Assembly: GCF_000025925.1 (NCBI RefSeq) | Contig: NC_014033.1 | Coordinates: 690,001 to 722,000, forward strand | Origin: Xylanibacter ruminicola 23 | GTDB taxonomy: Bacteria > Bacteroidota > Bacteroidia > Bacteroidales > Bacteroidaceae | Reading direction: 5' to 3' | DNA length: 32,000 bases | Shown here: positions 1-32,000 of the stretch, one piece after another | Position numbering within the stretch: the first letter of the stretch is position 1 | Layout of the letters: the number at the start of each line of letters is the position of its first letter | Translations under genes and position numbers: made by a program | The notes under the pieces: model-generated | Told to the model about the DNA's origin: nothing | Seen by the model: only the letters and a program-made list of their open reading frames with translations | The model's database searches: none

Positions 1-59
1 AAATATGTTGCTGGTTTCTTTAAAATAAGTTAATTAATAATCATATTTTAGGGGAATTT

Positions 60-90
60 TTTGCAGGTGTCGAAAATAGTCGTATCTTTG
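60..90 (+). promoter_or_regulatory. Bacteroidota-type promoter candidate (TTTG-N19-TATCTTTG)
   Basis: TTTG at 60-63 and a TAnnTTTG-class -7 box (TATCTTTG) at 83-90, separated by a 19-nt spacer. No + strand CDS follows, only about 65 nt ending in a hairpin plus T-tract. Confidence 0.45.
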
Positions 91-95
91 CACCG

Positions 96-161
96 TGTGT
101 TTTTCATAGTATTAGATTTAAGGTTAACAAAGGTTAGGGTCACAGCGGTGACCCTTTTTTT
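96..161 (+). ncRNA. candidate small non-coding RNA (orphan promoter to intrinsic terminator)
   Basis: The stretch lies between the promoter-like motif (60-90) and the GGGTCAC-AGCG-GTGACCC hairpin plus T7 tract (137-161). It has no ORF and no family I recognise. The ends are inferred, not measured. Confidence 0.3.
136..161. terminator. rho-independent terminator hairpin
   Basis: 7-bp GC-rich stem GGGTCAC/GTGACCC (137-143 / 148-154), 4-nt loop, then 7 T on the + strand (155-161). It also directly abuts the stop codon (160-162) of the - strand gene 160..444, so it may work in both directions. Confidence 0.6.
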
Positions 162-444
162 ATATCCATCTTCTGCGTTTGCCCTTATCTTTGCCAAACA
201 GCGAGCTGTAGCCTTTCATGAGTTTGCGTACCAGTAGAATAGCATCTACAGCCATAAAACCATTGCTTACCAGGCTGGCAATATAGTCGCCCTTCGACAC
301 CTCGTCGCGCTTCAGGAATGTCTGGTTCCAAAGCGACGAAACCTTGTCCTTATCTTTCTGGATCTCGTCAAGCAAAGCATCCTTGCGCTCGCGAATCTCT
401 TCGAGCGTGCAAAAATCGGTGGTTGTTTTCTTGTTGTACGGCAT
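160..444 (-). CDS. small conserved hypothetical protein (last gene of the YtxH/holin-like operon)
   Basis: 94-aa ORF, 5 nt downstream of the preceding - strand gene. It has a charged helical N-terminal half and one hydrophobic stretch (IASLVSNGFMAVDAILLV). I recognise no catalytic motif. Confidence 0.55.
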   Translation of the reverse strand: MPYNKKTTTDFCTLEEIRERKDALLDEIQKDKDKVSSLWNQTFLKRDEVSKGDYIASLVSNGFMAVDAILLVRKLMKGYSSLFGKDKGKRRRWI

Positions 445-449
445 AGTGC

Positions 450-800
450 TTATTTACTGAGTAGCAAACCTGCCAAGAACCTAACCAGAGGTTTCTCGAT
501 CCAAGGTTTGCGGAAGATGATAAATAGAATGAACAGCAGCAGATAGAGTAGCGATATGATGAGGAAAGCCAGAGCCGTACCAGTATATGTTGCCAACCAG
601 AAGGCGAGGGCAAACGACAGGTAGGTAAGGCAAGCCGCTATCACCAGTATAAACACGATAGCCAAGGCGGCAGCCGTAACCAGACGTACCACCTTGTCTA
701 TCATATCGAGCTTAACGTATTCCGTTTGTAGCCCGAGATAGTGTTTCAGCACCTCTATCAGCTGTGCTATATTCTCAACGTTCTTATCGCTCGACAGCAT
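450..800 (-). CDS. holin-like small membrane protein (Holin-X/DUF1469-like)
   Basis: 116 aa with two long hydrophobic helices (VVRLVTAAALAIVFILVIAACLTYL and ALAFLIISLLYLLLFILFIIF). Its stop is 3 nt from the ytxH-like gene. The family assignment is from memory of similar Bacteroidota annotations. Confidence 0.55.
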   Translation of the reverse strand: MLSSDKNVENIAQLIEVLKHYLGLQTEYVKLDMIDKVVRLVTAAALAIVFILVIAACLTYLSFALAFWLATYTGTALAFLIISLLYLLLFILFIIFRKPWIEKPLVRFLAGLLLSK

Positions 801-803
801 GGG

Positions 804-1019
804 TTACTCCTCCTCGGTTGCTGCGTCCTGAATGTCGTCAACGAGATCAACTACCTCTTTACGGCTCAGTTTGATGTTGTGCTTCTTCAGGAAGTCCTCT
901 ACAGCATCAGTGATACGAACGCGAGTGTCCTGTCCCTTTTCGGGGGCTACCAGAATACCAAGAGCTGCGCCAGCAATGGCACCGCCAAGAAATGCGCCAA
1001 TGTAACCTAAACTTTTCAT
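804..1019 (-). CDS. YtxH domain-containing protein
   Basis: 71 aa. The N-terminal Gly/Ala-rich helix GAFLGGAIAGAALGILVAPEKGQDTR is typical of the YtxH family, and the tail is acidic. Confidence 0.75.
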   Translation of the reverse strand: MKSLGYIGAFLGGAIAGAALGILVAPEKGQDTRVRITDAVEDFLKKHNIKLSRKEVVDLVDDIQDAATEEE

Positions 1020-1068
1020 AATCTTACTGCTTTTAAAATTAATACTTAATACTTAGACTATTTGTCTG

Positions 1069-1076
1069 CAAATATA
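1069..1076 (-). promoter_or_regulatory. -7 promoter box (TATATTTG on - strand) for the ytxH operon
   Basis: CAAATATA on the + strand is TATATTTG on the - strand, about 50 nt upstream of the ATG at 1019. Confidence 0.45.
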
Positions 1077-1249
1077 CGAAAGTTTTCGGTTGTTATGCAA
1101 AAATCAGCCAATTTTTTAATAAAAAAGTTGTGTTTTGCCCGATTTAACAAACTTTATGTGGTGTTTTGGCTCGCTTTTGCGCAATAATTAGTAATTTCGC
1201 ACACAAAAATAGAATCAAATAAGTAATTAAAAAATAAAAATTAGGAAAA

Positions 1250-1744
1250 ATGAAAAAGTACACTGTATTATGCGCAGGTTTGTGCATGGCATTGGCAATG
1301 ACAAGTTGTAAGACTAACGAGAGTGCCTATAAGAAGGCTTACGAGAAGGCTAAGCAGTACGATACAGCTCAGCAGCAGGCTGCTCCTGTTGTTGAAACAG
1401 CCCCCGTTGTAGCTCCTGTAGAGGCTAAGCCAGCTACTGAGACTCAGGTAGTAGACAATCTCGACAACGTATCAGTACGCCAGGAGAGTGTATCGCTGAT
1501 TAGTGGTAGTGGTTTGAAAGCATTCAGCGTAGTTGTTGGCTCGTTTGGTGTTCGCGCCAATGCCGAGGGCTTGATGCAGCGCCTGAAGAATGCTGGTTAC
1601 GATGCCCAGGTGGTTAAGAACGATGATAAGAATATGTATCGCGTTGTCGCCTCTACCTTCTCTGATAAGGCTGCAGCAGCTGCTAGCCGCGATCAGATTC
1701 GTGCGTCATATCCCGATGCTTGGTTGCTGTATAACGCTCGTTAA
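1250..1744 (+). CDS. SPOR domain-containing lipoprotein
   Basis: Lipoprotein signal peptide (LAMTSC), an Ala/Pro/Val/Gln-rich linker, and a C-terminal SPOR-like fold (FSVVVGSFGVRANAEGLMQRLKNAGYDAQVV...YRVVASTF). Confidence 0.8.
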   Translation: MKKYTVLCAGLCMALAMTSCKTNESAYKKAYEKAKQYDTAQQQAAPVVETAPVVAPVEAKPATETQVVDNLDNVSVRQESVSLISGSGLKAFSVVVGSFGVRANAEGLMQRLKNAGYDAQVVKNDDKNMYRVVASTFSDKAAAAASRDQIRASYPDAWLLYNAR

Positions 1745-1753
1745 TTAGCAACA

Positions 1754-2167
1754 TTGGCTCGAATATTATCAATAGATTACGGTAAGAAACGTACCGGACT
1801 GGCAGTCACCGATCCTCTACAGATTATAGCTGGAGGATTGGCGACTGTTGCTACATCCGAACTCTTCGACTTCCTGAAGGCTTATATTGCCCGTGAACAG
1901 GTAGAGATGATAGTGATTGGCGAACCACGTCAGCCTAATGGCGAACCTAGTGAGAACCTGGCACGTGTGCAGCAGTTTGTGAACCGTTGGCGCAAGGCTG
2001 TGCCCGAAGTTCCTATCCAGTATTACGACGAGCGTTTTACCTCGGTGCTGGCCCATCAGGCCATGCTGGATGGTGGATTGAAGAAAAAGGCTCGACAGAA
2101 CAAGGGATTGGTAGATGAAATCTCGGCTACCATCATTCTCGAAGATTTTATGCGTTCAAAAAAATAA
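1754..2167 (+). CDS. ruvX: Holliday junction resolvase-like protein RuvX (YqgF)
   Basis: N-terminus ILSIDYGKKRTGLAVTD and the motifs IVIGEP and DERFTS are typical of YqgF/RuvX. The start is TTG at 1754. Confidence 0.85.
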   Translation: MARILSIDYGKKRTGLAVTDPLQIIAGGLATVATSELFDFLKAYIAREQVEMIVIGEPRQPNGEPSENLARVQQFVNRWRKAVPEVPIQYYDERFTSVLAHQAMLDGGLKKKARQNKGLVDEISATIILEDFMRSKK

Positions 2168-2193
2168 TTATCAATTATTAATTTTCAATTAGA

Positions 2194-2754
2194 ATGATAT
2201 TACCTATTTATATATTTGGTCAGCCTGTGCTTCGTAAGGTGGCCGAAGATATTACACCCGATTATCCTCAGTTGAAGGATTTGATTGGTGATATGTGGGA
2301 GACACTCGCTGAGTCGGAAGGTATCGGACTGGCTGCTCCTCAGATTGGTAAGCCCATCCGCTTGGTTGTGATCGACCTGGATGTGCTTTCGGATGATCTG
2401 CCTGAGTACAAAGGCTTTAAGCAGGTGTTTATCAATGCTCATATCGTAGAGTACGATGAGAGTAATACCGATGTGTCGGAAGAGGGTTGTCTGTCAATTC
2501 CTGCTATCCACGAGAAGGTTACACGTCCTACCCGTATCCACGTAGAGTGGGATGACGAGAACTTTGAGCACCACGACGAGTGGGTTGAGGGTTATCTGGC
2601 TCGTGTTATGCAGCATGAGTTCGACCACCTCGACGGTAAGATGTTTGTCGACCGTATCTCGCCACTCCGCAAGCAGCTCATTAAAAGCAAGTTGCGTGCT
2701 TTGACACAGGGTCGTTTCCGTTGTGGTTACAAGACCAAAGTGGCCAGAAAATAA
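2194..2754 (+). CDS. def: peptide deformylase
   Basis: All three deformylase motifs are present: [17 protein letters not shown] and HEFDHLDG. Confidence 0.95.
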
Positions 2755-2756
2755 AA

Positions 2757-4706
2757 ATGCGTCGCATTTTCCTGTTTCTGGCATTCCTGCCGTTATTGGT
2801 CCAAGCGCAGTTTAATACCGATCGCTTGGTGATGATAGGGCGCTCGGCACTCTATTACGAAGATTATGTGCTGTCGATCCAGTATTTTAATCAGGCCATC
2901 AGCATGAAACCTTGGCTCTATGAGCCTTGGTTTTTTCGTGGGGTGGCCAAATTTTATTTGGACGACTACCGTGGAGCCGAGAGCGACTGTACCGAGGCAA
3001 TCGAGCGCAACCCTTATGTGGTGAGCGCTTACGAATTGCGCGGTTTGTGTCGCATTAACCAGAAGAAATATAGCGCAGCGGTGAGCGATTACGATCGTGC
3101 CCTGCGTTACGATCCTGACAATCAGGGACTTTGGCATAATCGTGTGCTCTGTTTGATTCAGGATAAGAAATACGATTTAGCTTTGGCGCAGATTGATACG
3201 ATTTCGGCCCGCTGGTCGAAATATGCGCGTGCTTACTCGATGCAGGCCGAGATTTATCTGCTGCAGCAGGATACTGCCAAAGCTGTGAAATCGCTTGATA
3301 AGAGTTTGGAACTCGATCCTTACGATGGTGGCATCTGGGCCGAGAGAGCCGTGATTAGTCTGGCTCGCCAGAAGTGGAAGGAGGGCGAGGAGTTCCTGAC
3401 TAAGAGTATCCACTTGTTGCCCAAACACTCGGGTAACTATATTAACCGTGCATTGGCCCGATTTAATCAGAATAACCTGCGTGGTGCAATGGCCGATTAT
3501 GATACAGCGCTCGATTTAGATCCAAACAACTTCTTAGGTCACTATAACCGCGGACTGTTGCGTGCCCAGGTGGGTGACGATAACCGTGGTATTGAGGACT
3601 TTGACTTTGTGCTGAAGTTGGAGCCCGACAACCTGATGGCGCTATTTAACCGTGCCCTGTTGTTGGAGCAGACGGGAAACCTGCGTGCGGCCATCCGCGA
3701 CTATTCGAAGGTAATCGAGGAGTATCCTAACTTCTGGTTCGGATTGCAGCATCGTGCCTCGTGTTATCGCCGATTGGGTAATACCAAACAGGCCGAACTT
3801 GACGAGTTCCGTATCCTGAAAGCTCAATTGGATAAACGATATGGTAAGCAGCCACGACTCTCGAAAAAGCAGATGCGTAAGCGCAGCGATATCGATCCTG
3901 ATAAGTATAACCAGCTGGTTGTAGCCGACGAGCAGGAAGTGGAGCATGAGTACAAGAGCGACTATCGTGGACGAGTGCAGAACCGTAAGACTGCGGTAAG
4001 TTTGCAGCCCATGTACGGACTTACTTTTGTGCAGCCACAGAACGACGTGAAGGTTGAGAATCCATACGAAAACAGTGTGGATGCCTTTAATCAGACGTCG
4101 GGTTCGCATACTGTTTATCTTTCGTGCGAGCAGCGTAACCTGAGCGAGGTTCACATGAAGCGTACCTTTGCGTATATCGACTCGTTGAGTAATGTCATCG
4201 ATCAGACGAAGGTAACGTCGAAAGTGGCACCGTTGCTGTTGCTGCGTGCCATTGCTTACGCCACTATCCAGAACTTTGATAATGCAATCGACGACCTGAG
4301 TATCTGCTTGCAGATCGACTCAACCTCGTCGTTGGCCTATTGGCAGCGAGCCGTTTGTCAGGCTAAGATTAATGAGTTTAATGCCTCTGAGGGTACCAAT
4401 GTAGATCTTAAGTCGGCTAATGTGCTTGGCGATTTGTCGGATGCCATCATGTTGGCACCACATAACGCGTACCTATATTATAATAGAGGTAACCTTTACG
4501 CTATGCGTCGCGACTATCAGCGTGCCATCGCCGATTACTCGCAGGCACTCAAACTTAATCAGGATCTGGCCGAGGCTTGGTTCAATCGCGGACTGGCAAA
4601 AATCTACGCCAAACACGTGGATGAAGGTATCGAGGATCTTTCGAAAGCTGGCGAATTAGGACTCTATCAGGCATATAGTGTCATCAAAAAGTATCGCGAA
4701 AAGTAA
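2757..4706 (+). CDS. secreted tetratricopeptide (TPR) repeat protein
   Basis: Many TPR-like units (A..Y..AL..DP.N motifs recur throughout). I prefer the ATG at 2757 because it gives the signal peptide MRRIFLFLAFLPLLVQAQ, whereas the 2721 start overlaps def. Confidence 0.85.
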   Translation: MRRIFLFLAFLPLLVQAQFNTDRLVMIGRSALYYEDYVLSIQYFNQAISMKPWLYEPWFFRGVAKFYLDDYRGAESDCTEAIERNPYVVSAYELRGLCRINQKKYSAAVSDYDRALRYDPDNQGLWHNRVLCLIQDKKYDLALAQIDTISARWSKYARAYSMQAEIYLLQQDTAKAVKSLDKSLELDPYDGGIWAERAVISLARQKWKEGEEFLTKSIHLLPKHSGNYINRALARFNQNNLRGAMADYDTALDLDPNNFLGHYNRGLLRAQVGDDNRGIEDFDFVLKLEPDNLMALFNRALLLEQTGNLRAAIRDYSKVIEEYPNFWFGLQHRASCYRRLGNTKQAELDEFRILKAQLDKRYGKQPRLSKKQMRKRSDIDPDKYNQLVVADEQEVEHEYKSDYRGRVQNRKTAVSLQPMYGLTFVQPQNDVKVENPYENSVDAFNQTSGSHTVYLSCEQRNLSEVHMKRTFAYIDSLSNVIDQTKVTSKVAPLLLLRAIAYATIQNFDNAIDDLSICLQIDSTSSLAYWQRAVCQAKINEFNASEGTNVDLKSANVLGDLSDAIMLAPHNAYLYYNRGNLYAMRRDYQRAIADYSQALKLNQDLAEAWFNRGLAKIYAKHVDEGIEDLSKAGELGLYQAYSVIKKYREK

Positions 4707-4719
4707 ATTTTTCGATTAA

Positions 4720-4753
4720 TTTGCATTAATTTGGAATAAAAGCACTATCTTTG
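4720..4753 (+). promoter_or_regulatory. promoter candidate for thrS (TTTG ... TATCTTTG)
   Basis: TATCTTTG at 4746-4753, 35 nt upstream of the thrS ATG. TTTG elements lie at 4720-4723 and 4730-4733. Confidence 0.5.
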
Positions 4754-4788
4754 CACGCAATTTCAAAATTCAAACATATATTGTAGAT

Positions 4789-6735
4789 ATGATGATTAAC
4801 ATTACATTCCCAGACGGATCTGTTCGCTCGTATGAGCAGGGCGTAACTGGTTTCCAGATTGCAGAGAGCATCTCTCCGGCTCTCGCACGCAGCGTTGTAA
4901 GCTGTGGAGTAAACGGTGAGACAGTAGAGCTGAACCGTCCTATCAATGAGGACGCTACCATCGAGCTCTACAAGTTCGACGATGAGCAGGGTAAGCATAC
5001 CTTCTGGCACACATCGGCCCACTTGCTGGCCGAGGCACTGCAGGAGTTGTATCCTGGCATACAGTTCGGTTTCGGACCTGCTGTCGAGAATGGTTTCTTC
5101 TATGATGTACTGCTGAAGGACGGCGAGAGCATCAAGGAGAGCGATTTTCCAAAGATTGAGGCTAAGATGAAGGAACTGGCTGGTAAGAAAGAGCCTGTTG
5201 TTCGTCGTGAGGTACCTAAGGCCGAAGCCCTGAAGCAGTTTGCTGAGTGGGGACAGACCTATAAGTGCGAGCACATCGAGCAGGATCTTGAAGACGGTTC
5301 AATCACTACCTATACCCAGGGTAATTTCACCGATCTGTGCCGTGGTCCACACCTCGTGGATACAGGCGAGATCAAGGCCGTTAAGCTCACCTCAGTAGCA
5401 GGTGCTTTCTGGCGTGGCGATGCTAACCGCGAGCAGATGCAGCGCTTGTACGGTATCTCATTCCCAAAGAAGAAGATGCTCGACGAGTATCTTGAGATGC
5501 TGGAGGAGGCTAAGAAGCGCGACCACCGTAAGATTGGTAAGGAGATGGAACTCTTTATGTTCTCAGAGAAGGTAGGTAAGGGTCTGCCTATCTGGTTGCC
5601 AAAGGGTACTGAGCTCCGTCTGCGTCTGCAGGATCACCTGCGTAAGGTGCAGAAGCGTTTCGGCTATCAGGAGGTTATCACTCCACATATTGGTTCTAAG
5701 AACCTTTACGTTACCTCTGGTCACTATGCACACTATGGCAAGGATTCGTTCCAGCCTATCCATACCCCTGAGGAGGATGAGGAGTACATGCTGAAGCCAA
5801 TGAACTGTCCTCACCACTGCGAGATCTTCGCTTGGAAGCCACGTTCATACCGCGATCTGCCTCTGCGTATCGCTGAGTTCGGTACTGTATATCGCTATGA
5901 GCAGAGTGGTGAGCTGCACGGACTGACTCGTGTACGTTCGTTCACACAGGATGATGCGCACCTGTTCTGTCGTCCCGACCAGGTTAAGCAGGAGTTCCTG
6001 AACGTGATGGATATTATCGGTATCGTGCTTACTGCCTTCGGATTTAACTTCGAGGCTCAGATTTCTCTGCGCGATCCTAACGACCATGATAAGTATGTAG
6101 GTACTGATGAGGACTGGGCTCTGGCTGAGAAGGCTATTGTTGAGGCTTGTCAGGAGAAGGGCCTGCCTGCAAAGGTTGAATATGGCGAGGCTGCTTTCTA
6201 TGGTCCTAAGCTCGACTTCATGATTAAGGATGCTATCGGTCGTCGTTGGCAGCTGGGTACTATTCAGGTTGACTATAACCTGCCTAAGCGTTTCAACCTC
6301 GAATATACCGATGAGGATAACCAGAAGAAGACACCTGTCATGATTCACCGTGCACCATTCGGATCGATGGAGCGTTTCTGCGCTGTGCTGATCGAGCACA
6401 CCAGCGGTCACTTCCCCTTGTGGCTGACACCTGACCAGGTAGCTATCCTGCCTCTGTCGGAGAAGTACAACGACTATGCTCAGGAGGTTGCCAAGAAGTT
6501 TGATATGGGTGGTGTTCGTGCTACCGTTGATATGCGTAACGAGAAACTGGGGCGTAAGATTCGCGACAACGAGTTGAAGCGTATTCCTTACATGGTTATC
6601 GTAGGTGAGAAAGAGGCTGCCGAGGGTACTGTAGCTGTACGCCCACAGGGTGGTGGCGAGCAGAGTGTTAAGACCATTCAGGAGTTCATCGACGAGGTAA
6701 ATGCTCGTGTAGCTGAGATGACCAAAGACTTCTAA
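4789..6735 (+). CDS. thrS: threonine--tRNA ligase
   Basis: 648 aa with a TGS-like N-terminus, the editing-domain motif HTSAHLLA, a class II core (MNCPHH, FTQDDAH, HRAPFGS) and an anticodon-binding C-terminus. It sits upstream of infC-rpmI-rplT. Confidence 0.97.
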
Positions 6736-6801
6736 AGTTAAATATTTATAAAATTATTCAGATAATTAATAGTCCAGAGCTCAAAGTTCAAAGAAAATTA
6801 G

Positions 6802-6809
6802 TAATTTTG
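6802..6809 (+). promoter_or_regulatory. -7 promoter box TAATTTTG upstream of infC
   Basis: Matches TAnnTTTG and ends 25 nt before the infC ATG. Confidence 0.4.
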
Positions 6810-6834
6810 CAGCCGATTTCTTAAAAAGTAGTTA

Positions 6835-7542
6835 ATGAAGAATGACAAATTGAAGAATCAGTACCGTATCAATGAACAGATTCGAGTACGTGAAGTCCGC
6901 ATCGTAGGCGACGAGGGATCGTCGGTTATGTCTACGCGTGATGCACTCAACCAGGCCCGTGACATGGGAGTAGACCTCGTGGAGATTTCTCCTAATGCCA
7001 ACCCGCCAGTGTGTCGTCTCATCGACTACTCCAAGTTCCTCTACCAGCAGAAGAAGCGCCAGAAGGAAATGAAGGCCAAGCAGGTAAAGGTTGAGGTAAA
7101 GGAAATTCGATTCGGACCTCAGACTGATGAGCACGACTATCAGTTCAAGCTGAAGCATGCTCGTGAGTTCCTCGAAGAGGGCAACAAGGTACGTGCATAC
7201 GTATTCTTCCGTGGCCGCTCTATCCTGTTCAAAGAGCAGGGCGAGGTGTTGCTGCTCCGTTTTGCTAACGACCTTGAAGAGGTTGGAAAGGTTGAGGGCA
7301 TGCCATCACTCGAAGGCAAGAAGATGTTCCTCTACTTGGCTCCTAAGAAGGCTGGTTCGGCCAAGAAGAGCCAGCAGGCTCGCGACCGTGAGGCCGCTCA
7401 GCTCGAAGCTAAGGAGGCAGCAAAGCAGCAAAAAGAGGCTCAGACTGAAGAGACAGCTGAGATTCCAGCAAACGGTGGTCTTTTGGGTAATGCTAAGATT
7501 AGTGCCGATGCACTGAAGAAGCTGACTGAGAGCGAGGATTAA
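6835..7542 (+). CDS. infC: translation initiation factor IF-3
   Basis: The N-domain ([17 protein letters not shown]...[15 protein letters not shown]) and C-domain ([17 protein letters not shown]) are recognisable. A ~60-aa Lys/Glu/Ala-rich C-terminal tail follows. Confidence 0.93.
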
Positions 7543-7621
7543 TTAGAGAAGAAAAAGAAGGTGGCGCGCCCGGTATATGCGTGGCCGCTGGATATTAATA
7601 ACAATTTAAATTTTTAAAACA

Positions 7622-7819
7622 ATGCCAAAAGTAAAGACAAACTCTGGTGCAAAGAAGAGATTCTCTTTCACTGGAACAGGTAAGGTAAAGAGACGTCATG
7701 CCTTCCACAGTCACATTCTGACAAAGAAGACCAAGAAGCAGAAGCGCAACTTGGTAGGTACAACTATCGTTGATCCTAGCAACATGAAGCAGGTTCGTGA
7801 TCTGTTGTGTCTCCGTTAA
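7622..7819 (+). CDS. rpmI: 50S ribosomal protein L35
   Basis: MPKVKTNSGAKKRF...H is the typical L35 pattern. The protein is 65 aa and very basic. Confidence 0.95.
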   Translation: MPKVKTNSGAKKRFSFTGTGKVKRRHAFHSHILTKKTKKQKRNLVGTTIVDPSNMKQVRDLLCLR

Positions 7820-7853
7820 ACCTATTGTCTAACATTTAAAAGAAGTAAGAATT

Positions 7854-8198
7854 ATGCCAAGATCAGTAAATCACGTTGCATCAAGAGCAAAGCGTAAGAG
7901 AATTTTGAAGCTTACCCGCGGTTACTTCGGTGCCCGCAAGAATGTTTGGACAGTAGCAAAGAACACATGGGAGAAGGGTTTGACCTACGCCTATCGTGAT
8001 CGTCGCAACAAGAAGCGTAACTTCCGCAGCCTGTGGATCCAGCGTATCAACGCTGCCGCTCGCCAGGAGGGTATGAGCTACTCAGTTCTGATGGGTAACC
8101 TCGCTAAGGCAGGTATCGAGATTAACCGTAAGGTTCTCGCTGACCTCGCTATGAACAATCCCGAGGCTTTCAAGGCCATCGTAGAGAAGGTAAAGTAA
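7854..8198 (+). CDS. rplT: 50S ribosomal protein L20
   Basis: [29 protein letters not shown]...[23 protein letters not shown] is the canonical L20 sequence. Confidence 0.95.
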
Positions 8199-8226
8199 AT
8201 TAAACGACTTACCAAGTCTTAAAATA

Positions 8227-8258
8227 AAACCCCTGCCAATTGGCGGGGGTTTTACTTT
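8227..8258. terminator. bidirectional rho-independent terminator between rplT and the STAS gene
   Basis: 8-bp stem CCCCTGCC / GGCGGGGG (8230-8237 / 8242-8249) with an AATT loop. It is flanked by an A-run upstream and T-runs downstream, so a T-tract follows the hairpin on either strand. The flanking genes converge. Confidence 0.7.
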
Positions 8259-8260
8259 TG

Positions 8261-8569
8261 TTAATCCTTAAACTTAAACAGATGTACAAAGCCTGTGGTT
8301 TTGAACACGTCGTACACATTAGGCTGCAGGCCATGGATGAATATTTCGCAGTGGTTGATCCAGCCCTGCTGGGCGATGTGCATCAGTATTCGCAGACCGC
8401 TCGACGATATGTATTCGAGCTGGGTGCAGTCAATTACTATTTCTTGCTCAAAGTAGTCGTACAGCGGCCTAACTTCTCTTTCGGCGGCTGTTGATACCGA
8501 TGTGTCCAAGCGCCCTATCAGTATCAGTGTTACCTGGCGCTCGCCTGTTTTCTCGATTTTAATTTCCAT
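8261..8569 (-). CDS. STAS domain anti-sigma-factor antagonist (SpoIIAA/RsbV-like)
   Basis: 102 aa. LIGRLDT...IDCTQLEYISSSGLRIL contains the conserved phosphorylatable Ser context ([FY]I[SD]S[ST]GL). It lies 21 nt downstream of the sensor phosphatase/kinase gene. Confidence 0.85.
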   Translation of the reverse strand: MEIKIEKTGERQVTLILIGRLDTSVSTAAEREVRPLYDYFEQEIVIDCTQLEYISSSGLRILMHIAQQGWINHCEIFIHGLQPNVYDVFKTTGFVHLFKFKD

Positions 8570-8590
8570 CTCTATCTCTTCTCTTTATTT

Positions 8591-10807
8591 TTATTTCTCA
8601 ATTATTTTCTGCATGGTGAGTATGTTCTCATCATTCTTGCGCTCGTAGCTGATATGGTCCATATAGTGACGCATCAGATGGATACCCAATCCGCCCTCAA
8701 CGCGCTGCTCGGCTTGCTGCTCAACATCTACTTCGGCTGCCTTGGTGGCATCAAAGGGCATACCTTTGTCGTGGAGTATAAATGTCAGCATCAAGTCGTT
8801 AGCCTCGGCCTCCAGTATAATATGACTTGGTTCGCGGTCGGGGTAAGCGTATTTCATGACGTTCACCACAGCCTCTTCAACAGCCAGGGTGGTATAGGTT
8901 GTTGCCGTCTCGTTCATCTCGAGGTCTTGGCAGATGCTGTTCACGAATGCTGTCAGCTCAACTACCTCTTCTACATCGTTGCCTAATGTGAGGCAGCGGT
9001 GATAGAGACTGCCGTAGGCAGGTTGGGGGATGTATCTGATAGCCATCAGTGAAATGTCGTCGTTTTGTGGCGTGTCGCCCACAAAGTTCTGTGCTGTTTC
9101 AAAATGCTGATGTGCATATTGACGCGCATCCAAATGCAAATCGGCCAGTCGGTTGGCTCTGTTACTGATGCGATCGCGACCAAACTGTTCGTGGTTGGCC
9201 GTCTCGGCCTCGGTATAACCGTCGGTATACATAAACAGTATCTCGTTGCGATCCATGAGTATGGTCTGATTGGTGTACTCCCACTCTGGGCGCAAACCCA
9301 ATGGTATGTTATTATCTACATAAATAAAGCGTGCCAGTGTGCCTACCAGCATGGGGGGCTCGTGACCGGCATTGCTGTAGTTCAGTTGGCCTGTCTTCAG
9401 GTCGAGTACGCCTAAGAAGAGAGTAACGAACATGTACGAGTCGTTGGTGTCGCATAAAGTCTTGTTCATGCGACTGATAATGTTACTGGGATCAGTATCC
9501 AGCATCGCCTCGCAACGGAACAGTGATATGGTTTCGGCCATCATCAATGCTGCAGGTACGCCCTTGCCGCTCACGTCGCCAATGCAGAAGAACAGCTTGT
9601 TGTCGTGCATCAGGTAGTCGTATAGGTCGCCGCCTACCTCCTTGGCCGTTACTATCTCACCGTAGATGTCAACATCTGGGCGCTCGGGGTAGGGAGGATA
9701 TTTCTTGGGAAGCATCGACTGCTGTATGTGACTGGCAATCTTTAACTCCTGCTCGATACCTGCCTTCTGGGCTGTGGTTTTTCTCAACTGGTCGATGTTG
9801 CGTATCAGGGCGCGACTCAGGAAGAAGATAACTATCAGACCAAAGAGCATAACAGCCAGAATGATGGCGCCAAGCACGTTGCCCTGATGGTTAATGATGG
9901 CCTCGGGTACAACAATCACTACTGTCCACTCGGCGTATTTCACAAACGAGTAGAACAATACTGAGCTCACACCGTCTTTGGTAATCTTACAGCTACCGCT
10001 CTCATGGTTTCTCATGTGGTTGGCCACTTCGTCATCTGCAGTGTCGGCTGTTTGGGATGCAACCTCCTGGAAAGTGGTTTTCAGAATAAGATCCTCGTTG
10101 GGATGAATGAGATAGGTACCATCGTTATCGAGTACAAAGCTGTACGATTTTTCCTTAAATCCCTTTTCAAAACGCTCATGGTTTTGGGCGTCAATACGCT
10201 TGTGGCGCAATCGGAGCCACTCCAGCGACACATCGGCACCCAGCATGGCCACCTTATTACCATTCTTATCGTGAATGTGTGTCATATAAGTGGTGGTAAG
10301 CTGTTGCGATGCAGCCTGATCGAAGTAAGGCGGTGTCCAATCGCCTTCATCGCGTTCATAAGCTGTTTGGTACCAGGGGTGCGTCAGGAAATCGGGATGA
10401 TCCTCGTTCATCTGCTTACCCTTGATAACGCCGTCCGAATCGCGCCAGGCATATATCTCGAAGTAGTGTCCACGCTGTGGGTAGAAGTCGGGTTCAAATA
10501 TCAGGCGACAGCTCGACATGTATTTGTTAAGCTTTACCATTTGCTCCAAATGTGCCTGCAACTTGTCGGGATTGTTGAGATCGTTCTCAATCACACTAGT
10601 GCTATTGATGGCTGCCACATACACGTCGGACAGCACACCACGTATTTTCTCGTTGGCGTGCAGCATAATACCCTCGTAACGCGATTCAACCTCGCGTGCG
10701 GTAGAGTTACGTGTAATGACAAATACAAAGCTCATAATGGTGGCCCACATGACTAACAGTACCACCATGATGATTAAGCTTAGTTTGTATGCAGATGCTT
10801 TCTTCAT
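8591..10807 (-). CDS. membrane sensor with fused PP2C/SpoIIE phosphatase and RsbW-type HATPase_c kinase domains
   Basis: 738 aa. An N-terminal TM helix is followed by a ~270-aa periplasmic Cache-like region (WYQTAYE...GDWTPPYFD...VAMLGADVSLEWL) and a second TM helix. Next comes a SpoIIE/PP2C domain (EVGGDLYDY, CIGDVSGKGVPAALMMA, YSNAGHEPP, FMYTDGYTEA, NDDISLMAIR). The C-terminus is RsbW-like (EEAVVNVMKYAY N-box, HDKGMPFD, GGLGIHLM). Confidence 0.85.
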   Translation of the reverse strand: MKKASAYKLSLIIMVVLLVMWATIMSFVFVITRNSTAREVESRYEGIMLHANEKIRGVLSDVYVAAINSTSVIENDLNNPDKLQAHLEQMVKLNKYMSSCRLIFEPDFYPQRGHYFEIYAWRDSDGVIKGKQMNEDHPDFLTHPWYQTAYERDEGDWTPPYFDQAASQQLTTTYMTHIHDKNGNKVAMLGADVSLEWLRLRHKRIDAQNHERFEKGFKEKSYSFVLDNDGTYLIHPNEDLILKTTFQEVASQTADTADDEVANHMRNHESGSCKITKDGVSSVLFYSFVKYAEWTVVIVVPEAIINHQGNVLGAIILAVMLFGLIVIFFLSRALIRNIDQLRKTTAQKAGIEQELKIASHIQQSMLPKKYPPYPERPDVDIYGEIVTAKEVGGDLYDYLMHDNKLFFCIGDVSGKGVPAALMMAETISLFRCEAMLDTDPSNIISRMNKTLCDTNDSYMFVTLFLGVLDLKTGQLNYSNAGHEPPMLVGTLARFIYVDNNIPLGLRPEWEYTNQTILMDRNEILFMYTDGYTEAETANHEQFGRDRISNRANRLADLHLDARQYAHQHFETAQNFVGDTPQNDDISLMAIRYIPQPAYGSLYHRCLTLGNDVEEVVELTAFVNSICQDLEMNETATTYTTLAVEEAVVNVMKYAYPDREPSHIILEAEANDLMLTFILHDKGMPFDATKAAEVDVEQQAEQRVEGGLGIHLMRHYMDHISYERKNDENILTMQKIIEK

Positions 10808-10864
10808 TATTCTTCCTTTTACTTTTTATTCATTCCAATTTTGTTTTAGGAGCGATGTTGGCAA

Positions 10865-10872
10865 CAAAGGTA
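10865..10872 (-). promoter_or_regulatory. -7 promoter box candidate (TACCTTTG on - strand) for the sensor/STAS operon
   Basis: CAAAGGTA on the + strand, about 58 nt upstream of the ATG at 10807. Confidence 0.35.
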
Positions 10873-10989
10873 CGTTTTTTTAGGAAAATAGCCAAATTTT
10901 TATTGTTTTTTTACAAAAAAATAGTCGGATTCTGAGAGCAGAAATACTAAAAAATACAATTATTTCTTGTATATATCACCAAAAACATG

Positions 10990-10997
10990 TAATTTTG
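10990..10997 (+). promoter_or_regulatory. -7 promoter box TAATTTTG
   Basis: Matches TAnnTTTG and ends 24 nt upstream of the ATG at 11022. It overlaps the alternative TTG start at 10995, which argues against that start. Confidence 0.45.
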
Positions 10998-11021
10998 TCG
11001 CAGTTATTAAAAATTACCAAT

Positions 11022-11657
11022 ATGAATAAGAACGAGAAATTTGTAATTACTATTAATCGAGAAGTAGGAAGTGGTGGACGTACCGTAGGCCGTAAACTGG
11101 CTGAAAAGCTCGGTGTGAAATATTGTGATAAGTCTGTTATCAACGGACTGACTCAGCGTTTTGGTCTCTCTGTTGAAAAGATTGAGGAGATTAAGGCACA
11201 GAAGAAAACATGGTGGAATGAGATTACCACCTATTATAATACATTGGTAAATAGTGCCTCTTTGCCTATGGAAGCTGAGGTGAAGCTTGATAATGCCAGT
11301 CTTTTCGAAACCGAGAAACGTATTCTGCTTGAGTTAGCCGAGCAGACATCGTGCGTGGTGGCAGGTCGTACGGGCTTTATGGTCTTCCGTGACCATCCTA
11401 ACCGTATCAACGTTTTCATTCAAGCCTCGACCGCCCATCGTATCCAGCGCATTATGCGTCGCCAGAATGTCAACGAGCAGGAGGCACGCAACATTATAGC
11501 CCAGCTTGATGCCAGTCGTGAAACTTACATCAAGAAGTTCGAGGATACGTCGCGCTATGATACCCGTAACTATCAGCTCGTTATTTCGATGGACGGTCTG
11601 ACCGAAGATGATGCCGTTGACATCATCTTGGATTATATCAATCGTACCAGTAAGTAG
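11022..11657 (+). CDS. cytidylate kinase-like family protein (P-loop NTPase)
   Basis: FVITINREVGSGGRTVGRKLAEKLGVKYCDKSVI matches the Cytidylate_kin2-type N-terminus. I prefer the start at 11022 for promoter reasons. Confidence 0.75.
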   Translation: MNKNEKFVITINREVGSGGRTVGRKLAEKLGVKYCDKSVINGLTQRFGLSVEKIEEIKAQKKTWWNEITTYYNTLVNSASLPMEAEVKLDNASLFETEKRILLELAEQTSCVVAGRTGFMVFRDHPNRINVFIQASTAHRIQRIMRRQNVNEQEARNIIAQLDASRETYIKKFEDTSRYDTRNYQLVISMDGLTEDDAVDIILDYINRTSK

Positions 11658-11687
11658 CTATCATTGCCTCAATACTGGTGCCATGGG

Positions 11688-13883
11688 CTATAGGCCTTTC
11701 ATGGACAGAGAGATGCGCTGACGACGGTGATCAACCTCGGTTACGCGTACTTGTACGTGCTGGTGAAGCTTAACCACGTCGAGTGGGTGAGCAATACGGC
11801 GGTTGGCCATTTGCGAGATGTGTACCAAACCGTCGTGATGCACACCAATATCTACAAAGGCTCCAAAGTTGGTGATGTTGGTAACAATACCGGGTAGCAC
11901 CATGCCCTCAACCAAATCGTCGATGGTACTAACGTTCTTGTCAAATTCGAAAGCCTCAAGCTGCTGGCGTGGGTCGCGCCCAGGCTTTTCTAGTTCGGCC
12001 ATAATATCGGTAAGTGTAGGCATACCCACATCGGCTGTTACGTAGCGGTGCAACTCCAGAGCTTCGCGCTTTTCCTTGTTATGAATAAGGTCGGCTACGG
12101 TGCAGCCCTGATCTTTGGCCATTTGCTGCACAATAGGATAACTCTCAGGGTGTACAGCGGTGCCGTCAAGCGGGTTCTTGGCGTTGTGGATACGCAGGAA
12201 TCCAGCACACTGCTGATAAGCTGAGGGACCCAATCGGGGAACTTTAAGAAGCTGGGCACGCGAGGTAAAAGCACCATGTTCGCGGCGATAGTCAATAATG
12301 TTTTTGGCCAGTGTGGCACCAAGGCCACTCACGTACATCAACAGGTGCTGCGAGGCGGTGTTCAAATCTACTCCTACCAGGTTTACACAACTCTCTACTG
12401 TTTGGTCGAGAGAGTGCTTGAGTTTGGTTTGGTCCACGTCGTGCTGATACTGTCCTACACCAATGCTCTTAGGATCGATTTTTACCAGTTCGGCCAGTGG
12501 ATCCATCAGTCGTCGACCAATAGAAACGGCACCACGAACGGTTACATCCTCATTGGGGAATTCATCGCGAGCCACTTTCGAGGCAGAATAAACTGAGGCA
12601 CCAGCTTCGGAAACAACAAAGACCTGTGGGGTGGGAGCATTTTTGTCATCAGCTTTCGCTTTGGAAGATTTTGAATCTGCTGCAACATTGTATTTACCAG
12701 CGAGTACATCTTTTACAAAACTATCTGTTTCGCGACTGGCGGTACCATTACCAATAGAGATGGCTTCTATCTGAAATTTCTGAATCAGGCGCTGCAGGGT
12801 GATAGCGGCCTCAGTACGTTTGTTTACAGGTGGGTGGGGCATAATCACATCGTGGTGCAGCAGGTTGCCTTGGGCATCTAAGCATACTACTTTGCAACCA
12901 GTACGAAAACCTGGGTCGATACCCAATACGCGCTTCTGACCTAACGGGGCGCCTAACAACAGTTGGCGTAGATTTTCGGCAAATACGTGGATAGCTTCTT
13001 CATCGGCCTTTTCTTTACTTTGTGCGGCAAACTCGGTTTCGATAGCTGGTTTCAACAAACGTTTGTAACCATCGTCGATAGCCTCGGCTACCAAGCGGCC
13101 GCATGGGGTGTTACCATAAACATAGTGGTGCTTCAGGCGCTCAAGGGCTTCATCATCGTTGGGCGAAATACTGATGCGTAAGATACCCTCTGATTCGCCT
13201 CGGCGCATGGCCAGCAGACGGTGGGACGAACAACGTTTTAGTGGTTCGCTCCAGTCAAAATAGTCGCTATATTTGGCTGCTTCGTCGCTATTGGCCTTGG
13301 CTTTTACCACTTTAGAGGTGATAACAGCTTGGCGGGTAAAGGCATTACGTAGCTGTTGGCGTGATTTCTCGTTTTCGCTTACCACCTCGGCAATAATGTC
13401 CTGAGCCCCTTTGATGGCGCTTTCTACGCTGTCCACATCGCCCTTTGCAAACTTGGCTGCAGCTGCTTCTGGATCACGCTCGCGTTGTTTCATCAGCAGC
13501 AGAGCCAGTGGCTCCAGCCCTTGTTCACGGGCCACTTGTGCGCGGGTGCGACGTTTAGGCTTGTAGGGTAGGTAGATATCCTCGATTTCGGTGGCATCCC
13601 AGCACTGATTAATGCGCTCTTGGAGTTCGGGTGTCATCTTATCAAGGTCGGTGATGGTTTTGATAACTGTTTCCTTGCGTTTCTGTATATCGAGCAGCTT
13701 CTCGTAACGGTCGCTGATAGCAGCTATCTGTACCTCATCCAGTCCGCCTGTACGCTCTTTGCGGTATCGGGCAATAAAGGGTATGGTGCAGCCCTCGTCG
13801 AGCAAGGCTAACGTGGCTTCAACGAACTTCTGACTGATGCCTAATTGTGTGGCAATTTGACAGGAAAAAACGTTCTTTTGCAT
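11688..13883 (-). CDS. tex: Tex-like transcription accessory protein (S1 RNA-binding domain protein)
   Basis: 731 aa. Tex N-terminus (TIPFIARYRKE.TGGLDE), a YqgF-like centre (VLGIDPGFRTGCK), an HhH region, and a C-terminal S1 domain (GIVTNITNFGAFVDIGVHHDGLVHISQM). Confidence 0.92.
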   Translation of the reverse strand: MQKNVFSCQIATQLGISQKFVEATLALLDEGCTIPFIARYRKERTGGLDEVQIAAISDRYEKLLDIQKRKETVIKTITDLDKMTPELQERINQCWDATEIEDIYLPYKPKRRTRAQVAREQGLEPLALLLMKQRERDPEAAAAKFAKGDVDSVESAIKGAQDIIAEVVSENEKSRQQLRNAFTRQAVITSKVVKAKANSDEAAKYSDYFDWSEPLKRCSSHRLLAMRRGESEGILRISISPNDDEALERLKHHYVYGNTPCGRLVAEAIDDGYKRLLKPAIETEFAAQSKEKADEEAIHVFAENLRQLLLGAPLGQKRVLGIDPGFRTGCKVVCLDAQGNLLHHDVIMPHPPVNKRTEAAITLQRLIQKFQIEAISIGNGTASRETDSFVKDVLAGKYNVAADSKSSKAKADDKNAPTPQVFVVSEAGASVYSASKVARDEFPNEDVTVRGAVSIGRRLMDPLAELVKIDPKSIGVGQYQHDVDQTKLKHSLDQTVESCVNLVGVDLNTASQHLLMYVSGLGATLAKNIIDYRREHGAFTSRAQLLKVPRLGPSAYQQCAGFLRIHNAKNPLDGTAVHPESYPIVQQMAKDQGCTVADLIHNKEKREALELHRYVTADVGMPTLTDIMAELEKPGRDPRQQLEAFEFDKNVSTIDDLVEGMVLPGIVTNITNFGAFVDIGVHHDGLVHISQMANRRIAHPLDVVKLHQHVQVRVTEVDHRRQRISLSMKGL

Positions 13884-13915
13884 AAATATAAGTAGTAATT
13901 ACGTTAATTTGTGTG

Positions 13916-13923
13916 CAAATATA
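13916..13923 (-). promoter_or_regulatory. -7 promoter box (TATATTTG on - strand) for tex
   Basis: CAAATATA on the + strand, 33 nt upstream of the tex ATG at 13883. Confidence 0.45.
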
Positions 13924-13945
13924 GTGATAAATCGTGAGAAATGTG

Positions 13946-13953
13946 TATTTTTG
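13946..13953 (+). promoter_or_regulatory. -7 promoter box TATTTTTG
   Basis: Matches TAnnTTTG and ends 10 nt before the ATG at 13964. It lies inside the alternative GTG-13934 extension, which argues against that start. Confidence 0.45.
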
Positions 13954-13963
13954 CAGTTCGAAA

Positions 13964-14593
13964 ATGAAAAGATTAATGAGAAAAGGGATAATTTTAGCGG
14001 TAATCATGCTGATTGGCACCATTTGCAGCGTGCAAGCACAAGATAACGCCAACAGCCGACAGGCACGCCGCATTTTTAACAATGCCTACCAGCAGGTGTT
14101 TGGTGAACAGGGCGCTACGTTGCACTACGATGTGAATATTACTGGCATTTATAAAACCCGAGGCACCATCTGGTACAAAGGCAAGAAGAGTAAGTTCGAT
14201 GAAGCGAGAATGACCTCGTGGAATGATGGCAAATACGTGTACACCTTTAAGAAAAAGAAACGTGAGGTAGAGCTGCACACAGCCAAGAACAATAAGAGTG
14301 ATAAGTATTCGCAGAAGTTTAAGTTTGAGCCCGAAAACTATAACTACAGTATAGCTGAGGCCGATAATGGACTGCTGGTTACATTAAAGCTCATAAAGGG
14401 ACGCAAAGGTATGAAGGAGATACACGCCTTGCTGGAGCGTAAAACCTATCACCCGATAAGTGTACGCATTAAAATCGCTTTTATATGGACTACCATTAAG
14501 ATTAGCGACTTTCAGAGCGGAGGCATAACCGATGAGATGCTGCGTTTCCCCAAAGAGCAGTTTAAGGATTATAAATTTGTTGACAAGCGATGA
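13964..14593 (+). CDS. secreted Lys-rich hypothetical protein
   Basis: Signal peptide MKRLMRKGIILAVIMLIGTICSVQAQ. The mature part is predicted beta-rich with no motif I recognise. Its stop overlaps the ABC-F start (ATGA at 14590-14593). Confidence 0.65.
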   Translation: MKRLMRKGIILAVIMLIGTICSVQAQDNANSRQARRIFNNAYQQVFGEQGATLHYDVNITGIYKTRGTIWYKGKKSKFDEARMTSWNDGKYVYTFKKKKREVELHTAKNNKSDKYSQKFKFEPENYNYSIAEADNGLLVTLKLIKGRKGMKEIHALLERKTYHPISVRIKIAFIWTTIKISDFQSGGITDEMLRFPKEQFKDYKFVDKR

Positions 14594-16578
14594 TATCAGT
14601 AGAAGGACTGAAAGTTGAATTTGGCATAAAACCCTTGTTTGATGGCGCCAGTTTCGTCATTAACGACAAGGACCGCATTGCCCTTGTGGGCAAAAATGGA
14701 GCTGGTAAATCTACCATGCTCAAAATACTGTGTGGACAGCAGAAACCTACCGCAGGCACTGTTAGTGTGCCTAACGATACAAAGGTGGGCTACCTGCCAC
14801 AGGTCATGATTTTGCAGGACGATACCACCGTTCGTGAAGAAGCACAGAAAGCTTTTGCTGATAACACTCGTATGAAGGAGCGTCTGGATAAGATGAATCA
14901 GGAACTTGCTGAACGTACCGATTACGAGAGCGAGAGCTACATGCAGCTGATTGAGAAATATACTACCGAGCACGAGCGCTATATCATGATGGGTGCTGAG
15001 AACTATGAAGCCGAGATAGAGCGTACGCTCACCGGTCTGGGCTTTGAGCGTAGTGATTTCGAGCGTCCCACATCTGAGTTCTCGGGTGGTTGGCGTATGC
15101 GTATCGAGCTGGCCAAAATCTTGTTGCAGAAACCCGATGTATTGCTCCTCGACGAGCCTACCAACCATCTGGATATTGAATCAATCCAGTGGCTGGAGCA
15201 GTTCTTGGCGCAGAGCTCGAGTGCTGTAGTGCTAGTAAGTCACGACCGTGCCTTTATTAATAATGTGTCGAACCGTACGCTCGAGATATCGTGTGGTAAG
15301 GTAATCGACTATAAGGTGAAGTACGATGAGTACGTAGTTTTGCGTAAGGAACGTCGCGAACAGCAGTTAAGGGCTTACGAGAACCAGCAGAAGGAAGTGG
15401 CTGAGATGAAGGCGTTTATAGAGCGCTTCCGTTATCAGGCTACCAAGGCTGTACAGGTGCAGCAGAAAGTAAAACAGCTGGAGAAAATTGTGCCCATCGA
15501 AATTGACGAGGTAGATAATTCGGCCATGCACCTGAAGTTCCCTCCCTGTTTGCGAAGTGGTGATTATCCTGTGATCTGCGACGAGGTACGCAAGGATTAT
15601 GGTGCGCATACAGTATTCGACCATGTGTCGCTTACTATCAAGCGCGGTGAGAAAGTGGCCTTTGTGGGTAAGAACGGTGAAGGTAAATCAACACTTGTGA
15701 AATGTATTATGGGCGAAATCCCCTTTACAGGTAACCTGAAGGTTGGTCATAATATCCAGATAGGCTATTTTGCCCAGAATCAGGCGCAGTTGCTGGATGA
15801 GAACCTGACTGTGTTCCAGACCATCGACTATGTGGCAAAGGGCGAGGTCCGCTTGAAGATTAATGATATCCTGGGTGCCTTTATGTTTGGCGGTGAGGAG
15901 AGTGATAAGAAGGTGAAGGTGCTGAGTGGTGGCGAGCGTAGTCGACTGGCAATGATCCGTTTGCTGCTGGAGCCTGTAAACCTGTTGATTCTCGACGAGC
16001 CTACCAACCACTTGGATATGCCTTCGAAGGATGTACTGAAAGAGGCCATCAAAGCCTTCGACGGTACAGCTATCATTGTGAGCCACGACCGTGAGTTTCT
16101 GGATGGACTGGTAACCAAAGTCTATGAGTTTGGAGGTGGTAAGGTACGCGAACATTTGGGCGGTATCTACGACTTCCTGAGAACAAAAAAGATTAACGAC
16201 CTTAATCAGTTGGGTTCGCAGCCGCAGATGATGGCAGCTCCCAAGGCTGCCACCAAAGCTGCTGCAACTACAACATCGAGTGCATCGCCATCGGTTACCC
16301 CTGAGGGTGAGGCTGTGCTTCAGAAAACCCTGAGCTATGCCGAGCACAAGGAACTTCAGAAACGTAAGAACCGTTTGGAAAAGGCTGTTAAGCAGCATGA
16401 AGCCAAGATTGAGCAGCTGGAGCAGCGCCTTAAGGAACTGGACGAGCTGCTGATGCAGCCTGAAAACGCTTCGGATATGACGATGGTAACCGAGTACACC
16501 GGCATTAAGCGTGACTTGGATGAAGAGGTGGAGCGTTGGGAGAAAGCAAGCGAAGAATTAGAATCATTAACACAATAA
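14590..16578 (+). CDS. ABC-F family ATPase (Uup/YheS-like translation-associated factor)
   Basis: Two ABC cassettes (GKNGAGKST with LSGGWRMR and LLLDEPTNHLD; GKNGEGKST with LSGGERSR and LILDEPTNHLD) and no TM domain. There is an inter-domain linker, an Ala/Thr/Ser-rich spacer and a C-terminal coiled coil. Confidence 0.92.
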   Translation: MISVEGLKVEFGIKPLFDGASFVINDKDRIALVGKNGAGKSTMLKILCGQQKPTAGTVSVPNDTKVGYLPQVMILQDDTTVREEAQKAFADNTRMKERLDKMNQELAERTDYESESYMQLIEKYTTEHERYIMMGAENYEAEIERTLTGLGFERSDFERPTSEFSGGWRMRIELAKILLQKPDVLLLDEPTNHLDIESIQWLEQFLAQSSSAVVLVSHDRAFINNVSNRTLEISCGKVIDYKVKYDEYVVLRKERREQQLRAYENQQKEVAEMKAFIERFRYQATKAVQVQQKVKQLEKIVPIEIDEVDNSAMHLKFPPCLRSGDYPVICDEVRKDYGAHTVFDHVSLTIKRGEKVAFVGKNGEGKSTLVKCIMGEIPFTGNLKVGHNIQIGYFAQNQAQLLDENLTVFQTIDYVAKGEVRLKINDILGAFMFGGEESDKKVKVLSGGERSRLAMIRLLLEPVNLLILDEPTNHLDMPSKDVLKEAIKAFDGTAIIVSHDREFLDGLVTKVYEFGGGKVREHLGGIYDFLRTKKINDLNQLGSQPQMMAAPKAATKAAATTTSSASPSVTPEGEAVLQKTLSYAEHKELQKRKNRLEKAVKQHEAKIEQLEQRLKELDELLMQPENASDMTMVTEYTGIKRDLDEEVERWEKASEELESLTQ

Positions 16579-16591
16579 ACTCTAAAAAACA

Positions 16592-18625
16592 ATGAAAAGA
16601 TTTTTAACAATGATGACAATGGCATCTGTCTCAATGATGATGATGGCTCAGACTGAGCTGGGATCAGGCTTGAACGAGGCCGACTTTAACAAGAATGTGC
16701 GTCCGGGTGACGACTTCTATGAGTATGCCTGTGGTGGTTGGATGAAGAACAACCCACTGCCAGCAGCTTATTCGCGCTATGGTAGTTTCGACCGTTTGCA
16801 GGAAGACAACGACAAGCGCATTAACGGTATCCTGAAGGAACTGCAGAGCAACACTTATGCTAAGGGTACTATCGAGCAGAAACTGAGCGATCTTTATAAG
16901 TTGGCTATGGACTCTACACGTCGTAATAAGGAAGGTGTAGCTCCTGTTATGCCACTTATTAAGAAACTTGAGGCTGCCAAAACCGTTAAGCAGTTGCTGG
17001 CTATCCAGCTTGAGCTGGCTCCTTACGGCGAGCAGGAGTTCTTCTATGCTGGCTTCGGTGCCGACGAGAAGAACGCCACACAGAACATTCTGAGTATTTA
17101 TCAGAGTGGCCTGACACTCGGTCAGAAGGAGTACTACCTGGATAACGATAAGGCTACAGCCGGTATTCGCGAGGCTTTCAAGAAGCACGTGGTAAAAATG
17201 TTCCAGCTGTTTGGTTTCAGCAAGAGTGCTGCTACCAAGAAGATGCAGAACGTTATGAAGGTTGAGACTGCACTTGCTAAGGTTAGTAAGAGTCGTACCG
17301 AACTGCGCGATCCTGAGGCTAACTACAACAAGATGACTCTGAAGGAGTTCGAGGCTAAGTATCCTAACCTGCCTTTGGTTAAGGTGATGAACGCTAAGGG
17401 CATAGACACTAAGTTCCTGCAGGAGATGGTTGTTGGTCAGCCCGACTTCCTGGAAGGCGCTAATAGGGTAGTAGGTGCCCTGAAGCCTGCTGAGTATCGC
17501 GACGTGCTGGAGTGGAGCCTTGTTGAGGGTTCGGCTAACTATCTGAACGATGCTGCTGCAGCTGAGAGCTTTGATTTCTATGGTAAGATTAAGGCTGGTC
17601 GCAAGGAGAATCATCCTCTGTGGAAGCGTAGCACTGGTCAGGTAGAGCGCGTGATGGGTGAGGCTCTTGGTAAGATTTATGCCGAGAAGTACTTCCCCGA
17701 GGCTGCTAAGCAGCGTATGCTTACTCTGATTAAGAACCTGCAGATTGCTCTTGGTGAGCGTATTGCTGCCCAGGATTGGATGGACGACAGTACTAAGGTT
17801 AATGCCCTGCTGAAGTTGAATACTTTCTATGTAAAGGTGGGTTATCCTGATAAGTGGACCGACCTCTCTAAGCTGGAGATTGATCCTGCTAAATCTTTTT
17901 ACGATAACATGCAGGCTTGCGCTAAGTTCTGGAATGCTCACAACATTGAGCATACAGTAGGTAAGCCCGTGGATCGTGACGATTGGCACATGACACCACA
18001 GACTGTGAATGCTTACTATAATCCAACTACCAACGAGATTTGCTTCCCCGCAGGTATTCTGCAGTATCCCTTCTTTGATATGACTGCTGATGATGCCTTT
18101 AACTATGGTGCTATCGGTGTAGTAATCGGTCATGAGATGACTCACGGATTTGATGATCAGGGTCGTCAGTTTGATAAGGATGGAAATATGCACGACTGGT
18201 GGAAGGAAGCTGATGGAAAGAACTTTACAGAGCGTACTGATAAGTATGCCGATTTCTTCAGCGCTATCAAGGTACTTCCCGACCTGAATGGTAATGGCCG
18301 TCTGACACTGGGTGAGAACCTGGCCGACCACGGTGGTCTGCAGGTAGCATGGACTGCTTATAAGAACGCTACCAAGCGCAATCCTCTTGGCGAGAAGAAC
18401 GGTCTGACAGCCGATCAGCGTTTCTTCCACGCTTACGCAGGTGTATGGGCTGGTAACATTACTGAGGCTGAAATCCGCAACCGTACCAAGAGTGATCCTC
18501 ACTCACTGGGTCGTTGGCGTGTAAATGGCGCTCTGCCTCACATCGACGCTTGGTACGAGGCCTTTGGCGTGAAAGAGGGCGACAAGATGTTTATTCCTAA
18601 GCAGGAACGCCTCGAATTGTGGTAA
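16592..18625 (+). CDS. pepO: M13 family zinc metallopeptidase (PepO / endothelin-converting-enzyme-like)
   Basis: Signal peptide, the N-terminal M13 motif (DDFYEYACGGW), NAYY, the zinc site HEMTHGFD, ENLADHGG, and a C-terminal W. Confidence 0.92.
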   Translation: MKRFLTMMTMASVSMMMMAQTELGSGLNEADFNKNVRPGDDFYEYACGGWMKNNPLPAAYSRYGSFDRLQEDNDKRINGILKELQSNTYAKGTIEQKLSDLYKLAMDSTRRNKEGVAPVMPLIKKLEAAKTVKQLLAIQLELAPYGEQEFFYAGFGADEKNATQNILSIYQSGLTLGQKEYYLDNDKATAGIREAFKKHVVKMFQLFGFSKSAATKKMQNVMKVETALAKVSKSRTELRDPEANYNKMTLKEFEAKYPNLPLVKVMNAKGIDTKFLQEMVVGQPDFLEGANRVVGALKPAEYRDVLEWSLVEGSANYLNDAAAAESFDFYGKIKAGRKENHPLWKRSTGQVERVMGEALGKIYAEKYFPEAAKQRMLTLIKNLQIALGERIAAQDWMDDSTKVNALLKLNTFYVKVGYPDKWTDLSKLEIDPAKSFYDNMQACAKFWNAHNIEHTVGKPVDRDDWHMTPQTVNAYYNPTTNEICFPAGILQYPFFDMTADDAFNYGAIGVVIGHEMTHGFDDQGRQFDKDGNMHDWWKEADGKNFTERTDKYADFFSAIKVLPDLNGNGRLTLGENLADHGGLQVAWTAYKNATKRNPLGEKNGLTADQRFFHAYAGVWAGNITEAEIRNRTKSDPHSLGRWRVNGALPHIDAWYEAFGVKEGDKMFIPKQERLELW

Positions 18626-18650
18626 AATACATCAAAAAATATAGAATTTT

Positions 18651-18690
18651 GCCGTCGTAAATGTAAATTTACGGCGGTTTTTTTTGTTTG
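18651..18690 (+). terminator. rho-independent terminator after pepO
   Basis: Imperfect hairpin GCCGTCGTAAAT / ATTTACGGCGG followed by a T9 tract (18678-18685 and onward). Confidence 0.7.
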
Positions 18691-18713
18691 ATTCATTTTT
18701 TTATTTAACTTTG
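18683..18713 (+). promoter_or_regulatory. promoter candidate for the kinase/AAA+/FHA/PP2C operon (TTTG-N19-TAACTTTG)
   Basis: TTTG at 18683-18686 and TAACTTTG at 18706-18713 with a 19-nt spacer. The -7 box ends 30 nt upstream of the ATG at 18744. Confidence 0.55.
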
Positions 18714-18743
18714 CACCTAACTTAAGTTAAAATTCCAACAACG

Positions 18744-19667
18744 ATGAACGATATTACACAAAACCCAGATCGAATAAGCCGAGGTGCCGAGCCGCTTTAT
18801 CGTGAGCACTCTGCACAGCAACCTCAGTATCAGCAAGCCATGCAGGCCAATACGGCTAATGGTATCCAATGTCCTCATTGTGGCGCACTCAACGAAGCCG
18901 AAGCACTTTTCTGTGCCTCGTGCGGCGAGCCTATCGGTATGGCCACCTGTCCCTATTGTGGGGCAGCTGTCGATGCCGACGCCGACTTCTGCGAAAGTTA
19001 CCGTCACTATATCCGCAAGGACGTGTGCTCATTCTGTGGCGCCTATCTGCATGGCGCCGAGGCCTACTGCCCTGAGTGCGGTAATCCGGTGGGTGGTATC
19101 GATTGTCCTGTTTGTGGAACCCATAATGATTTCTCGTTCTGCAAACAGTGTGGTACAGCTCTTACCGAAGAGGCCCGTCTGATGAAGGAGAAGGTGATGG
19201 AGATGCCCGAGTACCAGCAGATGCAGAAACTGGCCGAAGAGTTGCAGAAGTTGGATTTGCAGATGCCTTATGTTACCGAGCAGGATAAGGAGCGCGACCG
19301 TAAGAGTCAGGAGCTGCGCCAGCGCGTACTCATGCTGTTGGCTCAGGATCGTGGTTTGGATCGTGTAGATGCCAACCTGGCCGACCATAAGGTGATGAGT
19401 AAAGACGAATACGACAAGAAGAAGCAGGAACGTATGGATATGCTGTCGCGACTGTTAGACCAGATGGCACAGCTGCCTCAGGAAAAGCCTGCTCAGGTGC
19501 GTAACTATGCTATGGCCTGCAAGCCTCAGGGTGTACGTCTGGCTTGGCAGTGCAACTTTAAGCACGCCCTCCACTCAAGTCCATGCGGATGTGCCAAGCC
19601 GCAGATGGGCGGAAAATGGATTATACTTGGTAAGGGAACAAGAAAAGAAATTAAAGACGATATCTAA
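18744..19667 (+). CDS. multi-zinc-ribbon / coiled-coil protein
   Basis: 307 aa. A Gln-rich N-terminus is followed by four consecutive CxxC(G)...CxxCG ribbons: CPHCG..CASCG; CPYCG..FCES (second half degenerate); CSFCG..CPECG; CPVCG..CKQCG. Then comes a ~130-aa highly charged helical segment and a C-terminal Cys cluster (CKPQ..WQC..SPCGC). Its stop overlaps the kinase start (TAATG). Confidence 0.8.
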   Translation: MNDITQNPDRISRGAEPLYREHSAQQPQYQQAMQANTANGIQCPHCGALNEAEALFCASCGEPIGMATCPYCGAAVDADADFCESYRHYIRKDVCSFCGAYLHGAEAYCPECGNPVGGIDCPVCGTHNDFSFCKQCGTALTEEARLMKEKVMEMPEYQQMQKLAEELQKLDLQMPYVTEQDKERDRKSQELRQRVLMLLAQDRGLDRVDANLADHKVMSKDEYDKKKQERMDMLSRLLDQMAQLPQEKPAQVRNYAMACKPQGVRLAWQCNFKHALHSSPCGCAKPQMGGKWIILGKGTRKEIKDDI

Positions 19668-22600
19668 TGAGTACGGATCGAACTCCACAAAATAAAGTAA
19701 ACGGAAACGAAGAGGTAAACGTAGATAAGACCGTACGTGCAACCAACTTTGATTTCCCACAGAATACTCCTTCAAAGGGTGAGGAGCCCGACAAACCGCT
19801 TGATGGCACCATCCGCATTGATATGCCGAAGATGGAAGCCCCCAAGCCAGCTGCTCCTAAACCACTTGACGGTACCGTGCGTGCACCTGGCCTTAATCAG
19901 CCTATTACACCACGACCTGCAGCGCCTCGTCCTGCAGCTCCACGTCCAGCAGCACCCAAAGCATTGGATGGAACTGTGCGTGCACCCGGCCTTAATCAGC
20001 CGATTACACCGCAATCTGCTGCGCCACGTCCAGCTGCTCCCAAGGCTTTGGATGGCACCGTTCGTGCCCCTGGTATCAACCAGCCCATTGCACCACAGCC
20101 CGTTACCCCACAGCCTGCAGCACCTAAACCTGCAGCACCATCAATGGGTAGTACCGTTCGTGGTGCACAGCCCCAGCCTCAAGCACAGGCTCAGGCTCAG
20201 GTTCGTCCCAACGTCAACATCTCGATTATCTCGTCGGCCAGTAATACCGACCGTGCCAAGAAACAGCGCCTGCAACGTAACCTGATTGATGAGAATATCT
20301 ACACGCTGAAAGGACAGGAGTATCGTCGTGTATCGGTACTGAGCGAGAATACAGGCGAGGCCGAGGTTTTTCTGGTTGAAAAAGACAACAAGGAATATGT
20401 ACTGAAAGTGTACTATCCCAATTTCGATGTGAACCGTAAGATATTGCAGACGGTTCTGAACTTCGACTTTGAGATGGTAGTAAAGGTGTACGACTTTGGT
20501 AAGACCTATGTGGATGGTAAGCACCGTTACTACGAGTTGATGGAGTACCTGCAGGGTGGCTCGATGGCCGAGTTCAATCTGGAAGGCGATATAAACAAGT
20601 TCCGTCGTATAGCTCTTCAGAGTGCTGCAGCCTTGGCTTACTGTCATCAGCTCAGAATTCTGCACAAGGATATCAAACCAGGCAACTTCTTCTTCCGTGA
20701 TAAGGACCATAACCAACTGGTTCTGGGCGACTTCGGTATTTCGAGTATGCTGGAGGAAGACGGTAAGTCGCATAAAACCACCCAGGCCCGTACCCCAATC
20801 TATGCGGCACCCGAAATGTATGCCGACGTAATTGATGGTGTGGTAGAGATTTCGCCAAAGGCCGACTACTACTCTTTGGGTATCAGCTTGATGACGCTGT
20901 GGTTAGGCGAGAGTCCGATGAGTACCAACGAGCGTGTGATGATGCGCCAGAAGAACGAGGGTCGCATACCACGCATGAACGAGTTGCCAGAGCGTATCAA
21001 GCTGCTGGTAATGGGTCTTACGGTGGTTAACCCCATCAACCGTTGGGGTTATGAGCAGGTAGAGCAGTGGTTCTTAGGCGAGAGCCCGAAGGTCGACCTG
21101 TCGTCACCATTCCTGAAGTACCAGAGTTTCGTTGTCGATCCAGAGCGTAACCTGGTGGCCGAGAACGTACAGGAGCTGGTGCCCATGCTGCTGGCCAACG
21201 AGCGCTTGGCTATCGGTTATCTGTATAACGGACGTATCACCCAGTGGTTGGACGCTTGTGGTAACAACAAACTGAGCACCATTGTTAAAGATATCATTTC
21301 CAAGAAATATCCTATCGATCAGCGTGCCGGTTTGATGGCATCGCTGTACGCTATGGACCCTGCCTATCCGTATAAGGATGTGCGTGGAACCAACTGCGAG
21401 GATATCCATGCGGTATGTATCTCGCTGCTGAGTAATCAGGACGAGTATGCCATATCGTTGGCTGCCCCGAACGATAATTTCTACCTTTATGTGGAAACCC
21501 ACACCAGCTGCGATGTTGATCGTTTGCGTTCTTACTTTAAGGAAGTAGACCATAACAATAAGGAGCAGGTACGTGTGGCTATCATGAAGATAGTGCTCGA
21601 GGTTGATCCTGAGATACCATTTATGGTAAAGCATCCATCGGCAGCAATTAACGATATTGTTAGCGCCTTTGGTCATGAAGATATAACCGAAGACGAGTGG
21701 CATAGTCTGACCGACGGACGCTTGCTGGCCTGGATGTACAGTCACGAGGACCAGATGGCGTGCGAGAGTCTGCGCATCATGACGCTGGATCAGCCTTACT
21801 CACGAAACTTGGCTTATAAGGTTCTTTATAACCTGAATCGCGAATCGGCCTATGATCTGGCCGGTGCCTTTACTCCTATACAAGTGGGCGAACTGCTCAA
21901 CGAGCGTTTGCATAAGGCGCAGAACCTTCCTGAGAAGGAGTTCGAGGAGGAGATGAAGGACTTTACTGAACTTGACGGTCGTTTTGCTTACTATGCCCAG
22001 CTGCACGGCTGGACCGAGATGTACAACGAGCATAAGCGCTGCTTCGACTTTAAGAGCGAGGAGAATACCGAACGTATGGGCGCTTATGATGTGAAGACGG
22101 CTGTTTACCGCTTCTGTCGTATCTTAGGCGTTACACCTACCTATATGATGGGCGACGGTATTGAGTACGCCGACGGCCGTAACCTGCAGGCAAAGAAGTT
22201 GCAGGTGTTCCGCAACGAAATCCGCAACGGCTCGATGGGGCAGTGGATGTCGGTGTTCTATCACGAAGACCCCAATGCCGACTTTACGGTAGAGTACTCG
22301 TACGAGCATGCCGTTGAGGACTGGTTGATGGCAATGGGAAAAATCGATCCTTCGCAGCGTTATTATAAGCGCTTTATCGATGCCCGCGACGAAACCCAGC
22401 GCCGTGTGGCCTTTGTAAAGGACAGTTGGAAGCGCGCCAAGACCAAGGAGAAGATCTGGCGTACAGCCTTCTACACCCTGAGCGGTATCTGGTTGGTATT
22501 CGTGCTGATATTCGGCGTTACCAATCCTGAGTATATCCTCACGCATACCTTTATCAGTATCGGTCTGCCTTTGGGTGGAATGACTGGTATGATTGTGGCC

Positions 22601-23119
22601 ACCCGCTCGTTCTTCAAGGGCTACGACTTTATGTTCTCGTTCCTGTGGGGACTGGTGGGCGCGTTTACGTGCTTTATACCTATTATTATATTAAAGTATA
22701 TTGGCGCATCGCACCCCATGCTGTTTAATATCGCCATTATCGTAATCACGCTTATCTACATGCTGGTTTGTCACCTCACAGATTTCCGTGGTAATGAGAA
22801 GGCCGACAGCCGACTGATATCCGAGGTGCTCGAAAACGATATGAAATCGAACTTGATAGAACCGCTGTACTACACCTTCAAGGCCCGTTCGTACAAGTTT
22901 AAGGGATCTAAGTTCGGTTTGCTTAACGATGTTACCGATCAGGTTCGCTCTATCACGGGCGAGAGTGTGCTTCACTACGTGCTGTGGAGCCTGCTGATGC
23001 TGGTATTCGTGGTATCGTTTGTGGTATTCAGCCCATCGATGCTGAACATTGCCAATCCTAACAGTCACATGAAGGAGGCCCCTAAAAGTATTATTAAGAA
23101 AATAGATAGAGACGCATAA
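19667..23119 (+). CDS. membrane-anchored Hanks-type Ser/Thr protein kinase with Pro-rich repeat N-terminus
   Basis: The kinase core spans roughly nt 20300-21110: beta3 Lys in YVLKVY, catalytic loop HKDIKPGN (H333), DFG (D355), and YAAPE. Before it is a ~200-aa disordered repeat region. After it is a ~450-aa region I cannot assign and five hydrophobic helices (nt 22454-23034). Confidence 0.88.
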   Translation: MSTDRTPQNKVNGNEEVNVDKTVRATNFDFPQNTPSKGEEPDKPLDGTIRIDMPKMEAPKPAAPKPLDGTVRAPGLNQPITPRPAAPRPAAPRPAAPKALDGTVRAPGLNQPITPQSAAPRPAAPKALDGTVRAPGINQPIAPQPVTPQPAAPKPAAPSMGSTVRGAQPQPQAQAQAQVRPNVNISIISSASNTDRAKKQRLQRNLIDENIYTLKGQEYRRVSVLSENTGEAEVFLVEKDNKEYVLKVYYPNFDVNRKILQTVLNFDFEMVVKVYDFGKTYVDGKHRYYELMEYLQGGSMAEFNLEGDINKFRRIALQSAAALAYCHQLRILHKDIKPGNFFFRDKDHNQLVLGDFGISSMLEEDGKSHKTTQARTPIYAAPEMYADVIDGVVEISPKADYYSLGISLMTLWLGESPMSTNERVMMRQKNEGRIPRMNELPERIKLLVMGLTVVNPINRWGYEQVEQWFLGESPKVDLSSPFLKYQSFVVDPERNLVAENVQELVPMLLANERLAIGYLYNGRITQWLDACGNNKLSTIVKDIISKKYPIDQRAGLMASLYAMDPAYPYKDVRGTNCEDIHAVCISLLSNQDEYAISLAAPNDNFYLYVETHTSCDVDRLRSYFKEVDHNNKEQVRVAIMKIVLEVDPEIPFMVKHPSAAINDIVSAFGHEDITEDEWHSLTDGRLLAWMYSHEDQMACESLRIMTLDQPYSRNLAYKVLYNLNRESAYDLAGAFTPIQVGELLNERLHKAQNLPEKEFEEEMKDFTELDGRFAYYAQLHGWTEMYNEHKRCFDFKSEENTERMGAYDVKTAVYRFCRILGVTPTYMMGDGIEYADGRNLQAKKLQVFRNEIRNGSMGQWMSVFYHEDPNADFTVEYSYEHAVEDWLMAMGKIDPSQRYYKRFIDARDETQRRVAFVKDSWKRAKTKEKIWRTAFYTLSGIWLVFVLIFGVTNPEYILTHTFISIGLPLGGMTGMIVATRSFFKGYDFMFSFLWGLVGAFTCFIPIIILKYIGASHPMLFNIAIIVITLIYMLVCHLTDFRGNEKADSRLISEVLENDMKSNLIEPLYYTFKARSYKFKGSKFGLLNDVTDQVRSITGESVLHYVLWSLLMLVFVVSFVVFSPSMLNIANPNSHMKEAPKSIIKKIDRDA
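19793..20140 (+). repeat. in-frame tandem protein repeat K[PA]LDGT[VI]R...Pro-rich (4 copies)
   Basis: Copies start at 19793 (KPLDGTIRIDMP..), 19859, 19958 and 20042 (K[PA]LDGTVRAPG[LI]NQPI[TA]P..PAAP). The units are 28-33 aa. They differ mostly at synonymous positions (e.g. cttgacggtacc / ttggatggaact / ttggatggcacc). Confidence 0.9.
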
Positions 23120-23125
23120 TATAAA

Positions 23126-26100
23126 ATGGTTTGTCAGAATTGTCATAAAGAAAACAGAAGCAAAGCAAAGTTCTGCAAGTGGTGCGGACAGCAGCTTGTT
23201 ACTACTGACTTGCTTGATAAGCTGGTTGGCCTCGATGAGGTGAAGAACCAGCTGAAAACCATTGTCGATACCTATACGTTTCTGCGCTCTCGCAAGGATA
23301 TCTCTAAAGCCCGTATCTCGCTCAATGCCATTGTGATTGGTGATACAGGTACGGGTAAGACGTCGCTGGCCGAGATTCTGCGCGATTACTTCTATCAGCA
23401 TAAGATCATCGAGAAACCCCAGCTGATGATGGTAGATGCCGTAGATTACCAGCGATTCGTCGACAAATGGGATGAAAATATCAAGAAAGCAAAGAATGGT
23501 ATATTGTTCTTCGACAATGTGCAGAAGCTTTTGCCCGATAAATACTCTAACCAGGTGAACCCGCTCGACAAGCTGTTTGTTGAGATGGACAAATGGGAGG
23601 ATAACCCCATTGTGATTATATCCGGACTCTCGAAGGGTTTGGAGGACTTCTTGGAGAGCAACCCAGCCGTAGCCAACCGTTTCAAGTATACCTTCCGTAT
23701 GACCACGCCAAACTTCCAGGAGCTTACCGAGATATGTAAGCTGAACCTGCAGTTGAAGTATGGCATACAGGATTTCTCGCCCGAAGCTGATAAACAGTTA
23801 TTGCGTTTCTTTAAATATCAGGTTAAGATTAAGGACGAGACCTTTGGTAACGGACACCTGGCCCATAAAACAGCCGAGAATATCTTTACCCAGTATATCA
23901 GTCGTGGCGCCAATGCCACAAGGGTAGAGTTGAGCGACATCACGGGTTATGTACCCGAGGAGCGCTCGGTTGAGGATATCCTGCGCGATCTGGACAGCTA
24001 CATTGGTATGGACGAGGTTAAGGCCGCCGTAAAAGAGATGGCCTACTCGGTACAGAACGCCATGCAGCGCGCCGAGCGTGGACTGGGCGAGCAGGAGAAA
24101 ATGTCGATGCACATTATTCTTACTGGTAACCCAGGTACAGGTAAAACCACCATTGCCCGTAAGTTGGGCGAAATCCTGGCAGCCATCGGCTATCTGGATA
24201 GCGGTCACGTAGTTGAGGTCGACCGTGCCAAGATGGTAAGTCAGTATCAGGGCGAAACACCTAAGGTGGTTGATGCCCTTTGCGATAAGGCCAAGGGCGG
24301 TATCCTGTTTGTGGATGAGGCCTACACCTTGGCTCCTGTGAGTGCGTCGGGCGATCGTGATGCCCAGGGCGCACAGGCTTTGGAGAAACTGATGAAACGT
24401 ATGGAGGACGATCGCGGACAGTTTATCGTGATTGCCGCTGGTTATCGCACGGAGATGGAGAACCTGTTCCGTGTGAACCCTGGTTTCCGCAGCCGTTTCA
24501 ATTATTTCCTCGATATCAAGGACTACTCGCCAGCCGAGCTGTTCGAGATTATGCAGGTATTTGCCAAGCAGAAAAAGTATATCTTCTCGCCGGATGCCCA
24601 GGTACTTACTCAGAAGATGATCAAGGAGATGTACGATTCGCGCGACAAGGACTTTGCCAACGGTCGTACCATGCGTACGCTCTTCGACCAGATTTGCAAG
24701 AAACAGGCACAGCGCCTGCAGGGGGCAAATATTTCTGCGATGAGCAACGAGGAGCTCATGACCATTGTACGCGACGATATCCCATACGATGCACCACAGA
24801 CCGTAAGCGTCGACGACTGTCTGAAGAAACTCGACGGTTTGGTTGGTCTCTCGGGTGTGAAGAAGGAGATTGCCAACCTGGCAGCCTTCCTGAACCTGCA
24901 GATTGCACGTGGCGAAACCAACACCTTCCAAGGCAAGCACTATGTGTTTACCGGTAACCCTGGTACGGGTAAAACTACCGTAGCCCGTATCATGGCCGAT
25001 ATCTTTAAGACGCTGGGCGTTGTGGCCCGCGGACAACTGGTTGAGGCCGACCGCTCTAAACTGGTGGCAGGCTTCTCGGGTCAGACAGCCATCAAGACCA
25101 ACCAGCTGGTTGATCAGGCTATGGGCGGTGTACTGTTTATCGACGAGGCTTACACGCTGAAGTCGAACGATGGCGACAGCTTTGGCGCTGAGGCTATCGA
25201 CACGCTGCTGAAACGTTTGGAAGATGATCGTGGTAAGTTTATCTGTATCGTGGCTGGTTATACCGACCAGATGCACGACTTTATCGACACCAACCCAGGC
25301 TTGAAGAGTCGCTTTACACAAACCATCCACTTCGACGACTATACGCCCGACGAGCTCACGGAGATCTTCCTGCATCTCGCATCCGGCAAGAACTTCACCG
25401 TCGACGAGGAGACCAAGGCGGCTATTCACCGTATGTTCGAGCAGCTCTATCTGCGCCGCGATAAGAACTTCGGTAATGCCCGTGAGGCACGCCGCATCTT
25501 CAACGAGGCTGTAGAGCGCCAGAGTCAGCGTCTGGTAAAGCAGATGACCAGTCCCGACTTCAAGGAGAGCGACATGTTTGCGCTCACCACCGCCGATCTT
25601 CCCCTGTCGCAGGGCGAGACCGCACGTCCGCTCGATGTGGTGCTCAACGAGCTCGAAGAGTTCATTGGTATGCGCTCAGTCAAGGATTCTATCCGTCGTC
25701 TGGCCGTACAGAGCATGTTCATGAAGCAGCGTGCCGCTATGGGTGCTGGCAGTGTTCAGCAGATGTCGATGAACTTTGTGCTTACGGGTAATCCGGGTAC
25801 AGGTAAGACATCTATTGCCCGCAAGATGGGTGAGATACTCCAGGCCATGGACATTCTGCCTACATCGCGTGTCATCGAGGCCAGTCGTGCTACGTTGGTT
25901 GGTAAGTACATGGGCGAAACACCTAAGATTGTGAACAGCATGTGCGATAAGGCCATGGGCGGTATCCTGTTCATCGACGAGGCTTATACCTTGAGCGATG
26001 GCGGCGACATGTACGGCAAGGAGGCTATCGACACGCTGATGAAACGTATGGAGGACGATCGTGGTAAGTTTGTGGTTATCGCTGCAGGCTATAAGGATAA

Positions 26101-26431
26101 GATGGAGGAGTTCATGATGATGAACGCCGGACTGGCCAGCCGATTCACCCACAAGTTGCACATCGACGACTACGATCCTGATGAGCTGCTGGCTATTTAC
26201 AAGCACATGGCCCAGAAGGAACAGTACCAGTTTACGCCTGAGGCTGAGCTTAAGGCACTCGACAAGATCTATAAGATGGTTCTTACCAAGACCGAGTCGT
26301 GGGGTAATGCCCGCGAGATGCGCAACCTGCTCGATTCTACTATCCAGCACCTGTCGGAGCGCGTATCAGCGCTGCCGGCCGATCAGGTTACAAAGGAAAC
26401 ATATCAGATTATACTACCAGAAGATATTTAA
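23126..26431 (+). CDS. zinc-ribbon protein with four tandem CbbX/SpoVK/EccA-class AAA+ ATPase modules
   Basis: N-terminal ribbon CQNC..(11)..CKWCG. Four modules each open with L[DE]x[LFY][VI]G[LM]xxVK. The Walker A motifs are GDTGTGKTS (aa 72), GNPGTGKTT (334), GNPGTGKTT (610) and GNPGTGKTS (888). The Walker B motifs are ILFFDNVQ (degenerate), ILFVDEAY, VLFIDEAY and ILFIDEAY. Each module also has an NPG[FL].SRF-type motif. Confidence 0.9.
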   Translation: MVCQNCHKENRSKAKFCKWCGQQLVTTDLLDKLVGLDEVKNQLKTIVDTYTFLRSRKDISKARISLNAIVIGDTGTGKTSLAEILRDYFYQHKIIEKPQLMMVDAVDYQRFVDKWDENIKKAKNGILFFDNVQKLLPDKYSNQVNPLDKLFVEMDKWEDNPIVIISGLSKGLEDFLESNPAVANRFKYTFRMTTPNFQELTEICKLNLQLKYGIQDFSPEADKQLLRFFKYQVKIKDETFGNGHLAHKTAENIFTQYISRGANATRVELSDITGYVPEERSVEDILRDLDSYIGMDEVKAAVKEMAYSVQNAMQRAERGLGEQEKMSMHIILTGNPGTGKTTIARKLGEILAAIGYLDSGHVVEVDRAKMVSQYQGETPKVVDALCDKAKGGILFVDEAYTLAPVSASGDRDAQGAQALEKLMKRMEDDRGQFIVIAAGYRTEMENLFRVNPGFRSRFNYFLDIKDYSPAELFEIMQVFAKQKKYIFSPDAQVLTQKMIKEMYDSRDKDFANGRTMRTLFDQICKKQAQRLQGANISAMSNEELMTIVRDDIPYDAPQTVSVDDCLKKLDGLVGLSGVKKEIANLAAFLNLQIARGETNTFQGKHYVFTGNPGTGKTTVARIMADIFKTLGVVARGQLVEADRSKLVAGFSGQTAIKTNQLVDQAMGGVLFIDEAYTLKSNDGDSFGAEAIDTLLKRLEDDRGKFICIVAGYTDQMHDFIDTNPGLKSRFTQTIHFDDYTPDELTEIFLHLASGKNFTVDEETKAAIHRMFEQLYLRRDKNFGNAREARRIFNEAVERQSQRLVKQMTSPDFKESDMFALTTADLPLSQGETARPLDVVLNELEEFIGMRSVKDSIRRLAVQSMFMKQRAAMGAGSVQQMSMNFVLTGNPGTGKTSIARKMGEILQAMDILPTSRVIEASRATLVGKYMGETPKIVNSMCDKAMGGILFIDEAYTLSDGGDMYGKEAIDTLMKRMEDDRGKFVVIAAGYKDKMEEFMMMNAGLASRFTHKLHIDDYDPDELLAIYKHMAQKEQYQFTPEAELKALDKIYKMVLTKTESWGNAREMRNLLDSTIQHLSERVSALPADQVTKETYQIILPEDI
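23213..26428 (+). repeat. four tandem internal AAA+ module duplications (module starts about 23213, 23990, 24830, 25651)
   Basis: The recurrent protein-level motif set has a period of about 260-280 aa. Modules 2-4 are clearly alike at the protein level, and module 1 is divergent. Confidence 0.85.
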
Positions 26432-26437
26432 CGAAAT

Positions 26438-27220
26438 ATGATTATTTGTCCAGCTTGTAAAGAAGAAATAGAAGACGATTCACATTACTGCGACCAATGT
26501 GGACAGCAGTTGCTGTTCTGTAAGCAGTGCGGTCATGTGGGGCTTGGACGTCGTTGTACACGTTGCGGCGGCATGATGGCTTTGCCTGCAGGTAGCATGG
26601 CAGCAGCCAATGCCGGAGCAAATCCCATGGGCGCTCCTATGGGCAACCCGATGGCTAATCCTATGGGCAACCCGATGGCTAATCCTATGGGTAACCCAAT
26701 GGGTAGTCCTGCTGGTAATCCTGGGGTAGGGGCTGCTGTGCGCCCTGGTGTAAACATCAGCGTTACACCCAGTGCCTCAGTATCGCGCGCCGCAAATGTA
26801 CCACCAGCACAACAACAGCAGCCTGTATCACCACGCACATCCAATGCGCAGAACATTGCAGCCAGCATATCGGTAGGTCCTGCTATCTCTATTGCTCAGG
26901 CAGGTGCCGGTCGTTCAAGCATGCCGATGATGACGTTGGTTAACGAAAGTCTCAATATACGTATCACAGCTATGAACGGTGCCATTATCGGTCGCCGTAA
27001 GGGTCCGTACGTTCAGTTCTTCGAGCAGAATTCGTACGTATCGGGTATTCATGCCCAGCTCAAGTACAAGTCAGGCGCAGGTTGGTTTGTTATCGATATG
27101 AACTCGTCAAACGGTACCAGAATTAATCAGGCTCCTATCCAGCCCGAGACCGAGAACCCGTTAAAGAATGGCGACGTGCTGTCGATTGCCAATGTCAACC
27201 TTCAAGTAGTAATTAGATAG
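26438..27220 (+). CDS. double zinc-ribbon / low-complexity / FHA domain protein
   Basis: N-terminus CPAC..CDQCG followed by CKQCG..CTRCGG. A ~130-aa Ala/Gly/Pro/Met/Asn low-complexity linker contains NPMG repeats. The C-terminal FHA signature is IIGRR....VSGIHAQL......FVIDMNSSNGTRIN......L.NGDVLSIANV. Confidence 0.88.
   Translation: MIICPACKEEIEDDSHYCDQCGQQLLFCKQCGHVGLGRRCTRCGGMMALPAGSMAAANAGANPMGAPMGNPMANPMGNPMANPMGNPMGSPAGNPGVGAAVRPGVNISVTPSASVSRAANVPPAQQQQPVSPRTSNAQNIAASISVGPAISIAQAGAGRSSMPMMTLVNESLNIRITAMNGAIIGRRKGPYVQFFEQNSYVSGIHAQLKYKSGAGWFVIDMNSSNGTRINQAPIQPETENPLKNGDVLSIANVNLQVVIR
26639..26710 (+). repeat. 24-nt tandem repeat (2 perfect copies + 1 diverged) encoding MGNPMANP
   Basis: atgggcaacccgatggctaatcct occurs at 26639-26662 and identically at 26663-26686. 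A third copy, atgggtaacccaatgggtagtcct, lies at 26687-26710. Confidence 0.9.
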
Positions 27221-27235
27221 TAATATTTAAAAACA

Positions 27236-27979
27236 ATGATAACAATACACATGACAGCAGCCAGCAAAGTAGGCTGCGTGCGTAGTCAGAACGAAGACAT
27301 GGTGCTGCTTGGCAGTCATTTCGTGAGGAATGATGCTTTTAGCACACGCGTAGACCTGACCAATAGCGACCGTTATATCATGGCTGTGGCCGATGGTATG
27401 GGTGGACATAATCGTGGTGATGTGGCCAGCAGTGATGCGCTGCATAACCTGGAGTTCTATTTTCACGATCTGCCCACAGGTCTTAGACCCGAATCCATCA
27501 AAGATAAGTTTGAGGATTGGTTAGACTCCATCAACAACATCATCGATTCAAAGGGTCGCTCCGACGAGCAGTATAAAGGTATGGGTACCACATTGGTAGG
27601 CTTGGCCTTCTACGAGGGCCAGTTCTATACGCTGAATTGTGGCGACAGTCGCTTGTATCGTTTCCGCGATGGCGATCTTACCCAGCTTACATCCGATCAC
27701 TCGCTCAGCAACATGCTCGGCTCTTCGCAGCATTCTAACGTTATCACTAACTGTATCGGTGGCGGTGCTACAAGCTCGTTTATCGATATTGTGAACATAA
27801 CCGATGATATCAAGGAGGGCGATGTTTACATGCTGTGCAGCGACGGACTCACTGATATGTTGCCCGATTCCATTATCTACACACTTCTTGCCGAAGGTTC
27901 TGACGCCAACACCCTCTGCGATGCCGCTGTGGCCGCTGGAGGCTTGGACAACGTGTCGTGTTGTGTGTTGCAATTCTAA
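27236..27979 (+). CDS. PP2C-family Ser/Thr protein phosphatase (Stp/PrpC-like)
   Basis: The PP2C motifs are present: VRSQNEDM, VADGMGGHNRGDVAS, GMGTTLVGL, NCGDSRLY, LCSDGLTD and GGLDNVSCCVL. Confidence 0.92.
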   Translation: MITIHMTAASKVGCVRSQNEDMVLLGSHFVRNDAFSTRVDLTNSDRYIMAVADGMGGHNRGDVASSDALHNLEFYFHDLPTGLRPESIKDKFEDWLDSINNIIDSKGRSDEQYKGMGTTLVGLAFYEGQFYTLNCGDSRLYRFRDGDLTQLTSDHSLSNMLGSSQHSNVITNCIGGGATSSFIDIVNITDDIKEGDVYMLCSDGLTDMLPDSIIYTLLAEGSDANTLCDAAVAAGGLDNVSCCVLQF

Positions 27980-28000
27980 AAAAGAGAGGAAAAATAAGAA

Positions 28001-28918
28001 ATGCCACTAAGATTACCAGACAGACTGCCCGCTATTGATATTCTGAAGAACGAGAATATCTTTGTGATGGATAACTCGCGGGCAACAACACAGGATATCC
28101 GTCCGCTGAAGATTGTGATTCTGAACCTGATGCCTCTGAAGATAACCACAGAGACCGATCTGGTTAGATTGCTTTCAAACACACCATTGCAGATGGAGAT
28201 TAACTTTATGAAGTTAAAGAGTCATACCCCTAAGAACACGCCGATAGAGCACATGATGATGTTCTATCGCGACTTTGAGTCGATGCGCAACGAGAAGTTT
28301 GATGGTATGATTATTACAGGTGCGCCTGTAGAGACGATGGACTTTGAAGATGTAACCTACTGGGACGAGATTACCGATATCTTTGCTTGGGCCAAAACCC
28401 ACGTCACCAGTACCTTATATATATGTTGGGCAGCTCAGGCTGGCCTTTATTACCATTATGGTGTGCCCAAGTACCCCTTGGAAAAGAAGATGTTCGGCAT
28501 CTTCCCACAAACACCCGTGGATACCAAACTGCCCATCTTCCGTGGGTTCGACGATGTGTTTATGATGCCTCACAGTCGTCATACCGAGATACATCGCGAG
28601 GATATTTTGGCCAACCCCGAGCTTACGTTGCTGGCCGAGTCACCCGAGAGTGGTGTCAGCATGGTGATGGCGCGTGGCGGTCGTGAGTTCTACATTACCG
28701 GTCACCTGGAGTATGCGCCAAACACACTCGACAATGAGTATAAGCGTGATCGTGGTATCCGCGACGATGTGGATATGCCAAAGAATTACTATCGCGATGA
28801 TAATCCTGACAACGCCCCAGTAGTAACCTGGCGTGCACATGCCAACCTGCTGTACAACAACTGGATTAACTACTACGTTTACCAGGAAACACCGTATAAT
28901 ATCGACGAAATTAAATAA
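28001..28918 (+). CDS. metA: homoserine O-acyltransferase MetA
   Basis: Collinear with E. coli MetA as I recall it: MPLRLPDRLPAIDILKNENIFVM, IRPLKIVILNLMP, FDGMIITGAP, HVTSTLYICWAAQAGLY, PHSRH, GHLEY, NWINYYVYQ. Confidence 0.93.
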   Translation: MPLRLPDRLPAIDILKNENIFVMDNSRATTQDIRPLKIVILNLMPLKITTETDLVRLLSNTPLQMEINFMKLKSHTPKNTPIEHMMMFYRDFESMRNEKFDGMIITGAPVETMDFEDVTYWDEITDIFAWAKTHVTSTLYICWAAQAGLYYHYGVPKYPLEKKMFGIFPQTPVDTKLPIFRGFDDVFMMPHSRHTEIHREDILANPELTLLAESPESGVSMVMARGGREFYITGHLEYAPNTLDNEYKRDRGIRDDVDMPKNYYRDDNPDNAPVVTWRAHANLLYNNWINYYVYQETPYNIDEIK

Positions 28919-28923
28919 GCTTA

Positions 28924-30708
28924 GTGACTGCATTAGAACTTTTAGCTCCAGCCAAGAATTTGGCTTGCGGCATAGCTGCCATCGATCATGGTGCCGATGC
29001 CGTTTATATCGGTGCGCCCAAGTTTGGCGCCCGTGCAGCCGTAGGCAACAGCATCGACGATATTCGCCAACTTTGTGATTATGCTCATCAGTTTGGTGCC
29101 AAAATCTATGTTACGCTCAACACCATCGTTTACGATCATGAGCTCGACGAGGCGCAGAAACTGATTGATCAGCTGGCCGGGATAGGCGTAGATGCCATTC
29201 TGGTGCAGGATATGGGCTTGCTGCAGTTTATGAACGGTAAGCCTTTCGAGATTCACGCCTCTACGCAGACCGATAACCGCTCAGCCGACAAGGTACGTTG
29301 GCTCAAGCAGGTAGGTTTTTCGCGTGCCGTTCTGGCGCGTGAGCTCTCGGCCGAGGAGATTGCCGAGATTCATCGCGAGGTGCCTGATATCGAACTCGAG
29401 GTGTTTGTGCATGGTGCCTTGTGCGTTAGCTATTCGGGCATCTGCTATGCCTCGCAGCATTGTTTCCAGCGTAGCGCCAACCGTGGTGAGTGCGCCCAGT
29501 TCTGTCGTATGCGTTTCTCGTTGGTCGATGCCGATGGCGAGGAGATAGAACACGAGCGTTACCTGCTCTCGCTCAAGGATATGAACCAGAGCGATAATCT
29601 GGATAAACTTATCGAGGCGGGTGCCGTATCGTTTAAGATCGAGGGCCGCCTCAAGGATGTTACTTACGTTAAGAACGTAACCGCTGCTTATAGCGAGCGC
29701 CTTAACGCCTATATCCGTAAGCATGCCGACCAGTATTGTCGTGCGTCAAAGGGCCGTTGCGAATACACGTTTACACCCAATCTCAATCGTACGTTTAACC
29801 GCGGCTACACCACTTACTTTATGAATGGTCGCCAGCCTAATATCGCCTCGTTCGATACACCAAAGGCGGTGGGCGAGTTTGTGGGTAAAGTTAAGGAGAT
29901 TCGTCACGATAGCTTTAACGTGGCCGGTACCGCCAGCTTTGCTAACGGCGACGGCTTGTGCTTCCTGAATCAGGATCGCCAGTTCGAAGGCTTCCGTGCC
30001 AACCGCGTGGTGGGTAATCGCATCTATCCTTTTAAGATGCCTGCTGGTTTGCGCCCGGGCATGTCGCTCTATCGTAACAACGATCAGGAGTTCGAGCGTA
30101 TTCTCTCTAAGCCCAGCGCTACCCGTAAGATTCCTGTAAGCATAGCCCTGCGTGCTGTGGCTGATGGCTTTGAGTTAAGTGCCGAAGGTGTAACGGTACA
30201 CTTTGCGGCCGAACATCAGATAGCCCAGAAGTCGCCTCGTGAGAATCTGGTTCGTCAGCTCTCAAAGCTGGGCGATACCATCTATGAGTGCCAGGAGGTT
30301 AACGTACCCGACGATTTTAATTATTTCATCCCCAATAGTCAGCTCACCGACATGCGCCGCCAACTGGTCGAGGCCCTTGTACAGCCCCAGCGCCAGGTAA
30401 AGCAGGCCAAGGTGGGTGCTAATCCAGGTGTAGACAAGCTCAGTTATCAGAATAACATCTCCAACCGCCAGTCGGCTGCCTTCTATGGTACCGATAAACT
30501 CTCGGCCTATGAGCTGAAAGGTGGCGACGGACCTATCATGCAGTGCCGTCATTGCATCCGTTATTCGTTGGGCTACTGCGTAAAGCGCGGCGGCAAACGC
30601 CCCACGTGGCACGAACCGCTTTCTCTCGTATTAGGCGATGGACGCCGATTCCGTCTTGAGTTTGATTGTCAACATTGTCAGATGAACGTCTATGCGTCGA
30701 CTCGTTAG
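28924..30708 (+). CDS. U32-family protein (peptidase U32 / RlhA-YdcP-like Fe-S enzyme)
   Basis: GTG start. The U32 N-terminus is ELLAPAKN...AIDHGADAVYIG..KFGAR. The conserved Cys cluster is CVSYSGICYASQHCFQRSANRGECAQFCR, and FKIEGR is present. The C-terminal extension ends in CRHC..C...CQHC. Confidence 0.88.
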   Translation: MTALELLAPAKNLACGIAAIDHGADAVYIGAPKFGARAAVGNSIDDIRQLCDYAHQFGAKIYVTLNTIVYDHELDEAQKLIDQLAGIGVDAILVQDMGLLQFMNGKPFEIHASTQTDNRSADKVRWLKQVGFSRAVLARELSAEEIAEIHREVPDIELEVFVHGALCVSYSGICYASQHCFQRSANRGECAQFCRMRFSLVDADGEEIEHERYLLSLKDMNQSDNLDKLIEAGAVSFKIEGRLKDVTYVKNVTAAYSERLNAYIRKHADQYCRASKGRCEYTFTPNLNRTFNRGYTTYFMNGRQPNIASFDTPKAVGEFVGKVKEIRHDSFNVAGTASFANGDGLCFLNQDRQFEGFRANRVVGNRIYPFKMPAGLRPGMSLYRNNDQEFERILSKPSATRKIPVSIALRAVADGFELSAEGVTVHFAAEHQIAQKSPRENLVRQLSKLGDTIYECQEVNVPDDFNYFIPNSQLTDMRRQLVEALVQPQRQVKQAKVGANPGVDKLSYQNNISNRQSAAFYGTDKLSAYELKGGDGPIMQCRHCIRYSLGYCVKRGGKRPTWHEPLSLVLGDGRRFRLEFDCQHCQMNVYASTR

Positions 30709-31624
30709 TCTCCTGTTCGTCTCCATCCTGTTATGTGGCTGCTATAACCGTGGCCCCATCACGCCCGATGCCTGGGATCTGACCGAGAAACAGCTCGACT
30801 CCATCTCGTTCTACACCACCCATCATTACACCCAGAACTACAATTTTGTGGTAACGGGCGATTCGCTGGTGGTGGTTAAGCAGCAGCCCGAGGATATGTC
30901 GGTGCCCGATGTGGTAACGTTCGAGCTGCAGTCGATGGGCGAGGAGATGAAGAAGGATTCTATCACTCTGCGCCGCAACGAGCATGTGGTGGTGGCCGAT
31001 ATCAAGACGGTACCCACCGATACCATCGATTCTGTGTGGGTAAAGGTGGCGCGCGATCAGCTTACTTTTGGATGGGTACACGAAAACGAGCTTCTCTCAA
31101 AGGTGTCGCCCGATGACCCAATCAGTCAGTTCATCGATTACTTCTCCGATAAGCACCTGCTGGTGTTTATGGCCTTCTGCGTGCTTACGGGTGCCGCTTA
31201 TGGTTTGCGCCGCCTGATGCGTAAGGGTTGTAAGATTGTGCATTTCAATGATATCGCCTCGTTCTATCCCACAGCGCTCTGTCTGCTCATAGCCTCGTCG
31301 GCTGTGCTGTATAGTAGCATCCAGCTGTTTGCCCCCGAAACCTGGCGACATTTCTATTATCATCCCTCGCTCAATCCGTTTGCGCTGCCGTTCTGGCTGG
31401 GCGTATTCATCTCGTCGGTATGGGCGCTCATCATCTGGTCGTTGGCAACCGTCGATGATGTGTACCACCGTTTGCCCCTGGGCGAGGCCATCATGTATCT
31501 GGTAGGATTGGCAGCCGTGTGTGCTGTTATCTATGTGGTGTTCAGCATCACTACCTTGTATTATGTAGGCTATCCGTTGCTGATAGCATACTTCTATTTC
31601 GCCATCAAACGTCTGAAGCTTTAA
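30692..31624 (+). CDS. hypothetical membrane lipoprotein
   Basis: Lipobox-like signal MRRLVSLLFVSILLCGC, a ~140-aa soluble N-domain, then at least four hydrophobic helices. It overlaps the U32 gene by 17 nt. Confidence 0.65.
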   Translation: MRRLVSLLFVSILLCGCYNRGPITPDAWDLTEKQLDSISFYTTHHYTQNYNFVVTGDSLVVVKQQPEDMSVPDVVTFELQSMGEEMKKDSITLRRNEHVVVADIKTVPTDTIDSVWVKVARDQLTFGWVHENELLSKVSPDDPISQFIDYFSDKHLLVFMAFCVLTGAAYGLRRLMRKGCKIVHFNDIASFYPTALCLLIASSAVLYSSIQLFAPETWRHFYYHPSLNPFALPFWLGVFISSVWALIIWSLATVDDVYHRLPLGEAIMYLVGLAAVCAVIYVVFSITTLYYVGYPLLIAYFYFAIKRLKL

Positions 31625-32000
31625 ACCAGCATCAGGTCGCTCATAATCATATCGCTTACAAAGAGTCCTTCTTTTGTGAGCGATATTTTTTGGTCGTTGA
31701 GTTTCAGCAATCCCGCCTCCAGATGGCGCTGGGCGTTTTTCAGACAGTAGGCACGCTGCTGGTCGGTCAGCGTGCTCAGGTCTAATCCCTCGCAGGTGCG
31801 CAGGGCCACGGTCACGGCATCGTTATAGCGTGTGTCCTCGTCCAGCGTCTCTGCCTCAAAGCATCGCTCGCCTTGCTCCATGGCGGTGATGTACTGCTGG
31901 ATATCGGCCACGTTCCAGCTGCGTGTCTGGATGTCGAACGAGTGGGCAGCGGCGCCGATACCGATATACGGTATGCCCTTCCAGTAGCTGCTGTTATGGC
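31621..32000 (-). CDS. hemW: radical SAM heme chaperone HemW / HemN-like, C-terminal part (5' end lies outside the window)
   Basis: The reading frame stays open to the window edge. Its translation, HNSSYWKGIPYIGIGAAAHSFD...WNVADIQQYI...LTKEGLFVSDMIMSDL, matches the HemN_C/HemW C-terminal pattern. The GTG at 31911 in the ORF track is internal. Confidence 0.8.
   Translation of the reverse strand, partial: HNSSYWKGIPYIGIGAAAHSFDIQTRSWNVADIQQYITAMEQGERCFEAETLDEDTRYNDAVTVALRTCEGLDLSTLTDQQRAYCLKNAQRHLEAGLLKLNDQKISLTKEGLFVSDMIMSDLMLV

Follow-up and report, generated by a model that had tools for sequence, protein, structure and literature searches.

A conserved five-gene cassette combining a membrane Ser/Thr kinase, an FHA protein and a PP2C phosphatase with a tandem AAA+ ATPase in several bacterial phyla

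Here, we analyzed a 32-kb window of the genome of Xylanibacter ruminicola 23, a Prevotella-type rumen bacterium (GCF_000025925.1, NC_014033.1, positions 690,001–722,000 of the forward strand; coordinates below are those of the window) and describe a previously undescribed cassette, present in several bacterial phyla, that encodes a four-zinc-ribbon coiled-coil protein (g1), a membrane kinase (g2), a tandem AAA+ protein (g3), an FHA protein (g4) and a PP2C phosphatase (g5). The five families travel together across phyla. Most likely, the cassette embodies threonine phosphorylation at the membrane controlling a large, multi-module protein-remodelling ATPase. More specifically, we propose that the five genes form one self-contained signalling-plus-motor cassette, inherited both vertically and horizontally and working by the mechanism outlined below, a reading that we consider plausible yet tentative. 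No published description of the cassette was found in the literature searched, nor a specific PADLOC or NCBIfam system; the preliminary description had allowed for membership in a characterised system with a known substrate, and neither the profile libraries nor the searchable papers supply one.

Gene layout and distribution of the cassette

The genes g1 (18744–19667, 307 aa, a core cassette member), g2 (19667–23119, 1150 aa), g3 (23126–26431, 1101 aa), g4 (26438–27220, 260 aa) and g5 (27236–27979, 247 aa), like all features located below, are on the + strand. They are tightly packed, with g1 and g2 overlapping in TAATG at 19665–19669 and gaps of 6, 6 and 15 nt at the g2–g3, g3–g4 and g4–g5 junctions, exactly as reported previously. 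The upstream edge of the unit is set by the intrinsic terminator of an M13 peptidase gene (18651–18690; 12-bp stem, 4-nt loop, T-run), of which the terminator-like hairpin proper spans 18651–18678 with the T-run directly after. A putative Bacteroidetes-type promoter, identified as a match to the pattern TTTG-N19-TAACTTTG, lies at 18683–18713; the window contains 7 matches to the pattern where 0.48 would be expected, and from 10897 to 32000 neither strand has another. The earlier picture of five co-directional genes (18744–27979) behind a terminator and a promoter is therefore borne out. Downstream, g5 is separated by a 21-nt gap from the metA side of a group comprising metA, a U32 peptidase gene and a membrane-protein gene (28001–31686), which lie outside the conserved cassette. 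Neither a terminator nor a consensus promoter match was found between g5 and these genes, and the next strong + strand terminator, at 31649–31686, is past all three, so that the transcript may reach approximately 31686 and the transcription unit in this genome may take in three further genes. Thus, the "five-gene operon" of the preliminary description stands as a conserved cassette whose sequence is compatible with a single transcript, but not necessarily as the extent of that transcript, for which read-through is suggested.

All 80 Prevotellaceae species genomes retrieved keep g1–g5 in order, as far as the contig reaches, and in each the cassette occupies the same chromosomal position, flanked by housekeeping genes. 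The metA, U32 and membrane-protein genes adjoin the cassette in 80/80 of these loci where the contig reaches but are absent from all distant loci. Within the family, the AAA+ protein is the best conserved of the proteins, with 73–99% sequence identity, roughly as high as for ABC-F and metA; the kinase has 50–97%, and the FHA protein, the least conserved one, 36–92%. The same five families are found together in 9 distant loci with GC contents of 34–73%, unrelated flanks and shuffled gene order, spanning Ignavibacteria, delta- and gammaproteobacteria. Five of these (L085–L089) were found from the AAA+ protein and four from the kinase (L090, Ignavibacteriaceae; L091, Deltaproteobacteria; L092, Phocaeicola barnesiae; L093, Panacagrimonas), and both starts agree. 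Full-length blastp upheld the orthology of g1, g2, g4 and g5, and an HMM of g1 identified an ortholog in 8 of the 9 distant loci. The earlier proposal to test for synteny independent of the flanks is thus answered in the affirmative, since all distant loci examined have kept the gene set together.

Five of the 9 distant loci adjoin conjugation, restriction-modification, SIR2-STAND or toxin-antitoxin genes. The neighbors within 10 kb include TraG/TrwB coupling proteins, SSB and TrbC in L087, a type ISP restriction enzyme and SIR2-nSTAND in L090, a TraG/DUF87-like gene in L091, HipA/HTH in L092, and a Card1-like nuclease and TraR-like genes in L093. The earlier impression that this is not a mobile defence island applies to Prevotellaceae but needs qualifying for these five loci. 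Genes for secretion, cell-wall functions, nucleases or toxins, whose absence at this locus was originally noted, do not accompany the cassette, so that the AAA+ protein is its only enzyme besides the writer and the eraser.

Domain composition of the five proteins

The domain content initially assigned to the five products is upheld by profile matches and motif inspection. Zinc ribbons open three of the five proteins (g1, g3 and g4). In g1, four zinc ribbons (two DZR; Pfam DZR 5e-17) accompany a coiled coil and a C-terminal motif, W-x-C-N-x5-H-x2-P-x2-C-x2-P-x2-GG (aa 268–290), that is invariant in the family alignment; the helical region of the protein spans ~110 aa.

The kinase g2 begins with a disordered tail (19667–20281) carrying repeated T-x-R motifs of the form [DG]-[KG]-T-[VI]-R (DKTVR, DGTIR, three copies of DGTVR, and GSTVR), with an 84-nt tandem DNA repeat at 19932–20094; the tail is a candidate multi-site pThr docking platform. 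Across 56 kinases, the density of T-x-R is 2.6 per 100 aa in N-terminal tails against 0.2 elsewhere (~13-fold), and repeated motifs were seen in every lineage, both in kinases of the nine distant loci and in the homologues inspected. The T-x-R repeats are probably pThr docking sites for the FHA protein. Against this, many FHA domains select the residue at pT+3, which varies in these motifs, whereas the Arg at +2 is conserved and could rather set kinase or phosphatase specificity. The motifs are kept neither in the linkers of the AAA+ protein nor in distant g1 proteins, so that direct phosphorylation of AAA+ or g1 is unsupported.

The tail is followed by a Hanks-type Ser/Thr kinase domain (20282–21073; Pfam Pkinase 1.9e-29 over aa 240–466 only, 103 bits against a cutoff of 31.7), in which the motifs recognised at the outset are indeed present (VLK247, HKD333–335, N340, DFG355, APE381) and the Gly-rich loop is reduced to TGEAEV. 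The ~450-aa region that the first reading could not assign corresponds to a predicted all-alpha domain of 460 aa (aa 470–930, 21074–22456; AF2 pLDDT 92.9, pTM 0.81), which is still without a relative: Foldseek yielded best E values of 0.96 in PDB and 0.52 in BFVD, and no match was found in Pfam or PDB sequences. Its first ~180–230 aa are conserved in nearly all of 120 kinase homologues. The C-terminal anchor of five membrane helices suggested earlier is supported by hydropathy, with five hydrophobic helices within aa 930–1130 (22457–23119; AF2 pLDDT 88.2) and a ~55-aa loop, predicted cytoplasmic, between helices 4 and 5; the bundle has a best Foldseek PDB E value of 0.19 and no Pfam match. Thus, the alpha-domain and the membrane bundle are both confidently predicted folds without a known match. 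Four hydrophobic segments (4–5 predicted TM helices) end the kinase in all 5 distant loci tested (L085–L089), and the kinases inspected all share three features: a disordered N-terminal T-x-R tail, an extensive all-alpha domain, and a membrane bundle at the C terminus.

Profile matches to g3 comprise a zinc ribbon, four AAA modules and three AAA_lid_6 domains. The N-terminal zinc ribbon (23126–23200), CxxC-x3-NR-x2-A-x-FC-K-x-CG, is invariant in two alignments, and a ribbon of this type opens 46 of the 150 best AAA+ representatives. Module 1 (23201–23980) retains Walker A (GDTGTGKT), but its Walker B reads FFDN, without the catalytic Glu, its pore loop lacks the Gly, and GNGH stands in place of the sensor-2 GNAR, without the sensor-2 Arg. 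The degenerate GGILF[IV]DN is the family consensus, and by these motifs module 1 appears unable to hydrolyse ATP. Modules 2–4 (23981–26431), each with AAA_lid_6, have the AAA core, Walker A and B, pore loop, Arg finger and sensor 2 of the CbbX/SpoVK/EccA clade, with all catalytic motifs intact. Accordingly, the "four-module" ATPase of the preliminary description has four AAA matches but, given the D-N Walker B of module 1, amounts to one regulatory and three active modules. Nor is this protein, called giant in the first reading, unusual: the best 150 AAA+ representatives are all long (549–2233 aa), nearly all with several matched modules, and zinc ribbon proteins with tandem SpoVK-type AAA+ modules and 2–7 Walker A motifs form a large family. 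The closest PDB relatives of g3 are EccA1 (1.2e-51) and CbbX (7.7e-49), and modules 2–4 are 33–45% identical among themselves and to CbbX/SpoVK/EccA.

The FHA protein g4 consists of a double zinc ribbon (aa 1–47; Pfam DZR 1.1e-6), a low-complexity linker of NPMG repeats with a 24-nt tandem repeat at 26635–26710, and an FHA domain (aa 166–260; 3.2e-14, 53.5 bits against a cutoff of 20.7) with the full set of pThr-binding residues (GR185–186, SGIH202–205, NG225–226). Five distant orthologs were tested: all have GR and S-x-x-H, whereas N-G is missing from L087 alone. The zinc ribbon-FHA architecture is conserved; in L086, L090, L091 and L093, the FHA protein has no Pfam zinc-ribbon match. The phosphatase g5 (Pfam PP2C_2 8.3e-14, above cutoff) carries the metal-binding PPM motifs DGMGG53, GDSR136, SDGL202 and LDN237 intact; at 160 bits against the 230-bit cutoff of the NCBIfam Stp1/IreP model NF033484, it appears by sequence to be a member of the PPM family and not an Stp1 equivalog. 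Altogether, the catalytic or binding residues of the kinase, FHA and PP2C proteins appear intact.

Proposed mechanism and competing readings

In the proposed mechanism, the kinase would reside in the inner membrane and sense a cue through its cytoplasmic alpha-domain and/or its membrane bundle; once activated, it would phosphorylate its own T-x-R threonines, in trans within a cluster. FHA domains bind pThr, and the FHA protein could dock multivalently on such sites of the kinase tail. The FHA protein, g1 and the AAA+ protein have related zinc ribbons, and these may recruit the motor to the platform, which is a guess based on their common architecture. There, the three active CbbX/SpoVK-type modules would thread and remodel a client, with module 1 as a nucleotide-binding scaffold, and the PP2C would remove the pThr mark. 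Within the platform, g1 or the kinase tail would be the most economical client, its remodelling resetting or propagating the signal; a client from outside the platform is just as possible, and no client, protease or other downstream enzyme was found linked to the cassette. Counting against the mechanism, the number of active modules per AAA+ protein varies from 2 to 6, which fits no single ring stoichiometry. As the first reading proposed, the AAA+ protein is presumably the output and not a factor for assembly or reset, and the clients suggested are likewise conjectural; that first interpretation withstood the comparisons made here and is partly supported. The biological role presumably lies either in stress response and quality control or in defence. 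It is possible, if doubtful, that the cassette represents a widespread new class of "phospho-threonine segregases", in which the kinase self-writes a multi-site pThr code, the zinc ribbon-FHA protein reads it and a CbbX-type motor extracts or unfolds the marked client. Such a class would parallel ubiquitin/Cdc48 or pArg/ClpC in bacteria, though without a protease, and would contain two new-fold domains, the alpha-domain and the five-helix membrane bundle, along with a new short linear motif.

A competing and somewhat unlikely reading keeps the biochemistry and assigns it to immunity or conflict, the cassette being directed against phages or plasmids or sensing threats: on detection of infection or envelope attack by the kinase, growth would be arrested or an invader protein neutralised, either by the AAA+ motor or by the membrane bundle of the kinase itself. 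The patchy occurrence across phyla with shuffled gene order, the conjugation, restriction, SIR2-nSTAND, HipA and Card1-like neighbors in L087 and L090–L093, and the fast evolution of T-x-R copy number (0–9 among Prevotellaceae) point in this direction, as does TerY-P, a further kinase/phosphatase example of threat sensing. Pathways combining kinase, phosphatase and FHA for threat sensing do exist, as in Esr (PMC13622651). Conversely, the fixed housekeeping site in Prevotellaceae, an AAA+ protein as conserved as ABC-F and metA, and a GC content that is not anomalous argue against immunity; moreover, a nuclease, toxin or NADase effector is absent, PADLOC gives generic domain matches only, and none of 72,556 plasmids and 50,697 phages yielded a match to the alpha-domain.

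An unlikely alternative casts the AAA+ protein as a chaperone for assembly or reset; the real output would be the zinc ribbon-FHA protein and/or g1, acting on distant targets (nucleic acids, transcription) once phosphorylated or released, as proposed for the zinc-finger-FHA outputs of Esr. The Esr outputs are FHA proteins, often with zinc fingers (PMC13622651), and the conserved architecture of g4, the four ribbons and Cys/His C-terminal motif of g1, and the recurrence of DZR "prefix" domains on kinases and phosphatases (NCBIfam PRK14559 and 4Cys_prefix_kin matches) speak for this scenario. Against it, conservation is lowest for the FHA protein and highest for AAA+, profile searches found no recognisable DNA-binding domain in g1 or g4, and the ribbon goes unmatched in four distant loci.

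Quite improbable is membrane remodelling akin to ESCRT/Vps4, with g1 as a coiled-coil membrane polymer and the AAA+ protein as its disassembly ATPase under kinase, phosphatase and FHA control. Archaeal Vps4/ESCRT-III loci do carry Ser/Thr kinases, phosphatases and an FHA family (PMC10936438), g3 is annotated as "SpoVK/Ycf46/Vps4 family" in source records, g1 has its helical region and the kinase is membrane-bound; yet the MIT domain is absent, g1 has no Snf7, PspA or CdvA match (Pfam, PDB profiles), and the AAA modules, with their AAA_lid_6, find their matches in CbbX/EccA/SpoVK and not in Vps4. Finally, that the genes are chance neighbors, or share transcription without joint function, is hardly credible: possible co-transcription with the unrelated metA and U32 genes here is in its favor, but the five families occur together in every distant locus despite unrelated flanks.

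Relationship to known systems

Like the signalling-plus-motor cassette proposed here, PpkA/Fha1/PppA of the T6SS and PknB/FhaA/PstP of mycobacteria group the gene for a membrane-bound Hanks kinase with those for a reader (FHA) and an eraser (PP2C), and by analogy the cassette might resemble them in gating an ATP-driven machine through pThr docking. In M. tuberculosis, multi-site pThr-FHA interactions of PknF/Rv1747/PstP cluster proteins at the membrane. The cassette differs from the T6SS and mycobacterial triads in having no T6SS or cell-wall genes and a tandem CbbX-type AAA+ partner, and in that its kinase has the novel alpha-domain, predicted cytoplasmic, instead of a periplasmic sensor. A role in T6SS regulation was rejected, with no T6SS genes in the window and g4 scoring 33 bits against the TIGR03354 cutoff of 120; with its zinc ribbon-linker-FHA order, g4 is unlike TagH/Fha1. 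The same domain order, a double zinc ribbon, a Pro-rich linker and FHA, is found in FraH of Anabaena, studied in heterocyst membrane reorganisation.

The TerY-P triad (vWA TerY, Ser/Thr kinase and PP2C) is likewise a compact mobile cassette, sometimes with FHA and zinc ribbons, and a conflict role has been proposed or shown for TerY-P and related vWA-STK-FHA-PP2C operons, e.g., Deinococcus DRA0331–0334. Here, vWA is absent, with no match in the five proteins or in Pfam-annotated cassette genes of the distant loci, and the tandem AAA+ protein and g1 are present instead. The actinobacterial Esr pathway/PFNA cluster comprises a MoxR AAA+ ATPase, vWA, transglutaminase, kinase, phosphatase and an FHA output, and resembles our cassette in Thr phosphorylation signalling by a kinase/phosphatase pair linked to an AAA+ ATPase and an often zinc-fingered FHA protein (PMC13622651). 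The Esr AAA+ protein, however, is a single-module MoxR with vWA and a surface beta-propeller sensor (PMC13622651), whereas the cassette has no vWA, MoxR, sensor filament or transglutaminase, and its ATPase, with 3–7 modules, belongs to the CbbX/SpoVK clade; with CbbX-type modules and no MoxR or vWA match, membership in the MoxR-vWA ternary, Esr or PFNA systems was rejected. Kaur et al. 2020 make no mention of SpoVK or CbbX. Archaeal Vps4/ESCRT-III loci similarly link a classical-clade AAA+ ATPase with membrane Ser/Thr kinases, phosphatases and a dedicated FHA family (PMC10936438), but our cassette lacks ESCRT-III, CdvA and MIT and has another AAA+ subfamily, and membership was rejected. The same holds for catalogued anti-phage systems (PADLOC v2), for which matches were at the domain level only (kinase to mad6/PD-T4-6, AAA+ to TRIP13/IetA, PP2C to PDC-M21C at 6e-4, and none for FHA).

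The closest relatives of the motor are CbbX (red-type Rubisco activase), SpoVK and EccA, remodellers that thread substrate tails and share the AAA + AAA_lid_6 architecture with g3 modules 2–4. Unlike g3, with its N-terminal zinc ribbon, degenerate first module and tandem fusion, they are single-module proteins forming homo-hexamers. The NCBIfam CbbX/SpoVK/EccA cutoffs are exceeded by g3 only because the scores of four modules are summed, and functional equivalence was rejected on the same architectural differences; Rubisco, sporulation and T7SS genes are absent from the window and related loci. In function only, an analogy can be drawn with McsB/ClpC/YwlE, which comprises a writer kinase, an eraser phosphatase and an AAA+ unfoldase that acts on phospho-marked proteins. 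There the mark is pArg; the ClpC N-domain recognises it directly, and this is linked to proteolysis by ClpP. In the cassette, the writer is not homologous, and the proposed mark would be pThr, read by a separate FHA adaptor and with no linked protease. By analogy, then, its logic could be that of a phospho-threonine, protease-free counterpart of such mark-reader-unfoldase systems.

Conservation and boundaries of the cassette

The five plus-strand genes at 18744-27979 (g1-g5, encoding a zinc-ribbon/coiled-coil protein, a kinase, an AAA+ protein, a zinc ribbon-FHA protein and a PP2C phosphatase) are co-inherited well beyond the genus in which they were first noticed. Scanning one genome per GTDB species with the region of g3 spanning the zinc ribbon and the first AAA module yielded 330 relatives, the best 80 of which are all from Prevotellaceae; in these 80, both the g1-g5 order and the chromosomal site are constant as far as each contig extends. 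Across this set, identities for the AAA+ protein are 73-99%, comparable to ABC-F and metA, with ranges of 48-99% for g1, 50-97% for the kinase, 36-92% for the FHA protein and 54-98% for PP2C. Because the flanks are conserved in the same genomes, independence from the context was judged from distant lineages.

Nine distant loci were recovered, five via diverse AAA+ representatives and four via a kinase profile. They comprise two low-GC Bacteroidota with T9SS-type genes (L085, L086), three loci of 61%, 44% and 73% GC (L087, L088 and L089, respectively), a member of the Ignavibacteriaceae (L090), a deltaproteobacterial MAG (L091), Phocaeicola barnesiae (L092) and the gammaproteobacterium Panacagrimonas (L093). 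All nine encode a g2-family kinase, a zinc-ribbon tandem AAA+ protein, an FHA protein and PP2C, and eight also a g1-family protein, the exception being L091, whose contig starts at the kinase gene. Orthology is full-length, at 24-39% identity (blastp), for g1, the kinase including its post-kinase region, the FHA protein and PP2C; the flanks are unrelated, and the gene order is shuffled, with the kinase first, the kinase last or the AAA+ protein last. Given that metA and the U32 and M13 peptidase genes never accompany the cassette outside Prevotellaceae in the distant loci examined, the conserved functional unit is exactly g1-g5. Thus, the co-conservation irrespective of flanks that the preliminary description had put forward as a test of its reading was found in nine distant loci, and the idea that the genes act as a unit withstands this test. 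The cassette is present, too, in gut Bacteroidaceae (Phocaeicola and Bacteroides species). Lineage-specific extras lie within or beside it at L088 15514-18867, L087 1-2394 and 15576-16463, and L091 5258-7035: a second AAA+ protein of 1117 aa (AAA, AAA_lid_6), an 830-aa HSP70-like protein, a zinc ribbon-like membrane protein of 295 aa, and proteins with ankyrin repeats. Ankyrin repeats also form the C-terminal end of the L087 kinase.

ORF calls reproduced the five genes as originally delineated, together with their junctions, namely, the TAATG overlap followed by gaps of 6, 6 and 15 nt. Also borne out were the upstream terminator, a hairpin with a T-run at 18651-18690 at the 3′ end of the M13 peptidase gene, and the Bacteroidetes-type promoter TTTG-N19-TAACTTTG at 18683-18713, which shares sequence with that T-run. 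The promoter pattern has 7 matches in the whole window against 0.48 expected, and the one at 18683-18713 is the sole match on either strand in 10897-32000. A promoter consensus match at 60-90 lies just upstream of an Rfam FopS sRNA (RF04319; 97-164, plus strand; 79 bits, gathering score 56). The 21-nt gap (27980-28000) that separates the stop codon of PP2C (27979) from metA (28001) contains no consensus promoter, terminator or riboswitch, and the next strong plus-strand terminator after g5 is at 31649-31686, so that the transcript may extend over metA, the U32 peptidase gene and a membrane-protein gene. In this genome, these genes may accordingly be co-transcribed with the cassette, as read from its signals, and methionine biosynthesis, through metA, may be transcriptionally coupled to it. 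The order PP2C-metA-U32-membrane protein (28001-31686) is kept in the best 80 Prevotellaceae loci where the contig is long enough and nowhere else.

Architecture of the five proteins

Searches against Pfam, NCBIfam and PDB sequences agree with the domain assignments originally made for all five proteins. In g3, an N-terminal zinc ribbon precedes four AAA modules, for which the closest solved structures are EccA1 and CbbX. Four CbbX/SpoVK/EccA-type modules had been announced, and four are present, but module 1 is degenerate: in the four-module alignment, its Walker A motif is intact (GDTGTGKT), its Walker B motif reads FFDN instead of hhhDE, the pore-loop Gly is absent, and GNGH stands where modules 2-4 show the sensor-2 residues GNAR/ANGR. 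Judging by these residues, module 1 is probably able to bind ATP but unable to hydrolyse it. Since GGILF[IV]DN is the family consensus at this Walker B position, the degeneracy is ancestral.

The family itself is large. When 1.84 billion representatives were searched exhaustively with HMMER, 23,627 relatives were obtained, including 10,948 at E below 1e-30; the best 150 are all 549-2233 aa long, nearly all with several matched modules, and 46 of these 150 start with the zinc ribbon CxxC-x3-NR-x2-A-x-[FY]C-K-x-CG and contain 2-7 Walker A motifs. Hence the "giant" ATPase is one member of an extensive multi-module family; its size by itself is not the novelty. A correspondence of module count with ring stoichiometry (1+3 as dimer, 1+6 as monomer) was rejected, as architectures 1+2, 1+3, 1+4, 1+5 and 1+6 are all found and no rule of module number emerges. 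A search with full-length g3 recovered only matches of at least 99% identity from rumen Prevotella, which carry no information on distribution, and a profile of the zinc ribbon with module 1 recovered only short gene fragments, which are split AAA genes on Prevotellaceae-like contigs. On two such metagenome contigs, the AAA+ gene is divided into two ORFs (L083 10001-13317, 497 and 608 aa; L084 2827-6147, 398 and 703 aa), a split that could stem from pseudogenisation, a frameshift or faulty assembly; the FHA protein of L083 has no Pfam zinc-ribbon match. Searched against plasmids with tblastn, g3 matched only SpoVK-like proteins of another family, with two modules, examples being Streptomyces proteins with a beta-helix fusion. 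These ATPases, which are joined to right-handed beta-helix repeats, form a separate family common on Streptomyces linear plasmids, and related tandem AAA genes occur on plasmids of Bacillus, Ligilactobacillus and Bradyrhizobium.

The kinase, g2, has an intact active site (Lys247, HKD333, DFG355, APE381) between a repeat-rich N-terminal tail and a stretch of 460 residues followed by five hydrophobic helices. The disordered tails of this kinase family share a conserved short motif, repeated and built on an invariant Thr and Arg (T-x-R), which appears as DKTVR, DGTIR, DGTVR (three times) and GSTVR in this genome, as DKTVR[LI]D and EKTTRLND in L085, GTRRLE in L087, EKTARPD in L088, and TVRID and TTRVD in L089, and is followed in many lineages by [VI]ISSG or IPSGF. 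Among 56 kinases, its density is 2.6 per 100 residues in the tail versus 0.2 elsewhere, with 0 to 9 copies in Prevotellaceae kinases. The protein repeats are encoded here by an in-frame tandem DNA repeat with an 84-nt unit (19932-20094). Tail length, like the T-x-R copy number, varies between close relatives, which suggests that the repeats expand and contract. A similar sequence in the linker between modules 3 and 4 of g3, T-A-R-P-L-D, is unconserved in the family and was rejected as a docking site, and T-x-R-P at the g1 N-terminus, found in some Prevotellaceae and absent from distant orthologs, was set aside.

The 460-residue stretch has no match in any library searched (Pfam, NCBIfam and PDB sequences). 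Structure prediction gives a high-confidence all-alpha domain for residues 470-930 (pLDDT 92.9, pTM 0.81), which has no structural neighbours in PDB (best E 0.96, TM 0.2 or lower) or BFVD and whose sequence profile matches nothing in PDB or Pfam; its first ~180-230 residues are kept in nearly all of the 120 kinase homologues retrieved. The C-terminal membrane bundle, also confidently predicted (pLDDT 88.2), likewise lacks a structural match (best E 0.19). Membrane anchoring is conserved, with four hydrophobic C-terminal segments, equivalent to 4-5 TM helices, in all five distant kinases tested (L085-L089).

DZR-type (double) zinc ribbons occupy the N-terminus of three of the five proteins, a prefix also recognised by NCBIfam models for zinc-ribbon phosphatases and 4-Cys-prefix kinases. 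Besides its two double zinc ribbons, the g1 protein has a helical region and, C-terminally, a Cys/His motif that is invariant in the family (W-x-C-N-x5-H-x2-P-x2-C-x2-P-x2-GG); its weak match to NCBIfam Npun_F5560, in 3 of 22 members, is uninformative. Residue 86 of g1 (18999-19001) is Tyr here (TAC; CESY) in place of a near-invariant zinc-ribbon Cys (CESC) that a relative at 94% identity retains, as does almost every other member of the family, and one of the four ribbons may be impaired in this strain. In g4, the DZR is joined to an FHA domain with canonical GR, SxxH and NG residues by an NPMG-repeat linker, encoded by an in-frame tandem DNA repeat with a 24-nt unit (26635-26710). The phosphatase, g5, is a PPM enzyme with intact metal-binding motifs that scores below the NCBIfam Stp1 equivalog cutoff. 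A second Ser/Thr phospho-signalling protein in the window, unrelated to the cassette, is a 738-aa membrane protein (8591-10807, minus strand) combining a dCache/PDC sensor, a SpoIIE-type PP2C and HATPase_c_2 (RsbW-like anti-sigma kinase).

A tentative mechanism and the biological role

We propose that the kinase phosphorylates the Thr residues of its own T-x-R repeats, which the FHA protein would then bind multivalently, whereas PP2C would reset the system. The zinc ribbons, we guess, would draw the AAA+ motor, together with g1, onto this kinase-tail platform, where the three active CbbX-type modules would thread, and so remodel, a client. Threading is the activity of the characterised members of the CbbX clade, as when CbbX acts on the RbcL tail, and is proposed for modules 2-4 on that basis. 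As no sixth gene is conserved, the most economical guess for the client is a component of the platform itself. The variability of the pT+3 position of the motif counts against the scheme, as does the lack of T-x-R conservation in AAA+ linkers and distant g1 proteins, and we put the chances of its general form slightly below even. The interpretation of the operon as a unit centred on the AAA+ protein is supported in part and better founded than before: the five-component cassette is conserved, with the AAA+ protein under the strongest constraint of the five.

Two readings of the biological role compete, namely, a housekeeping, stress or quality-control function, and conflict or immunity. For the former speak the single fixed site in the best 80 Prevotellaceae species genomes, the strong conservation of the AAA+ protein, and the normal composition of the cassette, GC content included; furthermore, the cassette contains no toxin or nuclease, PADLOC returns generic matches only, and the alpha-domain has no match on plasmids or phages. 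For the latter speak the patchy distribution across phyla, the shuffled gene order, the fast evolution of the tail-repeat copy number, and the MGE or defence neighbours of five of the nine distant loci (T4SS coupling proteins, HipA, a Card1-like nuclease, and a type ISP restriction enzyme next to SIR2-STAND); we rank a defence role as a less probable rival of a physiological one. The earlier remark that this does not look like a mobile defence island agrees with the fixed site in Prevotellaceae, but less well with these neighbours elsewhere. Being fixed and highly conserved in the dominant rumen Prevotellaceae, and present in gut Bacteroidaceae, the cassette probably matters for the physiology of these abundant gut anaerobes.

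We found no earlier description of a dedicated kinase/FHA/PP2C link to an AAA+ protein remodeller. If confirmed, such a link would represent a new output class for bacterial Ser/Thr signalling, place the tandem SpoVK/CbbX-type ATPases, a very large family, in a functional context for the first time, and establish a conserved phospho-motif along with two domains without structural relatives. With five genes and each part assayable alone, the hypothesis is directly testable.

Relationship to known systems

Kinase/FHA/PP2C triads are known switches for secretion and cell-wall machines, and the cassette would resemble PpkA/Fha/PppA and PknB/FhaA/PstP in its working. It does not belong to T6SS regulation, T6SS genes and a TagH-type FHA protein being absent, nor to the TerY-P triad, given that it has no vWA protein. 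It is also distinct from the MoxR-vWA/Esr/PFNA systems, which involve an AAA+ protein of another clade and vWA, and from Vps4/ESCRT, as the MIT domain and ESCRT-III are missing. Nor is g3 a functional equivalent of CbbX, SpoVK or EccA, from which it differs in context and architecture; it passes the respective NCBIfam cutoffs only because the scores of four modules are summed. The g1-g5 gene set is not described in the openly accessible full-text literature searched, and none of the characterised systems compared matches it. We class the cassette as a putative kinase/FHA/PP2C-gated machine of known type with a new output, in which the new elements are a short linear motif, T-x-R, and two domains without structural relatives, the alpha-domain and the membrane bundle of the kinase.

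Follow-up and report, generated by a model that had tools for sequence, protein, structure and literature searches.

Membrane-bound Hanks-type kinases encoded beside genes for a PP2C phosphatase and FHA proteins are known from the PASTA kinase systems (PknB-PstP-FhaA/FhaB in Actinobacteria, and PrkC/PrpC and StkP/PhpP in Firmicutes), and the locus described here resembles them in this arrangement. In type VI secretion (T6SS), recruitment of ClpV is a detail of the output of the PpkA-Fha1-PppA pathway. Known SpoVK, CbbX, and EccA proteins, to which the ATPase of our locus is related, carry one AAA+ module each. According to the T6SS reports, a membrane kinase phosphorylates threonine in a step involving an FHA protein, a PP2C phosphatase reverses this, and the output is that an AAA+-containing machine is assembled or recruited (PMC5995506, PMC12607579); the same kinase/FHA/PP2C set accompanied by an AAA+ protein recurs in our locus. 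For the PASTA kinases, two reports indicate that phosphorylation of disordered stretches close to the kinase is important for signalling, in the juxtamembrane region of PrkC (bioRxiv 10.1101/2025.11.01.686061) and in StkP (PMC12077195). In Deinococcus radiodurans, DRA0331-0334 are reported to form a kinase/FHA/PP2C operon that also encodes an adaptor-type protein (bioRxiv 10.64898/2026.01.23.701218), a composition similar to that found here.

The window, by which we mean the whole stretch of DNA analysed, comprises 32,000 nt of Xylanibacter ruminicola 23 (assembly GCF_000025925.1, contig NC_014033.1, positions 690,001–722,000 of the forward strand), and its GC content was unremarkable. It contains a cassette of five co-oriented genes with spacings of −1 (a stop/start overlap), 6, 6, and 15 nt; these genes and all features given below lie on the + strand. 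A terminator-like hairpin with a 12-bp stem and a T run (18651..18678), located 3' of an M13 peptidase gene, is the 5' boundary of the cassette. Reading of the sequence also revealed a candidate promoter box, TAACTTTG (18706..18713), 30 nt 5' of the first ATG of the cassette, which is similar to the Bacteroidetes −7 promoter box TAnnTTTG.

Gene 1 (18744..19667) encodes a 307-aa multi-zinc-ribbon protein (Pfam DZR, E = 5e-17) with multiple N-terminal zinc ribbons, a charged linker that is probably a coiled-coil, and, at the C-terminus, the conserved motif W-x-C-N-F...H..P..C..P..GG.W; the gene ends in a stop codon that shares bases with the ATG of the kinase gene (TAATG). Gene 2 (19667..23119), a single reading frame, encodes the 1150-aa Hanks-type kinase. 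The product of gene 3 (23126..26431; 1101 aa) consists of an N-terminal zinc ribbon followed by four tandem SpoVK/CbbX/EccA-type AAA+ modules (Pfam AAA in four stretches and AAA_lid_6 in three), each with the AAA plus AAA_lid_6 layout of this clade. It scored above the NCBIfam cut-offs of TIGR02881 (779 bits), TIGR03922 (EccA, 703 bits), and TIGR02880, these scores being sums over the four modules. No SpoVK, CbbX, or EccA protein is known that has a zinc ribbon in the same chain or that is partnered by a kinase of the cassette type. Gene 4 (26438..27220) encodes a 260-aa zinc-ribbon-FHA protein (Pfam FHA, E = 3.2e-14; DZR, E = 1.1e-6) in which a low-complexity NPMG linker joins a double zinc ribbon to an FHA domain that, by our reading of the sequence, retains the phospho-Thr-binding residues GR...SxxH...NG. 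Gene 5 (27236..27979) encodes a 247-aa PP2C-type Ser/Thr phosphatase (Pfam PP2C_2, E = 8.3e-14) that scored 160 bits against the NCBIfam Stp1/IreP-type model, under the equivalog cut-off of 230; compared by eye with the motifs of the PP2C family, its metal-binding motifs are present.

Related loci were taken as the best 80 from a genome scan with a six-sequence alignment of the central domain of the kinase, and all of them belonged to Prevotellaceae or Bacteroidales. Five co-oriented cassette genes were present in 78 of these 80 Prevotellaceae loci, the other two being truncated contigs, and gene 1 was found in all 80. The complete cassette was also present in five of six distant relatives, and the gene order was identical in relatives, among them Mucilaginibacter paludis and a member bearing an SH3_3 domain, whose kinases were approximately 27–33% identical. 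Gene 3 was kept 3' of the kinase gene in every context examined, and in distant genomes the kinase gene was preceded by orthologues of gene 1, whose alignment had 31 invariant columns. At one Calditrichaceae locus, zinc-ribbon and PP2C genes were not found beside the kinase gene. The AAA+ gene was the best conserved of the five (88% identity between two Prevotella species versus 65% for the kinase). In Prevotellaceae the neighbourhood is fixed and of housekeeping character, with Tex, ABC-F, and M13 peptidase genes upstream and metA and U32 genes downstream; the occurrence of the cassette in essentially all retrieved Prevotellaceae loci, in this fixed neighbourhood and at 55–98% identity, indicates vertical inheritance. 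In other genomes, a ParDE pair or a STAND NTPase was observed near the cassette. The five-gene signalling cassette, of which the kinase is the signature gene, is apparently undescribed and is conserved in Bacteroidota and related phyla, its distribution beyond the best 80 loci resting on a few named proteins. A literature search, which covered mostly journals outside subscription, found no description of the kinase architecture or of the cassette.

The kinase ORF is real, as judged from 1406 homologues in one search and from the exact protein on 40 contigs, one of them of 3.62 Mb; a gene-call artefact was ruled out, and the start codon is backed by a conserved MSTxR N-terminus. The family comprised 264 clusters at 50% identity (E ≤ 0.001, among 1.84 billion representatives). 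Profile and motif analysis placed the Hanks-type kinase domain at approximately residues 215–470 (20309..21076), where Pfam Pkinase (PF00069) matched residues 240–466 (E = 1.9e-29; 103.3 bits versus a gathering threshold of 31.7), the match beginning at profile position 23. Scans of the protein with Pfam, NCBIfam, and PADLOC yielded generic kinase-domain matches only, and neither PASTA, TPR, WD40, nor any other sensor family was found with Pfam and NCBIfam, in agreement with the initial annotation. That annotation had also read an HKD catalytic loop, a degenerate Gly-rich loop, and intact beta3 Lys, DFG, and APE motifs, all of which were recovered: SENTGEAEVF (226–235), VLK with K247, HKDIKPGN with H333-K-D335, DFG (355), and APE (381–383). 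K337, N340, and an activation-loop TTQ (371–373) are also present.

In the family alignment, K247, H333, D335, K337, N340, and D355 occurred in every sequence with a residue at that position (93–94 of 96 rows). The Gly-rich loop departs from the canonical GxGxxG and reads S-E-N-T-G-E-A in the window and S-x-x-[TS]-G-E-A in the family consensus, with E231 in 89 and A232 in 81 of the 96 rows; as judged from this alignment, the degenerate loop is a conserved family signature and not random decay. From K247 to beta4, no conserved column for the alphaC Glu was found. E/D reached approximately 50% of sequences in the most favourable column, and the window residue at the candidate columns was K258 or N256, both results depending on the alignment. 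With the canonical glycines missing from the loop and the alphaC Glu apparently not conserved, kinase activity could be low or unusual.

The window kinase lacks the Arg directly before the catalytic Asp by which RD kinases are recognised. At this position (334), 49 of 94 family members had R, 35 had K, and 10 had another residue (two of the 96 rows were gapped), so that the position was basic in 89%, and HKD was present in every Prevotella-clade homologue whose loop could be detected. In the activation loop, TTQ is conserved, with Asp/Glu taking its place in the alignment column of many HRD members. The initial annotation had argued that a non-RD kinase is generally not controlled by activation-loop phosphorylation. 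This argument proved weak, since R and K alternate at position 334, TTQ is kept, and the non-RD plant immune receptor kinase EFR is reported to require activation-loop phosphorylation (PMC8463890), so that the rule is not general. The window kinase resembles non-RD kinases such as EFR in the absence of this Arg but differs from them in having Lys, which retains the positive charge, and in belonging to a family in which the two residues alternate.

The kinase domain is preceded by a disordered, Pro/Ala/Gln-rich N-terminal tail (residues 1–207; 19667..20287) with six [DG]-[KGS]-T-[VI]-R motifs, whose Thr residues are at positions 22, 48, 70, 103, 131, and 163; the N-terminus itself reads MSTDR, and many family members begin with MSTxR. 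An 84-nt tandem repeat (19932–20094) lies within the tail, and motif copy number varied between near-identical strains. Family tails contained a mean of 2.9 TxR compared with 0.51 in shuffled tails, TxR density per 100 aa was 2.87 for the tail as against 0.18 elsewhere in the protein, and the family motif logo was [DE]-K-T-[IVL]-R, or [DE]-[KG]-T-[IVL]-R when the second position is given in its wider form. The strict TxR motif was absent in 37 of 130 family members, of which some had variants (for example DKT[IV]V or STSRI) and others may be truncated gene calls. Many FHA domains prefer a hydrophobic residue at pT+3, and the pT+3 residue in the Prevotella motifs is Pro or Ala. We predict that the repeated Thr motif should be a phospho-acceptor and FHA-docking site. 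The array and the five-gene cassette had both been overlooked in the initial annotation, and both are more telling on function than the features listed there.

AlphaFold2 modelling and repeat detection delimited an all-alpha central domain of approximately 410 aa (approximately residues 488–897; 21128..22357) in the unassigned region of approximately 430 residues. The model had a pLDDT of 91.8 and a pTM of 0.82 for residues 470–900 and a pLDDT of 87.3 for residues 470–1150, and hhalign detected internal repeats of approximately 65–95 aa in segments 489–574, 574–669, and 669–734 (probabilities 76–96%). That a large stretch after the kinase domain carries no recognisable motif was borne out: Pfam at E ≤ 0.1 matched no family over residues 470–1150, in the central domain or the TM region, and the best hits of a PDB sequence search (E = 0.15 with the single sequence and 0.083 with the family profile) were noise. 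Foldseek searches with the 470–1150 model gave best E-values of 0.7 against PDB and 0.34 against BFVD, and the 470–900 model found no relative in PDB (best E = 0.94). An ARM/HEAT alpha-solenoid, for which beta-catenin chains were the best candidates (E = 0.94–1.3, probability 0.15–0.20, TM-score approximately 0.2), was rejected as generic helical-repeat resemblance only. With neither a sequence nor a structural relative, a known sensor or enzyme domain was ruled out for the central region. A precomputed Pfam label, PF27509.1, was present on three homologues. Residues 470–1150 aligned end-to-end with proteins of 1000–1400 aa (E down to 1e-242), and full-length members at 20–30% identity retained the kinase, the central region, and 4+1 hydrophobic segments. 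That the central domain serves in docking or signal transduction is plausible.

The membrane module (22358..23032), delimited by hydrophobicity and the AlphaFold2 model, consists of a juxtamembrane helix and TM1–TM5. Its hydrophobic segments lie at approximately residues 931–952, 957–983, 988–1015, 1017–1039, and 1101–1122 (nt 22454–23032), and all five were helical at high confidence in the model, in which one long, K/R-rich juxtamembrane helix extends from the central domain into TM1 without a break (898–949) and is followed by TM2 (961–983), a kinked TM3 (988–1015), TM4 (1017–1039), and TM5 within helix 1083–1121. The loops are short except for a stretch of approximately 60 aa between the fourth and fifth segments, the layout that had been read from the sequence initially; this stretch is K/R-rich. 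Family mean K+R counts were 4.2 before TM1, 0.2, 0.5, and 0.5 in the short loops, and 8.7 in the TM4–TM5 loop; this charge pattern agrees with the model in that the segments behave as TM helices, and, with the SH3_3, PG_binding_1, or YARHG domains in the C-terminal extensions of some members, it favours a topology with the N-terminus in and the C-terminus out. The cytoplasmic TM4–TM5 loop includes EPLYYTF (residues 1065–1071; 22859..22879), the window copy of EPLxYAF, which is the best-conserved element of the membrane module family-wide. The TM sequences themselves are poorly conserved across the family, on which ground a transporter-like TM bundle was ruled out. Known polytopic sensor modules (5TMR-LYT, MASE, etc.) had no Pfam match over the TM region, and among 40 distant members scanned for them (E ≤ 0.001) there was one weak match only, to Virul_fac_BrkB (E = 8.6e-4).

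With only a 28-aa tail after TM5, the window kinase has no extracytoplasmic sensor, as had been claimed, but this does not extend to its family, in which 67 of 95 representatives had at least 90 aa beyond TM5, some with SH3_3, PG_binding_1, or YARHG domains. Pfam found nothing significant on the common 110-aa C-terminal extension of relatives. Since most distant members have an extra domain after TM5, the absent ectodomain is most simply explained as a loss in the Prevotella lineage. The TM bundle had been taken for a membrane anchor or an intramembrane sensor; its poor sequence conservation fits either, but the C-terminal extensions imply that in the family the module links the kinase with a domain outside the membrane and does more than anchor it.

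We propose, with a probability of roughly 60%, that an active inner-membrane Hanks kinase defines the cassette and that its phospho-Thr array docks the FHA protein and controls the AAA+ ATPase, with PP2C resetting the system. The helical domain and TM module would relay to the kinase a cue from membrane or envelope, supplied in relatives by the C-terminal outside domain. The kinase would phosphorylate the Thr array of its own tail, and the multivalent phospho-Thr platform would recruit the FHA adaptor, which together with the zinc-ribbon proteins would, at the membrane, position or switch the tandem AAA+ remodeller; the phosphatase would return the system to its start. Against this proposal stand the unusual Gly loop and alphaC region, the family members lacking a strict TxR motif, the Pro or Ala at pT+3 in Prevotella, the poor conservation of the TM sequences, and the Calditrichaceae locus.

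A pseudokinase or scaffold, whose domain only binds nucleotide or partners and which through the helical domain keeps the zinc-ribbon, FHA, and AAA+ proteins tethered at the membrane, would fit the Gly loop without canonical glycines, the apparently non-conserved alphaC Glu (Asn or Lys at the candidate positions in the window), and the late start of the Pfam match. All 93–94 aligned family members, however, keep the beta3 Lys, the catalytic Asp, Lys337, Asn340, and the DFG Asp, a set from which one or more are usually missing in pseudokinases, and a co-conserved PP2C and FHA phospho-Thr reader would make little sense without kinase activity; we consider this reading unlikely. The TxR repeats could instead be engagement tags or a flexible tether gripped by the AAA+ protein, with the kinase as substrate or anchor of the ATPase and FHA and PP2C acting elsewhere. 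CbbX-type AAA+ proteins act on the terminal peptide tails of their substrates, as established for Rubisco activase, and the array lies at an extreme disordered terminus, with the MSTxR start in many members, beside the best-conserved gene of the five. The invariant motif residue is, however, a Thr with fixed flanks, as in a kinase/FHA site, and the FHA reader is always encoded alongside, which makes this account improbable in place of phosphorylation, although the two ideas are mutually compatible.

An anti-phage or conflict system, in which the kinase senses infection and triggers an AAA+ effector, is suggested by the resemblance of the kinase domain to PADLOC mad6 (E = 1.2e-31), PD-T4-6, and MkoA, by the NCBIfam MAD6 match, and by the ParDE pair or STAND NTPase near the cassette in other genomes. 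These matches are restricted to the generic kinase or AAA domain (residues 217–467 only in PADLOC) and fall far below the cut-offs (MAD6 68 bits versus 460, BREX PglW 14.6 versus 990). There is no nuclease or other toxic effector, the window has neither a methyltransferase nor another system partner, and the fixed housekeeping neighbourhood, vertical inheritance in Prevotellaceae, and unremarkable GC content also speak against defence, to which we give little credence. Regulation of a secretion apparatus, along the lines of the T6SS PpkA/Fha/PppA pathway or type VII EccA, would explain the shared set of membrane kinase, FHA, PP2C, and AAA+ ATPase, the EccA score of the AAA+ protein (the four-module sum), and a weak TagH-type FHA match. 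Neither the window nor any of the 87 related loci inspected contained a secretion-system structural gene, the VI_FHA score was 33 bits against a cut-off of 120, and the kinase lacks the single TM helix and periplasmic vWA layout of PpkA, so this is the most remote of the alternatives.

The cassette kinase differs from the described kinases in several respects. Some of its relatives share with the PASTA kinases peptidoglycan-binding-type domains outside the membrane, but the window kinase has no PASTA domain (61 bits versus 450 for NF033483, with the kinase domain only matched), carries five TM helices instead of one, and has a 410-aa helical domain between kinase and membrane. Its Thr array is N-terminal and not juxtamembrane, among its partners are zinc-ribbon proteins as well as a tandem AAA+ ATPase, and the Prevotella kinase lacks an ectodomain. 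Unlike the T6SS pathway, the cassette has no T6SS genes, its AAA+ protein is of the SpoVK/CbbX/EccA type with four modules in one chain and not ClpV, and the kinase architecture is unrelated to that of PpkA outside the catalytic domain. The D. radiodurans operon, as described, has a vWA protein where the cassette has zinc-ribbon proteins, and has no AAA+ ATPase, polytopic membrane module, or helical-repeat domain.

More tentatively, the cassette may be a machine, so far undescribed, with which Bacteroidota, Ignavibacteriota, and Calditrichota survey their envelope, a possibility that we rate well below the core proposal. A new type of helical-repeat and 4+1-TM transducer would receive its input from a periplasmic C-terminal domain in most lineages, sometimes one of peptidoglycan-binding type, and from the membrane module itself in Prevotella, and the multivalent phospho-Thr code of the kinase itself would load the FHA protein and the single-chain AAA+ ATPase, making the cassette a counterpart of PknB/FhaA or PpkA/Fha/ClpV where PASTA kinases are lacking.

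Ser/Thr phospho-signalling is almost unstudied in Bacteroidota, including the Prevotella that dominate the rumen and gut, and what had looked like an odd kinase is here shown to belong to a defined, widely conserved five-component system. The central domain, with a confident model and no solved relative, is a target for structure determination, and the single-chain tandem AAA+ ATPase is the likely output of the cassette. If the proposal is true, the cassette would represent a new coupling of a membrane kinase to a protein-remodelling ATPase and a candidate envelope sensor for phyla without PASTA kinases.

The kinase gene (window positions 19667–23119, plus strand) encodes a protein of 1150 aa in a single frame. 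Motif reading placed SENTGEAEVF at the Gly-rich loop position (residues 226–235), VLK with K247, H333-K-D335 within HKDIKPGN, DFG at residue 355, and APE at residue 381, each where the initial annotation had put it. A Pfam scan matched Pkinase at residues 240–466 (E = 1.9e-29) and returned zero family matches for residues 470–1150. A search with the latter segment yielded 1406 homologues, and an identical kinase protein was recorded on 40 contigs, including one of 3,619,559 bp, so the gene is real. Xylanibacter (Prevotella) ruminicola Ga6B6 showed 98% identity in the central region. Three homologues (P0015, P0023, and P0114) carry the precomputed Pfam label PF27509.1, an accession outside the Pfam copy used.

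Kinase-domain conservation was counted in an alignment of 96 diverse sequences from the family found with residues 470–1150. K247, H333, D335, K337, N340, and D355 were kept wherever a row had a residue (93–94 of 96 rows). The Gly-rich loop had been called degenerate, and its canonical form is indeed gone; however, the replacement is not random but a family-wide signature, S-x-x-[TS]-G-E-A, with G230 in 80, E231 in 89, and A232 in 81 of the 96 rows. No conserved αC Glu column was found in this alignment, which makes the kinase domain more atypical than was first seen. At position 334, 49 of 94 aligned members had Arg, 35 had Lys, and 10 had a different residue, so the position is basic in 89%; HKD was the form in every Prevotella-clade homologue whose loop could be detected. 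The activation-loop TTQ is conserved in the clade of the window kinase, and Asp or Glu occupies that column in many HRD members. This retention of a mostly basic residue 334 beside a phosphorylatable or acidic site weighs against the earlier argument that HKD frees the kinase from regulation through its activation loop. A further point against it is a non-RD kinase that reportedly needs activation-loop phosphorylation (PMC8463890).

The central region is a predicted helical-repeat domain, since it is nearly all helix in AlphaFold2 models built from a 65-sequence alignment and its segments 489–574, 574–669, and 669–734 are mutually related in profile–profile comparison (76–96% probability). The model of residues 470–900 had a mean pLDDT of 91.8 and a pTM of 0.82, and that of residues 470–1150 had values of 87.3 and 0.70. 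Foldseek found no PDB relative for the shorter model, its best matches being beta-catenin chains (TM-score approximately 0.2, probability 0.2, E from 0.94), and none for the longer model (best E = 0.7 in the PDB and 0.34 among viral models). Searches of PDB sequences with the region, as a sequence or as a profile, gave noise only. The description of this region as unassigned therefore holds in Pfam, PDB-sequence, profile, and Foldseek comparisons.

Hydrophobicity analysis recovered all five of the C-terminal hydrophobic segments claimed earlier (residues ~931–952, 957–983, 988–1015, 1017–1039, and 1101–1122), with a K/R-rich stretch of ~60 aa between the fourth and fifth. In the AlphaFold2 model, a single 52-residue helix (898–949) joins the K/R-rich juxtamembrane segment directly to TM1, followed by TM2, a kinked TM3, TM4, two short cytoplasmic helices, and a long helix containing TM5. 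The second of the two short helices covers EPLYYTF (1065–1071). TM sequence conservation is poor among family members, in contrast to that of EPLxYAF in the TM4–TM5 loop, which is strong. Counts of K+R averaged 4.2 before TM1 and 8.7 in the long loop; for the three short loops the means were 0.2, 0.5, and 0.5. This charge distribution fits a topology with the N-terminus in and the C-terminus out, which is supported by the peptidoglycan-binding and SH3b-type domains that some relatives bear at the C-terminal end.

Residues 470–1150 were searched exhaustively against 1.84 billion cluster representatives, which gave 264 clusters at E ≤ 0.001. In a genome scan, 340 of the species genomes covered encoded a relative. 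Named sources were Prevotella/Xylanibacter, Melioribacteraceae, and Calditrichaceae, with a remoter branch including Mucilaginibacter. Full-length members (1000–1400 aa, 20–30% identity) aligned collinearly and kept the 4+1 hydrophobic pattern. The initial annotation had described a kinase without an extracellular sensor, its TM bundle being an anchor or an intramembrane sensor. The window kinase does lack an ectodomain, but most relatives (67 of 95 full-length representatives) have at least 90 aa beyond TM5; fewer than 50 aa were present in 26 of the 95, including most of the closest relatives of the window kinase. Extension domains in some members were SH3_3 (three members), PG_binding_1, YARHG, WG_beta_rep, Sel1, and MORN, and many extensions share a ~110-aa module with a GxWxG motif and no domain assignment. 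By parsimony, the ectodomain-less Prevotella form would be a derived loss. Family-wide, the TM module would be more than an anchor, probably connecting a domain outside the membrane with the helical domain and kinase in the cytoplasm.

Domain scans placed the kinase second among five genes on the plus strand: a multi-zinc-ribbon protein (18744–19667), the kinase (19667–23119), a zinc ribbon with four tandem SpoVK/CbbX/EccA-type AAA+ modules (23126–26431), a double zinc ribbon with FHA (26438–27220), and a PP2C (27236–27979). Genes 1 and 2 overlap by their stop and start codons (spacing −1 nt), and the next three gaps are 6, 6, and 15 nt; a strong terminator-like hairpin (18651–18678) and a candidate TAACTTTG box lie 5' of gene 1. 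The five genes are co-inherited. All were present and co-oriented in 78 of the 80 Prevotellaceae loci that scored best in a genome scan, both exceptions being truncated contigs; the flanking housekeeping genes were alike across these loci. The same order recurred around kinases of just 27–33% identity on contigs of 6.9, 4.2, and 1.1 Mb, as well as in an SH3_3-bearing member and Mucilaginibacter paludis; gene 1 is homologous across these loci, with 31 invariant columns. One Calditrichaceae locus had kinase, AAA+, and FHA only. The gene 4 FHA domain retains GR...SxxH...NG, and gene 5 contains, as judged by eye, what we take to be the PP2C metal-binding motifs.

Several features of the partner proteins were also observed. 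The last 60 residues of gene 1 hold W, C, H, P, C, P, GG, and W invariant across phyla; this small domain, which has no Pfam assignment, could be another module for docking or metal binding. Gene 3, the best conserved of the cassette (88% between two Prevotella species), encodes a 1101-aa chain whose first AAA+ module has D-N instead of the Walker B D-E. Its orthologues are 834–1940 aa long, so the number of AAA+ modules per chain varies (approximately three to seven, judged from length). In gene 4, an NPMG/NPMA low-complexity repeat (26585–26723, plus strand) links the zinc ribbons and FHA; this linker varies in length, given that the orthologue from Prevotella sp. khp7 has 74 aa fewer. The M. 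paludis FHA partner (locus L087, 15289–16008) ends in NTTQRI and its own kinase starts with MSTQRI; the former may be a self-binding pseudo-substrate motif, by analogy with GarA. In the Calditrichaceae locus (L086, 1–8969), the trio is preceded by genes for a second multi-AAA+ protein, an RyR-domain protein, and a 1794-aa DUF4062-NACHT-TPR STAND NTPase, surroundings more suggestive of a conflict system than those in Prevotella. Elsewhere in the window, a 738-aa protein (8591–10807, minus strand) fuses a dCache/PDC-type sensor to SpoIIE (PP2C-like) phosphatase and HATPase_c_2 (RsbW-like) domains; it is a second Ser/Thr phospho-signalling protein, unrelated to the kinase. An Rfam match to the Bacteroidetes FopS small RNA family (RF04319) lies at 97–164 (plus strand; 79 bits, gathering score 56).

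A feature missing from the initial list, and found here family-wide, is an N-terminal Thr array. Residues 1–207 are rich in Pro, Ala, and Gln and derive in part from a tandem DNA repeat with an 84-nt unit (19932–20094). The window kinase starts with MSTDR, and its tail contains VDKTVRA, LDGTIRI, LDGTVRA (three times), and MGSTVRG. Among 130 family members, tails averaged 2.9 TxR motifs compared with 0.51 after shuffling, and they numbered 2.87 per 100 aa within the tail as against 0.18 elsewhere in the protein. The family logo is [DE]-K-T-[IVL]-R, with up to 11 copies per tail; variants include STSRI and, eight times, DKT[IV]V. Near-identical strains (proteins P0003, P0004, P0010, and P0390) had 4–6 T-[VI]-R copies, which, alongside the 84-nt repeat, indicates that the array grows and shrinks on short time scales. 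Because an invariant flanked Thr is repeated in a disordered tail and the kinase always occurs with an FHA protein, the repeats are best read as a putative multisite phospho-acceptor and FHA-docking array.

We favour, at a probability of roughly 0.6, a membrane kinase cassette in which the TM module and helical domain would relay a membrane or envelope cue to the kinase, which would phosphorylate the Thr array of its own tail. The FHA adaptor would bind the phosphorylated array, the adaptor and zinc-ribbon proteins would recruit or switch the tandem AAA+ remodeller, and the PP2C would return the system to its start. The specific Thr-array/FHA step is more tentative, at somewhat less than an even chance. 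The kinase anatomy, the conserved catalytic residues, the data in favour of the N-in, C-out topology, and the co-inheritance of the five genes are direct observations. A pseudokinase scaffold is improbable. We likewise consider it unlikely that the tail is an AAA+ engagement tag. A defence system is doubtful to a similar degree, as the defence-kinase models match the generic kinase domain only, and regulation of a secretion system is very unlikely, no secretion genes having been found near the cassette.

The proposed working of the cassette resembles that of the PknB/PstP/FhaA-B and PpkA/Fha/PppA/ClpV modules. Assignments to a PASTA kinase (model score 61, cut-off 450 bits) and, for gene 4, a TagH-type FHA (33, cut-off 120 bits) were rejected. 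A literature search of incomplete coverage returned no description of the kinase architecture or the cassette. The Hanks kinase/FHA/PP2C module type is known; the helical-repeat domain, 4+1 TM module, N-terminal Thr array, and tandem AAA+ partner are new. The cassette appears to be a well-defined, widespread, uncharacterised system; it introduces no new signalling principle, but it occurs in ecologically important bacteria.

Follow-up and report, generated by a model that had tools for sequence, protein, structure and literature searches.

The third gene of a five-gene cassette in the rumen bacterium Xylanibacter/Prevotella ruminicola, located in a window of 32,000 nucleotides (the whole stretch of DNA analyzed), encodes a protein that is read here, with somewhat more confidence than doubt, as a phosphothreonine-regulated dedicated remodeller and the motor of its cassette, likeliest in the form of a stacked hexamer. 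The zinc ribbon and four tandem AAA+ modules described in an initial annotation of this DNA were borne out by recomputed motifs and profile matches (Table 1).

Table 1. Features of the cassette and of the AAA+ protein, with positions in the window
Feature	Position	Strand	Description
Candidate terminator	18651..18686	+	Hairpin + T-run; gccgtcgtaaa...tttacggcgg then T8, read from sequence
Putative -7 promoter element	18706..18713	+	TAACTTTG; fits TAnnTTTG, 30 nt 5' of first cassette gene
Cassette gene 1	18744..19667	+	307 aa; about four zinc ribbons, coiled-coil region, C-terminal Cys/His motif
Cassette gene 2	19667..23119	+	Hanks-type Ser/Thr kinase, 1150 aa; Pkinase 1.9e-29
Kinase N-terminal tail	19724..20167	+	Six [DG][KGS]T[VI]R copies; candidate phospho-acceptor/FHA-ligand sites
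Cassette gene 3	23126..26431	+	1101 aa, ATG start; zinc ribbon + four SpoVK/EccA/CbbX-class AAA+ modules
C4 zinc ribbon	23132..23200	+	aa 3-25 (C3, C6, C17, C20); Pfam DZR, Zn_Ribbon_1
Module 1	23210..23971	+	aa 29-282; degenerate head module
Module 2	23972..24811	+	aa 283-562; K340, D397-E398, G439-Y440, N451, R455, R457, pore loop Y374-Q-G376
Module 3	24812..25636	+	aa 563-837; K616, D673-E674, G711-Y712, N723, R729, pore loop F-S-G
Module 4	25637..26428	+	aa 838-1101; K894, D951-E952, G988-Y989, N1000, R1006, pore loop Y-M-G
Cassette gene 4	26438..27220	+	260 aa; FHA 3.2e-14, DZR 1.1e-6
Cassette gene 5	27236..27979	+	PP2C-family Ser/Thr phosphatase, 247 aa; PP2C_2 8.3e-14, PP2C 2.4e-8

Domain architecture and clade

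For the ribbon (C3-x2-C6 ... C17-x2-C20), Pfam scores were 28.5 bits with DZR (cut-off 27.3) and 27.2 bits with Zn_Ribbon_1 (cut-off 25). The modules open with L30DKLVGLDEVK (nt 23213), L289DSYIGMDEVK (23990), L569DGLVGLSGVK (24830), and L843EEFIGMRSVK (25652); the first three positions agree with those given initially, and the fourth had been placed at 25651. The pattern G.(P/T)GTGKT claimed for all four Walker A motifs was recovered as GDTGTGKT at aa 72-79 in module 1 and GNPGTGKT from aa 334, 610, and 888 in modules 2-4. The Walker B motifs of modules 1-4 are ILFFDN (126-131), ILFVDE, VLFIDE, and ILFIDE, in agreement with the Asp-Glu pair reported for the last three. The AAGY / NPG..SRF set ascribed to these three does not hold throughout: module 3 has VAGY and module 4 has NAGLASRF. 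Judging from their signature residues, modules 2-4 are catalytically complete motors with intact pore loops.

Profile alignment had been named beforehand as a check that might move the modules to another AAA+ clade. All four scored best with SpoVK, EccA, and CbbX models, and the CbbX/SpoVK-class assignment stands. Taken singly, modules 2-4 matched TIGR02881 (SpoVK) at 1e-72 each, EccA at 1e-63 to 1e-70, and CbbX at 1e-58 to 1e-62; the best models for module 1 were the same three (2e-22, 4e-20, and 2e-16, respectively). The top solved-structure matches were EccA1 (9lur) and CbbX (3zuh/3syk). By these profile scores the resemblance is far beyond chance and places the modules, among classical AAA+ ATPases, in the SpoVK/EccA/CbbX-like clade. 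Characterized members of this clade are chaperones with one dedicated client each (PMC11513918). The earlier statement that they carry one module per chain is confirmed for CbbX (PMC5385338), SpoVK (PMC11513918), and the AAA+ domain of EccA1 (9lur).

The closest solved fold for a single module is that of CbbX, the red-type Rubisco activase of R. sphaeroides (3syl/3syk/3zuh; Foldseek TMt 0.73-0.77, identity 36-40%), with which the modules share Walker A/B, the GY signature, the NPG..R.R motif, the pore-loop Tyr-x-Gly, and an N-terminal helix bearing the LDxxLIGL opening. However, CbbX has one module per chain of about 35 kDa (PMC5385338), lacks a zinc ribbon, and adjoins Rubisco genes, whereas the protein studied here has four modules, one of them dead, and no Rubisco context; its per-module CbbX scores (198-210 bits) lie below the equivalog cut-off of 459. 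The best sequence match among solved structures is the C-terminal domain of EccA1 (9lur; 1.2e-51, module 3 against EccA1 residues 16-272). EccA is a chaperone of the same clade dedicated to a particular machine, type VII secretion, and is encoded in ESX loci with an N-terminal TPR (+ beta-helix) domain and one AAA+ module (PMC11513918). The present protein has a zinc ribbon in place of the TPR, four modules, and no type VII genes nearby, and its per-module EccA scores (212-235 bits) are below the cut-off of 467. SpoVK of B. subtilis, which promotes MurG activity, gave the highest NCBIfam model for every module and shares the clade signatures, but the scores (241-247 bits) are again below the cut-off (423). 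SpoVK consists of a single module, serves as chaperone to a specific client at one location in the cell, carries a short N-terminal domain of beta-strands, and occurs only in sporulating Bacillota (PMC11513918).

The degenerate head module

The loss of the catalytic Glu noted earlier in module 1 persisted after profile alignment. In HMMER alignments with CbbX and EccA1, D130-N131 falls on the Walker B Asp-Glu (CbbX D137-E138, 3syk numbering) with no nearby Glu, and hmmalign agrees. The reported IISGL in place of AAGY was also seen, as G167-L168, and the degeneracy is wider than first recognized: the pore-loop-1 region has a four-residue deletion and no Gly (DYQR vs QYQG), and the sensor-2 position of the lid motif GNAR lacks Arg (GNGH, where local alignment is ambiguous between His and Lys). 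Module 1 retains K78/T79, D130, N179, and R185, the last equivalent to CbbX R194, and takes the full AAA+ fold in the AlphaFold model. Its signature residues, D-N and G-L included, are invariant across 81 orthologues, and its mean identity among these sequences is 80%, against 83-86% for modules 2-4. Module 1 is thus, on these alignments, under purifying selection comparable to that on the active modules. Most likely it binds ATP and cannot hydrolyze it, as its residues suggest. Given the intact Walker A and this selection, the earlier reading as a nucleotide-binding regulatory or structural module is reasonable; a non-hydrolyzing module 1 would serve assembly or regulation.

Distribution of multi-module relatives

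Among Prevotellaceae genomes, the search found 206 species-level relatives, of which the best 80 are without exception full length, with 77-99% identity, a conservation equal to that of metA; the catalytic and degenerate signature residues and the four ribbon Cys are all invariant in the 81 sequences. The ORF is a real gene under strong conservation. The ATPase is far better conserved (77% or more) than its partners (32-57% in more divergent loci). At 50% identity, the best 150 clusters are all multi-module, with two to eight modules: three in 79, four in 54, five in 13, six in three, and eight in one. The initial premise that four modules per chain are exceptional is thus not tenable. Four-module homologues that were both common and functionally characterized had also been foreseen; they proved common, and a literature search found no paper on multi-module chains of this family. 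Such chains of the SpoVK/EccA/CbbX clade are common but unstudied.

Of 151 sequences, made up of the 150 clusters and the query, 47 carry the zinc ribbon, namely 46 clusters and the query itself. Among these ribbon-headed sequences, the head lacks Asp-Glu in 39 and has it intact in only 5; Walker A Lys is kept in 47/47, Asn stands at the catalytic position in 30/47, and GL replaces GY in 31/47. M2-M3 units are gained or lost as module number changes, the head remaining orthologous throughout, and the spacing from one Walker A to the next is uniform (median 276 aa, 5-95% range 261-287).

Oligomeric assembly

Tandem AAA+ proteins usually form one ring per module type, with the rings stacked. The protein may likewise be a hexamer in which each module type builds its own ring and the four rings stack as tiers, the non-hydrolyzing head tier acting as a stable assembly ring. 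The structure prediction suggested initially gave AlphaFold monomer models, built from shallow alignments (23-26 sequences), in which successive modules are placed in a D1-D2-like manner. The M3-M4 model (pLDDT 88, pTM 0.69) had a TMq of 0.42 when one module was matched (CbbX) and of 0.56-0.61 over about 575 columns when both were matched to single chains of Rix7 (6mat/7swl), Cdc48 (8u8i), or ClpC (9a66), with an rmsd of 7.5-9 Å to these type II chains. The full-length model, with a pTM of only 0.52, found the same type II matches and fitted the dynein ring poorly (rmsd 26-28 Å). Since successive modules are predicted to lie like D1-D2 of Rix7, Cdc48, and ClpC, stacked tiers appear to be the likeliest assembly; the AlphaFold stack may, however, reproduce the commonest tandem arrangement of the training data. 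We know of no precedent for an eight-tier barrel, as would apply to a 2233-aa relative.

The initial annotation had argued that four modules per chain cannot tile one hexameric ring and had offered, as one example, three chains forming two stacked hexamers; this passes over the arrangement of one ring per module type that is usual in tandem AAA+ proteins. Such tiling, with the four modules of a chain side by side and three chains giving two hexameric rings or a 12-module ring, in which module 1 takes defined non-catalytic positions, is distinctly unlikely. Dynein and midasin are single-chain or few-chain pseudo-hexamers, the inter-module linkers here are short, and the commonest, three-module chains (79/150) could tile a hexamer as dimers; furthermore, one relative (P0127) has six active modules and another (P0121) has exactly six flanked by two dead ones. 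However, no single rule fits chains of 3, 4, 5, 6, and 8 modules, and chains with four (54 of 150) or five modules (13 of 150) occur often. The variable number in orthologous cassettes fits stacking and argues against fixed tiling, as does the predicted D1-D2-like placement with its poor dynein fit. Only 32 of the 47 ribbon-headed sequences keep the head Arg, compared with 133/135 for the Arg of the remaining modules, which is unexpected if the head Arg completes the site of an active neighbor; in a stack it would face another non-catalytic head site, and weaker conservation is expected.

That the protein forms no closed homomeric ring, being a monomer, an open spiral or filament, or a variable-length array, or that only some modules enter rings, is unlikely. 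Module number varies freely (3-8) through M2-M3 duplication, and the full-length pTM is low. CbbX is said, in the work of Mueller-Cajar et al. in 2011, to need ATP and RuBP for hexamer formation, so that oligomerization in the clade can be conditional. Against this, modules 2-4 show no variation in the trans-acting Arg, the aromatic-x-Gly of the pore loop, or the Walker motifs, features that are under selection in AAA+ motors that form rings and thread substrates; CbbX, the closest relative with a solved structure, is hexameric (EM model 3zuh; PMC5385338), and SpoVK has been modelled as a homohexamer (PMC11513918).

Stacked tiers would liken the protein to type II AAA+ ATPases (Cdc48/p97, Rix7/NVL, Drg1/AFG2, ClpA/ClpC, NSF, and Pex1/Pex6), which also have several modules per chain. 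These form two tiers from modules of other clades, whereas the present protein would have four, and its relatives three to eight, built entirely from modules of the CbbX/SpoVK/EccA clade. Tiers that bind ATP, hydrolyze it poorly, and stabilize the hexamer are known from NSF D2, p97 D1, and Pex1/6 D1 (for Pex1/6, PMC4490564).

The five-gene cassette

The AAA+ gene is, on gene order and domain content, part of a conserved five-gene kinase/FHA/phosphatase cassette. It runs from a coiled-coil protein with multiple zinc ribbons through a membrane Hanks kinase bearing T[VI]R repeats, the ribbon-headed (AAA+)n protein, and a ribbon-FHA protein to a PP2C. The genes in the window are separated by -1, 6, 6, and 15 nt; the end of gene 1 and the start of the kinase gene share 1 nt, and the ATG of the AAA+ ORF lies 6 nt downstream of the kinase stop. 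The hairpin and T-run 3' of the upstream M13 peptidase gene are likely a terminator dividing the cassette from the upstream genes, to judge from the sequence, and the putative -7 element was matched to the Bacteroidetes consensus TAnnTTTG. Gene 1 matches Pfam DZR (5e-17) over three stretches and Zn_Ribbon_1 over four, and its C-terminal motif W-x-C-N-x5-H-x2-P-x2-C-x2-P-x2-GG aligns in 6/6. In the kinase, a Pro-rich, disordered N-terminal tail precedes the kinase domain (aa 240-466), after which come about 450 conserved aa and TM-like segments clustered towards the C-terminus (aa 930-1130); no Pfam family matched aa 468-1150. In the gene 4 product, a low-complexity NPMG-repeat linker connects a double zinc ribbon at the N-terminus to an FHA domain at the C-terminus.

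The core of the cassette was seen in eight loci with GC contents of 35-73% and n = 3, 4, 5, 6, or 8. The ribbon-headed ATPase has eight modules in L081, five in L082, six in L083, three in L084, and four in L086, and each of these five loci has a gene 1 counterpart. An FHA gene adjoins or lies near the ATPase gene, with a PP2C gene 3' of it, in L081-L084, L086, and L088; in L087, a gene beginning with DZR comes after the ATPase. The part of the kinase beyond its catalytic domain can be aligned with the L081-L083 kinases and, over shorter lengths, with those of L084 and L086. TM-like segments occur in every cassette kinase and in none of the other four proteins. In most cassettes read, one ribbon class heads the AAA+ and FHA proteins and also makes up the N-terminal portion of the coiled-coil protein; this co-occurrence is the support for the earlier suggestion that the ribbon may dock the AAA+ protein to its ribbon-bearing partners. 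A four-module relative without the ribbon has no cassette at its locus. None of the eight contexts has a client gene linked to the cassette.

In 77-80 of 80 Prevotellaceae species, the cassette stands at one fixed chromosomal position, flanked by housekeeping genes. Linkage in these 80 loci is uninformative alone, since synteny extends over the whole region and takes in the housekeeping genes. The fixed position bears on the reading, very unlikely on the whole, that the cassette is an anti-phage or conflict system in which the kinase senses infection and the AAA+ protein is effector or regulator. The kinase domain does match the defense-kinase models mad6 (1e-31) and PD-T4-6, the ATPase matches TRIP13, IetA, and mad8 models, module number and partner sequences are highly variable, and combinations of kinase, phosphatase, and zinc ribbon have been described in conflict systems (PMC7159879). 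However, the PADLOC matches are at the domain level only (kinase domain or single AAA module) and leave the FHA protein uncovered, and no nuclease, toxin, or other effector is linked in the loci inspected. Together with metA-like conservation, the fixed position indicates vertical core-genome inheritance and not a defense island.

Proposed phosphothreonine switch

With the AAA+ protein as a phosphothreonine-regulated remodeller, the cassette would work in four steps. The kinase would phosphorylate the threonines of T[VI]R motifs in its own tail and, in relatives, also those at the C-terminal end of the FHA protein; the FHA adaptor would read these marks and nucleate a membrane-proximal complex; the AAA+ protein would be recruited or switched on there to remodel or thread a dedicated client; and PP2C would reset the switch. 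Recruitment of the AAA+ protein and its client are part of this proposed mechanism, and the putative phosphorylation sites and FHA ligand are deduced from a short motif. The copies in the kinase tail are DKTVRA, DGTIRI, DGTVRA (three times), and GSTVRG, and an 84-nt tandem repeat lies at 19932-20094. The motif also occurs in the kinase tails of L081, L082, and L086, while some Prevotella kinases have no T[VI]R within 300 aa, by crude start calling. In L081, L082, L084, and L086, the FHA proteins end in T[VI]R[LIV]; the FHA protein of the window has no such tail. Many FHA domains prefer pT-x-x-[ILV], and these tails fit that preference, which supports the switch.

The proposed logic resembles the kinase/FHA/phosphatase control of type VI secretion with its ClpV ATPase, where a membrane Hanks kinase (PpkA), a PP2C (PppA), and Fha are likewise encoded with an AAA+ ATPase. 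In P. aeruginosa, focal recruitment of ClpV1 requires Fha1 and PpkA (PMC3953482, PMC5995506) but is independent of Fha1 phosphorylation itself (PMC3953482). Type VI structural genes were found neither in the window nor in any of the eight contexts; the cassette ATPase is of a different clade from ClpV, and nothing in the type VI pathway corresponds to the zinc ribbons or to the coiled-coil protein.

EccC/EssC of type VII secretion likewise combine multiple ATPase domains, including degenerate ones, in a single chain; they are FtsK-like and have three to four P-loop domains per chain and, in EssC, N-terminal FHA domains. Unlike the protein described here, they belong to the FtsK/SpoIIIE superfamily and not to AAA+, and are membrane-embedded parts of a secretion machine.

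Clade membership and module motifs

The product of the ATPase gene was 100% identical to a protein recorded as 'hypothetical protein PRMUPPPA20_11190 [Xylanibacter ruminicola]' and as 'AAA+-type ATPase, SpoVK/Ycf46/Vps4 family', and a homologue search returned at least 120 matches, each at least 99% identical. Pfam matched four AAA and three AAA_lid_6 stretches, and the stretch ahead of the first module is a 28-aa zinc ribbon (see table). Searched singly against NCBIfam, modules 2-4 (M2-M4) matched the SpoVK, EccA and CbbX models at 1e-58 to 1e-73. The same three models were again on top for module 1 (M1) alone (2e-22 to 2e-16); the next models (PAN, RuvB, ClpX, FtsH) were weaker by 11 orders of magnitude for M1 and by more than 50 orders for M2-M4. 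The top PDB relatives by sequence were EccA1 (9lur) and CbbX (3zuh/3syk), and the top Foldseek match of a modelled module was CbbX (TMt 0.73-0.77, 36-40% identity). Profile, PDB and fold searches therefore all agree with the CbbX/SpoVK class proposed in the initial annotation. The clade signatures that have been named are GY at the sensor-1 region and an Asn before the arginine finger (PMC11513918). Both are present in M2-M4; M1 keeps the Asn and has GL for GY. The ATPase is a member of the SpoVK-EccA-like (CbbX-containing) clade of PMC11513918.

However, no module passed the SpoVK, EccA or CbbX equivalog cut-off (about 200-247 bits for M2-M4 vs 423-467), which indicates a clade member that is none of the three proper. 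Against TIGR02880 (CbbX; cut-off 459) the modules scored 198-210 bits and M1 60.5, and the 644 bits of the whole ATPase exceed the cut-off only through the summing of four modules. Scores against TIGR02881 (SpoVK) were 241-247 bits per module vs a cut-off of 423, and matches to TIGR03922 (EccA) were confined to profile positions 273-549. CbbX proper is a single-module chain in a Rubisco context, whereas the ATPase has neither; no Rubisco gene was found among the large ORFs inspected or scanned in the window. EccA proper has an N-terminal TPR, one C-terminal AAA+ module and a type VII locus, none of which applies here: TPR was absent among the 25 Pfam matches listed for the ATPase, and ESX genes were not found near its gene. 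SpoVK proper belongs to sporulating Bacillota, in contrast to the Xylanibacter/Prevotella host, a member of the Bacteroidota.

On recomputation, the motifs listed in the initial annotation were all found in their places, apart from three small corrections: the fourth opening motif begins at nt 25652, M3 reads VAGY and M4 reads NAGLASRF. The GY pairs of M2-M4 (G439-Y440, G711-Y712, G988-Y989) were invariant in 81 orthologues (the query and the best 80 of 206 Prevotellaceae relatives), as were the Asn residues N179, N451, N723 and N1000 and the Arg at Asn+6 (R185, R457, R729, R1006), which equals CbbX R194 in the HMMER alignment. At Asn+4, Arg occurs in M2 only and the position is variable over the family. 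The lid motif reads ANGR, GNAR and GNAR in M2-M4; R514, at least 90% conserved, is a candidate sensor-2 Arg. In the AlphaFold models, beta-1 of each module is preceded by a short helix followed by a long one (e.g., H282-290, H296-317), a candidate for the bihelical hairpin that the clade carries upstream of Walker A. The modules are only 25-44% identical to one another, on which ground a recent tandem duplication was rejected. A gene fusion or assembly artefact was rejected on 80 full-length orthologues of 1076-1115 aa.

Coordinates of the features discussed (nucleotide positions refer to the window unless a locus is named; L081-L088 are loci of distant relatives, and P numbers are relative proteins representing 50%-identity clusters)
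Feature	Location	Length	Content
Zinc-ribbon coiled-coil protein	18744-19667	307 aa	about four zinc ribbons, coiled coil, C-terminal Cys/His motif
C-terminus of this protein	19490-19667		W-x-C-N-x5-H-x2-P-x2-C-x2-P-x2-GG
Hanks kinase	19667-23119	1150 aa	
Kinase disordered N-terminal tail	aa 20-167 (19724-20167)		six [DG][KGS]T[VI]R copies
Kinase segment shared with FHA protein	aa 177-192 (20195-20242)	16 aa	A-x-VRP-x-VNIS-x3-SAS
Kinase middle region	aa ~470-930 (21068-22450)	~450 aa	
ATPase	23126-26431 (+)	1101 aa	zinc ribbon, M1-M4
Zinc ribbon of ATPase	residues 3-25		C4 (C3, C6, C17, C20); DZR and Zn_Ribbon_1 Pfam cut-offs passed
M1	aa 29-282		degenerate head module
M2	aa 283-562		
M3	aa 563-837		
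M4	aa 838-1101		
FHA protein	26438-27220		double zinc ribbon, FHA domain
FHA protein linker	26635-26710		24-nt tandem repeat, 3.2 copies
FHA protein segment shared with kinase	aa 99-114 (26732-26779)	16 aa	A-x-VRP-x-VNIS-x3-SAS
PP2C phosphatase	27236-27979		
Homoserine O-succinyltransferase	28001-28918		
U32 peptidase	28924-30708		
Membrane sensor	8591-10807 (-)	738 aa	dCache/PDC, SpoIIE-type PP2C, HATPase_c_2 (anti-sigma-factor kinase-like)
L081			cassette genes with 8-module ribbon-headed protein
L082			cassette genes with 5-module ribbon-headed protein
L083			cassette genes with 6-module ribbon-headed protein
L084			cassette genes with 3-module ribbon-headed protein
L086			cassette genes with 4-module ribbon-headed protein; gene order differs
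L087			ATPase, then gene beginning with DZR
L088			ATPase, then FHA and PP2C genes
Hydrophobic protein in L084	11876-12220	~115 aa	
Hydrophobic protein in L086	4538-4894	~115 aa	
P0121	L081, 8001-14702	2233 aa	M1-(M2-M3)x3 and dead tail module
P0122			M1-M2-M3-M4
P0123			M1-M2-M3-M2-M3
P0125			M1-M3-M4

The degenerate head module

The loss of the catalytic Glu from M1, claimed in the initial annotation, stands after profile alignment to CbbX and EccA1. In HMMER, ILFFDN of M1 aligned on VLFIDE, with hmmalign in agreement; N131 stands where CbbX has its catalytic Glu (E138, numbered as in 3syk), without any Glu close by. Four residues are missing from the pore-loop-1 region, together with the pore-loop Gly, and in the lid a GNGH with a 4-residue insertion places His or Lys, not Arg, at the GNAR position. 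G167-L168 replaces GY. M1 retains Walker A K78/T79, Walker B D130, N179 and R185, and thus appears equipped to bind ATP but not to hydrolyse it. These kept and lost residue states, including G167-L168, were all invariant in the 81 orthologues, where mean identity was 80% for M1 vs 83-86% for M2-M4. Judged by this conservation, M1 is a maintained module, not a decaying relic.

A multi-module branch of the clade

A full search of 1.84 billion cluster representatives with HMMER returned 23,627 matches; 10,948 had E-values no higher than 1e-30, and the best 150 were every one multi-module. A module HMM counted two modules in 1 sequence, three in 79, four in 54, five in 13, six in 3 and eight in 1; these counts are a lower bound and not a fraction, as a four-module query accumulates score and favours long chains. 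The score at rank 150 was still 549 bits, so many further multi-module clusters must exist. The premise that a four-module chain is rare therefore did not survive, and the ATPase belongs to a large multi-module branch of the CbbX/SpoVK/EccA clade. Throughout the examined family the modules abut directly, with a median spacing of 276 aa between the Walker A Lys residues of successive modules (5-95% range 261-287, n=392).

The same zinc ribbon starts 47 of the 151 family sequences (the best 150 clusters and the query). These ribbon-headed chains carry three (19), four (19), five (7), six (1) or eight (1) modules. As read from hmmalign columns, the head module has the Walker A Lys in 47/47, and GL for GY in 31/47. 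Asn fills the catalytic position of 30 heads and His or Lys that of 6, while 8 have Glu there. Best-hit analysis indicated an orthologous head in all of these chains, with module number shifting by gain or loss of an M2-M3 unit. The longest chain, P0121, runs from a dead head through three M2-M3 units, whose six modules are all catalytically complete, to a dead tail, and sits inside the same cassette type.

The clade has so far been known from single-module chaperones with one client each: Rubisco, MurG or ESX substrates. The clade paper treats variable N-terminal domains only (PMC11513918), and a literature search on multi-module CbbX/SpoVK/EccA-like proteins or the cassette found nothing relevant. 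What is new here is a branch with chains of three to eight modules, absent from the literature found, and within it a sub-branch in which a zinc ribbon and a dead head form a fixed design. This sub-branch is linked to a kinase/FHA/PP2C switch in bacteria as different as rumen Prevotella and an organism of 73% GC. A profile search with 25 aligned head modules recovered only fragments of up to 530 aa, uninformative on taxonomy or architecture. A tblastn search of plasmids matched 287 records; the best-covered matches (about 1.6 kb, roughly two modules) were in Streptomyces (fused to a beta-helix protein), Bacillus and Ligilactobacillus, and the remainder are probably mostly single-module. No cassette-like plasmid locus appeared among the annotations of the matches listed.

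The phosphothreonine cassette

The five cassette genes of the window are separated by -1, 6, 6 and 15 nt. By sequence reading, a hairpin with a T-run and then the element TAACTTTG, which we take to be a match to the Bacteroidetes -7 consensus, lie ahead of the first gene. The other genes of the window are housekeeping genes. A genome-collection scan with the ATPase reached Prevotellaceae only, at 77% identity or higher, and synteny was complete among 80 species (the best 80 of 206). This synteny is uninformative on its own, since the housekeeping genes alongside show it to the same degree, but it does place the cassette firmly in the core genome of Prevotellaceae. The ATPase kept 77-99% identity, vs 32-57% for its partners in the more divergent loci, and thus evolves far slower than they do.

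Distant relatives are the informative ones: in L081-L084 and L086, ribbon-headed proteins of differing module number have the cassette genes around them. Together with L087 and L088, these loci span 35-73% GC. No cassette neighbours were present around a ribbon-less four-module relative whose N-terminus is Sel1. The ATPase and its neighbours define a conserved phosphothreonine cassette that we did not find described in the literature. Every cassette kinase examined has C-terminal TM-like segments. The middle region of the window's kinase, which follows the kinase domain and precedes the TM cluster, has no Pfam match; it is conserved across the longer-aligning cassette kinases and may be a kinase-family-specific domain. 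The C-terminal motif of the 307-aa protein aligned in 6/6 cassette copies examined, corresponds to no Pfam family, and is possibly a small new metal-binding domain. The linker repeat of the FHA protein encodes NPMGNPMA repeats; from one Prevotella species to another the linker differs strongly in both length and sequence, and identity of the protein drops as low as 32%. Hydrophobic proteins with no family match are inserted in the L084 and L086 cassettes, and no counterpart was found in the window.

A candidate phospho-motif recurs in the cassette. Three of the six [DG][KGS]T[VI]R copies in the kinase tail fall within an 84-nt tandem repeat, and copies of the DKTVR-, ATVR-, PTVRI- and ATTRV-type occur at the same place in the kinases of L081, L082 and L086. 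The FHA proteins of L081, L082, L084 and L086 end in DKTVRL, DKTVRI, GTVRI and GTIRV, respectively; that of the window has no T[VI]R tail. A Thr followed at +3 by Leu, Ile or Val is a classical FHA ligand, and GarA and OdhI bind their own phosphorylated tails. On these grounds the T[VI]R sites are probably targets of the kinase and ligands of the FHA domain, and the C-termini hint at self-binding of FHA proteins in the manner of GarA/OdhI. T[VI]R is thus a concrete candidate phospho-motif open to testing, and the cassette suggests one function that Hanks-kinase signalling could serve in Bacteroidota. To our knowledge this signalling is little studied there; a literature search on it gave nothing. 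The kinase and FHA protein also share a 16-residue segment with 11/16 identities (pairwise BLASTP E 8e-5).

Assembly of the chains

The initial annotation had reasoned that four modules per chain cannot tile one hexameric ring; its ring-tiling argument is not supported, and the cassettes with 3, 4, 5, 6 or 8 modules and the AlphaFold models favour stacking. Tandem AAA+ proteins normally are not tiled; a separate ring is built from each module type, and these rings are stacked. In type II ATPases (p97/Cdc48, Rix7, ClpA/B/C, NSF) the modules of a chain likewise lie in separate coaxial hexameric rings. The AlphaFold models of the ATPase are monomers from shallow alignments and may favour familiar arrangements. 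In the full-length model (23-sequence alignment, pLDDT 84.8, pTM 0.52) all four modules were folded, and the model superposed on single chains of Drg1, Cdc48, Rix7 and p97 over 570-625 columns at an rmsd of 7-9.5 A, with TMt 0.41-0.57 for the better-fitting chains. The M3-M4 model (pLDDT 88, pTM 0.69) gave TMq 0.42 with one module matched (CbbX) and 0.56-0.61 with both modules matched to chains of Rix7 (6mat, 7swl), Cdc48 (8u8i) and ClpC (9a66).

Placement of a chain's modules side by side in one ring is quite improbable, as no one rule fits the 3, 4, 5, 6 or 8 modules of orthologous cassettes, a series that suits stacking, and a dynein-like single-chain ring fits the AlphaFold model badly (rmsd 26-28 A, TM 0.06-0.19), so that this geometry was rejected for the model. 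The Arg of the head module is kept in 32/47 family members vs 133/135 for the other modules, as expected if it faces another non-catalytic head site in a homotypic ring and completes no active site. On this indirect evidence, and with moderate confidence, we lean towards stacked tiers, one ring per module type. Non-ring or open arrays seem unlikely for the same chains.

If the tiers are stacked, AAA+ unfoldase architectures would extend past two tiers, and the three-, four-, five-, six- and eight-tier forms would be a natural series on what extra tiers add; we know of no characterised unfoldase beyond two AAA+ tiers. A fuller scheme, which we offer tentatively, is that of a widespread new bacterial remodelling machine coupled to signalling: a hexameric barrel in which every module contributes a ring, with four tiers here and from three to eight among relatives, for which a non-hydrolysing, ATP-bound head tier would serve as assembly platform. 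Barrel length would evolve through duplication or loss of the M2-M3 unit. Loading would be phosphothreonine-gated, by the membrane kinase with its multisite T[VI]R tails, the PP2C and an FHA adaptor able to bind its own T[VI]R tail in GarA/OdhI fashion.

Function and candidate clients

Characterised members of the clade are chaperones, each acting on one client at one place (PMC11513918; PMC5385338). M2-M4 retain the pore-loop aromatic-x-Gly, which suggests that they thread or pull a substrate. The cassette would supply a membrane kinase together with a reader and an eraser of phosphothreonine. In function, the type VI secretion threonine phosphorylation pathway comes closest: focal recruitment of the AAA+ ATPase ClpV1 there depends on PpkA and Fha1, and PppA opposes them (PMC3953482, PMC5995506). 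Kinase, PP2C and FHA genes are common to both; in that pathway they are embedded in a type VI cluster, whereas here they are not. No type VI genes were found among the neighbours in the window or L081-L088, and no type VII or other machine genes were linked to the cassette loci examined. The client may be the tail of the kinase itself, the zinc-ribbon coiled-coil protein or, by analogy with SpoVK and MurG, an unlinked envelope enzyme. The shared zinc ribbons, which co-occur across the cassette proteins, may mediate co-assembly. In a lineage abundant in rumen and gut, the ATPase gene matches housekeeping genes in conservation, so its client is probably important for cell physiology.

PADLOC-DB v2 gave no full-length match of the cassette proteins to a single system. 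Matches stayed at the level of domains and pointed to systems unrelated to one another: the kinase domain matched mad6 and PD-T4-6, single AAA modules matched TRIP13 and IetA, and the FHA protein matched nothing. Membership of a known or candidate anti-phage defence system was rejected on these domain-level matches. The kinase/PP2C/vWA systems of PMC7159879 also differ from the cassette.

The homoserine O-succinyltransferase gene follows the PP2C gene after 21 nt, and the U32 peptidase gene after a further 5 nt; both may be co-transcribed with the cassette, and they lie outside it in other lineages. The 738-aa membrane sensor is a second Ser/Thr phospho-signalling protein in the window, unrelated to the cassette.
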